From an uncultured Verrucomicrobiae bacterium (GTDB lineage: Bacteria; Verrucomicrobiota; Verrucomicrobiia; Palsa-1439): 64,000 nucleotides of DNA. The position numbers were made by a program, and so were the translations under genes. The stretch spans positions 128,001 through 192,000 of the forward strand of contig CAWEWF010000008.1 of assembly GCA_963812605.1 (NCBI GenBank), given 5' to 3'. Below the pieces are notes generated by a model. It did no database searches. It saw only the letters and a program-made list of their open reading frames with translations, and had not been told where the DNA came from. This document shows, in pieces, positions 1 through 64,000 of this stretch. Positions within the stretch are counted from its first letter, which is position 1. Each line of letters starts with the position of its first letter.

Positions 1-1883
1 TGCCGCGTATAGTGACATCGCGCGCGCGCTCGAAGAAAATCTCGATGTTCAGGCCGTTAAAAGTTTTGAGGATCAGATACAATCTTTCCTGGAAGAAGGT
101 TTTAAACAACTCGGCATTCGCAAGGACGACGTTCTTTTTTGCCACCGCGGGAGATAATGCCCTGCTTATTTTTGATGATGCGGCTGTTATGCACAAACTC
201 GCAAAATTTGTGCAGGAGGCTACGCTCGAACATAACCGCCACAAGTCTGTCGAATCTGCCAAACGGTGGTTCCGCATGGGGGCGGCCACCGGTCCTGTTT
301 TAGTCATTGCCGAGGAACGGCGCATCGTAGGCACAACCGTCGCAAGGGCCGTTCGACTGGAAGCGGGGGCGGAAAAGGGCGAGCTTTTAATTGACGCAGA
401 AACCTTTAATGCCCTGCCAAAAGAACTGAAAGCATATTACGGCGATGAAGAAACCATCGCTGGCAAGCGTGACGAACTATTTACGGCGAGACGTTGCGCC
501 TTTATATCTCCGGTTGACCGCTTGGTGAAGCCCCAAGGCAACGCAAAACAGAACGATCCGGACAAGAATTCTAAGAATAAAAATTCTGGAAGATCGTCGG
601 TTGTTACGTCTCTCGTTGCAGCTTTGGTTCTGGCTGTAGCTGTGATGAAAATGTGGCCAAGGATTGTGGGGACCGGACCGACAACTTCAGGGTCCGGTTC
701 AAATGCAAATGTAACGGTACAAGGTAATTCTCCTGCCCCACAAACGACACCACCACCCGTCCCTCCTCCACCGGAGCCCCCACCCGTGTCGGTAACCCAG
801 GCGGCCCCGCCCGCGACGGTGAGCGAGGCGACGCTCCGTGCGGCAGGCATCGATCCCTCAGCTATGCCCCCGCCCGAATCCGAACCTGTGCCCCCACCTG
901 ATGTGCCTCAACCCGCTGCCGCATCGCCGGGAGTAAACTTTGCTGGTTTTCGCGAGCAACTAGCGCCGTATGGTAGTTGGGTGCAAGTGGCGGGTGTTTC
1001 GTGCTGGCACCCAGACACGGCTTACGCACTGAATCCGGATTGGCGCCCCTACTGTGATATGGGGCAATGGGTTTACACCGACAATGGTTGGTTTTGGCAG
1101 TCAGATTACGCTTGGGGAGCAATCCCCTTCCACTATGGCCGGTGGTATAGAGATGTCAATCATGGCTGGCTCTGGGTGCCGGATTATACCTGGGGCCCGG
1201 CCTGGGTTTGCTGGCGTCATGCCGAAGGTTATTACGGTTGGGCGCCTTTGCCGCCGGGCGCGTCCTTTGATGGAGTCGCATGGGTCTTCAACGGTCGTCG
1301 TATTGCCGTTGGTGTCGATTTCGGGTTTGGCCTGGGTGAAGGCTATTTCACATTTGTTGGTTACGACCATTTCCGAGAGCATTTCTATGGCTATCAGGGG
1401 AGAGACTATTACCGCTTCGTGTTGCCTCGGGAGCGGTTGCATGAGATTTATCAAATCAGCAAGATTGAGAATCATTACCGAATGGAAAATGGGCGGTTCT
1501 TGAATGACGGACCACGTAAACACATCGAACTTGTTGATGGTGGAGCCATAAAACCGGTTCGTGTAAACGACCGGAAAATAGTCACGCCTGGGAGGGAGAC
1601 GGTCAAGCCAAGGGAGTTGGTTCGCCAGCAGGAAGAGCAACAGAAGGAAGTGCGCAACCAGCGGCAGGTTGAGGAAGACAACGCTCGCAAACAGCCGCCT
1701 CAGGAACCGAAAATTCGCCCGCCAGAAGTGCAGCCCAGGGCTCAACACGGCGCGTTTCAGGTCTCTGGAAGTGGCTCAATGGCGAAGGCGACCAGCGACC
1801 GTGGCGCGGCCAGCCGTGCCAGTGCCGCGAATCCCGTGGCAGTCGAGCGCAAGGACCAGAAAGACGGTAGGCCGAGTCCGTAG
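1..1883 (+). CDS. Class III nucleotide-cyclase-like domain + TM helix + Pro-rich linker + DUF6600-like domain (5' end outside window; frameshift near 140)
   Basis: Frame +2 from base 2 reads AAYSDIARALEENLDVQAVKSFEDQIQSF and joins ORF 12..1883 across the T-run at 135-140. Cyclase-like motifs TAGDNA, FRMGAATG and GTTVARAVRLE; hydrophobic VVTSLVAALVLAVAVM; Trp-rich LAPYGSW..WRPY..WGAIPFHYGRW..WGPAWV typical of DUF6600. Confidence 0.7.
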   Translation, partial: PRIVTSRARSKKISMFRPLKVLRIRYNLSWKKVLNNSAFARTTFFFATAGDNALLIFDDAAVMHKLAKFVQEATLEHNRHKSVESAKRWFRMGAATGPVLVIAEERRIVGTTVARAVRLEAGAEKGELLIDAETFNALPKELKAYYGDEETIAGKRDELFTARRCAFISPVDRLVKPQGNAKQNDPDKNSKNKNSGRSSVVTSLVAALVLAVAVMKMWPRIVGTGPTTSGSGSNANVTVQGNSPAPQTTPPPVPPPPEPPPVSVTQAAPPATVSEATLRAAGIDPSAMPPPESEPVPPPDVPQPAAASPGVNFAGFREQLAPYGSWVQVAGVSCWHPDTAYALNPDWRPYCDMGQWVYTDNGWFWQSDYAWGAIPFHYGRWYRDVNHGWLWVPDYTWGPAWVCWRHAEGYYGWAPLPPGASFDGVAWVFNGRRIAVGVDFGFGLGEGYFTFVGYDHFREHFYGYQGRDYYRFVLPRERLHEIYQISKIENHYRMENGRFLNDGPRKHIELVDGGAIKPVRVNDRKIVTPGRETVKPRELVRQQEEQQKEVRNQRQVEEDNARKQPPQEPKIRPPEVQPRAQHGAFQVSGSGSMAKATSDRGAASRASAANPVAVERKDQKDGRPSP

Positions 1884-2006
1884 GAATGAAGCATGAACGT
1901 CTTGCCAGCCGTGGCCGTTCGACGAATCCTTTGAGCCGACAGGCTATCGCGCAACTTGAAACGCATACTCAGGGCGTTTCACATCTGAAAGGAGAGAAGA
2001 TTTAAG

Positions 2007-2957
2007 GTGAGTAGGACTACACTCATAGCGCAAGCGGTACTCATCGCTGTGTTGGTTTACATTTTGGTGGTGCCAGTTGCCCTGCAAGCAGCGGACAACG
2101 ACGAAACACCCCTTTTCGCCTCCCCGGATCAGGCTGTAACGACCTTGCGGGCGGCGGTGAAAACCCAGGACACAAACGCAATGCGGAACGTGTTCGGTCC
2201 GGCGATAAGCGAAATAGCCAACCCTGATCCCGTCGAACGCGCGCATAACCTCGCGACCTTTGCCAGGCGTCTGGCCGAATTCGTCGAATTATCCACCCAA
2301 AAGAATGGAAACGTCGTTCTCGACATCGGCAATGAGCACTGGCCGTTTCCAATCCCGCTGGTCAAGAAGGGCGACCAATGGTTCTTTGACATCCAAGCTG
2401 GTAAAGAAGAGATTCTCAACCGCCGCGTTGGCCAAAACGAATTGAGCGCTATTGAGGTTTGCCACACCTACGTTCAAGCGCAACGCGAATACGCGATGAA
2501 AGACCGCGCCGGCAACGGGATAATAGAATACGCACAGAAGATGAGAAGCACACCCGGAACAAAAGACGGGTTATACTGGGAAGCCAAGCCGGATGAGGAG
2601 CAAAGCCCGTTCGGCCCCTTGGTGGCCAGGGCGCACGAAGAAGGCTACGGCAAAAAAAAGGATGGCGCGGATACTCAGAAAACCCACAACCCGTTCCATG
2701 GCTACTTCCTCAGAATTCTGACGAAGCAAGGCGAAAGCGCCCCGGGCGGAAAGTACGATTACATCATCAACGGCCACATGGTCGCGGGCTTTGCGTTTCT
2801 CGCCCACCCCGCCCAGTGGGGTAACTCCGGGGTGATGACCTTCATCGTAAACCAGCATGGCCAGGTCTATCAGAAAAACCTCGGCGAAAAGACCACCGAG
2901 TTGGCCAATGAGATTACAGAATACAACCCCGACGAAACCTGGAAGCCGGCTGAGTAG
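2007..2957 (+). CDS. DUF2950 family periplasmic protein
   Basis: Signal peptide; motifs WPFPIPLVK, EEILNRRVGQNEL, DGLYW, PFHGYFLRIL, PAQWGNSGVMTFIVNQHGQVYQKNLG, YNPDETW. Confidence 0.9.
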   Translation: MSRTTLIAQAVLIAVLVYILVVPVALQAADNDETPLFASPDQAVTTLRAAVKTQDTNAMRNVFGPAISEIANPDPVERAHNLATFARRLAEFVELSTQKNGNVVLDIGNEHWPFPIPLVKKGDQWFFDIQAGKEEILNRRVGQNELSAIEVCHTYVQAQREYAMKDRAGNGIIEYAQKMRSTPGTKDGLYWEAKPDEEQSPFGPLVARAHEEGYGKKKDGADTQKTHNPFHGYFLRILTKQGESAPGGKYDYIINGHMVAGFAFLAHPAQWGNSGVMTFIVNQHGQVYQKNLGEKTTELANEITEYNPDETWKPAE

Positions 2958-3067
2958 CGAGCATATTGCAGTTCTGGATTCCAGATCGTGGATTTCAATC
3001 GCCGCAGAATCGCCGTGAATTCCCGGATTTTTCCGCACTTCCGGACCAAACGGATGGAAACCACAGA

Positions 3068-3116
3068 TGGCCTCCGGAGCCAAAGGTTGTGGGATCAAAT
3101 CCCGCCGGGCGTACCA
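3068..3116 (+). mobile_element. Degenerate 3' half of tRNA-Arg(CCG); probable att site of an integrated element
   Basis: TGGC-CTCCGGA-GCCA anticodon arm (CCG); T-arm GTGGG-ATCAAAT-CCCGC with a decayed TTCGAAT loop; 3' acceptor strand CGGGCGT-ACCA. No D-arm or 5' acceptor strand upstream. Confidence 0.75.
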
Positions 3117-3304
3117 ATTTCATGCCGCTGTAGGGCAGTATTTTCAAGGCGTATACAGCATCCCGCCAAGACGAGGTTTTTTCCTCCAACAAGGACATCA
3201 CCCGAAGCACTCACCCCAGCTCTTTTAGACAACCAAGAAATTACGATTACATCGAAGAAATAGCCCCGCAACGAATGAGAAAAATCAGAAGCGTGGCTTG
3301 GAGA

Positions 3305-6300
3305 CTACTGTGGGGAGGAGAGCTTGATGGTGACCTTCTCGCCGGCGGCGTCCGTGCCTTTCAACGAAAGGCGCGTGGCGCTGAAAGTGCCGGAGAAGTT
3401 GATCGGCTGGTTGTCGATGGTGATGTACCCGAACACCTTGCTGCGGGAGGTCACCAGCAATTGTCCCACCACCATGTCCGGAGCGTCGCTGGTCGCGATG
3501 TCGAAGACGGCGGCATCGTCGGCATTGGTGGTAATCCGGTAGATCATCTGCGTCGCGGTCTTGACCACCGTCACCGCTCCTGACCAGGTACCGCTAATAT
3601 CCGGAAACGTCGTCATCGGGATGCCCTTCCAGTGGAAGGGGCCAAAGCCATTGGTCGGTACTGTCCCGCTGAGACTCTTAAGGCTCTTTACTGTCGCCAA
3701 CAACATACTATTCCAGTTCGTCACGCCGTCGGTCTGCTCGACGAACTGTCCGGTCACTTGCCCCGCGGCATTCGTGCTCCACTGACCCGAAACCTCATCG
3801 AGCCCAAAGGTCTTGAGGCGAATCCCATAGCCGCTGGCGCTGAAGTCATCCCCGAAGCTCAGGAATTGGGCGCCTTTGTCGAACCCACTGATCGTGACTT
3901 CCCAATCGCCCAATGGCGAGTTCTTGGCGCCGACAGTGATCATGACCGCCGTGGAGGTGTTGGTCGCCCCGAAGGTGTCGGTGGCGCGCGCTGTGAGCGT
4001 ATGAGTGGCGAGTGTGGAACTGACCATGAAGTTTGTTGTCCCTGGGCTGGATGTGGTCTCCCCGATCTTCGTGCCGTCCCCAAAGAACTCGATCTTGCTG
4101 ATGGCCCCGCCGTCGTTGGCCGTGGCGCTGGCGACAACGGTGATCGAGTTTGTCTGCGGATACAACATGCCGTTGGCTGGACGGAGGATGGTCACTGTTG
4201 GTGGCGTGTTGGTCACGGTAATCAGGTTGGAACGGCTCAAGGTATTGGAACCACCGGGACCGGATACCGTCAGCGTGACCGAATAGACGCCGGCGGTGGA
4301 ATACGTGTGGCTCGGGCTGCTGGACAAGCTGGTGGCATTGTCGCCAAAGGTCCACTCATGGTCGGTGATCGTGCCGGTCGAGGCGTCAAGGAAGTTGACC
4401 AACAGCGGTGTGGCGCCATTTGTCGGACTGGCGGTGAACTCCGCCACCGGTTGGGGCGGTAGCAGAATGGTGCCGGTGTTGTTGGTGGTGGAGTTGAAAT
4501 GGACGATGCCATTGGCGGCATCAATGGTGCCGCTGTTGACCAACGGTCCGTTGAAATCCAGGATCGCACCCGGGGCCGCGATGATGGTGGCGGTGTTGGT
4601 GATAACGCCGTTGAAGCTCAATGTGCCGCAATCATTCGTGATCGTTCCCAGGTTGACCACCGTACCATTGATCGTGCCGCAGCCGGTGAGCAGGGCGTTG
4701 GTATTCACCGTCAACCCGGCATCGAAGGCATGGGTCCCGCCCAGCAGCGTCATGGTGGCCGAATCGATGCCGATCCCGATCACGAAGGTCTGGCCATTAG
4801 CGTTGGTCGTCGCGCTGGCCACCAGTCGCCCCTGGCCGAAAACGAAATCGACCGGCGGGCTTGATGGTGAGATTGGCGATCAAGGTGCCGCCCTGAATCG
4901 ACAGCGTGCCCGCACTGCTGTTGCTGACCACCATCTGGGAGGCCGTCACCGTGCCGTTGGACAAGACCATCTGCCCGACGCCCAGGTTGCCGATGAGGGT
5001 GGGCAGGTCGCTCAGCACCATTGCGCCGCCGGCGATCCAGACCTGGCCGGTGGAGTTCGGAAGTTGACCAATGACCAACAGAGTGGAGACGTTCATCTGG
5101 CCCCCGGAAATCGTCAAGGTGCCGGTGTCATCGTCGCCGACATACACAATCATCGCAGTCCGCGGTTCCGTTGTTGGCAACGGTGACCGCACCCGTGTGG
5201 GCGTTGCCACAGTCCAGGGTGCCGTTGAAAATATCCAACTCTCCCCCCTGGATCGTCACGTCGTTGGGCACCAGCAAGGCGTTGGAACCGATCAGGCTGA
5301 CCAGCCCGTTGCTCAGGATGGTCAGGTCACCATGACCTCCCGCGCTGCTGCCCAAGAGGATCGTGCTGGCCAGCACTGTGGCGTTGGAGACCATCATATG
5401 ACCCACGCCCACGCCATTGGTGCTGGTGCCGTCATTGCCGATGCCGATGACGCCATTGGTCGCATTCAGTTGGCCGCCGACCACTTGCAACACGCCCGTC
5501 GTGCCAAGACCAGCGGCAAGTTGCAAGTTCGTACCGATATTCAGGGTTCCGCCGGTTATATGGATGAATGCTTGGGTGTTCGTTGCAAAAATCGAGCTGC
5601 CGTTGAGTTGTGACAGGATTGTTAATGTTCCACCAGCGACGGTGACAGTTCCTTGACTCTGAAGGTTAGTGGAGATTTGAAGAAAGCTGCACGTTACCGA
5701 ACCCCCGGCGATGGTCAGCGTGCCTGCCGAGCCGGGGTTGCCTCCGTTGCCTCCCAACACTATATTATCGGCCAGCACGCTGCCGTTGGACACGGTCATT
5801 TGGCCGGGGCCTAGAAGCCCTATGTAGACTTCCAGGCCTACGTTGTTGTTGGTGATCGTGAGTTGCCCCCCGGTCACCCACACGGCACCTGTCCCATTCG
5901 GTTCCCCACCTACTGCGAGACCTGATAGAAGTGAGGTCGTTCCCCCATCAATGGTCAGTGTACCTGTTGAGCCAGCCTCGCCTCCCACACCTATGAGGTT
6001 GGCAAGCACGCTGCCATTGGATACCGTCATTTGACCGATACCTTCAAAGCCCAAGGAGATCTCACTTTTCACGTCGTTGGTGCACGTGAGTTGTCCGCCG
6101 GTCACCCACACGGCACCTGTCGTATTGGCAAATTCACCAACGTCGAGAGTGGTGATGAGAATGAGTTCGTTCCCCCTGCAATGGTCAGCGTGCCATCCAC
6201 AACCGCCTGCTCAACGTTCTGCAGTGTGCCATTGGAAACTACGACCCCGCCCCCGGCATTAATCGCAAAAAAACCGCCCGCCAAACCAGTCACGAGCAGG

Positions 6301-7358
6301 GCCGAGTTGGTCACCACCAGCAAACCGTTGGAGTTGACGGTCAAGCCGTTTAGAATATCCAATGGTGTAGCCAACCCCGCGCCGCTCAAGAGCAGCGTGT
6401 TGGTCGAACCTGATGGGGCCGACAATGTCAGGTTACTGATCGTCATCGTGCTGGGGAAATTGCTTGATGTGACGGCGTCGATCGTGACGGTCTTGGAGGC
6501 CGCGTTGGTAATGTAAATGCCGACCTGCGTTGAATCCGGCGGCACACCGAGCGACCAGTTCACACCCTGTTCCCACTTGCCGCTCGATGGACTGATGTAG
6601 CTGTTACCGGGTGGCACCACAATGAGGTTCACTTGTGTATTCGTGGCCGAACCCGCTGGACCGCTCACGATGAGGGTCACGGTAAATGTTCCGGCTTCCT
6701 GATAGAAATGATCTGGGAATTCATCCTGCCCGTTCGTGCTTGTGCCGTCCCCGAAATCCCAGAAAATATTGGTGATGCTTCCACTTGTGGAGCCGTCAAA
6801 GAACACCTCCAGCGGCGCAGCGCCATTCGTGGGAGACGCACTAAAACTGGCAACGGGAGGGACAAGGCTTGTCGTGATGAGGTTCGCTTGTGTGTTCGTG
6901 GCCGAGCCCGCTGGACCGCTGACTATGAGGGTCACAGTAAATGTTCCTGCTCCTTGATAGGTATGTTCTACGGAGAAATCATCCTCGCTGAAGGTTGTGC
7001 CATCTCCGAAATCCCAGAAATGGTTGCTGATGCTCCCACTTGAGAAATCGTTAAAAAACACCAGCAGTGGCGCAGGGCCATTCGTGGGGCTCGCCGTGTA
7101 ATTGGCTGACACTTGTCCGTGGGCGCTCAGGGTCATTACCAGCAGCAGAAAGGCAACGAGCCAGAGGATTCGTTGGAATCGCGCGCCCGCTTTTCGCCAA
7201 GCGGCTATGCTCTGGGCAAAAAAGCAGCCAGATGGCCTGGGCCCGGGTTGGAAAATACCTCGTTCCAAGTTACGCCATTCCTCTCGCCCTATACTACGAA
7301 CCAGCCGGCGTCGCGGATGCACTGCGGCTTGCTTCTCCAAGCGCGGCCAATTAACCAA
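3305..7358 (-). CDS. Large secreted protein: 2x PKD + Gly/Thr/Asn-rich beta-solenoid repeats + PKD + Ig-like + unknown C-terminal domain (frameshifted, start uncertain)
   Basis: ORFs 6102..7358, 5128..6111, 4797..5210 and 3305..4822 are colinear pieces of one protein. PKD motifs ASPTNG.APL..WDFGDG..HTY..AGTFTVTL occur three times; repeated GTLTI.GG/G.MTVSNG units; signal-like LWLVAFLLLVMTLSAHG. Confidence 0.75.
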
Positions 7359-7464
7359 AGGCGGGGATGGCTGTCGAGAAGAAATTGCGCTTCGCAGCGC
7401 GTCCTTCGCGAACTCACAAACGGTGGGACAGGCTTCTTGTGCCTGTCAAAAATCTATACACAGG

Positions 7465-7482
7465 CCCCGAAAGCTTTCGGGG
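7465..7482. terminator. Perfect 18-bp palindrome CCCCGAAAGCTTTCGGGG; possible terminator hairpin
   Basis: Self-complementary; lies about 75 bp downstream of the stop of 7557..9503(-). No clear U-tract. Confidence 0.4.
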
Positions 7483-7556
7483 TGCCACCACTTCTTCTAT
7501 TTATTGCAAGAGCTTGATGCAGACCGTCTCGGGGGTGGCAGACTTGCCCTTGAGGG

Positions 7557-9503
7557 TCATTGCGTAACAACGCCGACGTGATAGTAGCGTGATGGGTGGT
7601 TCGTCGCGCCGCCGGAATCCGTGACGGTCAGGGTCCCGCCCGTCCCGGTCACGTTCGTCAACGTCATCCACGGGCCGGTCGCGTTGAAGGACTTGTTGGT
7701 TTCGTACTCGACGGTGTACGGGCCGTTGGTGCACGTGGTGAAGGTGACGTGGATATCCGTGACGACCTTCTGGATGGCCGTGATCGTCGGGACGCAGTTG
7801 CTGGTCAGGACGACCCCGCTGCCCGCCAGCGTGGAATTGAAGATCACGCCGCCACTGAGCGCGTCGATCACCCCATCATTGACTACCGCGCCATCGAACT
7901 GCAGCACATTGCCGTCGAGCGCCAGCATCGTCCCATTGTTGGTGACGATGCCGGTGAAGGTCAGCGTGCCGCAAGAGACGACGACAACGCCGCCGGTATC
8001 GTTCACCGCGTTGCCTTCGATGGTGCCGCAGCCGGAGAGGGTGCCATTGTTGGCAAGCTCCAGGTTGTTGGCGAAGGAATGCACGCCACCGTCGAGCAGG
8101 AACGTAGCGGCATCGGTGCCATCGCCGACAAGGAAGAGCTGGTTGTTGGACACCACCGTGTAGCCGCTGCTGAGCGTGCCACCGGGAAAGGCGAACTGAC
8201 TGTCGTCGCCATTGGTCAAGACCAGGCCGCCGGCGTTCACCATGCCGTTGGAGATGGTGAGCTGACCAATCGTGTTGCTGCCCATGCTGACGATGGGGGA
8301 ACAACCGTTGCTGTCGATGATGCCGGGATCCCCGATTATACCATCTGGGATCACCGCCGACGGACAGAGGGAGCACGTACCGGCGTTAATGATTATATTG
8401 GCTGCGGGAACGTTCAGGGTCCCGCCCTTCACGTACACCCAGCCACTGCCACCGTTCTCGCCGATAACCAGCTTGGAAAACGTCGCGGTGCTGCCGGTGG
8501 CCAGGGTGAGTGTGCCGACACCGTAGTCGCCGACGATGGTGGTGAGAACGTTGGCTATCAACTTGCCGCCAGTCATCGGCACCGTGCCTCTGCCGCTCGA
8601 CAGGGTCCCGCCGATGATCAGCGACGAAGAGACGGTCATCTGGCCCGCGGATATGTTCACCGTGCCATAGTTATTGACCCCGACATATAAGGTCTGACAG
8701 GAAAGCGTGCCACCGGAAATGTTTATGGTGTCCGTGCCCCCCTGCCCGACTGGGAAGACACCGTTCTCACTAATCAGCTGGCCACCGGGGATAGTCACGG
8801 TCCCGGTGTCGGCCACCAGCATGGCGTTGGAGCCGACCAAGTGGACCAGCCCGTTGGTCAGGATGTTCAACGTTGCCTGGCCGCCGACGCAACTGCCCAG
8901 CAGCATCGTGTTGGCCAGCACCGTGGCGTTGGAGACGGTCATGGTCCCCACGCCTAACCCGTTGGTGATCGTGCCGTCGTTGCCGATGCTGATGATGCCG
9001 TTCGTGGCGACCAGTTGGCCGCCGGTGACGTTGACGGTGCCCGTGGAATTGTCGGAGACGGCGACCAGCAGATTGGAGGACAACTGCGTGGTGCCGCTGG
9101 CGGAAGTCAGCGTGCCCTGGTCAATCTCCACCGGACCCGTGATGTTGAAGGTGCCGCCATCGTTGAGAAGGCTGGCGCCGTTGGTGAGGAAAAATTGATT
9201 GAGGATATTAAACGACACGGTGCCGACATTGGTGAGTTGCAGCGTGTTGGCGCCGAGGATGAGACTCTTGATGATCATGGAAGACGGGAAACTGCCCGCG
9301 GTGGTAGAATCGATGGTGATCGTAATGCGGTTCGTACCGGTGATGACGTCGGCGATGTCGTTGGTGGACGGGGCGACACTTCGCGACCAACTGTTGCTGG
9401 TTTCCCATTTGCCATTGCCGTCGATGTAATTGTTGGTCTGCGCTTGGGTGGAGGTGATGAGCGCAAGGCCGAGCGCGATGCTGGCGAGTAGTTTGCTTTT
9501 CAT
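7557..9503 (-). CDS. Secreted beta-solenoid repeat protein with a verrucomicrobial-type C-terminal Ig-like domain
   Basis: Signal peptide MKSKLLASIALGLALITSTQA from ATG 9503; repeats homologous to the neighbouring gene; C-terminus PTITAI..VTFTT..YTVEY..W..LTNVTGTGG..VTD..RYYHV. Confidence 0.8.
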   Translation of the reverse strand: MKSKLLASIALGLALITSTQAQTNNYIDGNGKWETSNSWSRSVAPSTNDIADVITGTNRITITIDSTTAGSFPSSMIIKSLILGANTLQLTNVGTVSFNILNQFFLTNGASLLNDGGTFNITGPVEIDQGTLTSASGTTQLSSNLLVAVSDNSTGTVNVTGGQLVATNGIISIGNDGTITNGLGVGTMTVSNATVLANTMLLGSCVGGQATLNILTNGLVHLVGSNAMLVADTGTVTIPGGQLISENGVFPVGQGGTDTINISGGTLSCQTLYVGVNNYGTVNISAGQMTVSSSLIIGGTLSSGRGTVPMTGGKLIANVLTTIVGDYGVGTLTLATGSTATFSKLVIGENGGSGWVYVKGGTLNVPAANIIINAGTCSLCPSAVIPDGIIGDPGIIDSNGCSPIVSMGSNTIGQLTISNGMVNAGGLVLTNGDDSQFAFPGGTLSSGYTVVSNNQLFLVGDGTDAATFLLDGGVHSFANNLELANNGTLSGCGTIEGNAVNDTGGVVVVSCGTLTFTGIVTNNGTMLALDGNVLQFDGAVVNDGVIDALSGGVIFNSTLAGSGVVLTSNCVPTITAIQKVVTDIHVTFTTCTNGPYTVEYETNKSFNATGPWMTLTNVTGTGGTLTVTDSGGATNHPSRYYHVGVVTQ

Positions 9504-9751
9504 GATTGGCGTTCTTTCGCTGGCGCAGGGATCTGCGCTGGGGTGTGCAAGCAAACCAAGAGCGTTGCGTCTTGATAAACCGCCCGCCGGTGCGACCCGC
9601 GTGATCCGTTGAACTTCATTGTTCCTCCGACAGTGAAAACCGCCGCAAAGCCCGGACTCTACGCTTTCTCGGAAAAAACTATTAAAACCCCAGACCGCAT
9701 ATAAGTCAAGCTTTTCCAGACTTGGGCGGTGGTACGTTTTTGAGAATTCCA

Positions 9752-9835
9752 TGTCACCCTGAGCGAAGCGAAGGGTCTCGCTATGCTGTTGGCGAGCGCG
9801 CAAAAGAGAGATTCTTCGCTTCGCTCAGAATGACA
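9752..9835. repeat. REP-like palindromic element (TGTCACCCTGAGCGAAGCGAAGGGTCTC...GAGATTCTTCGCTTCGCTCAGAATGACA)
   Basis: About 28-bp imperfect inverted repeats around a 28-bp spacer in an intergenic region; resembles the widespread GTCATCCTGAGCGAAGCGAAGGATCT repeat family. Confidence 0.75.
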
Positions 9836-10214
9836 GAGCGAAGAAGGTTTCAGTGATTTCGAATAATGTAATGTTCAAAACGTGCCAGTACCCAGCCTTG
9901 CGTAACCAGGGGGGTTATGGAGGCACGACAACCCGCGCCTTGGAACTTCCAGGGTAGAACGGCAACTCCTGAATCGACGGCGCTCACAATGGCGCCGGTG
10001 CCGACGGCAATATTTGGTCAAGATAATCCAACGGCTATTGACCAGATTATTTCCCGCATCCCGTGTGCGACACGCTTCCAAAGCGACAATTGGAGCAAGG
10101 GACAAGGGCACGCTCCGGTACAACCGGATTTCCCGCGTAGCCGCCGCGAGGATTTGGCTTGCATCGCACCTGGGTGCAACTATGATAAATTGTTGGCGTG
10201 GAGATCGCAGCGTT

Positions 10215-12939
10215 ATGAATCGGATGATGACCCGCTATTCGCTGTTGCTGATCGGTCTTTCGTGGACGCTTGCGCATAGTACTCCTTGTCCCGGACAAGG
10301 TCATGTCGTTCTCGACGGAACACTGGGCAGCAGCGGACCGTTATCAGGCCCCAATTTCAACATCACCTCGGGACTCGGCAAGACCGTCGGCAATAATCTC
10401 TTCCAAAGTTTCAGCCAGTTCAATCTGGTCAATGGTGACGTGGCCACTTTTTCCGGGCCGGCCAACATCCAGAACATCCTGGCGAGGGTGACGGGCGGCA
10501 GTCCTTCTTCGATCGATGGGATAGTCCAATCGAGCATCCAGGGGGCCAATCTGTTTTTCATCAATCCATTCGGGGTGCTGTTCGGATCGCATGCCCTGGT
10601 GAATGTCAGCGGCTCATTCGCGGTGACCTCGGCGAGTTACCTCAAGCTGGCCGATGGCGGCAGATTTGACGCGGCCAATCCAGCCAACGACGTGCTCACG
10701 GCCGCCCCCGTCAGCGCCTTTGGATTCTCCAGCCTGCCGGGAACCATTTCTTTTGACCAAAGCACGCTGGCCGTGCCCGATGGGCAAAGCTTTTCCGTGG
10801 TCGGCGGGGACATCACGATGAATGGGGCGACGATTCGAGCGCCGGGTGGCCGCGTCAACCTCGTCAGCGTCAAGTCCGCCGGAGAACTGGCGCTGGATGT
10901 GACGGACTTCACGGCCCTCCCTAACACGGGGGCTTTCAGCGCCCTGGGCCAGATTACCGTGCAGAATGCCGGTGCTGTTCAAAGTACGGTTGATGCGAGT
11001 GGAGATGGCGGCGGCCAGGTGGTGATTCGTGGCGGAACGCTGGTGGTGCAAAACTCCGTGATCGCAGCCAATACCCTGGGGGAATCCGCTGGGAAAGGCA
11101 TCGACATCAACGTGACAGGCGACTTGATCGTGTCGGGAGGGGCAATTGCCACGGACACCTCCGGCTCTGGAAATGGAGGCGCGCTGAACGTCACCGCCGG
11201 TTCGATAACCCTGAACGCCGCAGGTAATAGCGTCTCGGGGATTCTCTCCGACACCGAAGCGGGCGCAAGCGGAAACGGTGGGACCGTCAGCATTACGACC
11301 CCGACCCTCGATATACTGAATGGGGCGCGAGTCTCGGCGGCGACGGGCGGCATGGGCAACGGCGGCAACGTAACGGTCAATGCCAGCACGATTAATCTCA
11401 ACGGGGGAAACGCGCAGGGGTTCGGCTCCTCGATCACCGGAATCTCTGTCAGCAGCTTGAATGACCCCGGCGGCAATGCCGGTAGCATCGTCATTCAACC
11501 GTTGAGCGGAGGAGCGCTCAGCCTGAAGGTCGTCAATGGCGCGCAGGTGGCCGCGGAGACGGACGGCAGCGGGGCGGGTGGCAGTATCAATATCGTCGCC
11601 GACTCCATTCAATTGGACGGACAGACATCCTTCCAGCTCACGGGAATTGAAGCGATGACCTTTGGCGCAGGCCAGGGTGGCGACATCCAGATTCAAACCC
11701 GCGCGCTGACACTGGCGAATGGCTCGGTACTCAGCACGGCCACCTTCGGCAACGGAGGCGGCGGTGACATCACCGTAAATGCCAACACGATCACCGTCCA
11801 AACTTCTTCCTCGATCAACGCGCAGACGTTTGGGCTGGGGCCGGAGGAAATATCGATCTTACCGCGACAACCTCGCTCATCCTGGACGGCCAACAGGCAA
11901 ACGGGTCGCCCGGATTCGCTGAGATCGCGGCGAGCAACCCCTTCGGCGTGGAAGGAAATGCCCCGCCGGAAACATCACCATCACCACACCGTTGTTGGAG
12001 GTGTTGAACGGTGCGGATATCTCGGCTTCCGCCGACGGACCCAGCCCCGGGGGTAACATCACCATCAAAGCGGGGGCGGTGACTCTCGATAACGGTGCTT
12101 CCATCTCCTGCTCGAGCGTCAGCGCACCGGCCGGCGGCATTACCATTACCGCCATGCAGACCATTCAGCTCGGTGGCGCGAGCGTTATCAGCGTATCGGC
12201 TGCCGACAGCGACGCGGGCGACATCACTGCGTCTGCGGGCGGGGATATCCGCGTGACCGACAGCCAAATCACTGCCACAGCGTCTCAGAATGGCGGCAAC
12301 ATCACCCTGAATTCGCTGTCTTTGATTTACCTGCGCAACAGCCAAATTGATGCCTCCGCGGGTAATAACGGCGGCAACGTCACGCTGGACCCACTGTCGG
12401 TAGTCTTGAACAACAGCACGATCACGACAAGCGCGGGAGGGGGAATCGGCGGCAATATCACCGTGCAGACTGCGCATCTCGTCGATCTTCTTGACAGCGC
12501 CTTGAAGGCTGAATCCACGAGCGGAAACGGCGGCAACATTACGGTTGGTCCGCCAAATGGCGAAGGCGCCGCCACGGTTGGTCGGCCAGTTGTGGCCTTG
12601 AATCAGAGCGATGTCTCAGCCAATGCCCCGGAGGGACAAGGTGGGAACATCACATTCGTTACAAGGGGTTTCCTTCGATCAGGAGGCACCATTACGGCAA
12701 CGGGGTCGAAGAATGGCACGGTTACGATCCAGTCACCCAATGTTGATTTGACGGGAATTGTGGCTCCTTTGCCCGGATCGCTGTTGGACGCCGAGGCGCA
12801 GCTTCAACCTTACTGCGAAATGAAACTGACTGGTAACGTCAGCAGTTTCCTGGTGCGCGGCAAAGGCGGAGTGGCCCTGGAGCCGTCGGGAGCGTCGCCA
12901 AGTTTCGAATTGCCGCCTTCCGATAATGAAACCCGATAG
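10215..12939 (+). CDS. Filamentous haemagglutinin N-terminal (TPS) domain exoprotein, TpsA type (frameshifts near 11845 and 11965)
   Basis: Signal peptide, then TPS motifs NLFQSFSQFNL, NILARVTGG..S.IDG and ANLFFINPFGVLFG; G.GG.I.I beta-helix repeats; C-terminal YC..SSFLVRGKGG typical of cyanobacterial-type TpsA. ORFs 10014..12056 and 11992..12939 joined. Confidence 0.85.
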
Positions 12940-15353
12940 AAGAATCCCGGTCGCAGTCGCAAAGGCGCTTTGGGGCAACTTCAGAATGATGATGCAGACC
13001 GCCGGGCTGGTTTCGAACTTCCGTCCTTGGCGCTTTTGTCCCAGGCGAATGTCTGTCGCGCTCCTGGCCGTCGCCCTGTTGCCTCTGGGGATTTGCCGGG
13101 GGAGTGACTCTGCCGGGGGCAATAATAATATGGAGCTGGGGCGGAAAGAAACCGCAGAAGGGATTGGGGCCTTTGATAAAGGCGCTTTCGAGGAGGCGAT
13201 CTCTCATTGGGAAAAGGCCATACGGTTCTATCAAGCGCGACATGACAACCCGGGCCTGATCGATTCCCAAGTTCGTCTGGCCGCTGCCTACGAGGCCATC
13301 GGGCAATTCAGCGAGGCGATCAAACTCCTGGGTGACGCGGCGAATCTCGCCGCCAGTATCGGTGACCGGAAACGCATTATTCTGGCCAAGACCAACCTTG
13401 GAGAAGCGCGGTCGTACACGCGCCGTGCTGATCTCGCCGAGGCCGACTTGCGTGAAGCCCTTGCCTTGGCGCTCAAGGATGAAGACCCGAAAGCCGCCAG
13501 TTCCATTTACAACAGCCTGGGCAATCTGTTGGTTGCGGAGGGCAAGTTTGGGGATGCCCTGGAGGCTTATCGCGAGGGAGCTTCGATGGCACGGCAGATA
13601 CACGATCGACTGCTGGCTGCCAAAGCGCTCAGCAACGCCGCTGCCATGACGACACGCACGGGCACACCGGCCGATGGCACAAGCCTGAATGATTCCGCGA
13701 TGGAAGAGGCCCATCAAGCTCCCGACGGCCACGAAAAGGCTTCTGTCATGATCATCTGCGGACAGACGTACGGACAGTTGCTGGGGCGCGAGCCGGGCTC
13801 GCATGACACACTCTTTGCCGCCGCCACAAACGCCTACGACCAAGCTTTCCAGATCGCCCAGAAGATCGGCGACAAGCGCGCCGCTTCCTACGCCCTGGGA
13901 GGGCTGGGAGGAATTTATACGCAAGATTTACGCTATGCCGAAGCTCTGGAGCCGACGCGCCAGGCCGCCTTTCTTGCCCAGGAGACACAAAACACCGAGG
14001 CGCTCTACCGCTGGGAGTGGCAGACCGGTCGCCTGTTCAGAGCGCTCAATCAGCCCGTCGAGGCCATCGCCGCCTACCGGCGCGCGGTCCAGTCCCTGCA
14101 ATTGATTCGGAATGATCTTTTCCTCACCTATGCGAACCGTCCCGTGCTGGGGTCATTTCGAGATGCGGTCGGCCCGGTGTACTATCGAGCTGGCTGATTT
14201 GTTGTTGCGGCAGACGGATACCCTGACGAATCCGAAACAGATCCAGCAGAATTTGCGGGATGCGCGGGACATCGTCGAGCAACTCAAATCCGCTGAGTTG
14301 GAAGATTACTTTCGTGATGAATGCGTCAATCTCGCCAAGCAGACACGTGTCGAGGACGTTTCCCCGGACGCTGCGGTCATCTATGTCATCCCGTTGATGG
14401 ACCGCACGGAGGTGTTGCTGGGGTTCTCCACAGGACTGGAACGCTTTAAAGTCCCCGTTGGATCCGAGGAATTGACAGCCGAAGTGCAGCAATTCCGTAA
14501 GAACCTTGAAAAACGCACGACGTACGAATATCTGGAACAGTCGCGGAAACTCTATGATTGGCTGATTCGCCCCATCAAGGACGAACTCATACGCCGTCAC
14601 GTTCAAACGCTTGTTTTCATACCGGATGGAGCCCTCCAAACAATCTCCTTTGCCGCACTTCAAGATGGCGAAAGGTTTTTAATTGAGGACTTTTCCGTGG
14701 CCGTAACCCCGGGTCTGACCCTGACCGCGCCGCGATCGGCGCGCCGAGGAGGCCAACAAATGTTGCTCGCGGGTTTGTCCCAAGCGGTGCAGGGATTCCC
14801 TCCCCTGGACTATGTGCCGATCGAACTTGAACATTTGCGGCTTCTATATCCGGGCCAGGAGTTGTTCAACAAAGATTTCCTGAATGCGGCGTTGGAGAAG
14901 GATTTTGGGGAGCGGCAGTATTCGATCGTTCACATCGCCTCCCACGGTCAATTTGAACACGATGTCACCAATACCTTCGTTTTGACGTATAAAGGTACAC
15001 TCAACCTCGATGGGCTGGAGCGCCTGATTCGCCCGAGCCAATTCCGCAGCGAGCCGGTCGAACTCCTGACCCTGAGCGCCTGCCAGACGGCAGCCGGGGA
15101 TGACCGCGCCGCTCTTGGCCTGGCCGGGGTGGCGGTCAAGGCCGGCGCCCGCAGTGCGCTCGCGACCCTCTGGTTCGTGAACGACCAGGCCAGCACGTCG
15201 CTGATGTCGGAGTTTTACTCTCAGTTGGCCGGCGATCAGTCAATTTCAAAGGCGCGGGCACTGCAATTGGCGCAACAGAAAATGCTCGCGGATCGGCGGT
15301 ATCACCACCCGTGCTACTGGGCGCCTTACTTATTGATTGGGAACTGGCTGTGA
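12926..15353 (+). CDS. TPR-CHAT domain protein, caspase-like protease (frameshift near 14187; true start probably near 13049)
   Basis: Hydrophobic signal MSVALLAVALLPLG; TPR repeats; CHAT motifs LVFIPDG.L, HIASHG (His), LTLSACQTA.GD (Cys), ATLWFVND, HPCYWAPY.LIGNWL. Confidence 0.9.
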
Positions 15354-17322
15354 AACCGGTGGGCGCGGTGTGAAGCCGAGGCCGAAACGGCTGTGGCCGG
15401 CGTGGTGCGTTAGCTTATTGATCACCGGCATGATTTTCGCCGTGGTGGTGGGCCTGCGACGCATCGGATGTATCCAGCGCTTGGAATTCTTTGCATATGA
15501 CTTTTTCGTCAGGGAGCAAGCTCCGTCGATGTCCAAGGATCCTCGGATCGTGCTCGTTTGTATCGACGAGGCTGATATCCAGACAACGAACCTTGACCTT
15601 GACTATCCCGTTCCCGACGAAACCTTGGCGCAACTGCTGGAAAAAATCGAGGCGCAACGCCCGCGAGTGATTGGACTCGATATCTACCGAGACAAGCCGG
15701 TGGCGTCCTGTGCGGAGGGCCAGAACCTCTCCTGTGACGAGCAACATCAACTCCTAAATCAGGTTCTGCTCTCAAACGCCAATATCATCTGCATTTTCCG
15801 AATACCGGATCCGAACGATCTTGAGGGAGTGAAACCTCCGCCGGTGATCGCCGACCAACCGGATCGAATCGCGTTCAACGATCTGCCCAACGATGGCAAC
15901 GAAGTCCGGCGCAGCTTGGTGGCCCAATCCGTCGGGACCACCCAATTCTTATCATTGGCTTGGAGTGCGGCCATTCAATATATTGAGCAAGAGGACAGTA
16001 ATCATCTGTTCGAGCCAGATCCGGCCCATCCAGGGCGATCGCGACCGGTATTGCGCTTTCTCGAACACAATGACGGCCCGTATGTGAACCTCGATGCAGC
16101 AGGAGAACAATTTCTGATGGATTTTCGTGGGCCACGCACGTTTCAAACCATTTCAGGGACGGAGCTTATCCGAGAAAGATTGCCGACTAATACATTTAGC
16201 GACAAGGTTGTACTCGTTGGAATGACCGCTCACAGCGTGAAAGACGACTTGTACACGCCTTTAAAGCGACCACTCCGTGGCATAGAGATTCACGCCCAAG
16301 TAATCAATCAGTTGCTCCGGATTGCTCTGAACGGCGACCGCCAGCTTGCGTTCTGGGCCGATTGGCAGAAGGACGCCTGGACTCTGCTCTGGTGTTTGGT
16401 TGGAGGGGCTGTCGGGTATGCCGTTCGTTCTCCGTGGCGTTCCTCCGGGCTGCTTGGCGCCGCGTTGGTTGTTCTGGGTGGTTTGGCCTGGTGGGCGTTT
16501 TCCGTGGGATGGTGGATTCCCGTTGCCACCCCTGCGATCGCTTGCATTGCCACCGCCGTTTCCGTCAATTGGTATATTTCCTATCAGGAAAAGATGCAAC
16601 GGCAAATGATCATGCAGTTGTTTTCCAAACAAGTGTCTCGCGAGGTTGCCGAGACGATCTGGGCGCAGCGCAACGAATTCTTGGAAGGCGGACGCCCGCG
16701 GGCGCAGCAGCTCAAGGCCACGGTGCTCTACACGGATTTGGAGGGCTATTCGTCCTTGGCCGAGTCCCTCGAGCCGGCTGTGGTAATGGATTGGTTGAAC
16801 GAATACATGGGCATGATGGCCGAGGCGGTGATTGGCCATCACGGTGTGATCGACAAATTTATCGGGGACGCAGTCATGGCACTGTTTGGAGTTCCATTGG
16901 CACGCAAGACTGACGGAGAGGTCAAAGAGGATGCCGTCAATGCGGTCCGCTGCGCGCTGGCAATGGAACAGGGTTTGGCTCGACTCAACACCGTGTGGGC
17001 GGGACAGCGTCTGCCGACCTGCAGAATGCGAGTCGGAATCCACACGGGCCATTTGGTGGCTGGCAGTGTGGGCGGCACGGAGCGTATGGAGTATACTGTG
17101 ATCGGAGATACGGTCAACACGGCTTCCCGTTTGGAAAGCTTCGACAAGGACCGTCGTGAACCGGATCTTGCGGGTCGCTGTTGTCGGGTATTGATTGGCG
17201 AGAGCACGCGGGATCTTGCGGGAGATCAATTTGAGACAAGGCGTGTTGGACAGGCCAAGCTGAAGGGTAAAGACCAAGAGGTGACCATCTATCTGGTGTT
17301 GAAAGAGATCTCTCAAACGTGA
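15337..17322 (+). CDS. CHASE2-domain class III adenylate cyclase
   Basis: N-terminal TM; CHASE2 motifs DPRIVLVCIDE, PRVIGLDIYRD, GIEIHAQ; three TMs; cyclase motifs YTDLEGYS, DKFIGDAV and EYTVIGDTVNTASRLE, with Lys/Thr specificity residues indicating ATP. Start may be a slightly downstream GTG. Confidence 0.92.
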   Translation: MGTGCETGGRGVKPRPKRLWPAWCVSLLITGMIFAVVVGLRRIGCIQRLEFFAYDFFVREQAPSMSKDPRIVLVCIDEADIQTTNLDLDYPVPDETLAQLLEKIEAQRPRVIGLDIYRDKPVASCAEGQNLSCDEQHQLLNQVLLSNANIICIFRIPDPNDLEGVKPPPVIADQPDRIAFNDLPNDGNEVRRSLVAQSVGTTQFLSLAWSAAIQYIEQEDSNHLFEPDPAHPGRSRPVLRFLEHNDGPYVNLDAAGEQFLMDFRGPRTFQTISGTELIRERLPTNTFSDKVVLVGMTAHSVKDDLYTPLKRPLRGIEIHAQVINQLLRIALNGDRQLAFWADWQKDAWTLLWCLVGGAVGYAVRSPWRSSGLLGAALVVLGGLAWWAFSVGWWIPVATPAIACIATAVSVNWYISYQEKMQRQMIMQLFSKQVSREVAETIWAQRNEFLEGGRPRAQQLKATVLYTDLEGYSSLAESLEPAVVMDWLNEYMGMMAEAVIGHHGVIDKFIGDAVMALFGVPLARKTDGEVKEDAVNAVRCALAMEQGLARLNTVWAGQRLPTCRMRVGIHTGHLVAGSVGGTERMEYTVIGDTVNTASRLESFDKDRREPDLAGRCCRVLIGESTRDLAGDQFETRRVGQAKLKGKDQEVTIYLVLKEISQT

Positions 17323-17334
17323 GGTGGAAAAATT

Positions 17335-18156
17335 ATGACACGCAGTTTTTTTAAAGTTTTGTTTGCGGCCTTGGGATTGAGCCTGCTGTTCGTCGTGGCG
17401 CTCCGATCACAAGAGGCCGCGCCGCCCGCACCCGTCGAGAAGCCCAAGGAGGCGCCAACGTCTCCACCGCCTTCCACCACCGAGAAACCGAAAGAAGGGA
17501 CGAAGACACAACCCGCTCCAACCGTCAAACCGAAGATTCTTTACCAACTTCCTCCGCGAGGGACACCAGTTGCCAGACTTGACGGTGGCTCCCGCGGCAA
17601 TGGCATTTCCCTGATTTGTCTGACCGCTCTGGTTCCCGACAGTACCGCCTTGACGGTTCTGGAACAACCGTCCTTGTTCTGGTATCAATCGCGGGCTGCC
17701 GACGTTCCGTTGGAGTTGACCATCCTGATCGACAACACGATTCAGCCATTACTTCAAGTCCAGCTGCCCGACGCCCGCAAGGCAGGAATTCAGCGGCTGA
17801 ATTTGGCGGACCATAACGTCAAGCTTGCTACCGGCGTTGAATATGAATGGGTAGTGGCGCTCGTGGTCGATTCTGAAAACCGATCAAAGGATGTCATCGC
17901 CAGCGGGTGGATCAAGCGGGTTGACCCCTCCCCATCGCTGAGATCGCAACTGGATAATGCCGCGAGGGAGAATTTGCCGTTTGTCTACGCCGGGGGAGGC
18001 ATCTGGCTGGACACGTTGACGGCGATATCCGACCTGATTGAGACGCGACCGAAGGACAGATCGTTGCGGGAAGGGCGCGCCACGTTGCTGGCGCAAGTGG
18101 GTTTAACCAATGCCGCCGTATATGTCACCTCGCAAGGCGCAATCGATGGAGAATGA
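17335..18156 (+). CDS. DUF928 domain periplasmic protein
   Basis: Signal peptide; Pro-rich linker; motifs GGSRG, LTVLEQPSLFWY, YEWVVAL, GWIKRV, GIWLDTL, LLAQVGL. Confidence 0.85.
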   Translation: MTRSFFKVLFAALGLSLLFVVALRSQEAAPPAPVEKPKEAPTSPPPSTTEKPKEGTKTQPAPTVKPKILYQLPPRGTPVARLDGGSRGNGISLICLTALVPDSTALTVLEQPSLFWYQSRAADVPLELTILIDNTIQPLLQVQLPDARKAGIQRLNLADHNVKLATGVEYEWVVALVVDSENRSKDVIASGWIKRVDPSPSLRSQLDNAARENLPFVYAGGGIWLDTLTAISDLIETRPKDRSLREGRATLLAQVGLTNAAVYVTSQGAIDGE

Positions 18157-18189
18157 GCACGGACCAAAATCCGGCTGAATTGAATCCGC

Positions 18190-20014
18190 TTAGAAGGCCT
18201 CGTAGCTCACTTTAAAATAGATGCCCAGGTCCTGCGCATCATCATTGGGAGTGGTGACCCTGTGGAGTCGGTAGCCCCAATACAGCTGCGCGTTCAGGTG
18301 CCGATTCGGGCTGATCAACAGCCCCATCCCGGCACTGAAAATCGTGGTTGGGTCCGGTGTATGTTCATCCAGGTTCCTCGCCGCGCCGAAATCGAAAAAA
18401 GGGGCCAACTGCACGACGGGAGTTCCCGTCCTGTCGAAAAGTACCGGCAAGTGGAGTTCGGCGGAACTAAAGACCCCTTCGTCTCGGACAATCTGGTTCT
18501 CCCGATAACCTCGGACGCTGTCGGCGCCACCCAAAGTGAATTGCTCCAGCGATAACAACGGTCGGTCTGTCAATTGAACATCGGTGCGCAAGATCAACTG
18601 GTTGGGGGTGCCAAAGAGACGGCGCACATAGTGGGCCTGGCCAAGCCACGCAAAGAAGTTTGCGTTCCGATCAGTGCCGTTATCCGTTACGTCGAACGCA
18701 TCGAGTCCCACGCTGAACGTGGAGCGCAAGGCCAGCACTTGTTCCTGACTGCGGTCAGTCCATTCCTGAATAATGCGCAGGGCCGAGATTTCGGTGACGC
18801 CATTGGTGGAGCCGGGAGAGATATCGAACGGGACCCCCAACAAGAAAGTCTTGCTGTACTCCCGTTCAAAGGAGACGGCAAGCGCCAGTTCCCGATTTGC
18901 CGTTTGGTAGATGGGCTGGCGAAGTGTCGCGCCAGCACGATACGACTCACTGGTAACGTCCAGAGGATTGAATGGTTCCTCAATCACCGCATAATCGTTC
19001 TTGTTACCGTAGATCCGAAGCGTCGTATCATAGGGGGTTAACGGAATCCGGTAGGAGGCCGAAACGTTGTTAAAGTCCGAGAATTTGTAGCCAGGGTTCC
19101 CTCCCTCGGCGATGCCGTAGGAAACCTCCAGGGGGTCAGCGTGCCCCGTGAGATTGATGTCCCGCGCGATGAGCAGAATCTCGTCGGAGCCGACACTTGG
19201 AGGACGGTCGTTGTCCACTTGAAGCCCGACTCGAAATGGCTGCTCGTCTCTCACATGAACGTCCAGCACACTTTTCCCCGGCATAACGTCAGGCCGGAGA
19301 CTCCGCGTTGATTTGGGTGATGTTCGGATCCTGCCGCAATAGTTGCAGCCCCTCCTTCAAATCGTCGGTATTCAGCGGGGTGCCGGCCCATCTCTCGACT
19401 CGGCCCCTAATGTAGCTATCGCGGAGCCATTTGTTTTCCGTCGTAATGTTGGTGGCGGAGATCACGCCTTCGATAATCTGCATGGTGACGACCCCATCTC
19501 GAGGATCCTGGTCCGGCAAAACAGCCCCGGAATTGATATAGCCGTGGCTGACGTAATATTCCGTCACGGCGCGGCGGGCCTCCTCCAATTCCTGGCTCGT
19601 GATTTGCCGCCCGACGTACGCCGCCGTGACTTTCGCGAGTTGCTGCGAGGAGAATACCTTGTTCCCTTGAAACCGGAATTCACGCACGTAGAGGCGAGGC
19701 ATCGAGGAAAGCTTGCTCTGCTCGACCGGAAGCCGCAAGGGCGGAGCAACCAATTCTTGCCCCTTCACGGGGATCGCCAGCAGGACCAGCGCACAGAAGA
19801 CAAGCCACTGCGGCTTGTCAAAAGAGGCACCGATCACCCGGCTTCCTGGGAGAGCCGCCAGACCAGCGGTGAAGACAGTCTCAGGTCGCTCGATTGTGCG
19901 GCCCGCTTGATCCGTTTTCGCCATGCGCATAGAACCAGTGTTCGTGCCAGTCAAACCGACTGCGCCTCTCCGCTTGGAAATCGGCTGATTAATAGCCCAA
20001 ACCGCCCCTAACAC
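18190..20014 (-). CDS. ShlB/FhaC/HecB (TpsB) outer-membrane transporter (frameshift near 19290; start uncertain)
   Basis: POTRA motifs FRFQGNKVFS and TEYYVSHGYINSGA..PDQ..IIEG; barrel motifs EQFTLGGADSVRGYREN and LAPFFDFG; terminal YEAF. ORFs 19289..20014 and 18190..19284 joined. Confidence 0.9.
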
Positions 20015-20098
20015 AAGAACTTTCTCAGTGCGGCGACAGATGGATTTTGAGGATTGAATTAAGAGCCAATTTTGGTGATTCTACCTCACGGCTGACTC

Positions 20099-20966
20099 AT
20101 GGCAAAAAAAAGCGACGGAGACACGGCACTCCCCACCGGTGCGCCCGCAGAAACATTGAGTTTCATTACAGCGCTCTTCTTGACTCACTTCCCGGAGCGC
20201 AACACCGCATTTCTCACCGAGGCATTCAACCAGGTCCGGAATGCATTTGACGGCACCTATCCGGGTTACCAGGGCTGCGACACGGCCTACCACGACTTGG
20301 CCCATACCTGTCAAGCCGCGGTCGCGGCAGTACGCATTCTCGATGGGCACTGCAAGAGCGGCCAACCGCCCGTCCTGACATCCCGCGACTATGAACTGAG
20401 TGTTGCCGGGATGCTGCTGCATGACATCGGATTTCTAAAGGAAGTCGGCGACAACCTGGGCACTGGCGCCAAGTACACTCTCACTCACGTCGATCGCGGC
20501 GCGGACTTCGCGGCGAAATTCCTTCCCTCTTTGGGAGCGACACGGGACGAAATCCGTCAGGTGCAATTGTTGATTCGCAGTACCGCCATGAACGTGGACA
20601 TGAGCAAGCTTCCGTTCCGCGATCCACGAGAACGATTCATTGGATGCGCCGTTGGCTCCGCTGATCTTCTGGGGCAAATGGCGGCCCTGGACTACCCGGA
20701 ACGTCTGCCGAAGCTTTACCGCGAGTTCGCAGAGGCCGGCATGTTCTCACATCTGGCCAAAGGCGGATTGGCCTCATGCCAAAGCGCCGAAGATCTGTTG
20801 CGGGACACCCGGGATTTTTATCGCGGATACGCGCGACGCATGCTCGATCACGAGTGGGACGGTGTTTACCAATTGCTGAAATATCATTTCCCAGACGGTC
20901 GCAACCATTATGTGGAAGCGATCAGACGCCAATCTGGATCGGATCGATCAACTTTTGGGGAAATAA
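20099..20966 (+). CDS. HD-domain metal-dependent phosphohydrolase (possible cyclic-nucleotide phosphodiesterase)
   Basis: Motifs YHDLAHT, LLHDIGF, HVDRG, SADLLGQMA. Removing one base near 20924 gives ...EAIDANLDRIDQLLGK and a stop at 20966. Confidence 0.75.
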
Positions 20967-20983
20967 CGGAGGGGCGTGGAGGT

Positions 20984-22122
20984 TTACCTGGCCGACCCAG
21001 ATTGACCCAGCCGTCGTTCAAAAGATCGAACCGTTTCTGAGAATTGCCCGGGGGTTGAAATCGGGCACCGATTGGACAAGGCTGAAGAGCCGGTCCAAAT
21101 CCGTGCGCGAGGCCCGGACCTCTGGACCGAGCGAGTCAACCAGTCTGTCGAGGGCGAGCACCAGGCGTTCGGCTCGGCAGGCCTGGACCTCACCCGGAAT
21201 GTCCTCAGCGGCAAACACCGGCCCGGTTGCGGCAAGCCGCGCCAGCATCAGGCGGGAACGCGCCGCCGACCACTCGATGGCAGTGGCGCGTTTGGCAAAC
21301 TCGTCGGACAGTGTCTGGGCTTGCGTTGCGTTCTCGGGTGTTGGCTCCAGTTTAAGTGACGACAGTGGTGGCAGAGTGGGGTCGTCGTCGGCCTGCTGCA
21401 GCACCCAGAGCACGGAACTCCAACGGGCCTTCAGGCGTGCGGTGGGCTGCGGGTCGCGGGCGAGTTGCCAGCTCAGTTCACGCAAGGCGACGGCCTGGCC
21501 GACAAGCCAGGTCTGCGCACCCGACCAGTTTGGGGCTTCGCGCCAGTGTTTGGGCTCGGTGACGCATTGGCCGTCGAGCTCGAAAATCAATTCGGGATGC
21601 CCGGCGCGCAGAAGATCGGCCCCAACATTTTGATGGCAGGCGATACAAGTATTGGCGCGTACGTACAGGTTCTTCAGATCGCGCATCCCGGCGGCGACAC
21701 GGTCGGCATGCGAGTAATCGGGGCGCGTATGGGAGCGCAGCCAGAATTCGCCCGCGCCGTGGCAGGATTCACAGGATACGCCATTGGTTACGTCGGTGGA
21801 TAGTGCCCGATTCAGCTTAAGCAGGGTTTGAAAGGGCGTATGGCAGACGGTGCAGCGCTCGTTTTGCGTGGGAATCTTCGATTCTCAGCGCATCAGCGAT
21901 ACGCTGGGATCGGGCAATGGTTAGTGTCGCATAGGAGCGCGAGTGAAAGTCCTTCTTGGACCAAACCTGGAATTGATCGCGATTGGCCTTGGCGCTGCCG
22001 TGACAGCCCGCGGTGCTGCAATTCTGCGAACCGAGAAATTGCGGCGATGGTGGCGTTTCGGCGCGGGCGATATGACAAAAGACCAGCGCCGTAACAAACG
22101 CGGTTAGGGATTTACTCCGCAC
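20984..22122 (-). CDS. Periplasmic tetraheme cytochrome c, c554/c552-like (frameshifted)
   Basis: Signal peptide; heme motifs CSTAGCH (CX4CH), CTVCH, CESCH and CIACH recovered across frames of ORFs 21817..22158 and 21018..21686; AGHPELIFEL motif; helical C-terminal domain. Confidence 0.8.
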
Positions 22123-22152
22123 CTCGGTTGTGTTAAACGAAGCACGCTGGAA

Positions 22153-23459
22153 ATGCAATCCATTATCGAGACGCTACAACGATGGACTGGCGGCAATCCG
22201 GGATTGGCAATCGGTTTTGTATTTCTCGGCGCTTTCACCATCCAGGTGGGAGCGCTGGCCATCTCCTCGGTAGCGCGCGCGTTCCATGATCACCGGCAGC
22301 GTTCGCTGGCGCGGGAACGCCTGCGGCTGCTCGTCCGGGCCGCGACACTGCATTGCGAGGAGGCCGGGCAGGCCCGTCTGCAGTGGAACGGCTATCGCAA
22401 GTTTCAGATTGCCCGCAAAGTCCGGGAGTGCGAAGGGGTCTGTTCGTTCTACCTGCAACCGCATGATCGCAAACCATTGCCTTCGTTCAAGCCCGGGCAA
22501 TACCTGACTTTTCAGCTCAACTGTCCGGGCCGCGACAAACCGGTCGTGCGTTGCTACTCCATCTCCGACAGCCCCCATCACACCGATTATTACCGCGTCA
22601 CGATCAAACGCGAAGGGCCGCCGCCGGATCAGCCCGACCTGCCGCCGGGTATCGCGTCCTCGCACTTCTGCGACGTCCTGCGCGAAGGTGACATCATCGA
22701 TGCCAAGGCCCCCGCCGGCCACTTCTGCCTGGACCTGGAAAAGACAACTCCGGTCGTGCTGATCTCCGCCGGGGTGGGAGTAACGCCGATGTTGAGCATG
22801 GCCAATGCAATTGCCGCGGGCGACTCCCAACGCGAGTGCTGGTTCTTCTTCGGGGCCCGCAACGGCACCGAGCACATTCACCGTGACGAGATCGAAGCTC
22901 TCGCGCGCGGCCGCGATAACATTCCATGTTCACGTCTGCTACAGCCGGCCGCGGACGGAAGACCAGACGGGTGTGGATTACAACCACAATGGCCGTGTCA
23001 GCGTCGAGTTGTTCAAGGAACTGTTGCCGTCGAACAATTACGAGTTCTACCTGTGCGGCCCCGGTGCATTCATGACAAGCATCACGGATGGCCTGCGCGA
23101 ATGGGGCGTGCCTGACAGCGCGGTGTTTTCGAGGCGTTCGGTCCCGCCACAGTCAAAAAGGCTACGGCGCGTCAGCGCCGGCGGCGGGCGCGCCTGCCGC
23201 GCCCGGCTTTCAGGTCACGTTTGGCAAATCGAAAAAGACCTGCGTGTGGCGTCCCGACCTGGGATCGTTGCTGGAGTTTGCCGAGCGGCAGGGGATCCGG
23301 ATCGAAGCCGGCTGCCGGGCAGGCAGTTGCGGCACCTGCCTGGTGGCCATCAAATCGGGAGCGGTGGAATATCTGAGCAAGACGGAAGCGCAACCGGAAG
23401 ATGGCTCCTGCCTCACCTGCATCTGCAAACCAAAAGCCGACCTGGTGCTGGACGCCTGA
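22153..23459 (+). CDS. Membrane-anchored FAD/NAD(P)H FNR-like oxidoreductase with C-terminal [2Fe-2S] ferredoxin (frameshifts near 22922 and 23128)
   Basis: N-terminal TM; FKPGQY, RCYSIS, APAGHF, SAGVGVTP, FYLCGPGAFM; ferredoxin CRAGSCGTC...CLTC. Confidence 0.88.
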
Positions 23460-25186
23460 TGGCCACCACCGCCCTAATCGTTGACCGACCGAAACGCTGG
23501 GACTCCGCGTTCGATCCAGGAATGACGGATGCCGATGTCGCGCGGCTGCTGGCGCTGGCGCCCTTCAGCCAGATGAAGGCTGATCGGTTTCCGCTGCGCG
23601 ACATCCTGCGCAACGACGCGCGGCTGCGCCGATTTCGCGCGGGCGAAATCATCGTGCGCGAAGGCGATTACGGCACGTCGGCGTTCATGATCATTCAGGG
23701 CGCCGCCTGCGTGGTGATCGCGCCGGGACTGCCTGAAGCACTGCTGGGCCGGCGCCCTCGACGCCGCAAAAACCCCTTGGCCGTGCTTGCGCAACTCTGG
23801 GCCAATGCCCGCCATCCGGAAGTCCGCCGGCCAGCCGAGTTGCGTGTGGACGAACGCTTGGGACAACGGGACGCCGGAGATGACGAGGTCCGCGTGTTCC
23901 TGCAAGACGTGCCGCGCGTGTTGGATGGCCGTCGCACGGCGTCGCTGGCGGCCGGTGAATTCTTCGGGGAAATCGCCGCGCTCAGTCGCGTGCCGCGCAC
24001 CGCCACCGTGTTCGCCGAAGTGGACGACACGGAGTTGCTGGAGATCCGCTGGCAGGGCCTGCGCGACATCATGAAAAAGGATGATGCGCTGCGCCGGCAC
24101 ATCGAGGACAAGTATCGTGAACGATCCTTGGAGACCTATTTACGCGCGTTGCCAATGCTGCGTCATCTCACGGATGCGCAACTGCAGGAGCTGATGCGCC
24201 AGACCGAGTTTGCCACCTTCGGCGAGTACGACTGGTCGGGCGATTACAAACGCCTGCTGCGCTCGGGCGGGATTGCGGGTCCCGGCAAGGAACCGGTGAT
24301 CGCGCAGGAAGGTGATTACCCCAACGGCGTCGTGTTCGTCCGCGCCGGGTTTGCGCGCCTGGGCCGGCGGTTCGGCCGCGGACAGCGCACGCTGAGCTAC
24401 CTCGGCGCCGGGCAGCACTATGGGTTTGAGGAAATCGCGCACAACTGGCGACGGAAGGACGCGCCCGTGCCGCTCCAACTCACCTTGCAGGCCATCGGTT
24501 ACACCCACGTCCTGATCATCCCAACGGCGGTGATGGAGGAACTGGTGTTGCCGACCCTTCCGCCGTCGCTGTTGCCTCCCCTGGTTGAAGCCGAGGCTGC
24601 GGCAGTTATTGAACCCCCGCGGCTGGGACAGCGCGATGCGTCGGCCAAACTCGGGCCGGACTTGCTGGAGTTTTTGACGGAGAATCGCTTCTTCAACGGG
24701 ACCGCCGCCATGCTGATCAATCTGGATCTATGCACACGCTGTGACGATTGTGTGCGCGCCTGTGCGGCAACCCACGACAATAATCCACGCTTTCTCCGCC
24801 ACGGGCCGGCCAGCGGCCCCGTCATGGTCGCCAACGCCTGCATGCACTGCGCCGACCCGGTGTGCATGATCGGCTGCCCCACGGGCGCGATCTATCGCAC
24901 GACATTTGGCGGACAGGTGGTCATCAATCAGGCCACGTGCATCGGCTGCGCCATCTGCTCCAACAATTGTCCTTACGACGCAATCCGTATGGTGGATATC
25001 CGCGGAACCGACGGCGCATTTCTCGTGGACAAAGACATGCGAGCGATCCAGAAAGCAACCAAGTGTGACCTGTGCGTCGACCAATACGGCGGCCCCGCCT
25101 GCCAGAGGGCCTGCCCGCATGGCGCACTGATCCGCGCCGACATGAGCGATGCGGATGCGCTGGCGACGTGGCTGGGGCGAGGATGA
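23459..25186 (+). CDS. Tandem cNMP-binding domains fused to a DmsB/NrfC-like 4x[4Fe-4S] domain
   Basis: ATG overlaps the upstream TGA. Canonical cNMP cassette GEFFGEIAAL..PRTATV; second, degenerate domain (QEGDYPNG..GQHYGFEE); Cys motifs CTRCDDCVRAC, CMHCADPVCMIGCP, CIGCAICSNNCP, CDLC..PACQRACP. Confidence 0.9.
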   Translation: MATTALIVDRPKRWDSAFDPGMTDADVARLLALAPFSQMKADRFPLRDILRNDARLRRFRAGEIIVREGDYGTSAFMIIQGAACVVIAPGLPEALLGRRPRRRKNPLAVLAQLWANARHPEVRRPAELRVDERLGQRDAGDDEVRVFLQDVPRVLDGRRTASLAAGEFFGEIAALSRVPRTATVFAEVDDTELLEIRWQGLRDIMKKDDALRRHIEDKYRERSLETYLRALPMLRHLTDAQLQELMRQTEFATFGEYDWSGDYKRLLRSGGIAGPGKEPVIAQEGDYPNGVVFVRAGFARLGRRFGRGQRTLSYLGAGQHYGFEEIAHNWRRKDAPVPLQLTLQAIGYTHVLIIPTAVMEELVLPTLPPSLLPPLVEAEAAAVIEPPRLGQRDASAKLGPDLLEFLTENRFFNGTAAMLINLDLCTRCDDCVRACAATHDNNPRFLRHGPASGPVMVANACMHCADPVCMIGCPTGAIYRTTFGGQVVINQATCIGCAICSNNCPYDAIRMVDIRGTDGAFLVDKDMRAIQKATKCDLCVDQYGGPACQRACPHGALIRADMSDADALATWLGRG

Positions 25187-25983
25187 ATTTCACTCTTAGA
25201 CGGGGGCTCAGCATCGCGGTCTTGATTACCGCAACGGTGGCAGTAGTCCTGTGGCGTCCGGCAACCGCGTATGCCAGCGGCTGGCTCTTGTTTACACTGA
25301 TGATCGCCCTGACCGTATTCAACGCGCGCAAGAAGCTGCCCTTCCTGCCGTTGATAAGTTCCGAGGCGTGGCTTCAGTTCCATATTTATGCCGGGTTGTT
25401 CTCGGCGGCGGTGTTTTTCGTCCACATCGGCTGGCGCGTGCCGCATGGCTGGTTCCAGGGCACGCTGACGGCGCTCTATGTTCTGGTGATGCTCAGCGGC
25501 ATCGTCGGGCTGGTGTGGTCGCGCACGTTCCCGAAACGGCTGACGACCCGTGGCGGGGAAGTGCTCTACGAACGGATTCCCGCGATTCGCCGCGCCCTGC
25601 AGGAACAGGCCGAGGCGCTGGCGCTGCCGCCAGTTGCCGAGGCGCGCTCGGTCATTCTCGTGGATTTCTATGCGGAGAATCTCGCGGGGTTTTTTGACGG
25701 CGCGCATAATTTCTGGCGCCACCTGCTGGAGTCCCGCGCTCCGCTCAACGAGTTGCTTGCCCGGACCGACAATCTCACCCGCTACCTCAACGACACCGAA
25801 CGTTCCACGATGGACAAAATCGCGGCGCTCGTGCGCCAGAAGGACGGGTTGGACTATCAGTATGCGTTGCAGGCAACTCTCAAAGGCTGGTTGTTCGTGC
25901 ATATTCCGCTGACATACAGTTTGCTCCTGGTTTCGGTCGTGCACATCGTGCTCGTGTACGCATTCTCCGGAGGCGCGCCGTGA
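25183..25983 (+). CDS. Integral membrane protein, ferric-reductase/cytochrome b-like with His-bearing helices
   Basis: ATGA overlap with the upstream gene; several TMs; His pairs WLQFHIYAG..FFVHIG and WLFVHIPL..VVHIV. Confidence 0.75.
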   Translation: MNFTLRRGLSIAVLITATVAVVLWRPATAYASGWLLFTLMIALTVFNARKKLPFLPLISSEAWLQFHIYAGLFSAAVFFVHIGWRVPHGWFQGTLTALYVLVMLSGIVGLVWSRTFPKRLTTRGGEVLYERIPAIRRALQEQAEALALPPVAEARSVILVDFYAENLAGFFDGAHNFWRHLLESRAPLNELLARTDNLTRYLNDTERSTMDKIAALVRQKDGLDYQYALQATLKGWLFVHIPLTYSLLLVSVVHIVLVYAFSGGAP

Positions 25984-27668
25984 GCGAACAGTTGCCGGCG
26001 CCTGAATTCGACGCTACGCAGTACGAACGTCCCAATTGCAGATGGATCTGCGGGCGGGCGGCGGAGGGCCATCCCTGCCGCATCGGGCCGGGGCCGCGCG
26101 GCGACTGCCGCGCCACGTCCGAATGCACGCCCGCGTTGCAGATCAAGCCGGGCGAAACCAAGGGCCGTTGGCGCTGTACCCGGCCCAAAAGCGCCGGCGG
26201 CCCGTGCTCCGAAGGACCTCTCCCCAATGGCGCTTGCAGCCATGTGATCCCGCCCTGCCAGCCGGTGCGCAGTCTGCGGGCCAAACGCGCTCTCGCCACC
26301 CTGTGGACGGTGGCTTTGACTCTCGGTGGTCTGCTCGTCGCGTTGTACGGCAATGCACGGTGGAATTTCATCACGCCCCGCGAACTTTCATCGCACCACA
26401 CTGGCGCCGCGTTTGAAAAATCGGTGAAACTCGCCCGCCGGGAAATAATTGCGCTGCCTGCCACACCGCCGCCCGCCGTGGTCCCGCAGGATGGGTTCAG
26501 GCGGCGTTGCTTGCCGAGCCGGGTCCGTTAGAGTGGGGGAAATTGTCAAGCGTCCCTGCGAAAACAATCACCCGGCTGGACCAGTCGTGTGAGCGCTGTC
26601 ACGCGTTGCACGAGTTTCACCAACCCAACGTCGGATGGAATTATTCGTGCTCCGCCTGCCACCGCGAACACGAGGGCGCCGGGCCGATGAAGGCGCCTGC
26701 GAACGCCGAGTGCTTGAGTTGTCACGGCAACGCCTCGGTGATGCAGGCATCGGTCGAAAAAGCCAGGACATTGCCGTCAGAAGCCTTTCACTATCACACG
26801 GTCGGAACCCGCGTCGCCTTCCAGACACCTCGGCCGCCGAGCGGGTACACCCAGGTGTTTCACTCGTTCGCAGATCATCCCGAATTTCAGGTGGTCGCGG
26901 AACATTTGCGCGATCCGGATACGCTGAAATTCAATCACCAAACACACTTGACCGGCAACATCCCGCTGCTCGATGGGCATAAGCTCGCGTGCGCCGATTG
27001 CCACAAACCGGACGCCACGGGCGCGTACATGCGGCCCGTCACCTACGAGGCCAACTCCCGGTCCTGCCACGCGTTGCAATTCGACGTGAACAACCCGGAG
27101 CTTCAACTTCCCCACGGAAATGCTGCCGCCGTCCGCGCCTTCCTGCGCAGTTTGCAGACCCAGTACGCCGACTTTGGCCGGCGCGTCAAAGGGATTACCC
27201 AGCAGCCGGCGCTGGAGGAATTCGTAGGACAGCAGATGGCCGCCCTTCACCAACAGGTACCGGACGGAGAAGAACTTGAACGCGAGGCCTATTTTAATAC
27301 GGCGCGCCAGGGTCCCGAATGGCCGGCCGCGCTACGCGGGCTGCGCCTATTGCCATGAGGTCAAACCAATGGGCGAGGGAACGCCTCTGGTCACGCCTCC
27401 GGTAATGCCCGACCGCTGGCTAACGGGCGGACGATTCGACCACGCCCGGCATGCCACGATGGCCTGCGCGACCTGCCACGACGCGCTGCACAGCCACGAA
27501 ACCGCCGACATCCTGCTGCCCTCCAAACAAGTATGCGCTTCCTGCCACAGTCCGCAGGGTGGCGCGTCCTCATCGTGTGCGAGTTGCCACAACTATCACA
27601 ATACACCGGTCACAGTGACGGATTTCGCGGGAACTTGGCGTACGGCGGACGCGCGCCCCGGAAAATGA
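25980..27668 (+). CDS. Membrane-anchored ~10-heme cytochrome c3-like protein with Cys-rich N-terminus (frameshifted)
   Basis: GTGA overlap; 9-Cys N-terminal domain; TM; CAACH, CERCH, CSACH, CLSCH, CADCH, degenerate SRSCH, CAYCH, CATCH, CASCH, CASCH across ORFs 25980..26531, 26507..27358 and 27276..27668; FNH/FDH c3-type His motifs. Confidence 0.85.
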
Positions 27669-29242
27669 TCTGGTCAGAGCGCAGCGCGGCGGGTGGCGCG
27701 AAAAGCGCCGCGCCTGACGCGGCAATCAGATCGTCCTGATCGACACCGTCGCCGCTGACGCCGAGCGCCCCAATCAGTACGCCGTTGGTGTACAAGGGAA
27801 ATCCGCCGGGAAAAATGGTGATGCCGTTTGGCAGGTTCGCTTGAACCCCGGGCGGTATGGTGACGCCGTTTGGCAGGTTCGTTTGACCCCCGGGCGATAC
27901 CGTGAGCAGCGCGTTATTCAGCGGATTGGTGGTCCCCGCAGGAAACGCCGAGAAATATTCCTGCAATCCCAAAAATGGCCCGTTGGTTGTCTTGGTGATC
28001 CCCGGTGGGTACAAGCTCTGCGCGAGAAACCCGACTGCCCGTGTGGAGTAGGCGCGATTCGCAGGCAAGTTGGGAGGAAATAGTCCCGCCGCCAGCGGGC
28101 TTGAGAAGAATAGTGCCGTTCGCGCCTTCTGCACCGAGACATCCCAACTGAAGATGGTGGCCTCGCCCACTCGAAACGTTCCGAGGACCTGGGGCGCGAC
28201 ACCGTCGGCGTTGGGGTTATTGATGACGGAGATGAACACTCTGGCCGATTGTCCTCGCGGCAAGCGGATGCCAGCCCTCGTCGTCGCGGCCCGCTGGGCC
28301 GCCACCAAAAGCATGTTGGTGACATCGGTCGCAGTCAACCGAGGCTGTCCATTGATCAGGCCCGGTAACGGGTCATCGATGATCGGCGAACGCACCTCGC
28401 CCGCCACGCCCCCCAGAACCAGCGGCGGATATTGCACGGTCGGCGAATTGGTCAGGGGGAAACCAGGCACGTTGGCCCCGATGCTGCCCAGTGACGCGGG
28501 AGGACTTGTCTCGGTGTGGCTCCGCACATACGGCAACCGGATGCCATTGATCAGCACGTGCGTCGCCAGGATCTTGCGGTCTGGCTGGAACCCCAGTTGG
28601 CCCGACAAGGCAACGTCTTCGTTGGTCGAGGGCTGGGATACATCTTTCACGAGGCTTTCCATATTACTGGCCATCGACAGGTCGTTGGGCTGTGCCACGC
28701 CCACGCCGCCAATTAGATTGGTGCTGTTCCTGTAAAGCGGAACGCCGCCGGGAATGCCATCCAGGCCACCCAATAGTGCGCCGATCACCGGCCCGCCGTT
28801 GGTTCCGCCGTTTTGTCCCGGCACATAGCCCGCCCGGATCCTTGTAGCGGTTGACATCCGAGAAGAAAAGGCTGGAGAAATTGACGCCCACCAACGGGCC
28901 GGTCGGGGTGTTGCGAATTCCGGGTGGAAAATGTTGTTGCACGATCATCAGGGCCGTGCGCGTGGTGAAGGCTTCCTGGTCGCTGCTCAGGAATGCCGCA
29001 GTGCCCGCTCGCGCGATCGCCTCAGCCGTGAGGCCGGTGGCCGGGAGCGAACCGTCGACGCTCCAGACGCCAAGCACGAACCCTTCCCGATCCACAACGG
29101 CAATAACGCTGTCGGGAGCGACGACGCTTGCTCTCGTGACAGCCTGGGAGATGACCGTCGTAACGTCGTTGGAGGTCATTTGTGAAAATACGATGGCGGC
29201 AGAGCCCAGCAGGACGCCGAGAACAAGGGTGAGCATTTTCAC
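27610..29242 (-). CDS. Secreted tandem GlcG/HbpS-like heme-binding protein (frameshift near 28838)
   Basis: Signal peptide; domain 1 IAVVDREG..ARAGTAAF..GGVPLY..IGGVGV; domain 2 QKARTALF..FPGGFPLY..IGALGVSGDGVDQDD. Confidence 0.82.
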
Positions 29243-29353
29243 AGCACGGAATTCTTACGACGAAGATTCCGTTGGCGGCAAGCCTAAACCGTCGTCGGGG
29301 ACCAGTTACAGCTTGATTTTTCCCGGCGATTGCAACACCCTCCTCACCTTAGA

Positions 29354-31559
29354 ATGACTAGGCGAGGAGGCGTTCTCGGCGTTTCATTAGGTTTTGCGGT
29401 CATCGCATCAGGCGTGTTGGCAGAACAGGCCGATCCGGACCGCCTCAAACCGCATCAGATTGTCAGCCATGGAACTCCGCCCATTTCCCCTGTCGCCTTC
29501 AGCCCCGATCCTCAGGGACTTCCCATACTCCCGCAGCCGCTCGAGGCCGCGCCGCTCACCTTGGAGGTCACGAATACCGTCAGTTCCGGCGCGCCGCCAT
29601 TGCCCCCGTCGCAGTTCAATCCCGATCCGGGCGCTACCCAAGTCCAAACGCCCGCTCCTCCCCCTCCGTTCTTCAAGCCGGAGTTTAGGCTGGGGCCGCT
29701 CTATGGCGAGGAGCCGGTCCCGGGAGCGTTCGCGCTGCCACGCTTCAGGACCGAAATGAAGGAAATCGTCGAGGTTGAACCGCGCTCCCCGCCCGATCCG
29801 CGACGCGAGCCGTTACCCCCGGTGCTCCAGCTCCCGCGCACAGAGGTGCGCGCCAATGAACGAATTCCCAATAAATGGGAGGAACCGGAATACACGCGCC
29901 AGCGCGAGCCGTTCGAGATCCCGACCAATACCGTTCCCGTGATTGACCGCTGGAAAGTGCCGTTTACTCCATGGCAGCGCTATACGGATCGCCCTGCCGA
30001 GACGCCCTACCAGCAAGCAAAGACGGCGTTGTGGGATCCGTACCAGCAGAGCGTCCTCAAGGGTGATGCGCCTATCATCGGCCAGGATATTTTTTTGGAC
30101 CTCACCGCTGTTTCCGATACGCTCTTTCAGGCGAGACGGTTGCCCACTCCCAGCGGTGTCAGCGCCCAGTCACCCGGCAGCGCGGACTTTTTTGGCAACG
30201 GCGATGAAGTGTTCATGTCCCAGAACTTCTCGTTTACCGCCGATCTGTTCAAGGGCGAGACGGTCTTCCAGCCGGTCCACTGGATGATCCGACTTGAGCC
30301 CGTCTATAATATCAACTATCTCTCAACCCAGGAGCGTGGTGTGGTCAGTCCCAACCCCGTGGACGGCATCGACCGGCTCCGGGAATATTTCGCCCTGCAG
30401 CAGGTCTTCGCCGAACTGCACCTCGGCGATCTGTCGGACAATTACGATTTCATCGCTTGCCGTGCGGGCAATCAGCCCTTCATTAGCGATTTCCGCGGAT
30501 TCATCTTCGATGATGTCAATCTCGGCGCAAGAGTTTTTGGGAATGCAGATAATAACCGCTGGCAGTATAATGTGATCGTGTTGCCGATGCGCGAAAAAGA
30601 CACTGATTCCGGTCTCAATACATTTAACGACCGCGATCAGTATGTGTTCATTGCCAATGCCTACCGCCAGGACTTTTTCACCCCGGGGTACACCACCCAG
30701 TTTAGCTTCCACGCCAACATTGACGATGGCCGCATCCATTACGACAGCAACGGCAATATCGTCAGGCCCTCCCCGCTCGGCACCGTTGTTCAGCATAGAC
30801 GTCCACGCCTATTACCTGGGGTGGACAGGCGACGGTCACATCGGCCGTCTCAATATCACCCACGCATTCTACGAGGCACTCGGACGCGACGACTTCAACG
30901 GGTTGGCGGGCAGACCCGTCACCATCAACGCCCAAATGGCCGCCGCTGAACTGTCCTACGATCGCGATTGGATCCGTTATAAACTGTCCTTGTTTTATGC
31001 CTCCGGCGACCACAACGCAGAAAACGGCACCGCTACCGGCTTCGACGGCATTGTCGACAACCCGGCTTTTGCCGGCGCGCCGTTCAGTTATTGGATCAGC
31101 CAGGGAATCAACCTCGCCGGCACTTCCGTCGCGCTGAAACAACCCGACAGCCTCCTGCCTAATTTGCGCACGAGCAAGACGGAGGGCCAGGCCAACTTCG
31201 TGAACCCAGGCCTGCTCCTTGCCGGCGTTGGCACGGATGTGGATATAACCCCAAAACTGCGGGGGTTTTTCAACGTGAATTATCTCCGGTTCGCCGATAC
31301 CGACGCGATCAAGACCGCGCTTCTGACCGACAAGGTCGATGGTGAAATCGGTTTCGATTGCAGTATCGGCGTGCGTTATCGGCCCCTGCTTACGGACAAT
31401 ATCGTCATTACCGCCGGCTTTGGCGTTCTTTTACCCGGCAGTGGATTTCGGGATATTTACGGGCGCGGCCCCATTCCCACGTCCAGCGGCGGGAGCCGCA
31501 ACGGCCAAACGGATGATTTCTTATACAGCGGTTTGGTGAAACTCACGTTCACCTATTAG
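29354..31559 (+). CDS. Outer-membrane beta-barrel protein with Pro-rich N-terminal extension (frameshift near 30798)
   Basis: Signal peptide; amphipathic strands (RAGNQPF.SDFRGFIF, YYLGWTGDGH, AELSYDRDW, FFNVNYLRF); terminal LTFTY aromatic barrel signal. Confidence 0.8.
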
Positions 31560-31562
31560 CCC

Positions 31563-34500
31563 ATGAACAAAAGTATACGCGCGGTTCTGTGTGGGACGGC
31601 CTTCGTGGTTGCCGCCACGCACGCCGTCTATGCTCAAAATGATGGATTCGGACCGCCCATCGCGGTATCGCGGGATCAACCCCCGCCCGTGACCAAACCG
31701 CATAATTGGATCGACCAGACTCCCCAAGAGGCAATGGCCAAGAGCCGCGGTTGCCTCGAATGCCACAAGGGCATCGAGGAGATGCACGCCTCGCCCTATG
31801 TGGTCCTCGGGTGCACCGATTGTCACGGAGGCAATGCCACCCCGGGCCTGACGATGCGCAAAGCCCACGTCCCCCCCAGCAATCCGATCTTCTGGCAGTC
31901 TTCGGCAAAACCCGTTATGTCCGACGTATTGCTCAATCATGAGACGAAGGAGTTCATCCAGTTCGTCAACCCCGCCGACCTGCGCGTCGCCCAGCAGGCT
32001 TGCGGACTGTGCCATCAAGAGTCGATTGACCACGTGCAGCACAGCATGATGAACCACGGGGCAATGCTCTGGGGCGCGGCTCTCTATAATAATGGTTCGC
32101 GTCCCGTTCAAGAATTACCACTACGGTCAGGCTTACGGGCCCGATGGCGAGCCGTTGCGGTTGATCAATCCGTATCCCCCGACGGCTGAAGAGACGCGCA
32201 CGAACGGGATTTTGCCTTTTATCGATCCGCTGCCGCGGTTCCCGTTGGGCCAGCCCAGTAATATTCTGCGTATTTTCGAGAAGGGCGGCGAGAAACAAAA
32301 CCAGCTCGGCATCCCGAATCCCGATGAACCGCCGGGTCATCCCGAACGACGGCTTTCGGAGCGGGGCCTGGGCACGCTCAACCGCATCGACCCGGTCTTC
32401 CTCAATTTGCAGAAGACCCGCCTGAACGACCCCTTGCTGGGATTCATGGGCTCAAACGATCATCCGGGCGATTATCGATCCAGCGGTTGCGCCGCGTGCC
32501 ACGTGGTCTACGCCAATGACCGTTCTCCCGCCAACTCCGGCTGGTACAGCAAATACGGCAACCAGGGCCTGAGCTTCACGGGCGATTCCCAGATCTCCAA
32601 AAGCGAGCGCGGCCATCCGATCACCCACCAGTTTACCCGCTCCATCCCCAGCAGCCAGTGCATGGTTTGCCACATGCACCAGGGCAATCTTTTTGTGAAT
32701 CCCTATCTCGGTTATACGTGGTGGGATCAGGAGTCCGATGGCGAGTTGTTCTATCCCGCGAAACAGAAGAACCCGACCGAAGCCGACCTGGCTGAATCGT
32801 TTCGCCGGAACCCCGAGGCTGCCGCCGCGCGCGGGCTGTGGGGCGACCTGGATTTTCTGGAGAAAGTTGCCGAGTTGAATCCGCAACTCCAGCACACGCA
32901 GTTGGCCGACTATCACGGCCACGGCTGGATTTTCCGTGCCGTCTTTAAAAAGGATCGTCAGGGAAATCTGCTCGACCTGGACGGAAAGATGATTGCCCAG
33001 GATGACTCGAACAAGTGGGCGAAGGCCGTTCACCTCAAGGACGTGCATCTCGCGCGCGGAATGCAGTGCGTCGATTGCCACTTCCTCAACGACGTGCACG
33101 GCAACGGCAATCTCTACGGTGAGCCGCGCGCCGCCACCAGCATCGAGTGCATCGATTGTCACGGCACCATCACACAGCGACCCACGCTGGTCACCTCCGG
33201 CAATGCCGGTCGATATGCCCTGACAAACTCGACCACATCCTTCGGCCCGCGCTTCGAGTGGGTCGGCAAAAAACTCTATCAGCGTTCCTCAATGAATCCC
33301 GACGTGCGTTGGGAAATCCCGCAGACGATGGACACGATTGATCCGACCTCGCCGCACTACAACGCGAAGTCCGCCTACGCCAAGACCGTGCAGCGCGACG
33401 GTAAGACATGGGGCCAGGCCAACTGTCCCGTGGCGCATGAGAACCGCAGTATCTCCTGCCAGATTTGCCACACGGCGTGGGCGACCAGTTGTTTTGGCTG
33501 CCACCTGCCGATGCGCGCCAACCAACGCGTGCCGACCAACAAGTTCGAGGGACTGACCAGCCGCAATTTTACCACGTACAATCCCCAGGTCGTCCGTGAC
33601 GACGTGTTCATGCTCGGGCGCGACGCCACCTACAAAGACCATCGACTGGCTGTGATCCGCTCTTCCAGCGCCGTGTTGGTGGGCTCGCAAAACGCCAACC
33701 GTGAATGGGTCTACTCCCAACAGCAGACGGTTTCGGCGGAAGGCTACAGCGGCCAGGCGTTCAACCCGCATTTCGCGCATACCACCAGCAGTGTCGGCAC
33801 GACCAAGAATTGCAGCGACTGCCATCTTTCCCAGCAGAACGACAACAATGCCTGGATGGCACAGCTCCTCGGCTTTGGCACCGGCACGGTGAATTTCTTC
33901 GGACGCTATGCCTGGGTCGGTTGCGGCGAAGGCGGCTTCCGCGCCGTCGTATGGACCGAGCCCACCGAGCCGGAGGCTGCCATCGGCAGTCATCTCCAGA
34001 AAATTGCCTACCCGGACAACTATCAAAAACACCAGGAAGCCGGCCGCGTTCTCTCGGAGGCCCATGAGCACCACGGCAGGGACATCCTCGATCTGACGTT
34101 GCGCGGAGAATATCTCTACACCGCCAACGGACCAGGCGGATTCGAGGTCTTCGACGTTGCCAATATCGACAATAAAGGCTTCAGTGAGCGCATCGTCTCC
34201 ACGCCGGTCTCACCCTTGGGCCAGCGCACGCATATACCCACGAAGTTTGCGACCAGCGTCGTGCTGCCCAGCACGCTCGGGATCGACCCGTTGCGCAAAC
34301 ATTTGCCTGAAAACGAAGAGCAACCGATCAACCCCATTTACGGCTTTGCCTATGTCACTGACCGCGAGGAAGGCCTGGTGATCTGCGGCGTTGGCACCCT
34401 CGTTGACGGCGATCCCGACAATAACTTCCTCGACAAAGAAAAGGTCGTGCGCTTCAACCCCGACGGCCGGCTGGATGGTGCCGTGCACGGTTACATGGCC

Positions 34501-35307
34501 GGCACCCATCTCTATGTCGTCTGCCGCCGCGGCCTCGAGGTTGTCGATATCAGTGACCCACTTCATCCGAAGATCGAAGGCGAACTAACTGATACCACGC
34601 TGAAGAACCCGCGCGCCATCGTCGTGCAGTTCCGGTATGCGTTTGTCGCCGACGATGAGGGAGTCAAGGTGCTGGATATCACCGATCCGTCGCACCCGCG
34701 CGCCGTACCGGGCGCAGTGGTTGCACTGGCTCATGCTGGTCGGCTCTATGCCGCACGCACCTATCTCTATGTGCCCGACGGCCCGGAGGGCCTGGCGATC
34801 ATCGATATCGAAAATCCCGAAAAACCGCGCCTTGACCAGATGTTCAATGCCAACGGCGTACTCAACGATTGTCGTGCCGTGCAGATTGGCAGTGTCAATG
34901 CTTCGATGTTCGCCTTGGCGGCCGACGGCACAAATGGGTTCCGCGTGGTGCAGCTCATCTCGCCCGATACGGTGCCCGGTTACATGGGCTTCAGCCCGCG
35001 CCCAAGTCCGAAGCTAATCGCAACGTACCCCATCCACGATGGGTCGGCCCTGGCCGTTTCGCGCGGCCTGGACCGCGATCGCGTCGTGGACGAAACCGGC
35101 AATCAAACCGTGGTCTTTGGAAGACGCGGTTCACGACCCTTCCACGTTGATGAGATGCTGTCCTTCTACCGCCATGGCGCGACCGGTGAACTTTATCGCG
35201 TCTCCGATGAGGTCGGCGGCGACCGGTTGCCGTTCACGCCTTTAGAACCGGCAGGAGTTAATGAGAGTCCGGCAGCGACCAGGCGTATTTTCCCTCGCGG
35301 AGAGTGA
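31563..35307 (+). CDS. Large decaheme cytochrome c with C-terminal LVIVD-repeat beta-propeller (frameshift near 32098)
   Basis: Signal peptide; CLECH, CTDCH, CGLCH, CAACH, CMVCH, CVDCH, CIDCH, CQICH, CFGCH, CSDCH; LVIVD repeats YLYTANG..GFEVFDV, GLEVVDISDP, YAFVADDEGVKVLDITDP, YLYV.DG.EGLAIIDIENP. Confidence 0.88.
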
Positions 35308-35328
35308 CCCCGGGCCGGGCAACAGGTG

Positions 35329-35874
35329 TCAGCGCCGCGCGGTACCACCTACCGCAGTCACGGTCTCGCAGGGAGTTTCACGTGCCCAGAAGCGTGAGAG
35401 CAGCATCGAGTCGATGTATTTTTTATCGACCGTACGCAATCGTGCGGCGACAGAACGGATGACTCCGAGCAGGAACTTGGCTCCGATTGCAGGATATTGA
35501 TCCAGTATGCTCGTGAACGCCTGCCTGGTAAGCTTGAGTAGTTTGCAGTGACGTTTTGCGACGACATCGGCACAGCGCGGTCCCTCGCTAAACAAGGCGA
35601 TCTCACCGAAGAAATCGCCGGTTTCGAGGGTTGCCAAGATCGTCTCGCGACCATTGGCGAATTCGCTGACGCGCACTTCACCGTCGAAAAGGAGGTACAT
35701 GCAATCGCCGGCGTCGCCCTTTTTGACAATGATTCGGTTTTGATCGATTTCACAAAACTCTATCAGCCCAAGGAACACTTTGGCCTGGTCCTCGGTCATA
35801 TCCGCAAAGACCTTCAGCCTGCGGAGGTGCGCGGGGGTCAAAGCCGAATTTTTTAAGGATTGGACATCTTTCAC
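35329..35874 (-). CDS. Stand-alone cyclic-nucleotide-binding protein (no HTH seen)
   Basis: IVKKGDAGDCMYLL..GEVRV, GDFFGEIALF..PRCADV. Probable GTG start at 35874 within ORF 35329..36099. Confidence 0.85.
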   Translation of the reverse strand: MKDVQSLKNSALTPAHLRRLKVFADMTEDQAKVFLGLIEFCEIDQNRIIVKKGDAGDCMYLLFDGEVRVSEFANGRETILATLETGDFFGEIALFSEGPRCADVVAKRHCKLLKLTRQAFTSILDQYPAIGAKFLLGVIRSVAARLRTVDKKYIDSMLLSRFWARETPCETVTAVGGTARR

Positions 35875-36102
35875 TGTCTGAATTCCAAGGCTAATAGGGA
35901 GAGTAGCAACTAGGGCACGGAAGGCAATACCAAAACTCGTCGGCCCTGGGAAACCACGGGTACATCGTGACCTCGTGGAGTAAAAACCCTGATTTGCAAC
36001 CAGTGCACGCTGAATGACCAGATGCAGGAATAGTGGTCGTGAGATTGACGTAGCTCTTCGTTGACGCTGCCGGTGATATAGGCCAGCATTCGCTTCCAAG
36101 AC

Positions 36103-36348
36103 GTGTTCTGCTCGCCGCGAGGCTCTCCAGGGAAATTCAGCAAGGACGATTTTCTTGATCGTTCGGCACTCGCCATGATGGCGTTTGGCACCGTCCTAGC
36201 TGTCCTGGCTGTTTGGCGGTATCACAAGGTCCATCGCACTATCGAGGAAGGTCGCGTTAAAGCCGATTGCGGGCCGGTCCTTTTGGTCACCGTTCTTGTC
36301 ATACTGCTGACACCGGAAATGCTTGCCTTCATGCTGCTCAACCATTGA
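36103..36348 (+). pseudogene. C-terminal fragment resembling a YidH/DUF202 membrane protein
   Basis: ALAMMAFGTVLAVLAVWRYHKVHRTIEEG followed by a TM; the conserved N-terminal part is absent. Confidence 0.4.
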
Positions 36349-36570
36349 AGGCGTCTCAGATCATGACGCCGCGCCAGACGGGTCTGGCGCATTTCGGCCG
36401 ATGTCCAACTCCGCCGGCCACGTTTTCCGGTCCGTCAGTTCTGTCATTCTGAGTTGTGCTTGAAACAGCACGGGCGAATCTCACAGAACACGACAGTGCG
36501 TGACAGCGCCACTTACGTGGCCCCTCGGCGTCAGTGCCGGAAACGCTACGCACGTCGGTCGCCGCTTGAA

Positions 36571-36819
36571 CTACGACTCTTGCTGCCTGAGTTGTCGTTC
36601 CGCCTCGACCCAATGCTCGGCATCGTGACCATGTTCGCAACCGCGTGCGAGCCAGATTTCGTAAGCGCGTTTTGCGATTTGTTCTTGGGTCAGAGTGATT
36701 TCTTTCTTCGATGTTTTGGACGCGGGCGTGGTGCTCGCTACCCCGCGTGGTTTCGACTTCGGGTCAACCGGTTGGGACACGATGCCTGACTTACGATTCT
36801 GTTGGACCTCCGTCGTCAT
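36571..36819 (-). CDS. DUF2934 domain protein
   Basis: EQIAKRAYEIWLARGCEHGHDAEHWVEAERQL signature. Confidence 0.88.
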   Translation of the reverse strand: MTTEVQQNRKSGIVSQPVDPKSKPRGVASTTPASKTSKKEITLTQEQIAKRAYEIWLARGCEHGHDAEHWVEAERQLRQQES

Positions 36820-36975
36820 AAATCGATCCTTTCTTTGAATGGTGGTGTACCCTCAGACACAACTGTTTAAGACGCGAATGAAACCCGGTCAAGTGATTAT
36901 TTCTTGTCCCGCCGACCGCAATCGAGTCGGGGGCACAACTTGAGTCGCGTCTCTCCAGTTTCGATATGAAGATCG

Positions 36976-37295
36976 ATGGCAGTCGAAATGTTTCAGACGT
37001 TCCGATGGACTGGCCCGTATGCTTTCTCGTGGGCTTCCTTCCGTGTTGTTCCCCTCGGAGAGGAGGACGCACAAGATCTGGCAACGGCGCGGTTTTTTGT
37101 GCGCCTGCAAGCGCTCGCAGCGTGCGGATCCTCCGCGTTGGAATGGTACCGGCTGGCCACTGGACGATTCCCCGACAAGTTGGACGCGCTCGCGCCGCGT
37201 TTCATCACTCAATTGCCTCACGACGGGATCACCGGCGAGCCCTACCAATACCGTCGCACTGCCTTTGGCCAGTTTGTGCTCACTCCGTCGGTTGG
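36976..37295 (+). pseudogene. Remnant of a PVC-type GspG-like C-terminal domain protein
   Basis: ALEWYRLATGRFPDKLDALAPRFITQLPHDGITGEPYQYRRT..QFVL.SVG; no N-terminus; runs into the convergent gene. Confidence 0.5.
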
Positions 37296-39044
37296 TCACT
37301 TCTCGCCCGACTGGGTTACTGTGAACGTCTCGCCGGCGATGGTGATCGTGCCCGTGAGAATGTTGGTACTCGTGTTGGCTGGTATAGCGTAGGTGACCGT
37401 TCCCTTGCCAACCCCATTCGTACCGGCCGTGATCGTGATAAATGAATCATTGCTAACCGCTGTCCAATCGCAATCACTGAGGTTGGGGTTGACTCTTACA
37501 GTCTTGGCCCCGCCGGTGGCTGTGAAATTGGCGGACTTGGGGCTCAGCTTGAAGGTGCATCCACCAGCATCCTGATTGACGGTGAAGGTCTGGCCGGCAA
37601 TCGTCATCGTGCCGCTCAAGGCCGTGGTGTTCGTGTTGCCGGGGATGGTGTAATCGACCTTGCCGTTGCCCGTGCCGCTGCTGCCGGAAGTGATCGTGAT
37701 GAATGGATCGTTGCTCACCGCCGTCCATTCGCAGCTGGTACCTTTGACTTTTACGATTACGTTTTTCGAGCCGCCCTTGACCGCGAGTGTGACGTTGGTG
37801 GCACTGAGCGTGAAGGTGCAGACGCTGATCGTGTTGGTGTCAAGCCTGAACACGATGCCGTCGCTGTTCGCCCCGCCCTGGCCGGTCGTCCCATAGAAAT
37901 TGCTGTCGCTGCCTTGCACTAGCCCGGCCGCTGGACTGGCCCCATCGTTGGGGGGGCCGGCAAAAGCGTAAAGATTGGTGTAGTTGCCGTGCGGACTGAT
38001 CCGAAACGCGATACCGTTGCCGAACGTCCCGCCTGAGGAGGTCGTCCCGTAGAAATTGCCGTCGCGGCCCTGCACCAGCCCGGCTTGTGGTTCGGCTCCA
38101 TCGCCAGGATAGCCAGCAAAGGAGTAAAAATTCGCGAGGCTTCCGCTGCGACTGATCCGAAACACGTTGCCATAGCCGTTCGTCCCACCCATCACGGTTG
38201 TCCCGTAGAAATCGCCGTCGCTACCCTCGACCAGCCCGGCGACTGGTTCGTATCCATCGCCGGGGTGGCTGCCAAACGAGTAAAGATTCGTGTAGCTGCC
38301 GCTGGGACTGATCCGAAACACGGTGCCGAAGTCGATCGTCCCGCCGAAAGCGGTCGTGCCATAGAAATTACTGTCGCTGCCCTGTACCAGCCCGGCTTGT
38401 GGATTGGCCCCGTCGGTGGGAGAACCGACAAACGAGTAGAGATTCGTGTAGCTGCCGCTGGGACTGATCCGAAACACGGTGCCGTCGGCGTTCGCCCCGC
38501 CCGAGGAGGTCGTCCCGTAGAAATTGCCGTCGCGGCCCTGTACCAGCCCGGCTTGTGGATTGGCCCCGTCGGTCGGAGAGCCGACAAACGAGTAGAGATT
38601 CGTGTAGCTGCCGCTGGGACTGATCCGAAACACGGTGCCAGTGTTGTTCGCACCGCCGAGAAGGGTCGTGCCATAGAAATTGCTGTCGCTGCCTTGTACC
38701 AGCCCGGCAACTGGTTCGTATCCATCGCCGGGGTAGCTGCCAAACGAATAAAGATTCGTGTAGCTGCCGCTGGGACTGATCCGAAATACAGTGCCCAGCC
38801 CTCCGTCGGGTACGTCGTTCGTCCCGCCGAAAGCGGTCGTCCCGTAGAAATTCCCGTCGAGGCCCTGCACCAGCCCGGCTTGTGGATTGGCCCCGTCGGT
38901 GGGAGAGCCGACAAACGAGTAGAGATTCGTGTCCGTCCATGCGTTGGCATTGAACGTCCGACCAGCCAAAACCAAAAGGATCAAGGCGATGATAAACCGG
39001 GGTGTTTTTCCCGTCGCTAGTCCAACTTGAATTGGTTTGTTCAT
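37296..39044 (-). CDS. GloVer (Gloeo_Verruco) tandem-repeat protein, 7 repeats, with two C-terminal BACON-like domains
   Basis: Signal peptide; seven ~52-aa units NLYSF..DG..P.AGLVQG.D.NFYGTT..GG..GTVFRISPSG; two C..WTAVSND.FITIT.G..G.G.V.Y.I.AN domains. Confidence 0.9.
   Translation of the reverse strand: MNKPIQVGLATGKTPRFIIALILLVLAGRTFNANAWTDTNLYSFVGSPTDGANPQAGLVQGLDGNFYGTTAFGGTNDVPDGGLGTVFRISPSGSYTNLYSFGSYPGDGYEPVAGLVQGSDSNFYGTTLLGGANNTGTVFRISPSGSYTNLYSFVGSPTDGANPQAGLVQGRDGNFYGTTSSGGANADGTVFRISPSGSYTNLYSFVGSPTDGANPQAGLVQGSDSNFYGTTAFGGTIDFGTVFRISPSGSYTNLYSFGSHPGDGYEPVAGLVEGSDGDFYGTTVMGGTNGYGNVFRISRSGSLANFYSFAGYPGDGAEPQAGLVQGRDGNFYGTTSSGGTFGNGIAFRISPHGNYTNLYAFAGPPNDGASPAAGLVQGSDSNFYGTTGQGGANSDGIVFRLDTNTISVCTFTLSATNVTLAVKGGSKNVIVKVKGTSCEWTAVSNDPFITITSGSSGTGNGKVDYTIPGNTNTTALSGTMTIAGQTFTVNQDAGGCTFKLSPKSANFTATGGAKTVRVNPNLSDCDWTAVSNDSFITITAGTNGVGKGTVTYAIPANTSTNILTGTITIAGETFTVTQSGEK
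37860..38935 (-). repeat. Coding tandem repeat of about 156 bp, highly similar at DNA level
   Basis: For example GGATTGGCCCCGTCGGT..GACAAACGAGTAGAGATTCGTGTAGCTGCCGCTGGGACTGATCCGAAACACGGTGCC recurs at 38401 and 38557. Confidence 0.9.
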
Positions 39045-39607
39045 ACCCGACGCTTCTTTCCAAGACTTTGCCTCACCCTGTCTTTAGCAAGCCGAGACTA
39101 GTATTCTGGCAATGGTAAGTCGAGCCATTCCGCCAAAGTTCCACCACGATCTCCCGTCGCACTTTTCGACCGCCCTTCACACACGACCGAATCAATAAGG
39201 CCCAAACACAAACGCATCAGTGGGTTGAATTATTCTCCGTTACAACTGACCCTATTCGACGGAAAAATTGTCCACACATTCTGGCCTCAACATTGCCATC
39301 CTCGTTCAAGCCGTCCGCTCGGGAACCAATCTCAAACTACATGCCGCGTCAGCCGGAGACGGTCAAACGTGCAGCCTCCTCGGCGGTGATGGGTTTGGAG
39401 TGACGCCACTCACCGAGCGTGCCGCCAAAATCAACCCATTTGCCCGACGCCTTGTCAAAACCAACAGCGGCCTGTCATCCTCCATCTGGAGCGAGTCGAG
39501 CACTCGCCCGTCGAGCAACTTGGAGAACCGGTCGTATGGGTTATCGCGCATCCCCTCGTAGCCGCGGCGGCTCTCGCGTCAGGTCCAACACGATCTCCCA
39601 GCCTGTT

Positions 39608-39799
39608 ATGCGGCGATTCACTCGGTTGACCAACGGGTTTGGCAAAAAGGTCGAGAATTTGGAGCACAACGTCGCGCTGTACTTCATGCACTACAACTTC
39701 TGCCGTATCCACCAGACCTTGCGTTGCACCCCGGCAATGGAAGCGGGGGTAACAGACTATGTTTGGGATTTGAGCGAAGTTGTGGCCTTGTTGGATTGA
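39608..39799 (+). mobile_element. IS1-family transposase C-terminal fragment
   Basis: MRRFTRLTNGFGKKVENL..VALYFMHYNFCRIHQTLRCTPAMEAGVTD.VW; N-terminal part missing. Confidence 0.85.
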
Positions 39800-39851
39800 G
39801 CCCGTTTCCTCTTCTTTTAGCGTCCCTCCCGTGGCAGGATTTTGACAGATG

Positions 39852-40766
39852 TCACTCGTACCACAAACCCCACCAACGGGAGGAACTCTTCGCACACTGC
39901 GAGAGCCATGCAGCGAGCGCGTCATTTATCTCCACAACACGACGGCTCCTCTTTTTCGCAACAGCGGCCCCCACTATGATCGTCCTCTCCGCCAGTTTAA
40001 CTGCGCTCCAATCCAGCCTTAGCAGCTCGGCACTCCGCAGTCCGGCGAAAAGTCCAAAGCTGATATAGGCAAGCAGGTCATACTCCGCAGCGTGTTGTAA
40101 GAGGCGGAATGCTTGATCCACAGTAAAGATACTTGGCTCAGAATCCTCAGCGTCGGGGCGCGGGATGCTGGCCGCAATATTATATTCGCACCAGCCGTTG
40201 CCGATGGCGAAATTAAAAAGTTGTGACACCTTCACTGAGTAGTTAATCCGGCTGCGGGCTGATAACGTCGGGTCTTGCAACCAGTCTTTAAGTTCCTCGC
40301 GGCTGATCTCCGCAATGGGCCGGGTGCCGAAAGTCTCCGCGAATACGTTCAGTCGGCAGAACAAGTCTTTGACCGTGCTTTCGCGGCGGTGATTTGATTC
40401 GGCGTCGGCAATTAGCTTGGCGACGATCTCTGAAACGGTCGGGGCGTTGCGGTACTTCAAGACGTGTCCACAGTAATGGTCAACGGCCTCTTTGATAGTG
40501 GCGTTGTGCGGCGTCAACTTCTCGACTGCCTCAGCAGCTTGGCCCCGGACAGATTCGGAAATGGAGAAGGCCGTCGCACCCTGGTTCTCTACCATCTGGC
40601 GGATTTGCGCGGCACGGGTCTCTGCTTCCTCTTTGGTGGCGTAGGCCTCTCGAATCCGTTGGCCGTCGATCATACACGCGACTTGCCAGCCGCGCTTCCC
40701 GCTGGCATACTTCAATTCGTGAATTGGTGGCCATTGTTTCGGCTTCTTTGCTCGCTTGGTTGTCAT
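39852..40766 (-). pseudogene. Tyrosine recombinase/integrase, C-terminally truncated
   Basis: N-terminal arm-binding and core-binding regions; catalytic GLRSAEL (Arg) and AKKRSRR (Lys) present; no HxxR or Tyr box before the stop or in nearby frames. Confidence 0.8.
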
Positions 40767-40774
40767 GGCGTTGT

Positions 40775-40840
40775 ACTAATTTCCACGCCGCATTTTGCCA
40801 CTAATTGCCAAGTGGATTAAGTCATATTTGCGTAAGTCAT
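40775..40840. promoter_or_regulatory. Short direct repeats between integrase and tRNA; putative integrase arm-type sites
   Basis: ACTAATT(T/G)CCA at 40775 and 40800; TAAGTCAT at 40818 and 40833. Confidence 0.45.
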
Positions 40841-40844
40841 TGAT

Positions 40845-40934
40845 GGAGGGGTGCCAGAGTGGTTGAACGGGCTGGTCTCGAAAACCAGTAATGCCGCAAG
40901 GCATTCGTGGGTTCGAATCCCACCCCCTCCGCCA
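40845..40934 (+). tRNA. tRNA-Ser(CGA)
   Basis: GGAGGGG/CCCCTCC acceptor stem with GCCA end; anticodon arm CTGGT-CTCGAAA-ACCAG; long variable arm AATGCC-GCAA-GGCATT; GGTTCGAATCC T-loop. Confidence 0.97.
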
Positions 40935-40935
40935 C

Positions 40936-42248
40936 TCACCGGTTGGGATTCCCGCGATAGGCGCGCGCCAGCAGCGTGACGGGGTGCACGACCTTGATAT
41001 CCAGGCCGAATTCCTGTGCGCCGTAACGGATCTGGCCGATGCAGCCGGGATTTCCGGTCGCAACGACTGACGCGCCGGACGCGGCGATGTGTTTCATTTT
41101 GCGTTCGAGCAGTGTCCGGCTCATCTCCGGCTGGGTGATGTTGTAAATGCCCGCCGAACCACAGCACCACGTGGCCTCGGCCAACTCGACCAGTTCCACA
41201 CCGGGAATCGCGCGCAACAGTTCGCGCGGCTGCTGCGAGATCTTTTGCCCGTGCACGAGATGACACGCCTCGTGGTACGTCACGCGCGTCGTTGCGGGCC
41301 GTGCGTCCTCACGGGGCGGTTGAATGCCGATCTTCACCAGCCATTCATGGATGTCGTGGACTTTCTCGTCCCAGAGCCCGGCGCGTGGATCCTCCGGCAG
41401 CAGATGCCCGTAACGTTTCATGAAAGAACCGCAGCCGGCGCTATTGACGATGATCGCGTCGAGTTTCTCCAACGGGAAAACGTCGAGGTTCCGCAGGGCC
41501 AGCCTTCTCGCCAGCCCAAGTTCACCGTTATGTCCCATCAACGAACCACAGCAGCACTGACTGCGTGGTGTGAAGACTTCGCAGCCATTCGCCAGCAATA
41601 CATCCACCGTGTCGCGGTTCACGTCCGCATAGGCGACGTCCTGTACACAGCCCACCAACAAGCCAACGCGATAGCGACTCGGACCTGCGGGTGACTCGGT
41701 TTCCCGTATCAAATCGAAGGAGAACCTTGTCGCAAATCTTCGGCTGCTGCGCGCGCAATTCCCGCAGCCGCTTCGGCAAAAGCGACGCGAATGCCCGGGA
41801 AAAACCGGCGAGCCTCGTCGAGACGAAGAAGTTTCGCGATGAAACGCAGCCGCTGGGGCCTGGCGAACAACCACCGCAACGCGAATGCTCGAAGGAAGTC
41901 GCGCGTCGCACCGGCTTTCGCTCCGCTGGATTCGACCTCGGCGCGGGCATACTCAATCATCTCGGCATAGTTCACTCCCGCCGGACAAGCGGTTTCACAG
42001 GCCAGACAACCGAGACAGAAATACATTTCGTCGGCAAACTGCGGAGAATTCGGCGCGAGCCGGTGGTCCGCCACCGCCCGCATCAAGGCGATCCGCCCCC
42101 GCGGGCTGCTGGTCTCGTGCTTCGTCGCCTCGTAGGTGGGACACGTGGGCAAACACATCCCGCAATGGATGCATTGCTGCAGGATGGAGTAGTCGAGCTG
42201 CTTCAGCAGACCTGGCTCAGTCGAAGATTTTGCCGGGATTGAGGACAT
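40936..42248 (-). CDS. glcF: Glycolate/lactate oxidase iron-sulfur subunit (frameshifted around 41720-41800)
   Basis: CIHCGMCLPTCP and CLGCLACETACP; two CCG domains (QCCCGS, WCCGSAG); TYHEACHL; GNPGC. Confidence 0.9.
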
Positions 42249-43599
42249 GGTTGGGGTCCAACGCGCGCTTGAGAGAGCGCATGACATTCAGGCCGGCCTT
42301 GCCGGCGAATTTTTCCAGAAATTCTTTTTTCGCCAGGCCGACCCCATGTTCACCGGTAATGGTGCCGCCGAGGGCGATGGCTTTCTCGAAGATCTCACGA
42401 AAGGCGGCGTGGACGCGCTTGATTTCTTCCGGATTACGCTCGTCGCAGAGGAATGTCGGGTGCAGGTTGCCGTCGCCGAAGTGGCCAAAGATGCCGATGC
42501 GCAGTTCGTATTTCCGCGCGGTTTGCTGGATAAAGGCGATCATGGCGGCCAACTCACTGCGCGGGACTGTGGCGTCTTCCAAAATCGTTGTCGGCGACAC
42601 ACGCGCCAGTGCGCTGAACGCCGCCCGGCGCGCCGAGGTGAGTTTCTCGGCTTCGGCAATGTCTTTCGCGATGAGCACATCGCGAGCGTGGTGGACGCGC
42701 GCGAGCTCGACCATCCGCGCGGATTCTTCCTCGACGACGGCGGGGTGACCATCGGTTTCCATCAACAAAATGGCTTCGGCATCGAGCGGCAAGCCGATTT
42801 TCGCATAATCTTCGACACAAGCGATGGTGGTCTTGTCGAGAAACTCGAGCGTGCACGGGATGATCTTCTGGGCGATGATGTCGGAGACGGTCTCGGCAGC
42901 ATCGGTCATCGCATCGAACGTGGCCAGCATCGTCCGGCGCGCAGCGGGTCGCGGTAGGAGTTTCAAGAGGATCTGGGTGACCACCCCAAGCGTGCCTTCG
43001 CTGCCGATAAAGAGGTCCTTGAGGGAATACCCGGCGACGTCCTTGACGCATTTCGTGCCGCACCGCAGCAGTTCGCCCGTGGGCAGGACCACTTCCAAAC
43101 CGAGCACGTAATCCCGCGTAACGCCGTACTTCAGCCCGCGCAAACCACCGGAGTTTTCGGCAACGTTGCCGCCGATGGTGGAAATCTTGATCGAGCCGGG
43201 GTCGGGCGGATAAAACAGCCCGTGTGCGCCCGCGGCTTCATCAATGCGCGCGGTCAGCACCCCGGGTTCAACGAGCGCGGTAAGATTCCGCGGGTCGATC
43301 TCGAGGATCCTGTCCATCTTCACCGTGACGAGCACGACGCAGTTTTCCATCGGAATCGTACCACCGCTGAGATTCGTGCCGCTGCCGCGCGGGACAACTT
43401 TGAAGCCTTCGGCGTTCGCCAGTTTCAGCACCTCGCAGATTTGCTGCGCGGACTCAACGAACACGATGGCCTCGGGTTGACGCGCCAGCATCGGTGTCGC
43501 GTCGTAACTGTAGGCAATCCGCTCTTCGACAGAATGTTGAACGTTCGCAGGACCAACGATTTCCACGAGGCGACGCAAGTTATTGGGGGAGAGACTCAT
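42217..43599 (-). CDS. glcD: FAD-linked glycolate/D-lactate oxidase subunit
   Basis: PRGSGTNLSGG, YPPDPGS, STIGGNVAENSGG, GSEGTLG, GHFGDGNLH, GEHGVG, LNPGK. Confidence 0.93.
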   Translation of the reverse strand: MSLSPNNLRRLVEIVGPANVQHSVEERIAYSYDATPMLARQPEAIVFVESAQQICEVLKLANAEGFKVVPRGSGTNLSGGTIPMENCVVLVTVKMDRILEIDPRNLTALVEPGVLTARIDEAAGAHGLFYPPDPGSIKISTIGGNVAENSGGLRGLKYGVTRDYVLGLEVVLPTGELLRCGTKCVKDVAGYSLKDLFIGSEGTLGVVTQILLKLLPRPAARRTMLATFDAMTDAAETVSDIIAQKIIPCTLEFLDKTTIACVEDYAKIGLPLDAEAILLMETDGHPAVVEEESARMVELARVHHARDVLIAKDIAEAEKLTSARRAAFSALARVSPTTILEDATVPRSELAAMIAFIQQTARKYELRIGIFGHFGDGNLHPTFLCDERNPEEIKRVHAAFREIFEKAIALGGTITGEHGVGLAKKEFLEKFAGKAGLNVMRSLKRALDPNHVLNPGKIFD

Positions 43600-43803
43600 G
43601 CGCCAAGTCTGTTGAGTTATCGCAATTCATCCGCCAGCCCAATGACGCTGGGGGCGACAACAGCGGTTCGGCAGACATGCCCAATCGGGGATTGCGGGCC
43701 GGTCCAGACGCTGCGGATTCTACGATTGGTGGAGCGGTGATTCACCATTGGTCACACGACGCGCGACCCCTCCTGTTGGCGGAACGACTCCCGGCCCGAT
43801 TGG

Positions 43804-44448
43804 CTAAAAGATACTGCGCGGAACTGTGATTGTGTCGCCGGGCCGAACCGGCGGGTCCTTGGCCGGGTTTCGTTGCAAGGTCTCACAGTTGTAAATTTCC
43901 GTCTGCCCGCCGCGGACCAATTGTACTTTCTGACGGTTCGCGTAATCGGTAAAGCCGCTGGCGGTGCTGATGGCTTTCATCAAGGTCGTATCTTCGCTCC
44001 AAGGAAAACGATTGGGGTTTTTTACTTCGCCGCCCACGTAGAAGAACCGCGCCGATACCAGCACGGCTGCGGTGCAGCGCACATAGTAGCGCGGTACGTA
44101 ATTGGCCTGGATGCGTTCCGCCAACTCACCTGCCGTGAGTCCCGCGGCTTTGATCGACCCAATCAATGGAAGGGAAATGTTGCCGTCTTCGTCGATGGTG
44201 ACATCCGACGGCGCGGGAGTCACCGGCTGCGCTCCGCCGGTGTCGATGCGGACCACCACTTCGTCTCCCGTTCGCAGTCGCCCGGCAGCTTCATCGCCGG
44301 CCGCGGCGGTAATCTTCGAATTCGATGAGGACGATTGGCCAAAGAGGTTGTGGATGGTGCTGCATCCCCATGACAGGCTCAAGCCTGCCGCGAGCGCGAG
44401 CAGCCGGATCCGGAAAGCGTAACGATTGATCCATCGGGTGAAGATCAT
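43804..44448 (-). CDS. wza: Polysaccharide export lipoprotein (Wza/OPX family, SLBB domain)
   Basis: Lipobox LSWGC; IDEDGNISLPLIG; YVGGEVKNP; PGDTITVP. Confidence 0.85.
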   Translation of the reverse strand: MIFTRWINRYAFRIRLLALAAGLSLSWGCSTIHNLFGQSSSSNSKITAAAGDEAAGRLRTGDEVVVRIDTGGAQPVTPAPSDVTIDEDGNISLPLIGSIKAAGLTAGELAERIQANYVPRYYVRCTAAVLVSARFFYVGGEVKNPNRFPWSEDTTLMKAISTASGFTDYANRQKVQLVRGGQTEIYNCETLQRNPAKDPPVRPGDTITVPRSIF

Positions 44449-44517
44449 GAAGTCCGTTTTACCCGCAAGGCGGTGAATGATTTCATCCCAACGGAGGCGG
44501 CAAGAGACCGGCCTCTC

Positions 44518-46644
44518 CTAGTATTTCCCAGATAGATTAATTTCATCACTGTCCGATGGCTTTGCCGCCGCGACGGGCCGCGCCGTGCGCACGGGCGCCT
44601 CCTGGTAGTGCTCCACCTGGTCATGGTAGTAGTAATAGGTTTCATCATGGCCCAGTTGCACGTTGTTGACAACAATGCCGAGGAGCTTTCCACCCGCATT
44701 CTGAACCACCTGGACCGCGCGCCGCGCCATGTTACGCGGATACCGGCGATGCTGAATGACAAAGAGCGAGAAGCCAACCTCGCGCGCCATGATCGCGGCA
44801 TCGCTGACGCCGAGGATTGGCGGCGTGTCGTACAGGACAACATCAAACTGGCGTCCCACCTGTTCGATCAGATCCGCCATCCGGCGCGAGGTCAACAAGG
44901 GCAGCGCGTCCTTCGCGGTGCCGCCGGCGCCCCCCGCGATGGCCGAGACATTGGGAATCTCGGTCTTCTGGATGATCTCCTGGACGGTCTTCTGGCCACT
45001 GAGGTAATCGGCCAGACCGACGGCATTGGAAATCCGCAAGTCTTCGTGCATGGCGGGGCGACGCAGGTCGCTGTCGACAATGAGCACGCGGGCGCCGTGT
45101 TGCGCGTAGACGAAGGCGAGGTTGACGATGGTGAAGGACTTGCCTTCTCCCGCGCCGGCGCTGATCACGCACAGCGAAGTCAGTGCACCCGCCGGCTTGG
45201 CGAACTCGATGTTCGTGCGCATCATGCGATAGGCCTCGAGGTGGGCCATGGAAACGTTGCCCCGATGGAGCAATCCCTCCTGCTGTCCAACAACGCCAAG
45301 GACCGGCAACCCAAAATACTTCTCAACGTCTTCGATCTTCTTGATGCTGGTATCGAGAAACTCGATGAAGAACGCCAGCGCCACACCCAGCATCAAGCCG
45401 CCCGCGCAACCCAGGACCGTGTTGGACACGATGGCGGGACTAATGTAGGACTGCGGCAGCGGCACCTGGGCGGAATCGATCACTTCCACGGGACTGCGGG
45501 GCAAATCCACTTCGATCGTCGCCTGTTGAAGACGGGACTTCACACCTTCCTCAAGCTTCATCTCCAGCTCTTCTTCCCGCAGCGCGTTCCGGAAAGGGAG
45601 AAACTTTTCGCTTTCCAACGCGTAGCTGGCATTCTTGGCATCATCGTATCGCTTCTGCAGGTCGTCCATGCGGGCCTTGGCGACTCCATATTCCATCTCG
45701 ATGCCCTTCTTGATTCCTTCCAAATGGTCGTCGATCTGGTCCTCCAACTTGTCGCGCTGGGCAATCGTCGCCAGCACGGTCGGGTGTTCGGGTCCAAAAT
45801 CCTGCTTGAGGGTTTCCAGGCTCGTCTCCGTATCCGTCAGTTTCTGCAACAGCGACTGGACAGTGGGATCGACGATGAGCACGTTGATGGCGTTGCGCAA
45901 TTGTTTGGGCGTGAGCTTCTTCACGGCGTTGAGACGCGCCTCGCTCGTGATGGCCGCGTTGCGAGCATCGGACAACTCGCTCTCCAAATGCTCCATGGTG
46001 ACGTCGCTCATCTTGACATTTCCCACAACCGGAACACCCAATTCCTTGCGCAGCCGCTCGATCTTCTCCTGTACGACGCGGACCCGCTCCACCTGATTCG
46101 TCACGTCCTCGCGGAGCTTGTCGATTCCCTTTTGGGTCTGCTGCCGCTTCACCTCCAAGCGGTCGCTTTCAAAAACTTCTGCGATCTTGTTGGCGATATC
46201 GGCTGCCTGGCGACCATCGTGGTCGATAACCCCAATTTCAATAAGCGAGGTGTCCGGGTAGCGACGGACGACAAGTTGGCCTTTCAAGCGCCTCATGGCG
46301 ATGTCCTCGGACATACCCCACACGTCCTGCAATTTGAAGGCTTCAATGACCGGATAGAGGATCTTCTGCGATTGGATGATCTGGTACTGGGTCTGGAGGA
46401 AATACGGGTCATACCCGGTAGCCTGGGATGGTGCAAAAACGTCCACTGTCGGTTTCTCAGTCTCGACTTTAATGCGCGCCGAAGCCAGATACTTCTTCGG
46501 CAGCGAGAGCGAAACCGTGAAGGCAGTCAAGCCGGCCAGCAAAAACACCAGCAAAACAATCACTTTCCGGGTCTTGATGACCCGCCAGTAGTCGAGAAAC
46601 TGCAATCTCGATTCCTGTGAAGACGATGCCAGAGTTTGCTCCAT
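44518..46644 (-). CDS. wzc: Polysaccharide co-polymerase / tyrosine autokinase
   Basis: Wzz-like N-terminus with two TMs; EAYRMMRTNI; Walker A GAGEGKS; DSDLRRP; YDTPP; C-terminal Tyr cluster YYYY. Confidence 0.92.
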   Translation of the reverse strand: MEQTLASSSQESRLQFLDYWRVIKTRKVIVLLVFLLAGLTAFTVSLSLPKKYLASARIKVETEKPTVDVFAPSQATGYDPYFLQTQYQIIQSQKILYPVIEAFKLQDVWGMSEDIAMRRLKGQLVVRRYPDTSLIEIGVIDHDGRQAADIANKIAEVFESDRLEVKRQQTQKGIDKLREDVTNQVERVRVVQEKIERLRKELGVPVVGNVKMSDVTMEHLESELSDARNAAITSEARLNAVKKLTPKQLRNAINVLIVDPTVQSLLQKLTDTETSLETLKQDFGPEHPTVLATIAQRDKLEDQIDDHLEGIKKGIEMEYGVAKARMDDLQKRYDDAKNASYALESEKFLPFRNALREEELEMKLEEGVKSRLQQATIEVDLPRSPVEVIDSAQVPLPQSYISPAIVSNTVLGCAGGLMLGVALAFFIEFLDTSIKKIEDVEKYFGLPVLGVVGQQEGLLHRGNVSMAHLEAYRMMRTNIEFAKPAGALTSLCVISAGAGEGKSFTIVNLAFVYAQHGARVLIVDSDLRRPAMHEDLRISNAVGLADYLSGQKTVQEIIQKTEIPNVSAIAGGAGGTAKDALPLLTSRRMADLIEQVGRQFDVVLYDTPPILGVSDAAIMAREVGFSLFVIQHRRYPRNMARRAVQVVQNAGGKLLGIVVNNVQLGHDETYYYYHDQVEHYQEAPVRTARPVAAAKPSDSDEINLSGKY

Positions 46645-46837
46645 AAATGCGCTTAAATCAGCCTGTCAGAAGGCTGGACAATACACACCATGTTTTGTGC
46701 CAACGCAAGTAAAAAATCGGGCCAACTCCATGGCGGAGAGTGGCTAATGAAGGCAACAGACACACCCTCTTTTGACATTCCCCGGCTCCGTCTGTTCAAG
46801 AATTTCGCGACTTGTAGCGGATGGATTTCCAGCGGCT

Positions 46838-48160
46838 CTAATATATCAGGCTTACGCCAATGTTGACCTGATTGCGGGTATAGGGCTGGATTAAATTCAC
46901 GTCGGACGAAACCGACTGGGTGTAAAAGTAATCCAGGACGACCGACATCCAGTCCCGAAAGGCGTAGGTCAGACCAAGGTGGGCTGTCAACGCCTCATCG
47001 TTTGGCGTTACCGTGATCCCGGTCGGCCCGGTGAAAGTCGGGTTCTGAAACCCACCGACCGGTATGCGTGTCGTAGAGGTCTGGCCCAGCGGCGATACAA
47101 AAGAGCTATAAACATACGTGAGACCGCCGAGGGCGCGCAGCCTGGCGGTGAGCCGGTGACTGATTTGCAGATCAAGAGTGGTGTTCTGTTGGCCGCTGAA
47201 TTGCCGGGTGACTCCCACGGTGGCCTCGTTCAGCGATTGGGCCAGGGTGAGCGTAATGGTGTCGACCGGGCCATAATTGTAAACGAGTGATCCCAGCGCC
47301 GAAGGAGAAGTGCTCTGGGTCCCGTCCGCTGACTGTCGAATCGTATAGCCGCCGTTGAGGGTCAAAGACAGGCGCGGATTGAACCTCCGCACGACAGAGA
47401 GGTACAGCGTGTGTGAGACCGCGTTCAAGCCGTCGTTAATGCCGGGATTGACGAAAACATTTTGACCGTACTGATAGTTCAGCCCGACCGTGGTGCGCGT
47501 GTCCAGCAGGTAGAGCGTGGACAGGGTCGCCGAATAATCCTGATGATTGTTGTTACTGGCGATGGACGATTCCTGGTAATCCCAAATGTCCCAGCTTCCA
47601 TTGGCCGACACGGTCCACCTTGGCGCCAACGAGTAGGTTAGCCCTCCTCCGACGTCCTCGTAAATGTACGTCCCGGCCTGCACAACCGTTTGGGCCGCGC
47701 CGGCGGGTCCCTGGACAAGTTGTGGCTGAAGGGAACTGATGAAATTCTCGACAATGCTGAGCGTCAACCGCGGGTTGACCGTGTAAGTGCCGGCCATGTA
47801 AAGATTGTGGCTTTGGTTGACTCCGCCCAACTTAACGTCGCGCGGATAATTGACTGCGTAATCATATTGCATCCCCACAAAAAAACGTTCGAGCGGAACA
47901 TTCGCGCGCAATTTGACGTCGGAGTTGAGTCGGGTGCCCGTTTGCGGGTTCTTCTGGGCGGCGTTGAAGTTGTCATCGTACCCCACGCTCTCCGTGACGA
48001 CCGCGCCCCAGTTTCGGTTGGGATCGCCCGCATGCGTCAAGTCCCACTGGGCCAGGGAAACACGAGCCGACAGAAGCAATAAGAAGCACACCGTCCACTG
48101 GAACGGAACCCGCCAGCCTCGCTTCGCACGTTGCGCCCCTGGTGGCCCCCCGTGCACCAT
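46838..48160 (-). CDS. Outer-membrane beta-barrel associated with exopolysaccharide export
   Basis: ATG overlaps the mqnD TAA; signal peptide; GYDDN start motif; terminal YTRNQVNIGVSLIY; directly upstream of wzc and wza. Confidence 0.8.
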   Translation of the reverse strand: MVHGGPPGAQRAKRGWRVPFQWTVCFLLLLSARVSLAQWDLTHAGDPNRNWGAVVTESVGYDDNFNAAQKNPQTGTRLNSDVKLRANVPLERFFVGMQYDYAVNYPRDVKLGGVNQSHNLYMAGTYTVNPRLTLSIVENFISSLQPQLVQGPAGAAQTVVQAGTYIYEDVGGGLTYSLAPRWTVSANGSWDIWDYQESSIASNNNHQDYSATLSTLYLLDTRTTVGLNYQYGQNVFVNPGINDGLNAVSHTLYLSVVRRFNPRLSLTLNGGYTIRQSADGTQSTSPSALGSLVYNYGPVDTITLTLAQSLNEATVGVTRQFSGQQNTTLDLQISHRLTARLRALGGLTYVYSSFVSPLGQTSTTRIPVGGFQNPTFTGPTGITVTPNDEALTAHLGLTYAFRDWMSVVLDYFYTQSVSSDVNLIQPYTRNQVNIGVSLIY

Positions 48161-48996
48161 TATTCGACGAACTCCAAATTTACCGGCCGCGGCACGAGTG
48201 CCGCGTGATAGGCGCGAGTGAGCAGCAGCGCGATGGCTTCGCGGCCCTTCGATCCCATGTCCAGCGTTAATGGATTCACGTACATCGCCACAAACCGATC
48301 CGTGGTAGCAGCGTCCATGCCGCGTCCGAACTCTCCGGCGTACGCAACGGCTTCCTCGCGATGGTCGAGCGCGTAGCGAATACTGGCAGTCAATAACTCC
48401 GAGATCTTCCGCATCAACTGTTTGCCAAGGTCTTTGCGCACACCGTTCACGCCCAGCGGCACCGGCAGCCCCGTGTCCGCATACCACCAGGCGCCGAGAT
48501 CGACGATTTTGTGCAGCCCCATCTTCTCATACGTGATTTGGCCCTCGTGAATGAGCAACCCCGCGTCCAACTCGCCGCCCTTGACCACGTCCATGATCTT
48601 GTCGAAAGCCACGACCTCGAACTTGAAATTCATCAGCAACAGCTTCAACAGCAGATACGCGCTCGTCATCGTACCGGGCACCGCGATCCGGTCGTCCGCC
48701 AGTTCTCCCACGTCCATCGGTTTTCGCGCCACCACGATCGGCCCGCACTTGTCTCCAAAACTCCCGCCGCTCGCCAATAACGCGTACTTGTCCATCACAT
48801 ACCCGTAGGCGTGCACGCTCAGCGCCGTGACTTCCAACTCGCCCTCGACCGCCAGGTGGTTCAGGCTCTCGATATCCTTGATCACGTGGGTGAACGTCAA
48901 TCCGGCGGTGTCCAGCTTGCCGTGGGTCAGTGCGTAGAACATAAACGCGTCATCCGGGTCGGGGCTATGGCCGATGCGAATCTCTCGTGGCTCCAT
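48160..48996 (-). CDS. mqnD: 1,4-dihydroxy-6-naphthoate synthase (futalosine menaquinone pathway)
   Basis: GHSPDPDDAFMF, DIESLN, GLLIHEGQ, DLGAWW, PVPLG, MYVN. Confidence 0.9.
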   Translation of the reverse strand: MEPREIRIGHSPDPDDAFMFYALTHGKLDTAGLTFTHVIKDIESLNHLAVEGELEVTALSVHAYGYVMDKYALLASGGSFGDKCGPIVVARKPMDVGELADDRIAVPGTMTSAYLLLKLLLMNFKFEVVAFDKIMDVVKGGELDAGLLIHEGQITYEKMGLHKIVDLGAWWYADTGLPVPLGVNGVRKDLGKQLMRKISELLTASIRYALDHREEAVAYAGEFGRGMDAATTDRFVAMYVNPLTLDMGSKGREAIALLLTRAYHAALVPRPVNLEFVE

Positions 48997-49091
48997 GGGA
49001 TAAGTCCTCCTAAATAGGTTGCCAAAAGTTTGAGTGGTTGTTAATTCTAGGGCCTCACTCGGCCGTTTGCACGAAGAAAAATCTCGATTTC

Positions 49092-50207
49092 ATGAAAAAC
49101 GCCAACAAATTCCGCCGCTTCTCACGCCTCGACCCCCGGCCGATCACCCGGGGGATGAAAGCCTCACGACTGGTTACCGACACGTTCCAGGCCTACAATG
49201 CCGCCCGCCTCCGCGAAGGCTGCGAGTTGTTTGCGGGGAAGATGTTGCCGCGCAACGGTCTCATTGGCGTCAGTCTCACGGGCGCCCTCGTGCCCGCCGG
49301 GCTCGGCAAATCCTGCCTCATTCCCCTCATCAAGGCGGGCTTCATCGACTGGATCATCACCACGGGCGCCAACCTCTACCACGACATCCATTATGGACTC
49401 GACATGAAGCTGTACCGCGGGTCGCCGTTCCTCGATGACGTCGAACTGCGGCAGCGCCAGATCATCCGCATCTATGACATCCTGTTCGATTACCGCGTCC
49501 TGCTCGATACCGATGCGTTCATTCGCCAGGTCATCAACGGCCCGGAGTTTCAGCGCTCCATGGGCACGGACGAGTTTCACTATCTCCTCGGCAAGTACGT
49601 CTACCGGCGCGAGAAGAAACTCGGCCTGAAAGACACCTCGCTCATTTCCGTCGCCTACCAATACGGCGTCCCGTGTTTCACCAGCAGTCCCGGCGACAGT
49701 TCCATCGGCATGAACGTCGCCGCCATGAGCCTGGCCGGCAATAAACTCCAATTCGATGTGAATCGCGATGTCAACCAAACCGCCGGCATCGTTTATGACG
49801 CCAAGCGCAACGGTCGCAACTCCAGCGTGTTCATCCTCGGCGGCGGCTCACCGAAAAATTTCATGCTGCAAACCGAGCCGCAAATCCAGGAAGTCCTCGG
49901 GCTCGATGAGAAGGGCCACGATTATTTCCTCCAGATCACCGATGCGCGTCCCGACACCGGCGGTCTCTCAGGCGCCACGCCCGCCGAAGCGGTCAGTTGG
50001 GGCAAGGTTGATCCCAAGAAACTCCCCGACGCGGTTGTTTGCTACGTGGATAGCACGGTCGCCCTGCCGCTGATCACCTCGTACGCCCTTGACAAGGTCA
50101 AACCGCGGAAACCGAAACGCCTCATCGACCATCGCGACCGCATCATTCAACGGGTCGCTCGCGACTATGAAAAATCACCGTTCTATAAGAAATTTCTCGA
50201 CCGCTAA
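49092..50207 (+). CDS. Deoxyhypusine synthase-like protein (homospermidine synthesis)
   Basis: [43 protein letters not shown] with the catalytic Lys. Confidence 0.9.
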
Positions 50208-50240
50208 CTGTACGGCAAGTGCTTAGCTTGCCAATCATCG

Positions 50241-51128
50241 ATGAAAATCAGCGACATCCTCAAAACCACGCGGCCCACGATTTCCTTCGAGTTCTTTCCC
50301 CCGAAGAACGACGAGGCGATGGCCAATCTGCTGGAGACACTCGCGCGCCTCCACGAGTTGCGCCCGTCATTCGCCACCTGCACGTACGGCGCCGGTGGCG
50401 GTACTCGGGCCCGGACGCTGGAAGTGACGCTGAAGATCAAGGAACAGTTCGGCCTTGAAGCCATGGCGCACTTCACCTGCGTCGGCCAGACGCTCAAGGA
50501 CATCGACGGCGTGTTGGAGAATTTCGCCGGACACGGGATTGAAAACGTCCTCGCCCTCCGCGGCGACCGACCGTCCAACCAGCCCGAACCGCCCGAAGGC
50601 TGGTTTCCCGATTTCAAGAATGCCGTGGACCTGTTGCGCCATTTGCGCAAGCAATTCGGCAATACCTTCAGTCTTGGCTGCGCCGGCTACCCGGAGAAAC
50701 ATCCCGAATCGCCCGATTTCGAGACTGATTTGCGAAGGTTGAAGGAAAAGGTCGATGCTGGCGCCGATTTCATCATCACGCAGCTCTACTTCGACAATGA
50801 ACACTTCTTCCGCTTCGTGAAACGCTGCCGGGAAATCGGCATCACTGTGCCTATCATCGCCGGTATCATGCCCGTCACGAACGTGGCGCAGATCAAGAAG
50901 TTCACCGCCATGTGCGGCGCGTCCGTGCCCGACAATATGCTCGGTGATCTCGATCCGATTGCCGAAAACGCCGACGCTGTCACAAAATACGGCATCGACT
51001 GGTCCACCCGTCAATGCCGCGAACTCCTCGCCGCCAAAGTCGATGGCCTGCACTTCTACACCCTCAACAAATCCCAGGCCACCCGTCAAATCGTCGAAAA
51101 CCTCCGCCGCGAAGGCGCGCTGAAGTAG
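50241..51128 (+). CDS. metF: 5,10-methylenetetrahydrofolate reductase
   Basis: SFEFFPPK, TYGAGG, LALRGD, AGYPEKHP, ITQLYFD, GIMP, HFYTLN. Confidence 0.96.
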   Translation: MKISDILKTTRPTISFEFFPPKNDEAMANLLETLARLHELRPSFATCTYGAGGGTRARTLEVTLKIKEQFGLEAMAHFTCVGQTLKDIDGVLENFAGHGIENVLALRGDRPSNQPEPPEGWFPDFKNAVDLLRHLRKQFGNTFSLGCAGYPEKHPESPDFETDLRRLKEKVDAGADFIITQLYFDNEHFFRFVKRCREIGITVPIIAGIMPVTNVAQIKKFTAMCGASVPDNMLGDLDPIAENADAVTKYGIDWSTRQCRELLAAKVDGLHFYTLNKSQATRQIVENLRREGALK

Positions 51129-51179
51129 GGCGAGCGTCCCGCTTGCCGTCGTTGGTAGGGCTCGCTCTCCGAGCGAGCC
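51125..51179 (+). repeat. Two tandem GTAG-type REP-like palindromes
   Basis: GTAG-GGCGAGCG-TCC-CGCTTGCC (51125-51147) and GTAG-GGCTCGCT-CTCCG-AGCGAGCC (51155-51179) at the metF stop. Confidence 0.6.
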
Positions 51180-51264
51180 GTTCCTGAATTGGGGAGTCTG
51201 CTTCACTTCACGGCACAACAAACACAGGCTTGCTGGGAGGCGGGAACACGTTTAAGATAAGACC

Positions 51265-51474
51265 ATGAAGGAAATCACGTTGCTGGTTGAACGCGACGAC
51301 GAAAGCGGCTGGCTGGTGGCAAGCTGGGACGCGCCGGATAACGGCGGCGGCATCACCACCCAGGGCAAGGATCTCAGCGATCTACAAGCCAACGTGCGCG
51401 AGGCCGTGCGTTGTCACTTCGGCAAGGGCAAAGCGCCGCGCGCTGCCGGAACACATGTCTTGGTGGTGGCGTAG
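51265..51474 (+). CDS. Small HicB-like antitoxin-family protein
   Basis: MKEITLLVERDDESGWLVA..GITTQG.DLSDLQANVREAVRCHF, an RNase H-like HicB pattern; no HicA adjacent. Confidence 0.65.
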   Translation: MKEITLLVERDDESGWLVASWDAPDNGGGITTQGKDLSDLQANVREAVRCHFGKGKAPRAAGTHVLVVA

Positions 51475-51489
51475 GCGTCCCTGCCTGCG
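51466..51489 (+). repeat. REP-like palindrome GTGG-CGTAGGC-GTCCCT-GCCTGCG
   Basis: Tetranucleotide foot plus hairpin overlapping the stop of the HicB-like ORF. Confidence 0.45.
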
Positions 51490-51614
51490 TATGTCGACCT
51501 GGACGGGCGCCGCGTCGCTTCAAGCAATTCGCCATTACCGATGGCGTGCTTCAGTGGAATGATTTTGACCTCGTCTTCCCCATGGCCGACCTCTACGACG
51601 GCGTGATCCGGTAA
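51490..51614 (+). pseudogene. DUF2442-like antitoxin C-terminal fragment
   Basis: FKQFAITDGVLQWNDFDLVFPMADLYDGVI with no proper N-terminus. Confidence 0.5.
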
Positions 51615-51775
51615 CGCCGTTCTCCGCGATTGCTGTTGCCCAGCTAGCTTGCCTGCCAACCGTAGCCCTTGGCGAAGCCCGGTTGAGGCATCTTGCCCTT
51701 GCGGCCTACAACACCTTCGTGTGCTTCGTGACTTCGTGGTGAATCCCTGGGGACGCGTCCATCTGACCGCAAGCC

Positions 51776-53518
51776 TCACGGCTTCTCAAAGAATTTCAGG
51801 GCAATTAGCGCTAGGCCGTTGTTCAGGATGTGGATGACGATGGGCAGGCCGAGCGAGTTGGCTTTCCAGCGTGCCCAACCCAGCAAGATGCCGAGACAGA
51901 AAATCGGAATGAAATACACCACCTGAAGATGCACCAGGGCAAAGAGGAACGAACTGCCCAGGTTGCCCCGAAAACGCGGAGCCGCTTTTCCAGGGCGCCA
52001 TAGATCAGGCCCCGAAACAGAATCTCTTCGACAATCGGCCCGACGATGACGATGGAAAGGAACGCGGCCAGTGGATTGGCATTCAACGCGTACTTGATGA
52101 GCGGAATGGCCTGTTGAATCGTCGCGGGCCAATGCAGCAAACGCTCGACCCCCTGCGCGCACCAGGATCCGAACCCCAACGTCAGGCCCAGTCCGAGGAA
52201 CGACACTGCCATAACCTTTACCGTTCCCAGCCGCAGGGGCCAGGAAAAGGGTTGACCCCAGGGCTGTCGTGCAAAGGCCCGCGCTGGCGGCGACAATCAC
52301 CGGGATCCCGGCCAGGGTAATCCCGAACAACAAGTTCTCGGATATTTTGATCCAGGACAGCAGCGCCAGGCAAAAGATCAGCGCGATTTGTCCCTGGAAG
52401 AACACGACCAGCCATCCCAGGGAGAATCCGAGACCGGGAAATGTGTCCGTGGAAATCTTGAAGCTGGAGCGCAAAAGAGCGGTCAACCCCATGAGGTAAG
52501 AGACCATGAGCGCACTGCCGCCAAGGGTAAAAACGATCGGATACAGCCGATAGGCCTTTTCGTATTGTGACGAGAGCAGATAACAACAGAATAGCGACCG
52601 TCGTATTGTTTGGTCATCGCCCTTGACTTCCGCGGCCTTCTCAAAAGTTGCCGCGGCTTCGTCAAATCGCCCGCTCCACAGCAGGCATACGCCGCGCCAC
52701 TCATAAGCTTGCATATCCTCCGGATCGATCTGGACCGCTTCCCGGAAAGCCCTGGCCGCTTCATCGTAACGATTGAGCGCCGCGAAGCTGCGGCCCAGCC
52801 AGTAATCGGCGTCACTATTGGCTGGCTGCAACAGAGCGCTTTTTTGAAGAGAATTGATTGCGGCCTGGTATTCCCTTTCGCGATAGTGGCTGATCCCCAA
52901 CCAGTAATGTGCCCGTGAATCCTGCGGATCCAGTGACAGTCCCTTTTCGAAACTTCTATCGGCTTCGCGATAGCGCCCGAGATTCTCCAGGCAATAACCC
53001 TGCGCGACATGGTAAATCGAATTGGTCGGATTGATGTTGATGGCCTGCCGACAAGCCTTCTCGGCCTCGCCATAACGTCTCAGTCGAGCCAGGGAATAAT
53101 AAAGCTCGTAATAGGCCCGGTCATTTCGGGGATTCAGCGAGATGTATTTTTGATAGGCGCCCGCGGCCTTCGTGTGGCTTCCCAACGATTCATAAACCTC
53201 GCCCAGGTAAAACCAGGTGTTTGTCCGCTGGGGTTCCAACTCCAGCGACTTCTCGTAGGCAACGCTGGCTTCCTGCCGCTGATTCAATCGCGCCAATGTG
53301 TATCCCCACCACGCGTAGGCCGAGGAATTCGTCGGCTCGGCCTCGGAAGCCAAACGAAACGAACTCTCCGCCGCGCTCCAGTTGTTGGAGGCCAATTCGG
53401 CGTGTCCGCGTTGGATCAGTTCGGCTGCCGAAAGCGCGCCGATCTCCTCGCCCAAGGCGCGCGTAGCGAGCAGCGCCAGCAAGAGAAGACTGGACCAACG
53501 GAAAAAGACCCTCGTCAT
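51776..53518 (-). CDS. Periplasmic TPR array fused to a CPBP (Abi/CAAX) intramembrane metalloprotease (frameshifts near 52283 and 51960)
   Basis: Signal peptide; about 9 TPRs; TMs; GPIVEEILFRG (in ORF 51823..52296), LFALVH, IHILNN. Confidence 0.85.
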   Translation of the reverse strand: MTRVFFRWSSLLLLALLATRALGEEIGALSAAELIQRGHAELASNNWSAAESSFRLASEAEPTNSSAYAWWGYTLARLNQRQEASVAYEKSLELEPQRTNTWFYLGEVYESLGSHTKAAGAYQKYISLNPRNDRAYYELYYSLARLRRYGEAEKACRQAININPTNSIYHVAQGYCLENLGRYREADRSFEKGLSLDPQDSRAHYWLGISHYREREYQAAINSLQKSALLQPANSDADYWLGRSFAALNRYDEAARAFREAVQIDPEDMQAYEWRGVCLLWSGRFDEAAATFEKAAEVKGDDQTIRRSLFCCYLLSSQYEKAYRLYPIVFTLGGSALMVSYLMGLTALLRSSFKISTDTFPGLGFSLGWLVVFFQGQIALIFCLALLSWIKISENLLFGITLAGIPVIVAASAGLCTTALGSTLFLAPAAGNGKGYGSVVPRTGPDVGVRILVRAGGRAFAALARDDSTGHSAHQVRVECQSTGRVPFHRHRRADCRRDSVSGPDLWRPGKAAPRFRGNLGSSFLFALVHLQVVYFIPIFCLGILLGWARWKANSLGLPIVIHILNNGLALIALKFFEKP

Positions 53519-53757
53519 GACCACGGAAAGTACACTCGTTCGAGCCGAATATATAGCCAGGGATTCATTGCGCGTCAGCATCCCAACCCCTCCGTCCAAA
53601 AAAACCTTTACACACCGCCGCCAGTGAGTACACTCACTAGTAACTGAAATAAACACGCGCGCGGGGCGCAACGCTGGAGTCGGCCCTCGACCTACCCGGA
53701 TTTCGAAGTTCGACTCAAGCAGTGCTCCCCGGCGAATATATTGATTAAGGAAGTTTT

Positions 53758-54774
53758 ATGTCCCAATCCAATCCGGACCGGCCGCTCATCGAGCAACTCA
53801 TCCAGCAACACGGCGGCTCCGACAATGCCGACCTTGTGGAAGACATCATTGAAACCGCACTGCGGCTCGCCGACGACAAGGCGGACCGTCTCGATGTGAA
53901 AGTCATCACTTCGGCGCTGAAGGAACTGCGTTACGCTTCGAAGATTTTTGCGCCGTTCCGCGGCCAGCGCAAGGTCACTGTGTTCGGCTCGGCGCGCACC
54001 CTGCCCGAGACCGCGGAGTACCAGCAGGCGGTCGCCTTCGGCAAGGCGATTGTTGACCATGGTTTCATGGTGATCACGGGTGGCGGGGAAGGCATCATGG
54101 GCGCCGCCCAGCACGGTGCGGGCCGCGACAAGAGCTTTGGCCTGAACATCCGCCTGCCCTTCGAGCAGGAACCGAACATCGATATCGCGGGCGACCGCAA
54201 GTTGATCAACTTCAAGTATTTTTTCACCCGCAAACTCTGTTTCATCAAGGAGAGCGACGCCATTGTGCTCTTCCCCGGTGGTTTCGGCACGCATGACGAA
54301 GGCTTCGAGGCGCTGACGCTGATGCAGACGGGCAAGAGCCAGCCCAAGCCACTCGTATTCGTCGATCGCCCGCGCGGCAACTACTGGAAAACCTGGTGGC
54401 GGTTCGTCGAGGACCAGCTTCTGGACGAGGCGCTGATCAGCAAGGAGGACCTCTCCCTCTTCAAGGTGACCGACGATGTGGAAGATGCCTGCAAAGAAAT
54501 CATGAATTTCTATAGCAACTACCACTCGTGCCGTTACGTGAAGGACGCCTTGGTGTTGCGCGTGAAATATCCGGTCACGGAAAATCTCCTGCGCACGCTC
54601 AATGCGCGTTTTTCCGGCATCTGTGTCAACGGAGGACAGTTCCGCGCGTCGGACCCGCTACCGGAAGAGGACAACGAGCCGGAGTTGAAGGGTTTGCACC
54701 GCATCGTCTTCCCGTTCAACCGCACAAACTTCGGCAGGCTCCGGTCCTTGATCGACGTGGTAAACCATCACTGA
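53758..54774 (+). CDS. LOG family nucleotide phosphoribohydrolase (TIGR00730-like)
   Basis: VFGSAR, ITGGGEGIM, LPFEQ, YFFTRK, FPGGFGTHDE. Confidence 0.92.
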   Translation: MSQSNPDRPLIEQLIQQHGGSDNADLVEDIIETALRLADDKADRLDVKVITSALKELRYASKIFAPFRGQRKVTVFGSARTLPETAEYQQAVAFGKAIVDHGFMVITGGGEGIMGAAQHGAGRDKSFGLNIRLPFEQEPNIDIAGDRKLINFKYFFTRKLCFIKESDAIVLFPGGFGTHDEGFEALTLMQTGKSQPKPLVFVDRPRGNYWKTWWRFVEDQLLDEALISKEDLSLFKVTDDVEDACKEIMNFYSNYHSCRYVKDALVLRVKYPVTENLLRTLNARFSGICVNGGQFRASDPLPEEDNEPELKGLHRIVFPFNRTNFGRLRSLIDVVNHH

Positions 54775-54792
54775 TAGGGCGCGCTTCGCCGA

Positions 54793-55542
54793 TTACGTGC
54801 GCTCTTGCAGGCTCTTTTGATTGGGCGGGATCAATTCGCTCTTGTCACGCCGCGGCTTGCCGGAAACGAGCCAGCCATCGTGAATGCGACGGAGTTCGCG
54901 CGGTGGCACGCGTAAAATGAAGAGGGCGGTCACCCACCAGTTGACCAGCGTGGTTCGCACCACCCCATTCGCGTTCCAACGCCGCGCGCTGGCGACCAAT
55001 CCTGAACGAATGAAGGTGAGCCGTCCCGCGCGCCGCAGCCGCCGGGCAAAAGCGATGTCTTCCATGATGGCGATCTCAGGGAATCCGCCGAGAGCTTCGA
55101 AGACCTGGCGCCATACGAAAATCCCCTGGTCGCCGTACGGCAAATGCAGCCACCGCGATCGACGGCTCGCCACCCGTGCCAGGAATTTGCAGAGGCGACG
55201 GCGGGAATCGATGTGCAGGTCAAACGCTCCGCCTACCGCCCCGTCACCGATGATGCGTCGCTGGATTTCATCCAGGGCCCCCGGCAGCAAAAACGTGTCC
55301 GTGTGCAGGAACAGGAGAATGTCGCCGGTGGCGTGGCGCGCCCCGGTGTTCATTTGGTGGGCGCGTCCCGGTACTGTGCGAAAAACGTACGGCGTGAAAT
55401 GTTGCGCAATCTCGACGGTGCGATCCGTCGAGCCGCCATCGACAACAATCAACTCGATATCCGGATGGTCAGCGAGCTGGCGCAAAGTAACCGGGAGGTT
55501 TACTTCTTCGTTCAGAGTCGGAATGATGACGCTAATGACCAT
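54793..55542 (-). CDS. GT2 glycosyltransferase, TIGR04283-like
   Basis: ISVIIPTLNEE, VDGGSTD, GRAHQMNTGA, FLHTD, PYGDQG, GGFPEIAIMED, SARRW. Confidence 0.9.
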   Translation of the reverse strand: MVISVIIPTLNEEVNLPVTLRQLADHPDIELIVVDGGSTDRTVEIAQHFTPYVFRTVPGRAHQMNTGARHATGDILLFLHTDTFLLPGALDEIQRRIIGDGAVGGAFDLHIDSRRRLCKFLARVASRRSRWLHLPYGDQGIFVWRQVFEALGGFPEIAIMEDIAFARRLRRAGRLTFIRSGLVASARRWNANGVVRTTLVNWWVTALFILRVPPRELRRIHDGWLVSGKPRRDKSELIPPNQKSLQERT

Positions 55543-55683
55543 GACTCGCCTAATTGAGAATTTCTTTTAGCAGAGTTCGCCACAAAAATCCAATCCTAAA
55601 TCACTGCGGGCCTATGACCCGTGTATTCACTGGGTTTTGATGCCGAAGAGCCGCATTCTGATGCGCACAAAGTCGCCCCGAAA

Positions 55684-56379
55684 TCATCCGAGCGACGCGA
55701 GCACTTCACTGATACTGCCCCGAATACAGGTGAAAATCGGCGTGTCGCGCAGCGTGTACTTGCGCACCTCGTGTTCGCGCATTTCCATGACCAGATCGAT
55801 GAAATCCTGGGGCTTGTCCCCCTCGAACGCGACGACAAATTCCGGATCGTCGAGGCCAAAGCAGTAAATGGTATTGATCTTGATGCTCGGATACCGATGC
55901 CCGGTCTCGATGTGCACATTCATCATCCGCTGGCGTTCTTCCTTGGAAAGCAGGTACCACTCGCTGGTTTTCCAGAAGGGATAGATGAAGATGTACTTGT
56001 TTTGTCCCGGCACGACCCGCCCGCGCCGGCCCTCGCTGCCTTCATGTTCGTGGTGGTCAACATACATCGAGCGCTTGGTCATGCCCAGATAGCTGTAGGG
56101 CGTGTGGCACCATTTGCCGAGGCTGGTATTGAGCAGTTGCGTGCTCATCTCCGTGAAATCTTCCAGCCGCTCGCTGATGCGCCAGAGCATGAAATCCGTG
56201 TCCGCGCGCGTCCCGACGGTGGTGAACGGGATGATCAGGGCGCGACCTTTCCAGTCCTTCACCACGCCCTCGAATTCGCTCTTGCCGCCGTCGCGTTCCC
56301 CGCGCGGCAATCGCCGCCACGCGGGATCGGCCTTGAAGAACAGGTAGTTGACGTACTGCCGTTTGATCTCGTCGCCCAT
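55684..56379 (-). CDS. hemQ: Coproheme decarboxylase (HemQ/ChdC; chlorite dismutase fold)
   Basis: IYPFWK..WY.L..ERQRMM..H (catalytic Tyr and proximal His pattern), FGLDD.EF, DTPIF; lacks the distal Arg of true chlorite dismutases. Confidence 0.8.
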   Translation of the reverse strand: MGDEIKRQYVNYLFFKADPAWRRLPRGERDGGKSEFEGVVKDWKGRALIIPFTTVGTRADTDFMLWRISERLEDFTEMSTQLLNTSLGKWCHTPYSYLGMTKRSMYVDHHEHEGSEGRRGRVVPGQNKYIFIYPFWKTSEWYLLSKEERQRMMNVHIETGHRYPSIKINTIYCFGLDDPEFVVAFEGDKPQDFIDLVMEMREHEVRKYTLRDTPIFTCIRGSISEVLASLG

Positions 56380-56418
56380 GGTTGTCCAGAACACATTTAA
56401 TGCTATACTGGCCCCGCG

Positions 56419-56808
56419 ATGCAACGGAAAACAGGTGTCCTCATTTTCACCCACGGCTCGCGGCTCAAGGAAGGCAACGAGATCATGGTCAAACTCGTCG
56501 ATCAGGTCCGCCAACAACTCGGCTACGACCTCATCGAGCCGTGTTTCATGGAACTCGGCAAACCACCCATCCCTGTCGCTATCCGCAAGCTCATCCGCCG
56601 CGGCGCCAACCACATTTTCGGTTACGCCTTCTTCCTCGTGCCCGGCTCGCACCTGCGCGAAGACATCCCGTTCATCTTCGAGCAAACGTTGAAGAAATTC
56701 CCCGGCGTCACCTACGAGATCAGCCCGCCCATGATGTCCGACCCCACCATGATCGACTTCGTCGCCAAACATGTGAAGAGCGCGCTGGGCGAATCACGCA
56801 GTAACTAA
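56419..56808 (+). CDS. cbiX: Single-domain CbiX/SirB tetrapyrrole chelatase
   Basis: THGSR, CFMEL..P, FFLVPGSHLREDIP. Confidence 0.85.
   Translation: MQRKTGVLIFTHGSRLKEGNEIMVKLVDQVRQQLGYDLIEPCFMELGKPPIPVAIRKLIRRGANHIFGYAFFLVPGSHLREDIPFIFEQTLKKFPGVTYEISPPMMSDPTMIDFVAKHVKSALGESRSN
56723..56808 (+). repeat. Direct repeat copy 1 (86 bp; 3' end of cbiX including stop)
   Basis: Aligns without gaps to 57346..57431 with 11 mismatches by manual count. Confidence 0.9.
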
Positions 56809-56987
56809 AGGCCGACTGGAGGGCCACGCGGAGCCTGTCCTGAGCAACGCCGAAGGATCGTGGCCGCGTCATTCTCATGATGCCACCAAGCATCGGAAGT
56901 TGGACGAATGCTGCTATCTGTGCCGAATCAAGCATTGACCCCTTCATGAGGGCAAATTCCACTGCGAACGAGCCGGGCGACGGCATG

Positions 56988-57269
56988 TCAGGACCGGCGC
57001 GGCATCAGCGTCTTCCGCAGGCTGGCAAATAAAGCTTCCCGGGAAACAGTCCGCTTCGCCCGCACGCCTTCTTCGCCTTGTGAGATGAGTTTCAGCAGTC
57101 CAATGGCGTGCCGCATCTGCTCGTAGCTTTCCGGGTCTTGGAGCACCGCCCGCGCCTTGCCATTTTGCGTGATGATCACCGGGCGGTGTGTGGCGTTGAT
57201 TTGCGCCAACAAATCCGCCGCGCTGCCTTTCAGATAGGTCATTGGACGAATGTCTTCTTTAGCCTTCAA
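56988..57269 (-). CDS. Phd/YefM family antitoxin (orphan)
   Basis: DIRPMTYLK..AADLL..PVIITQNGKARAVLQD.ESYE; probable TTG start at 57269. Confidence 0.88.
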   Translation of the reverse strand: MKAKEDIRPMTYLKGSAADLLAQINATHRPVIITQNGKARAVLQDPESYEQMRHAIGLLKLISQGEEGVRAKRTVSREALFASLRKTLMPRRS

Positions 57270-57284
57270 AGTCGCGGTTCCTTG

Positions 57285-57314
57285 CGGTCTGAATACAGTA
57301 CTGAATTCAGACCG
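57285..57314. promoter_or_regulatory. 30-bp palindrome CGGTCTGAATACAGTACTGAATTCAGACCG; putative antitoxin autoregulatory operator
   Basis: Near-perfect inverted repeat (one mismatched pair) about 15 bp upstream of the Phd/YefM start. Confidence 0.7.
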
Positions 57315-57345
57315 ATATGCCAACTGGCGTGTTAACGGTTTCTTG

Positions 57346-57431
57346 GCCCGCCCATGATGTGCGACCCCACCACGATCGACTTCGTCGCCAAACATGTCGA
57401 CAGCGCGTTGGGCGAGACACGCCGCAATTAA
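57346..57431 (+). repeat. Direct repeat copy 2 (displaced cbiX 3' end)
   Basis: Encodes PPMMCDPTTIDFVAKHVDSALGETRRN*, compared with PPMMSDPTMIDFVAKHVKSALGESRSN* in cbiX. Confidence 0.9.
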
Positions 57432-57437
57432 TCCGTC

Positions 57438-58662
57438 TTACTGCGTCCCAAGCCGGTTGAGTATGTCTCGCACACGATCGACCTCATCTGTACGACCGGC
57501 TGCTGAGAAGCCTGCAAGAGCCTCTCGATACACGGCGACTGCTTCGGCTCGCCTTTGTGGTTGATTCGTGAGTAGTTGCCCAAGATTATCCAAACAGAAT
57601 GGTTTTTCCTCCGCGGACGCAAGAACTAAAGACTTCTTGATTAGCTCTTCTGCTTCCTTCCAGTGGTTGGAATCGGCAGTCAGCATGGCTCCCAAAGAGT
57701 TATATGCCAACGCGTTGTTTGGTGTAAGACGTATGACTTCTCGGCAAGCTTCTTCTGCGTCGAGCAAATTACCTTCGTTGAACTGGTGTCTACCCTTGCC
57801 TTCTATCAAGAATTGCGCAAGTAGCTTTGAAGCCATCGGATCGGAAGGAGAGAGGCGAACCGCCTCTCGAAACTCTTTCTCGGCCTCGGTCAGTTTTCCC
57901 TGTAACCAGTAGAGCGAGCCCAAATTGCTGTGAATATCATGGAAGCCCGGGTTTATACGGAGAGCCTCTTGAAAACTCCTTTTCTGCTTCTCCCAGGCGA
58001 TCCATCTTCATCAAGAACAAACCGAGGGCGTTATGGGTTTTGGCTCTCTGGGGTTGAAGTCGCACCGCTACTCGATATTCTGCCTCTGCCTCTTTGAGCT
58101 TTCCCCGTTGAAACAGGATTTCAGCTAAAGTGGTATGGGGCATTGCCAGACCGGGGTCGAGCCGCATGGCTTCGCGAAGATGCACTTCAGATTCGTCCAA
58201 ACGACCCAATGCGAGAAGTGAGGCGGCGAAATCGTTTTGCAACTGGGCGATTGATGGATCCAAATCGACAGCTTTCCGCATCCACGGTTCGGCCTCCGCG
58301 GGACGCCCAAGAAAAAACAACGCCGCTCCTAATCCGCCTGCGGCATACGCAGATTTTGGCGCCAGCGCAACTGCCTTGCGGTACGCTCGCTCCTGCTCGT
58401 CGTACCGCCCAAGCACTTCCAACGCGGCGCCGAGATGCTCCCAGCTCCATGAGTCGTTCGGGGCCAATACGAGGCTGAGTCGTGCCATCCGCTCGGTGTT
58501 GGCCCAATCGCCCGCCTGTTCGTACGCGTAAGCCCTTAGACGGAAGCGGTAAGCGAGCCACTTCCGACCAGGTCCAAATGCTGCATACATCAACGCGAAG
58601 CAGGCAATTGCCGCGAGACTTATACAGGCGACACGCCTGCCCCTGTTTGTTCCTGTTTGCAT
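57438..58662 (-). CDS. Membrane-anchored TPR repeat protein (frameshift near 57955)
   Basis: N-terminal TM; multiple TPRs (LG..L...GR..EA...R.A..L.P) in ORFs 57937..58662 and 57438..57923. Confidence 0.8.
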
Positions 58663-58904
58663 GGAACGACACGGGGTCTGGTGTATTCTTTGACCATAGT
58701 CACGTCCTCGCCGCTTGGCAACGGGGGAAGTGACGATGCTTCACTCAACAACAGGGAAGGGAGACTTTTTTGGACTGTTGACTCGGAGGCGGAGATAATT
58801 TGTCTTTGAGGCGTTGGAATGCTTGTTTTTCTCTTTCGTTCTAGCCGCAAAGCAGTATTTTGCAAGCGTGGTGTGAGTCTTTGTGAAAGCAAGTTGGTAG
58901 CCAT

Positions 58905-60137
58905 ATGAAGAAAAAAGTTGTTCTCGGATTCTCCGGGGGGTTGGACACCACATTTTGTGTCCTGGGGCTTCGCGACAATGGGTTTGAACCGGTCTGTGTC
59001 TGTCTGGATATCGGCCAAAGCGCCGATCTCGCCGAAGTGAACCGTTCTGCCAAGCTGCTGGGTGTAACCAATGTCAAAGTAATTGATGGCAAAGACAATT
59101 TCGCCAACATGTTCATCGCACCCGCTCTTAAAGCGAACGCCCTCTACCAAGGTGTCTATCCCCTAGCGACCGCGCTGAGCCGGCCTTACATAGCCAAAAT
59201 ACTCGTCGATGCTGCCCGAGAGGAGGGAACCAATTACATCGCCCATGGATCTACTGGCAAAGGAAATGACCAGGTCCGCATTGAAATGGGGGTTCGTGCC
59301 TTGCTTCCGAATGCTGAAATCGTTGACCCGATCCGGGACAACAGTTTGAGCCGGGATTACGAAATTGATTTCCTCCTGAAACAAGGGATCGATCTGGGTT
59401 ACACGCGGAAAAAACCCTACAGTGTCGATCAGAATATTTGGGGTAGAAGCATCTGTGCCGGCATTCTTGAAGATCTCCACGTTGCTCCGCCGGAAACGGT
59501 TTTTGAATGGACGAAATCGCCGGAAAACTGTCCCAATGAGCCGAGGACCGTTGAAATTGAATTTGACGGCGGGTTACCGGTTGCTCTGGATGGCGTACGG
59601 ACTTCGTTTATTGATCTCATTACTCAGTTGAACAAAATCGGCGGCGAACATGGCATTGGCCGTATCGACCATATTGAAGACCGCCTGGTAGGGCTCAAAT
59701 CGCGCGAGTTGTACGAAGCACCCGCCGCAATTATTTTGATCAAAGCGCACAAACTACTGGAGTCGCTCACATTGGCGAAATCTTCGCTCGATTTCAAACA
59801 AACCGTTGATGAGGAATACGCCCGGATGATTTACCTGGGCAACTGGTTCTCCCTGCATCACCTAGACCTTCTTGCGTACCTGCAGCAAAATCAGTCCATG
59901 GTGAGCGGAACGATCCAACTCAAATTGTACAAGGGGAATTGCACGGTAATAAGCCGGGAATCCACTAACTCTTTGTACAAGCCAAACCTGATCACTTACG
60001 GCGAAAAGAGCGAGTTTGATCAAAGGAATGGCGCTGCATTTTCCCGTATGCTCGGGATGGAAAGCTTTGTGCAAGCTTCCGTCCAGATTTCCAATATCGG
60101 GAACAAGATTGAACGGCTAATCGGCCCTGCGCCATAG
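58905..60137 (+). CDS. argG: Argininosuccinate synthase
   Basis: FSGGLDT, YPLATALSRP, HGSTGKGNDQVR, YSVDQNIWGRS, EDRLVGLKSRELYEAP. Confidence 0.92.
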   Translation: MKKKVVLGFSGGLDTTFCVLGLRDNGFEPVCVCLDIGQSADLAEVNRSAKLLGVTNVKVIDGKDNFANMFIAPALKANALYQGVYPLATALSRPYIAKILVDAAREEGTNYIAHGSTGKGNDQVRIEMGVRALLPNAEIVDPIRDNSLSRDYEIDFLLKQGIDLGYTRKKPYSVDQNIWGRSICAGILEDLHVAPPETVFEWTKSPENCPNEPRTVEIEFDGGLPVALDGVRTSFIDLITQLNKIGGEHGIGRIDHIEDRLVGLKSRELYEAPAAIILIKAHKLLESLTLAKSSLDFKQTVDEEYARMIYLGNWFSLHHLDLLAYLQQNQSMVSGTIQLKLYKGNCTVISRESTNSLYKPNLITYGEKSEFDQRNGAAFSRMLGMESFVQASVQISNIGNKIERLIGPAP

Positions 60138-60243
60138 GAATCCGTAACACCTCGCGGCTATGGTTCCAGCCCGAATTCTCTTGAAGTCACGCGGGGTTCT
60201 GTTTACTTTGCCCGTGCGAGTTCTTTGAGTCGTTTATGTCTCA

Positions 60244-60404
60244 ACACGTCGGCGCAGGGAATGCCGTGAGATTCGGCAACAGTGGCGCTGCTGTAACTGG
60301 TTACGAAAGCCCAACCTCGAAAATATTCGGGGTGGACAGCCATCCAAACGGAGAAGGCGGGCGAGTAGGTCTGAGGCCAGAAGTCAGAATAACGGCCAAC
60401 GTGG
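60244..60404 (+). ncRNA. Cobalamin (B12) riboswitch
   Basis: AGGGAA-TGCCGTGAGATTCGGCA (T-loop hairpin), ACAG..CGCTGCTGTAA, GCCA..GGAGAAGGC, B12 box AGAAGTCAGAATAAC; P1 ACGTCGGC/GCCAACGT closes the element; SD AAAGGAG follows. Confidence 0.85.
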
Positions 60405-60439
60405 CATCCAACAATCCTTCGAACCAAAGGAGTAGTGTC

Positions 60440-61441
60440 ATGTATCACCGCAGATTATTCGTCGCCGCCATTACCGGGGCCATCGCCACGGTGTCTTTCG
60501 TTTCTCAAACCTTCGCCGACTGGACGCAGTTTTCTCTGCCCAATCTCACCGACGCATTTTCCCCAACCGCAATCACTGTTTTGCCGGATGGGCAATACGT
60601 GTTCGCCAACGAGGGCACCTACTACCAACAGAACGCGTTTGGTCTTCCCAGTTATACCGCCTACAATAATGTCTCGCCGGGAGACAGTGCGGATCCCTCT
60701 TTCCTCGCTGTTTGGGACGGGACGCATGCCGTGGCCGGCGGCGGCGGGTTTGGAGCCAGTGATCTTTATCAGTTCAATCCGGCATCCTTGAGCGCGCCGA
60801 GTTTTACCGCGCAGGGTCTGTCCCTGCAGAACTTCTCGGGTGTCTTTCGCGATGCGAACAGCCTGTATGTCGGAGGCGGCAATGGCACGAACTCCACCCA
60901 CGCCATCAGCTACGTCAATCTCGCGACGGATACCACCAAGGTAATCATTGATGACATATCAACCTACAGTTGCGCCTTCGCGCAAGATTCTGCCGGCGAT
61001 CTTTACGTCGGTGATGAGGACAATCAGAAAGTTTATAAGTTTACGGCCGCCCAGTTGAACCTGGCGATTTCCGGCTCGCCGTTGTCCATTACCAACGGCA
61101 CCTTCGTCTATCAATCCATCAACTCGTTGGGCTCCATGGCCATTGATGGTCAGGGACGGATTTGGACGAGTGGTTACTTGGCGAACGGTCTGCAGGTATT
61201 CGACCCGGTATCCGACACGGAAACCACGGTGGTCCCCGGTTTGACGAATGCCAACTACATGGTCACCACGTTTTCCGTGAGTGGCCAAAATTATGTCGGT
61301 TACACAGACGAGGCCAATCCCTTCGAAGGGGGGACAGCCCAGTATTACGGATTTGAAGCCGTACCCGAGCCGGGGGCATTTGGCCTCACCGCCGCCGGCG
61401 TGATAGCGCTGGCGGTGTGTCGCCGCAAACAACGTCGTTGA
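60440..61441 (+). CDS. PEP-CTERM sorted surface protein (probable beta-propeller)
   Basis: SD and ATG at 60440; signal peptide; C-terminal AVPEPG + hydrophobic helix + RRKQRR. Confidence 0.9.
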   Translation: MYHRRLFVAAITGAIATVSFVSQTFADWTQFSLPNLTDAFSPTAITVLPDGQYVFANEGTYYQQNAFGLPSYTAYNNVSPGDSADPSFLAVWDGTHAVAGGGGFGASDLYQFNPASLSAPSFTAQGLSLQNFSGVFRDANSLYVGGGNGTNSTHAISYVNLATDTTKVIIDDISTYSCAFAQDSAGDLYVGDEDNQKVYKFTAAQLNLAISGSPLSITNGTFVYQSINSLGSMAIDGQGRIWTSGYLANGLQVFDPVSDTETTVVPGLTNANYMVTTFSVSGQNYVGYTDEANPFEGGTAQYYGFEAVPEPGAFGLTAAGVIALAVCRRKQRR

Positions 61442-62556
61442 ACTTAAAAAAACAGTTGGCATTCACCATGGCGGCGGCGCTGATTGCGGTCAGCGCCGCC
61501 GCCGGGCCATTTCCCGACTATAACCAGGGGATTCTGTCCAACGACGCGCGCATTGTCGGCTGGGCCACCGGCTGGCAGGATTTCATCCAACCCGATCCGG
61601 CCAGTGGCGGGTTCGCCCACAATAACAGCAACCAAATCGACTCGATTGACCAGGCCATCCTGGGCGCGCCGACCGACTTCACGCTGAATGGCACCACGAA
61701 GCATGTATTGTCTCTAGGTCACGGCGCTTCCATTACGCTGACGTTTGGTCGCGCCGTACCCCGGCAGGGCAACTGGAGTTTTGCCGTGTTTAACAATGCG
61801 TTTCTGTCTACAGCCCCCGGTCTTGATGGCCGCGGGGGGGGTACCAATTACGTATATAACGGGCTCGGCACCAATCTGGTCTCCGTCGCCCGCGGCGATA
61901 ACTTCGTATGGTGCAAGCCGGCATTTGTGGACGTTTCTTCGGATGCGACCAATTGGGCGCGTTTCCCCGTGACCTATTGGAACACAGACGTTCTGTTTCA
62001 GGCATCTGTACCCGATACGCCCGATCACTGGCTCAGTCAGGATGTGACCATGATCGACGGTCTGGCCGGAAAAGTTATCTTGCAGTACGGAACACCCTTT
62101 TCGTTGTCCACGCTGACCAATTCTTCCCCGGTGATCAGCGGCTCCGTTAACCTGGACAATATTCGTTACATCCGCCTGACCGACGTGATTGGGGACGGCA
62201 GCACCACGGACCAGTATGGGAACGTAATCCGCTCGCCATATTATGATGGCACGCAATTACCCGCACTCGTTGCCGCACCCGATTCGAGCACGGATGGCTT
62301 TTGCTTGCGAGGCGTGGCCATTCTCGAAACTCCCGCGCCGACGATCAGCGGAACAGCGATGTCGCAAACCGGTTTCCTGATCAACGTCAGTGGACTATTC
62401 AGCGGCCAGACTTATTGCGTGCAGACTACCACCAATTTGGCGGTCGCCTCCTGGACGAATGAAACAAACTTCGCGGCCAGTGGCAATTCCGCCACCTTGA
62501 CCAACGACCCTGGGAACACCCCAAAGAAGTTTTACCGAATTGGGCAAATGCCGTGA
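61438..62556 (+). CDS. Secreted cell-surface protein, possibly B12-binding, with verrucomicrobial-type C-terminal domain
   Basis: TTGA overlap; signal peptide; [55 protein letters not shown]; C-terminus [14 protein letters not shown]. Confidence 0.7.
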
Positions 62557-63392
62557 TTGGCAAGCGTACATCGACTGTTCCTGTGCCGTCGCAATCGCGC
62601 TCGTTGCGGGAGGGGACCGGCTTCACTCTCATCGAGTTGCTTGTGGTACTCGCAATCATTGGTTTGCTAACGGCGCTATTGCTGCCCACCTTGTCACAAA
62701 CGCGCGAGAGTGGTCGCCAGGCGGCTTGCCTCAGCAATCTGCGGCAACTGTACCTGGCCAACCTCACCTATGCCACGGAGTGCGGTTACTACGCCCCGGC
62801 CGCGCCGGATATTTGGGGCAATAACCTGATTCGGTGGTATGGTTCGCGCCCGGCCGCGGGAGTCCCGTTTGACTCGCGCGGCGGTCCGCTGTCTCCGTAC
62901 CTGGGCGGGAGCAAAGGCGTGCGCGCTTGTCCTTCGATGGTGAAGTGGAATTTTCTGATGACGGGAGACAATGCCTTCGAAGCGGGTTGCGGCGGCTATG
63001 GCTACAACTATCTCGGCGTGGGCTCGCAGAGTTATTCCATGGGCTATACGGAAGCTGCCGGCCTGTCGGGCATGCATCCGGAGGACATCAGCCGCCCAAC
63101 GACAACCGTCATGTTTTGCGACACCGCCTTTTCCCAATTCAGCGGCGGCCAAACCTACTTGATCGAGTATTCCTTTGCGGAGCCCGACAAATTCCTCAGC
63201 GCCGCGGGTGTGATGTACGGCCAACCGACTCCGTCCATCCACTTCCGACACCGCCAGCGCGCGAACATTGTCTGGTGCGACGGCCATGCTACAGCCGAAC
63301 CCCTGACGCGCTCCGACTCCAGTCTTTCAGAGAAACTCATGGTGGGTTGGTTCGGGAATGAAATTAGCAACTACTATTTCGCCCCTTTTTAA
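62553..63392 (+). CDS. Prepilin-type N-terminal cleavage/methylation protein with H-X9-DG domain
   Basis: [29 protein letters not shown]-terminal [16 protein letters not shown]. Confidence 0.93.
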
Positions 63393-63458
63393 ATCACGAC
63401 CCATGGCCATCTTTAAGGAGAATGGAAGGCTGTTCCGGCAAGTTTACCGACTACCGTA

Positions 63459-64000
63459 CTAGGCGCCAATTCGCTCTCGGATCCGTCCCGCGATTTCGTC
63501 GGCGAATGATTTGATCTGGTCGCCGTCGGGGCCTTCGATGAGGAGGCGCGCTTTGGGTTCGGTGCCGGAATAGCGGAGCAGAACGCGACCCTGGCCGCCA
63601 AGCTTGGCCTCGACTTCTTTGACGAGCCGCGTAACGTCGGGCAGCGTGTCCCAGGCGGGTTTGTCTTTTACCCGCACATTGACGACGATCTGCGGGAACT
63701 TCGTACAGACCTGGCGCAATTCACTCAGCGTCTTGCCGGTGTCCATCATGATGCGCAGGACTTGCAGCGCGCTGACGATCGCCGTCGCCTGTCGTGGTGA
63801 AATCGCGGAAAATCATGTGACCGGATTGCTCGCCGCCGACGTTCAGGTCGTCCTGCAGCATCTTTTCGATGACGTAACGGTCACCGACCTGTGTTCGCAC
63901 AACCTTCCCGCCTGCCTCGCGAATCGCGTGGTCGAGCCCGAGGTTGCTCATTACGGTGGCCACAAGCGTGTTTTTCTTGAGCGCCCCGCGCGCGAGCCAG
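63459..64000 (-). CDS. glmM: Phosphoglucosamine mutase, 3' part (frameshift near 63780)
   Basis: [45 protein letters not shown]. Confidence 0.93.

Follow-up and report, generated by a model that had tools for sequence, protein, structure and literature searches.

A conserved and intact gene set of a soil Verrucomicrobium probably encodes an NAD(P)H-fed multihaem electron-export system

Can a single group of neighbouring genes supply a complete electron path from the cytoplasmic NAD(P)H pool to the outer parts of the cell? This question is raised by positions 20984-35874 of a 64,000-nucleotide stretch of verrucomicrobial DNA (the window), where an earlier note had described nine contiguous genes with redox, cyclic nucleotide (cNMP)-binding and beta-barrel products. 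All nine were found, and Pfam searches, haem-motif counts and invariant Cys and His residues confirmed their domain content. The open reading frames of the window matched FAD_binding_6 and NAD_binding_1, cNMP_binding with Fer4 families, cytochrome c3/c7 families, HbpS-like, LVIVD and, in a second protein, cNMP_binding again; in the intact orthologous locus L013, Fer2 was also recognised in the reductase and Cytochrome_C554 in the tetrahaem protein. Our results indicate that the cluster consists of two separable modules, an inner one resembling ptdCDEFG and an outer one of GlcG, barrel and LVIVD proteins, and that this soil Verrucomicrobium carries a widely conserved and intact gene set that probably serves NAD(P)H-fed multihaem electron export.

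Compared with L013, the window contained 11 uncompensated indels in 15 kb. They lay in an upstream HD protein gene (20924) and in the genes for the tetrahaem protein (~21047 and 21873), the reductase (22923/22924, 23130 and 23163), the anchored decahaem (26439-26443 and 27318), the GlcG protein (28833), the barrel (30797) and the LVIVD protein (32099), while the frames of the Fe-S protein and the four-His membrane protein were unbroken. This density, higher than in a 14.4 kb control stretch (30 indels of a length other than a multiple of three, about three of them judged uncompensated and genic, in one gene), would be expected if the cluster were a decaying pseudogene set in this genome. However, we consider decay extremely unlikely, because at all seven sites for which the comparison with short-read contigs of three soil runs gave a row (21047, 21873, 22924, 26439, 27318, 28833 and 30797; sites 20924, 23130, 23163 and 32099 were outside those rows) the contigs carried a one-base change that restored the frame. 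Each change had a depth of 2.2-3.8 and came from a single contig, where a lone difference may be an error, except that at 30797, which was seen in contigs from two runs. The corrected frames had no nonsense codon, protein identity (77-93%) was mostly equal to or above the DNA identity of 86%, and rpoC of the same assembly was likewise split over two frames. Since the contigs differ at seven of the 11 sites and rpoC is split as well, the frame breaks flagged by the earlier note are consensus errors of the assembly and not gene decay, and the cluster genes are intact in the population.

The inner module comprises five genes. The first (20984..22158, minus strand) encodes a secreted tetrahaem c554-like cytochrome with three CXXCH and one CX4CH motifs (Cytochrome_C554, 9.6e-11 on the L013 orthologue); it is divergent from the reductase gene and its start codon is uncertain. 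The membrane-anchored FAD/NAD(P)H reductase (22153..23459, plus strand) has an N-terminal hydrophobic helix and a C-terminal plant-type [2Fe-2S] domain, recognised as Fer2 on the orthologue; it changes frame three times in the window and is a single 433-aa frame in the orthologue. The next gene (23459..25186, plus strand) encodes a cytoplasmic cNMP-binding protein (cNMP_binding 3.7e-22, in three stretches) with a DmsB/NrfC-type 4x[4Fe-4S] domain (Fer4_11), in which 16 invariant Cys are distributed in four cluster motifs; at least 572 relatives were found in a search of genome contigs. It is followed by a four-His membrane protein, predicted to be a dihaem b transmembrane wire (25183..25983, plus strand). 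Its residues H67/H81 and H240/H254 were invariant in 23 of 23 sequences, each pair sharing a hydrophobic helix with a spacing of 14 residues, and an insert of ~120 residues is cytoplasmic. No Pfam family reached its cut-off (DUF4405 at 15.4 bits and Ni_hydr_CYTB at 16.2 bits were below threshold), which counts against export; the closest Atlas cluster bears the automatic name 'ferric reductase like transmembrane component' (0.95). The last gene (25980..27668, plus strand) encodes a c-type decahaem cytochrome that has a single transmembrane helix and, on the cytoplasmic side, an N-terminus rich in Cys. Ten CXXCH motifs were present in the window (nine counted directly and a CAACH just behind the frameshift) as well as in the orthologue, whose helix spans residues 104-122, and eight Cys ahead of the helix were conserved among 53 orthologues. 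The overlapping stop and start codons said to join four of these genes were all located: TGATG (23457-23461), ATGA (25183-25186) and GTGA (25980-25983).

Modelling of the Fe-S protein with the four-His membrane protein, two of the four inner proteins that the earlier note had proposed to model together, predicted an interface in which the Fe-S domain docks on the membrane protein from the cytoplasmic side with an ipSAE of 0.65 (0.64-0.66 between runs), against 0.00 for the best of three controls. This mark was attained by 116 of 157 solved complexes and by two of 215 mismatched pairs, and is a rough guide here since the alignments were self-made. Contact agreement between runs was at least 93%, the pLDDT of the partners was at least 72, and the cluster motifs at 422-456 and 542-556 faced the loops beside H67 and H240. 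The score could also reflect likeness to solved complexes of Fe-S proteins with cytochromes b. The domain content, the four invariant His and the docking model together support the claim of a route from NAD(P)H to the periplasm.

In the reverse direction, also allowed in the earlier note, Fe(II), reduced humics or similar donors, in the periplasm or outside the cell, would supply the electrons for making NAD(P)H. The same parts could in principle conduct both ways, but standard bioenergetics makes inward flow very improbable, as the membrane potential (negative inside) would oppose the electrons and their transfer to the NAD(P)+ couple would be uphill in redox potential. Moreover, no proton- or ion-coupled element (NrfD-like or bc-type subunit) was present among the Pfam domains of the cluster, and the reductase most resembles reductase domains that oxidise NAD(P)H; its best NCBIfam match, at 266 bits and below cut-off, was to the reductase portion of flavohaemoprotein.

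The claim that these parts belong together was borne out by synteny. Where the flank was long enough, linkage of the core was nearly universal: the reductase was found in 67 of 71 loci, the membrane protein in 74 of 75, the anchored decahaem in 68 of 69, and the tetrahaem protein in 52 of the 62 loci with at least 3 kb upstream. The barrel gene lay immediately upstream of the decahaem-LVIVD gene in 24 of 24 loci, in accordance with the order first described. The GlcG protein stayed with these two in L098 and L099, which gave no core match at E<=1e-60, and in six of seven Planctomycetota loci.

Two flanking genes proved not to be conserved members of the cluster. The upstream HD-domain protein, possibly a phosphohydrolase (20099..20966, plus strand; NCBIfam Npun_R2479 HD family 2.1e-11, far below cut-off), had a match in one of 80 related loci (L018), on the same contig as L013. 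The small single-domain cNMP-binding protein that had been taken to close the cluster (35329..36099, minus strand; cNMP_binding 5.8e-23, residues 118-202) was matched in one of 80 (L075) and is lineage-specific; the true start probably lies well inside this open reading frame.

Whether the two modules work together is a separate matter, because each also occurs without the other, which counts against export. Outer genes were not found within ~10 kb in 13 of the 28 loci with at least 9 kb on both sides, the barrel or the LVIVD cytochrome being present in the remaining 15. Among 300 sampled genomes of the phylum, six of the ten with the Fe-S protein were without the LVIVD cytochrome, and two of the six with the LVIVD cytochrome were without the Fe-S protein at E<=1e-60. 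G340, of which no completeness was given, had the core and no LVIVD cytochrome match. The outer pair and the core were on separate contigs in G338 and G339, and the trio of barrel, LVIVD and GlcG genes stood instead beside FAD_binding_1/NAD_binding_1 reductases in G083 and G335. The modules might thus be functionally independent neighbours, with the core feeding other periplasmic acceptors and the trio being fed elsewhere. We regard this as improbable, however, because in all four sampled genomes with both marker genes these were on one contig and ~8 kb or less apart, and L015 has an uninterrupted same-strand run of six genes that begins with the reductase and ends with the decahaem-LVIVD gene. 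The association also recurs in Planctomycetota, where a match to the cNMP/Fe-S protein was found within 20 kb of the LVIVD cytochrome in five of seven loci, the three matches tested by Pfam all having cNMP_binding and Fer4. Core and outer genes therefore adjoin in two phyla, with core proteins ~30% identical and gene orders differing.

In the outer module, the secreted double GlcG/HbpS-like protein (27610..29242, minus strand) has an orthologue of 532 aa with a signal-like N-terminus and two HbpS-like stretches (1.2e-14). The next gene (29330..31559, plus strand) encodes a predicted outer-membrane beta-barrel with a proline-rich N-terminal extension of ~250 residues. No Pfam family matched it at E<=0.05. 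In its AF2 model 18 strands spanned residues 254 to 740, with a pLDDT of 63-88 in most 10-residue blocks, lower values in loop stretches and a whole-model mean of 56. The best solved matches were AlgE chains (E 3e-11, target-normalised TM 0.44-0.49), and MtrB was absent from the best 50 solved chains listed. A conduit of the Mtr type, which the earlier note had named as the known form of such pairs while remarking that these proteins do not look like MtrA/MtrB, is accordingly not supported. MtrB has more strands than this barrel, which, as modelled, would be too narrow to sheathe an MtrA-like cytochrome, and this counts against export. The secreted decahaem cytochrome that follows (31563..35307, plus strand; 1244 residues, 10 CXXCH) carries a seven-bladed LVIVD/YVTN-type beta-propeller (LVIVD 8.3e-19), modelled mostly with a pLDDT of 80-93 per 10-residue block and structurally matching 3dsm, YncE, BtuG and 1l0q. 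In the LVIVD proteins of Verrucomicrobiota the signal peptide is plain and lacks a lipobox; this suggests a periplasmic location for the cytochrome and also counts against export.

These features could also belong to a periplasmic redox enzyme system from which no electrons leave the cell, the decahaem-propeller being a reductase for a soluble substrate, the barrel a channel for substrate or product, and the core a supplier of low-potential electrons. Besides the plain signal peptide, the AlgE fold is that of a polymer or solute channel, and conservation of the LVIVD cytochrome is unusually high (16 orthologues in the phylum share 63-75% identity, with ~50-54% to Planctomycetota and ~50-55% for fragments labelled as many other phyla), which fits an enzyme better than a wire; a weak local match to octahaem nitrite reductase (E 0.0016) was also found. 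A catalytic site could lie in its haem domain, modelled with a pLDDT of only 20-40. On the other hand, all ten haem motifs are of the ordinary CXXCH kind, CXXCK and other special forms being absent, no family matched the protein at cut-off, the closest solved folds of the propeller are surface or binding proteins rather than enzymes, and the neighbourhoods of the examined loci contained no conserved candidate genes specific to a substrate. We judge an enzyme system to be rather unlikely, though deserving more weight than the other alternatives.

The cyclic-nucleotide switch claimed for this path is supported by a conserved phosphate-binding cassette, FGE..A..R.PR, at least 95% conserved in 74 orthologues of the Fe-S protein, and by a local concentration of cyclases and cNMP-binding proteins. 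The 4.17 Mb assembly had only two Guanylate_cyc matches, both at most ~26 kb upstream, and two of its four cNMP-binding proteins are in the cluster. Cyclase genes occurred in 13 of 93 related loci, that is, 8.6 per Mb versus 0.48 per Mb, a baseline taken from this assembly alone. One match lies ~3 kb before the window; the other, outside the cluster, is a class III adenylate/guanylate cyclase with a CHASE2 domain (15337..17322, plus strand; CHASE2 2.2e-53, Guanylate_cyc 2.1e-22), a candidate source of the nucleotide. This gene sits within a TPS/TPR/CHAT/DUF928/ShlB group, and the TPS/CHAT/DUF928 genes may be its real partners, which counts against a link with the cluster.

Taken together, we favour, with moderate confidence, a quinone-independent electron-export chain in which the inner module feeds the outer one. 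The tethered flavoprotein would oxidise NAD(P)H and pass electrons through its [2Fe-2S] cluster to the cytoplasmic four-cluster ferredoxin-like protein, predicted to be docked from the cytoplasmic side onto the membrane protein, whose two putative b haems would carry them across the inner membrane. The anchored decahaem and the soluble tetrahaem may be the periplasmic receivers, in an order that we can only propose, and cAMP or cGMP bound to the Fe-S protein may open or close the path; since outward flow costs reducing power and membrane potential, a switch of this kind would be of use. Electrons would then reach the secreted decahaem-propeller fusion, with the 18-stranded AlgE-like barrel and the double GlcG protein as its likely partners. 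The barrel may admit a small or polymeric acceptor to the cytochrome, or anchor the cytochrome at the outer membrane.

Several known systems share parts of this design. In the porin-cytochrome conduits MtrCAB of Shewanella and OmaB/OmbB/OmcB of Geobacter, as here, a barrel gene adjoins a multihaem cytochrome gene (here a decahaem), and additional multihaem cytochromes provide the connection to the inner membrane. However, the barrel of our cluster is modelled as 18-stranded and AlgE-like, the propeller-bearing cytochrome fell below the cut-offs of the MtrA/DmsE and MtrC models, and no CymA/NapC-type quinol dehydrogenase is present; electrons from NAD(P)H would come in by way of Fe-S clusters and the putative dihaem b protein. 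The transmembrane redox complexes Hmc and Tmc of sulfate reducers also combine a periplasmic multihaem c cytochrome, a membrane cytochrome b and an Fe-S protein, and the NCBIfam HmcB, TmcA and QrcC models gave matches far below cut-off. In contrast to them, our cluster has no NrfD-like or HdrD-like subunit, its Fe-S protein is cytoplasmic with cNMP domains, and its donor would be NAD(P)H.

Four-His cytochromes b are described for Fre-MsrQ, NOX/ferric-reductase-domain proteins and the DUF4405/PepSY-like/FezC group (mSystems 2024, PMC11334425), in which a cytoplasmic NAD(P)H flavoprotein likewise feeds a membrane protein, whose four central His lie on two helices and which carries the electrons outward without quinones. 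In our cluster, an Fe-S protein with four clusters and cNMP domains stands between the two, the acceptor would be a decahaem c cytochrome, and the membrane protein has the cytoplasmic insert and reaches no Pfam cut-off. In the same phylum, a role in extracellular electron transfer has been suggested for porin-multihaem clusters (He et al. 2017, PMC5615132; EET3/EET4, Fiorito et al. 2026, bioRxiv 10.64898/2026.05.27.727921), with the same idea of barrels and multihaem cytochromes for humic-rich anoxic habitats. IMCC26134, which carries our cluster (L079), is listed among the genomes with homologues of the He et al. clusters (PMC5615132). However, the porins of He et al. have at least 20 strands and the adjacent periplasmic cytochrome eight haem sites (PMC5615132), and the portions of text compared mention no propeller, cNMP or 4Fe-4S (zero occurrences in Fiorito et al.).

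The closest counterpart is ptdABCDEFG, a putative operon of marine Alphaproteobacteria, reported in Planctomycetes too, for which a preprint of 2023-24 proposes a porin-cytochrome complex of 'completely unknown' function (bioRxiv 10.1101/2023.11.21.568154). By that description, positions 20984-27668 encode the same five protein kinds as ptdCDEFG (the tetrahaem being PtdD-like, and the reductase, Fe-S protein, membrane protein and decahaem PtdC-, PtdE-, PtdF- and PtdG-like), with the order of C, E, F and G unchanged. The earlier note's statement that it knew of no characterised system with this composition holds as regards characterisation, but the five core genes have a counterpart in composition. 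For PtdE, two 4Fe-4S clusters are given in the preprint, whereas the 16 invariant Cys here indicate four. The pentahaem PtdA with its beta-sandwich and the porin PtdB are missing from the window and, with candidates from L016 as queries, were not found in the 90% complete assembly; the outer-module proteins had no or only local profile similarity to those candidates. The barrel, the decahaem-propeller fusion and the double GlcG protein stand where PtdA and PtdB would, the outer module thus replacing ptdAB.

All nine genes that an earlier note on this DNA had listed between positions 20984 and 35874 of the window were present when Pfam models were run on the window's own ORFs. The matches included FAD_binding_6, NAD_binding_1, cNMP_binding together with several Fer4 families, cytochrome c3/c7, HbpS-like and LVIVD, as well as a second cNMP_binding protein; no molybdopterin, hydrogenase or NrfA gene was recognised by Pfam in the cluster, in agreement with the same note. 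The second cNMP protein, which had been thought to close the cluster, was found in the window but had a match in 1 of 80 related loci, and it is not a conserved member. An HD protein was rejected as a member of the cluster, being matched in only 1 of the 80 loci.

Several of these genes were broken across frames in the window, the reductase alone showing three frame changes. At the orthologous locus of a genus-level relative (L013, 86% identical to the window) each gene was a single frame, encoding a reductase with Fer2 of 433 aa, a cNMP/Fe-S protein of 574 aa, a membrane protein of 266 aa, an anchored decahaem protein of 562 aa, a double GlcG protein of 532 aa, a barrel of 742 aa and a decahaem-LVIVD protein of 1244 aa. 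Comparison of the two loci gave 11 uncompensated indels. Short-read contigs from three coded soil-metagenome runs of one study, at least 99% alike and with a depth of 2.2-3.8 each, covered the stretch incompletely, parts of it being bare in one or more runs; they carried a one-base change at 7 of the 11 sites (21047, 21873, 22924, 26439, 27318, 28833 and 30797, the last one in two runs), and the remaining four (20924, 23130, 23163 and 32099) had no contig row. Such low depth alone would make this weak evidence, but the changes coincided exactly with the sites predicted from the orthologue, so that it is not weak. The assembly carries indel errors in essential genes: its rpoC lay in two overlapping frames (L122 and L123, G000:C14:799698-803670, matching model positions 2-320 and 316-1144), and its rpoB was one open frame. 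For comparison, 30 indels of a length other than a multiple of three were listed against the genome of L013 in a control stretch of 14.4 kb within the window; about three of them were judged to be uncompensated and intragenic, all in one gene, indicating that the cluster was more heavily hit, though not uniquely. No nonsense codons were found in the corrected frames of the cluster. The correction that the earlier note had called for thus undid 7 of the 11 breaks and showed them to be assembly errors; a pseudogene reading was rejected in view of these frame-restoring changes, and the genes of the cluster are to be read as intact.

The likeness to the relative's locus stopped at position 35207, near a fragment of the phage integrase family (39852-40766) that follows the cluster at a distance of a few kb. 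Between these points, the minus strand (37296-39044) encoded a 582-aa secreted protein with repeats of about 40 residues (…SPSGSYTNLYSF.G.P.DGA.P.AGLVQG.DGNFYGTT…) and, after these, two Ig-like repeats; it had no Pfam match at E<=1e-4.

The inner module had the parts described for PtdC to PtdG in a published preprint (bioRxiv 10.1101/2023.11.21.568154). The PtdC-like FAD/NAD(P)-binding oxidoreductase matched FAD_binding_6, NAD_binding_1 and Fer2; the PtdD-like periplasmic tetrahaem protein had three CXXCH and one CX4CH motifs (Cytochrome_C554, 9.6e-11); the PtdE-like protein combined cNMP_binding (3.7e-22) with 16 invariant cysteines for 4Fe-4S clusters; the PtdF-like protein, of the ferric-reductase-like type of the cytoplasmic membrane, had four invariant histidines on two helices; and the PtdG-like decahaem protein had ten CXXCH motifs. 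Haem motifs counted on the window itself numbered ten in the anchored decahaem protein, ten in the LVIVD protein and 3+1 in the tetrahaem protein. Four of the core genes overlapped through their stop and start codons (TGATG, ATGA and GTGA), as had been noticed earlier from the sequence. Eight conserved cysteines preceded the single transmembrane helix of the anchored decahaem protein. The invariant cysteines of the PtdE-like protein formed four motifs of the 4x[4Fe-4S] type (C425-C435, C461-C473, C494-C504 and C536-C552; Fer4_11, 5.2e-9). These four motifs are shared with the DmsB, NrfC and HybA subunits, but the periplasmic Tat-dependent partner enzyme of those systems was absent from the cluster, and no equivalog-level match to DmsB, NrfC or HybA was obtained, the best being DmsB with 62 bits where the cut-off is 214.

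In the membrane protein, H67/H81 and H240/H254 were conserved without exception in the 23 sequences compared, and the two residues of each pair shared a hydrophobic helix. This is the arrangement of the four-His dihaem b class (FRD/MsrQ/DUF4405), whose histidine pairs lie about 13 residues apart on a single helix. A conserved KKLPFLP loop and an insert of about 120 residues were located on the face taken as cytoplasmic. The available text of the paper on this class (MsrQ, PepSY-like, DUF4405 and FezC; PMC11334425) reports that binding of haem b was shown experimentally for two of its members. No family model scored above its cut-off (DUF4405, 15.4 bits against 26.7; Ni_hydr_CYTB, 16.2 bits against 30.1), PF14358 occurred in 1 of 120 relatives among the matches listed, a PDB sequence search with the profile of the protein returned nothing significant, and its nearest Atlas cluster was automatically named ferric reductase like. 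The protein resembles the four-His class and, while reaching no model cut-off, may be predicted from its histidine pattern to be a dihaem b carrier.

The earlier note had expected interfaces to be predicted among the proteins of the cluster, and this was borne out when the membrane protein was modelled together with the full-length cNMP/Fe-S protein: the median ipSAE was 0.65 as compared with 0.00 for the best of three controls. Of 157 solved complexes, 116 reach this ipSAE mark, as do 2 of 215 mismatched pairs; these counts are approximate here because our own alignments were used. Contacts agreed among the runs by at least 93%, and partner pLDDT was at least 72. The predicted interface placed the first and fourth Fe-S cluster motifs (422-456 and 542-556) against residues 50-64, 113-129 and 230-234 of the membrane protein, which flank H67 and H240. 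It would fit a path from a [4Fe-4S] cluster to an inner haem (H67/H240) and on to an outer haem (H81/H254). Short of proof, the modelled docking supports binding of the Fe-S protein to the membrane protein.

The first cNMP domain of the Fe-S protein kept the cassette FGE..A...R.PR[ST]A at 95% or more in 74 orthologues, and the second one was degenerate, having lost the PR[ST]A part. By this conserved cassette, the CRP/PKA-type domain is predicted to bind cAMP or cGMP. Four cNMP-binding proteins were found in the assembly, two of them inside the cluster, and just two Guanylate_cyc matches, both on the contig of the window (one at 16714-17295 and the other about 3 kb before the window). Cyclase genes occurred in 13 of 93 related loci, or 8.6 per Mb compared with 0.48 per Mb, the latter density being that of this assembly and not of the genomes bearing those loci. 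The nearest cyclase, a CHASE2 protein, was rejected as a strict member of the cluster, because no more than 7 of the 28 fully flanked loci contained it and because in the window it was set in a TPS/CHAT/DUF928 context; it was kept as a candidate. The region directly upstream of the cluster (10014-20014) encoded a TPS secretion domain protein, a TPR protein, a CHAT protease-like protein, this CHASE2-cyclase, DUF928 and a ShlB/FhaC-type transporter with POTRA, a group that may be the true context of the cyclase; the transporter lay in two adjacent frames, probably through another assembly frameshift. In a relative, a canonical ptd-like paralogue cluster was flanked by the gene for an MscS-type channel that carries a fused cNMP-binding domain (L016:17184-18701), a further receptor for cyclic nucleotides next to genes of this kind.

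The barrel of the outer module was modelled with 18 strands, confidently in the barrel part only: most 10-residue blocks had a pLDDT of 63-88, the loops were lower and the mean of the whole model was 56. Among solved structures, Foldseek placed AlgE chains first (E about 3e-11; TM 0.44-0.49 when normalised by the target) and MOMP and OprD-type porins next, and its Atlas neighbours were automatically named alginate export. Although the 18-strand fold is common to AlgE and Alginate_exp barrels, the genes for alginate or polysaccharide synthesis that would be expected beside them were replaced here by cytochromes and GlcG, and no Pfam family, PF13372 included, matched the barrel at E<=0.05. The N-terminus of the barrel (29330-30080) consisted of a proline-rich extension of about 250 residues in which a conserved PP.SP..F.PDPG motif occurred twice; its pLDDT was below 50, and it might reach across the periplasm or attach to the propeller.

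The MtrB barrel has 26 strands and encloses a periplasmic decahaem protein. Conduits of the Mtr/Pcc type are built on such a large barrel, whereas the one found here had 18 strands and no MtrB appeared among the solved chains ranked 1-50. With the MtrA/DmsE model TIGR03508, whose cut-off is 192 bits, scores of 15-21 bits were obtained on the tetrahaem and anchored decahaem proteins alone, and the LVIVD protein had no match; the Mtrc-MtrF domain was matched below threshold only, and no lipobox of the kind expected in an MtrC-type surface lipoprotein was found in verrucomicrobial LVIVD orthologues. The strand number and these scores upheld the earlier statement that the proteins do not look like MtrA and MtrB. 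A barrel of 18 strands cannot be taken as equivalent to MtrB, which makes the outer-membrane step the weakest part of the conduit idea. A serious rival is that the outer module would be a periplasmic enzyme with a solute channel.

For the LVIVD cytochrome, the propeller was modelled confidently but was generic, Foldseek returning generic propellers only, and the haem part (residues 1-750) had a pLDDT of 20-40 in the AF2 model made from a 17-row alignment. A PDB sequence search with its profile gave nothing significant. The haem domain was strikingly conserved, at least 1626 shorter proteins matching it, mostly partial or contig-end fragments; relatives labelled Acidobacteriota, Planctomycetota, Gammaproteobacteria, Bacteroidota and other phyla were about 50-55% identical and bore hypothetical or generic names, and the sole named family matched was ExtM of Geobacter (61 bits against a cut-off of 800). 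In Tenderiales, according to the available text, LVIVD occurs in a protein of its own that has no haem, unlike the fusion found here. A literature search on beta-propellers, multiheme cytochromes and alginate-export barrels brought up nothing relevant among titles and the openings of abstracts.

Searching one-genome-per-species contigs with the cNMP/Fe-S protein gave at least 572 stretches that encode a relative, and nearly all of the best 80 were labelled Verrucomicrobiota, with a few Planctomycetota. Where the flank was sufficient, the core was tightly linked (reductase in 67 of 71 loci, tetrahaem protein in 52 of 62, membrane protein in 74 of 75 and decahaem protein in 68 of 69). In all 24 loci showing both, the barrel gene immediately preceded that of the LVIVD cytochrome, with the two on one strand. 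Among 28 loci with at least 9 kb on both sides, 15 had the barrel or the LVIVD cytochrome, 9 had GlcG and 7 a CHASE2 cyclase. A sample of 300 genomes from the phylum included 6 with the LVIVD cytochrome and 10 with the Fe-S protein; four genomes had both, each time within about 8 kb. The two genomes with the LVIVD cytochrome only kept the GlcG-barrel-cytochrome trio, whose neighbours there were a class III cyclase and reductases of the FAD_binding_1/NAD_binding_1 type, and two of three verrucomicrobial genomes in which the outer genes were missing from the core locus carried them elsewhere. In Planctomycetota, 23 of 201 sampled genomes had the LVIVD cytochrome; at seven loci the barrel was adjacent in six, GlcG in six and a cNMP/Fe-S-like match lay within 20 kb in five, the cNMP_binding and Fer4 domains being confirmed by Pfam in 3 of 3 such matches tested. 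One contiguous locus (L115) had the barrel, the LVIVD cytochrome, the tetrahaem protein, the cNMP/Fe-S protein, the membrane protein and the decahaem protein. The synteny expected by the earlier note was thus observed in two phyla, yet each module also occurred alone, so that the link between them is recurrent but facultative.

Fifteen-haem cytochromes with an N-terminal FHA/YscD-like cytoplasmic domain adjoined the LVIVD cytochrome at four planctomycetal loci (L113:1191-3317, L114:17837-19972, L116:137-2149 and L118:621-3359); phosphothreonine signalling may be wired there to a transmembrane multihaem protein, with the FHA domain where the anchored decahaem protein of the window has its Cys-rich N-terminus. 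In one genome, a gene for a 151-aa '23S rRNA-intervening sequence protein' was located between the barrel and the LVIVD cytochrome (L098:12088-12543).

The cluster is a real, intact and conserved system. The description that fits it best is that of a transmembrane electron exporter of the ptdCDEFG type, fed by NAD(P)H, sensing cyclic nucleotides and joined to an alternative outer module, and we infer that export is outward and gated by the nucleotide. A wider proposal, which we consider improbable, is that of a second-messenger-gated, quinone-independent 'electron overflow valve' across the whole envelope, ending at a new outer-membrane exit unrelated to Mtr, Pcc or Cyc2. A rise in cAMP or cGMP would let NAD(P)H electrons flow, driven by redox and membrane potential, through the Fe-S clusters, two b haems and 24 c haems to the decahaem-propeller protein held at the 18-strand barrel. 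If this were true, polysaccharide-fermenting Verrucomicrobiota and Planctomycetota could dump electrons on humics or metal oxides. Should the mechanism hold, cytoplasmic NAD(P)H would be connected with periplasmic or extracellular acceptors under a cyclic-nucleotide switch and with the quinone pool bypassed; to our knowledge, the Mtr, Pcc and flavin-based pathways studied to date have neither this bypass nor this switch. Since members of both phyla from soil, peat and freshwater very commonly carry these gene families (the membrane protein had at least 1583 relatives), the route could bear on electron disposal by polysaccharide degraders in anoxic, humic-rich habitats, and such disposal could affect the balance of CO2 and methane. 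A cultured carrier appears to exist, strain IMCC26134, with a complete genome (L079).

Verrucomicrobial clusters of porins and multihaem cytochromes have been proposed to serve extracellular electron transfer (He et al. 2017, PMC5615132; Fiorito et al. 2026, bioRxiv 10.64898/2026.05.27.727921), those of He et al. having, in the available text, eight-haem periplasmic cytochromes and porins of at least 20 strands. The propeller, cNMP and 4Fe-4S features of the cluster described here are unmentioned in the available texts of both, that of Fiorito et al. giving no composition. Closer is the ptdABCDEFG cluster, which the available text of its preprint (bioRxiv 10.1101/2023.11.21.568154) describes as a pentahaem protein with a beta-sandwich, a porin, a FAD/NAD(P) oxidoreductase, a tetrahaem protein, a cNMP/4Fe-4S protein, a ferric-reductase-like membrane protein and a decahaem protein, hosted by marine Alpha- and Gammaproteobacteria, Nitrospirales and Planctomycetes, with a function that it calls completely unknown. 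The core of the window fits PtdC to PtdG by composition, not by alignment to the sequences of the preprint. The earlier claim that no characterised system has such a composition therefore holds as far as function goes, which the preprint leaves unassigned, but not for the core, whose composition had already been named ptdCDEFG. No five-haem gene was found in the cluster, and the PtdA and PtdB candidates of the relative's ptd-like locus (L016), assigned from haem count and position only, had no match as queries in the 90% complete assembly. The barrel was unrelated to these candidates (hhalign probability 0.3%), and the LVIVD cytochrome had local likeness only (hhalign 49%, 65 columns). Thus, where the ptd cluster has PtdA and PtdB, the window lacks both and has the trio of barrel, decahaem-propeller protein and GlcG instead, and the pairing of one inner module with either PtdAB or this trio offers a concrete experimental handle.
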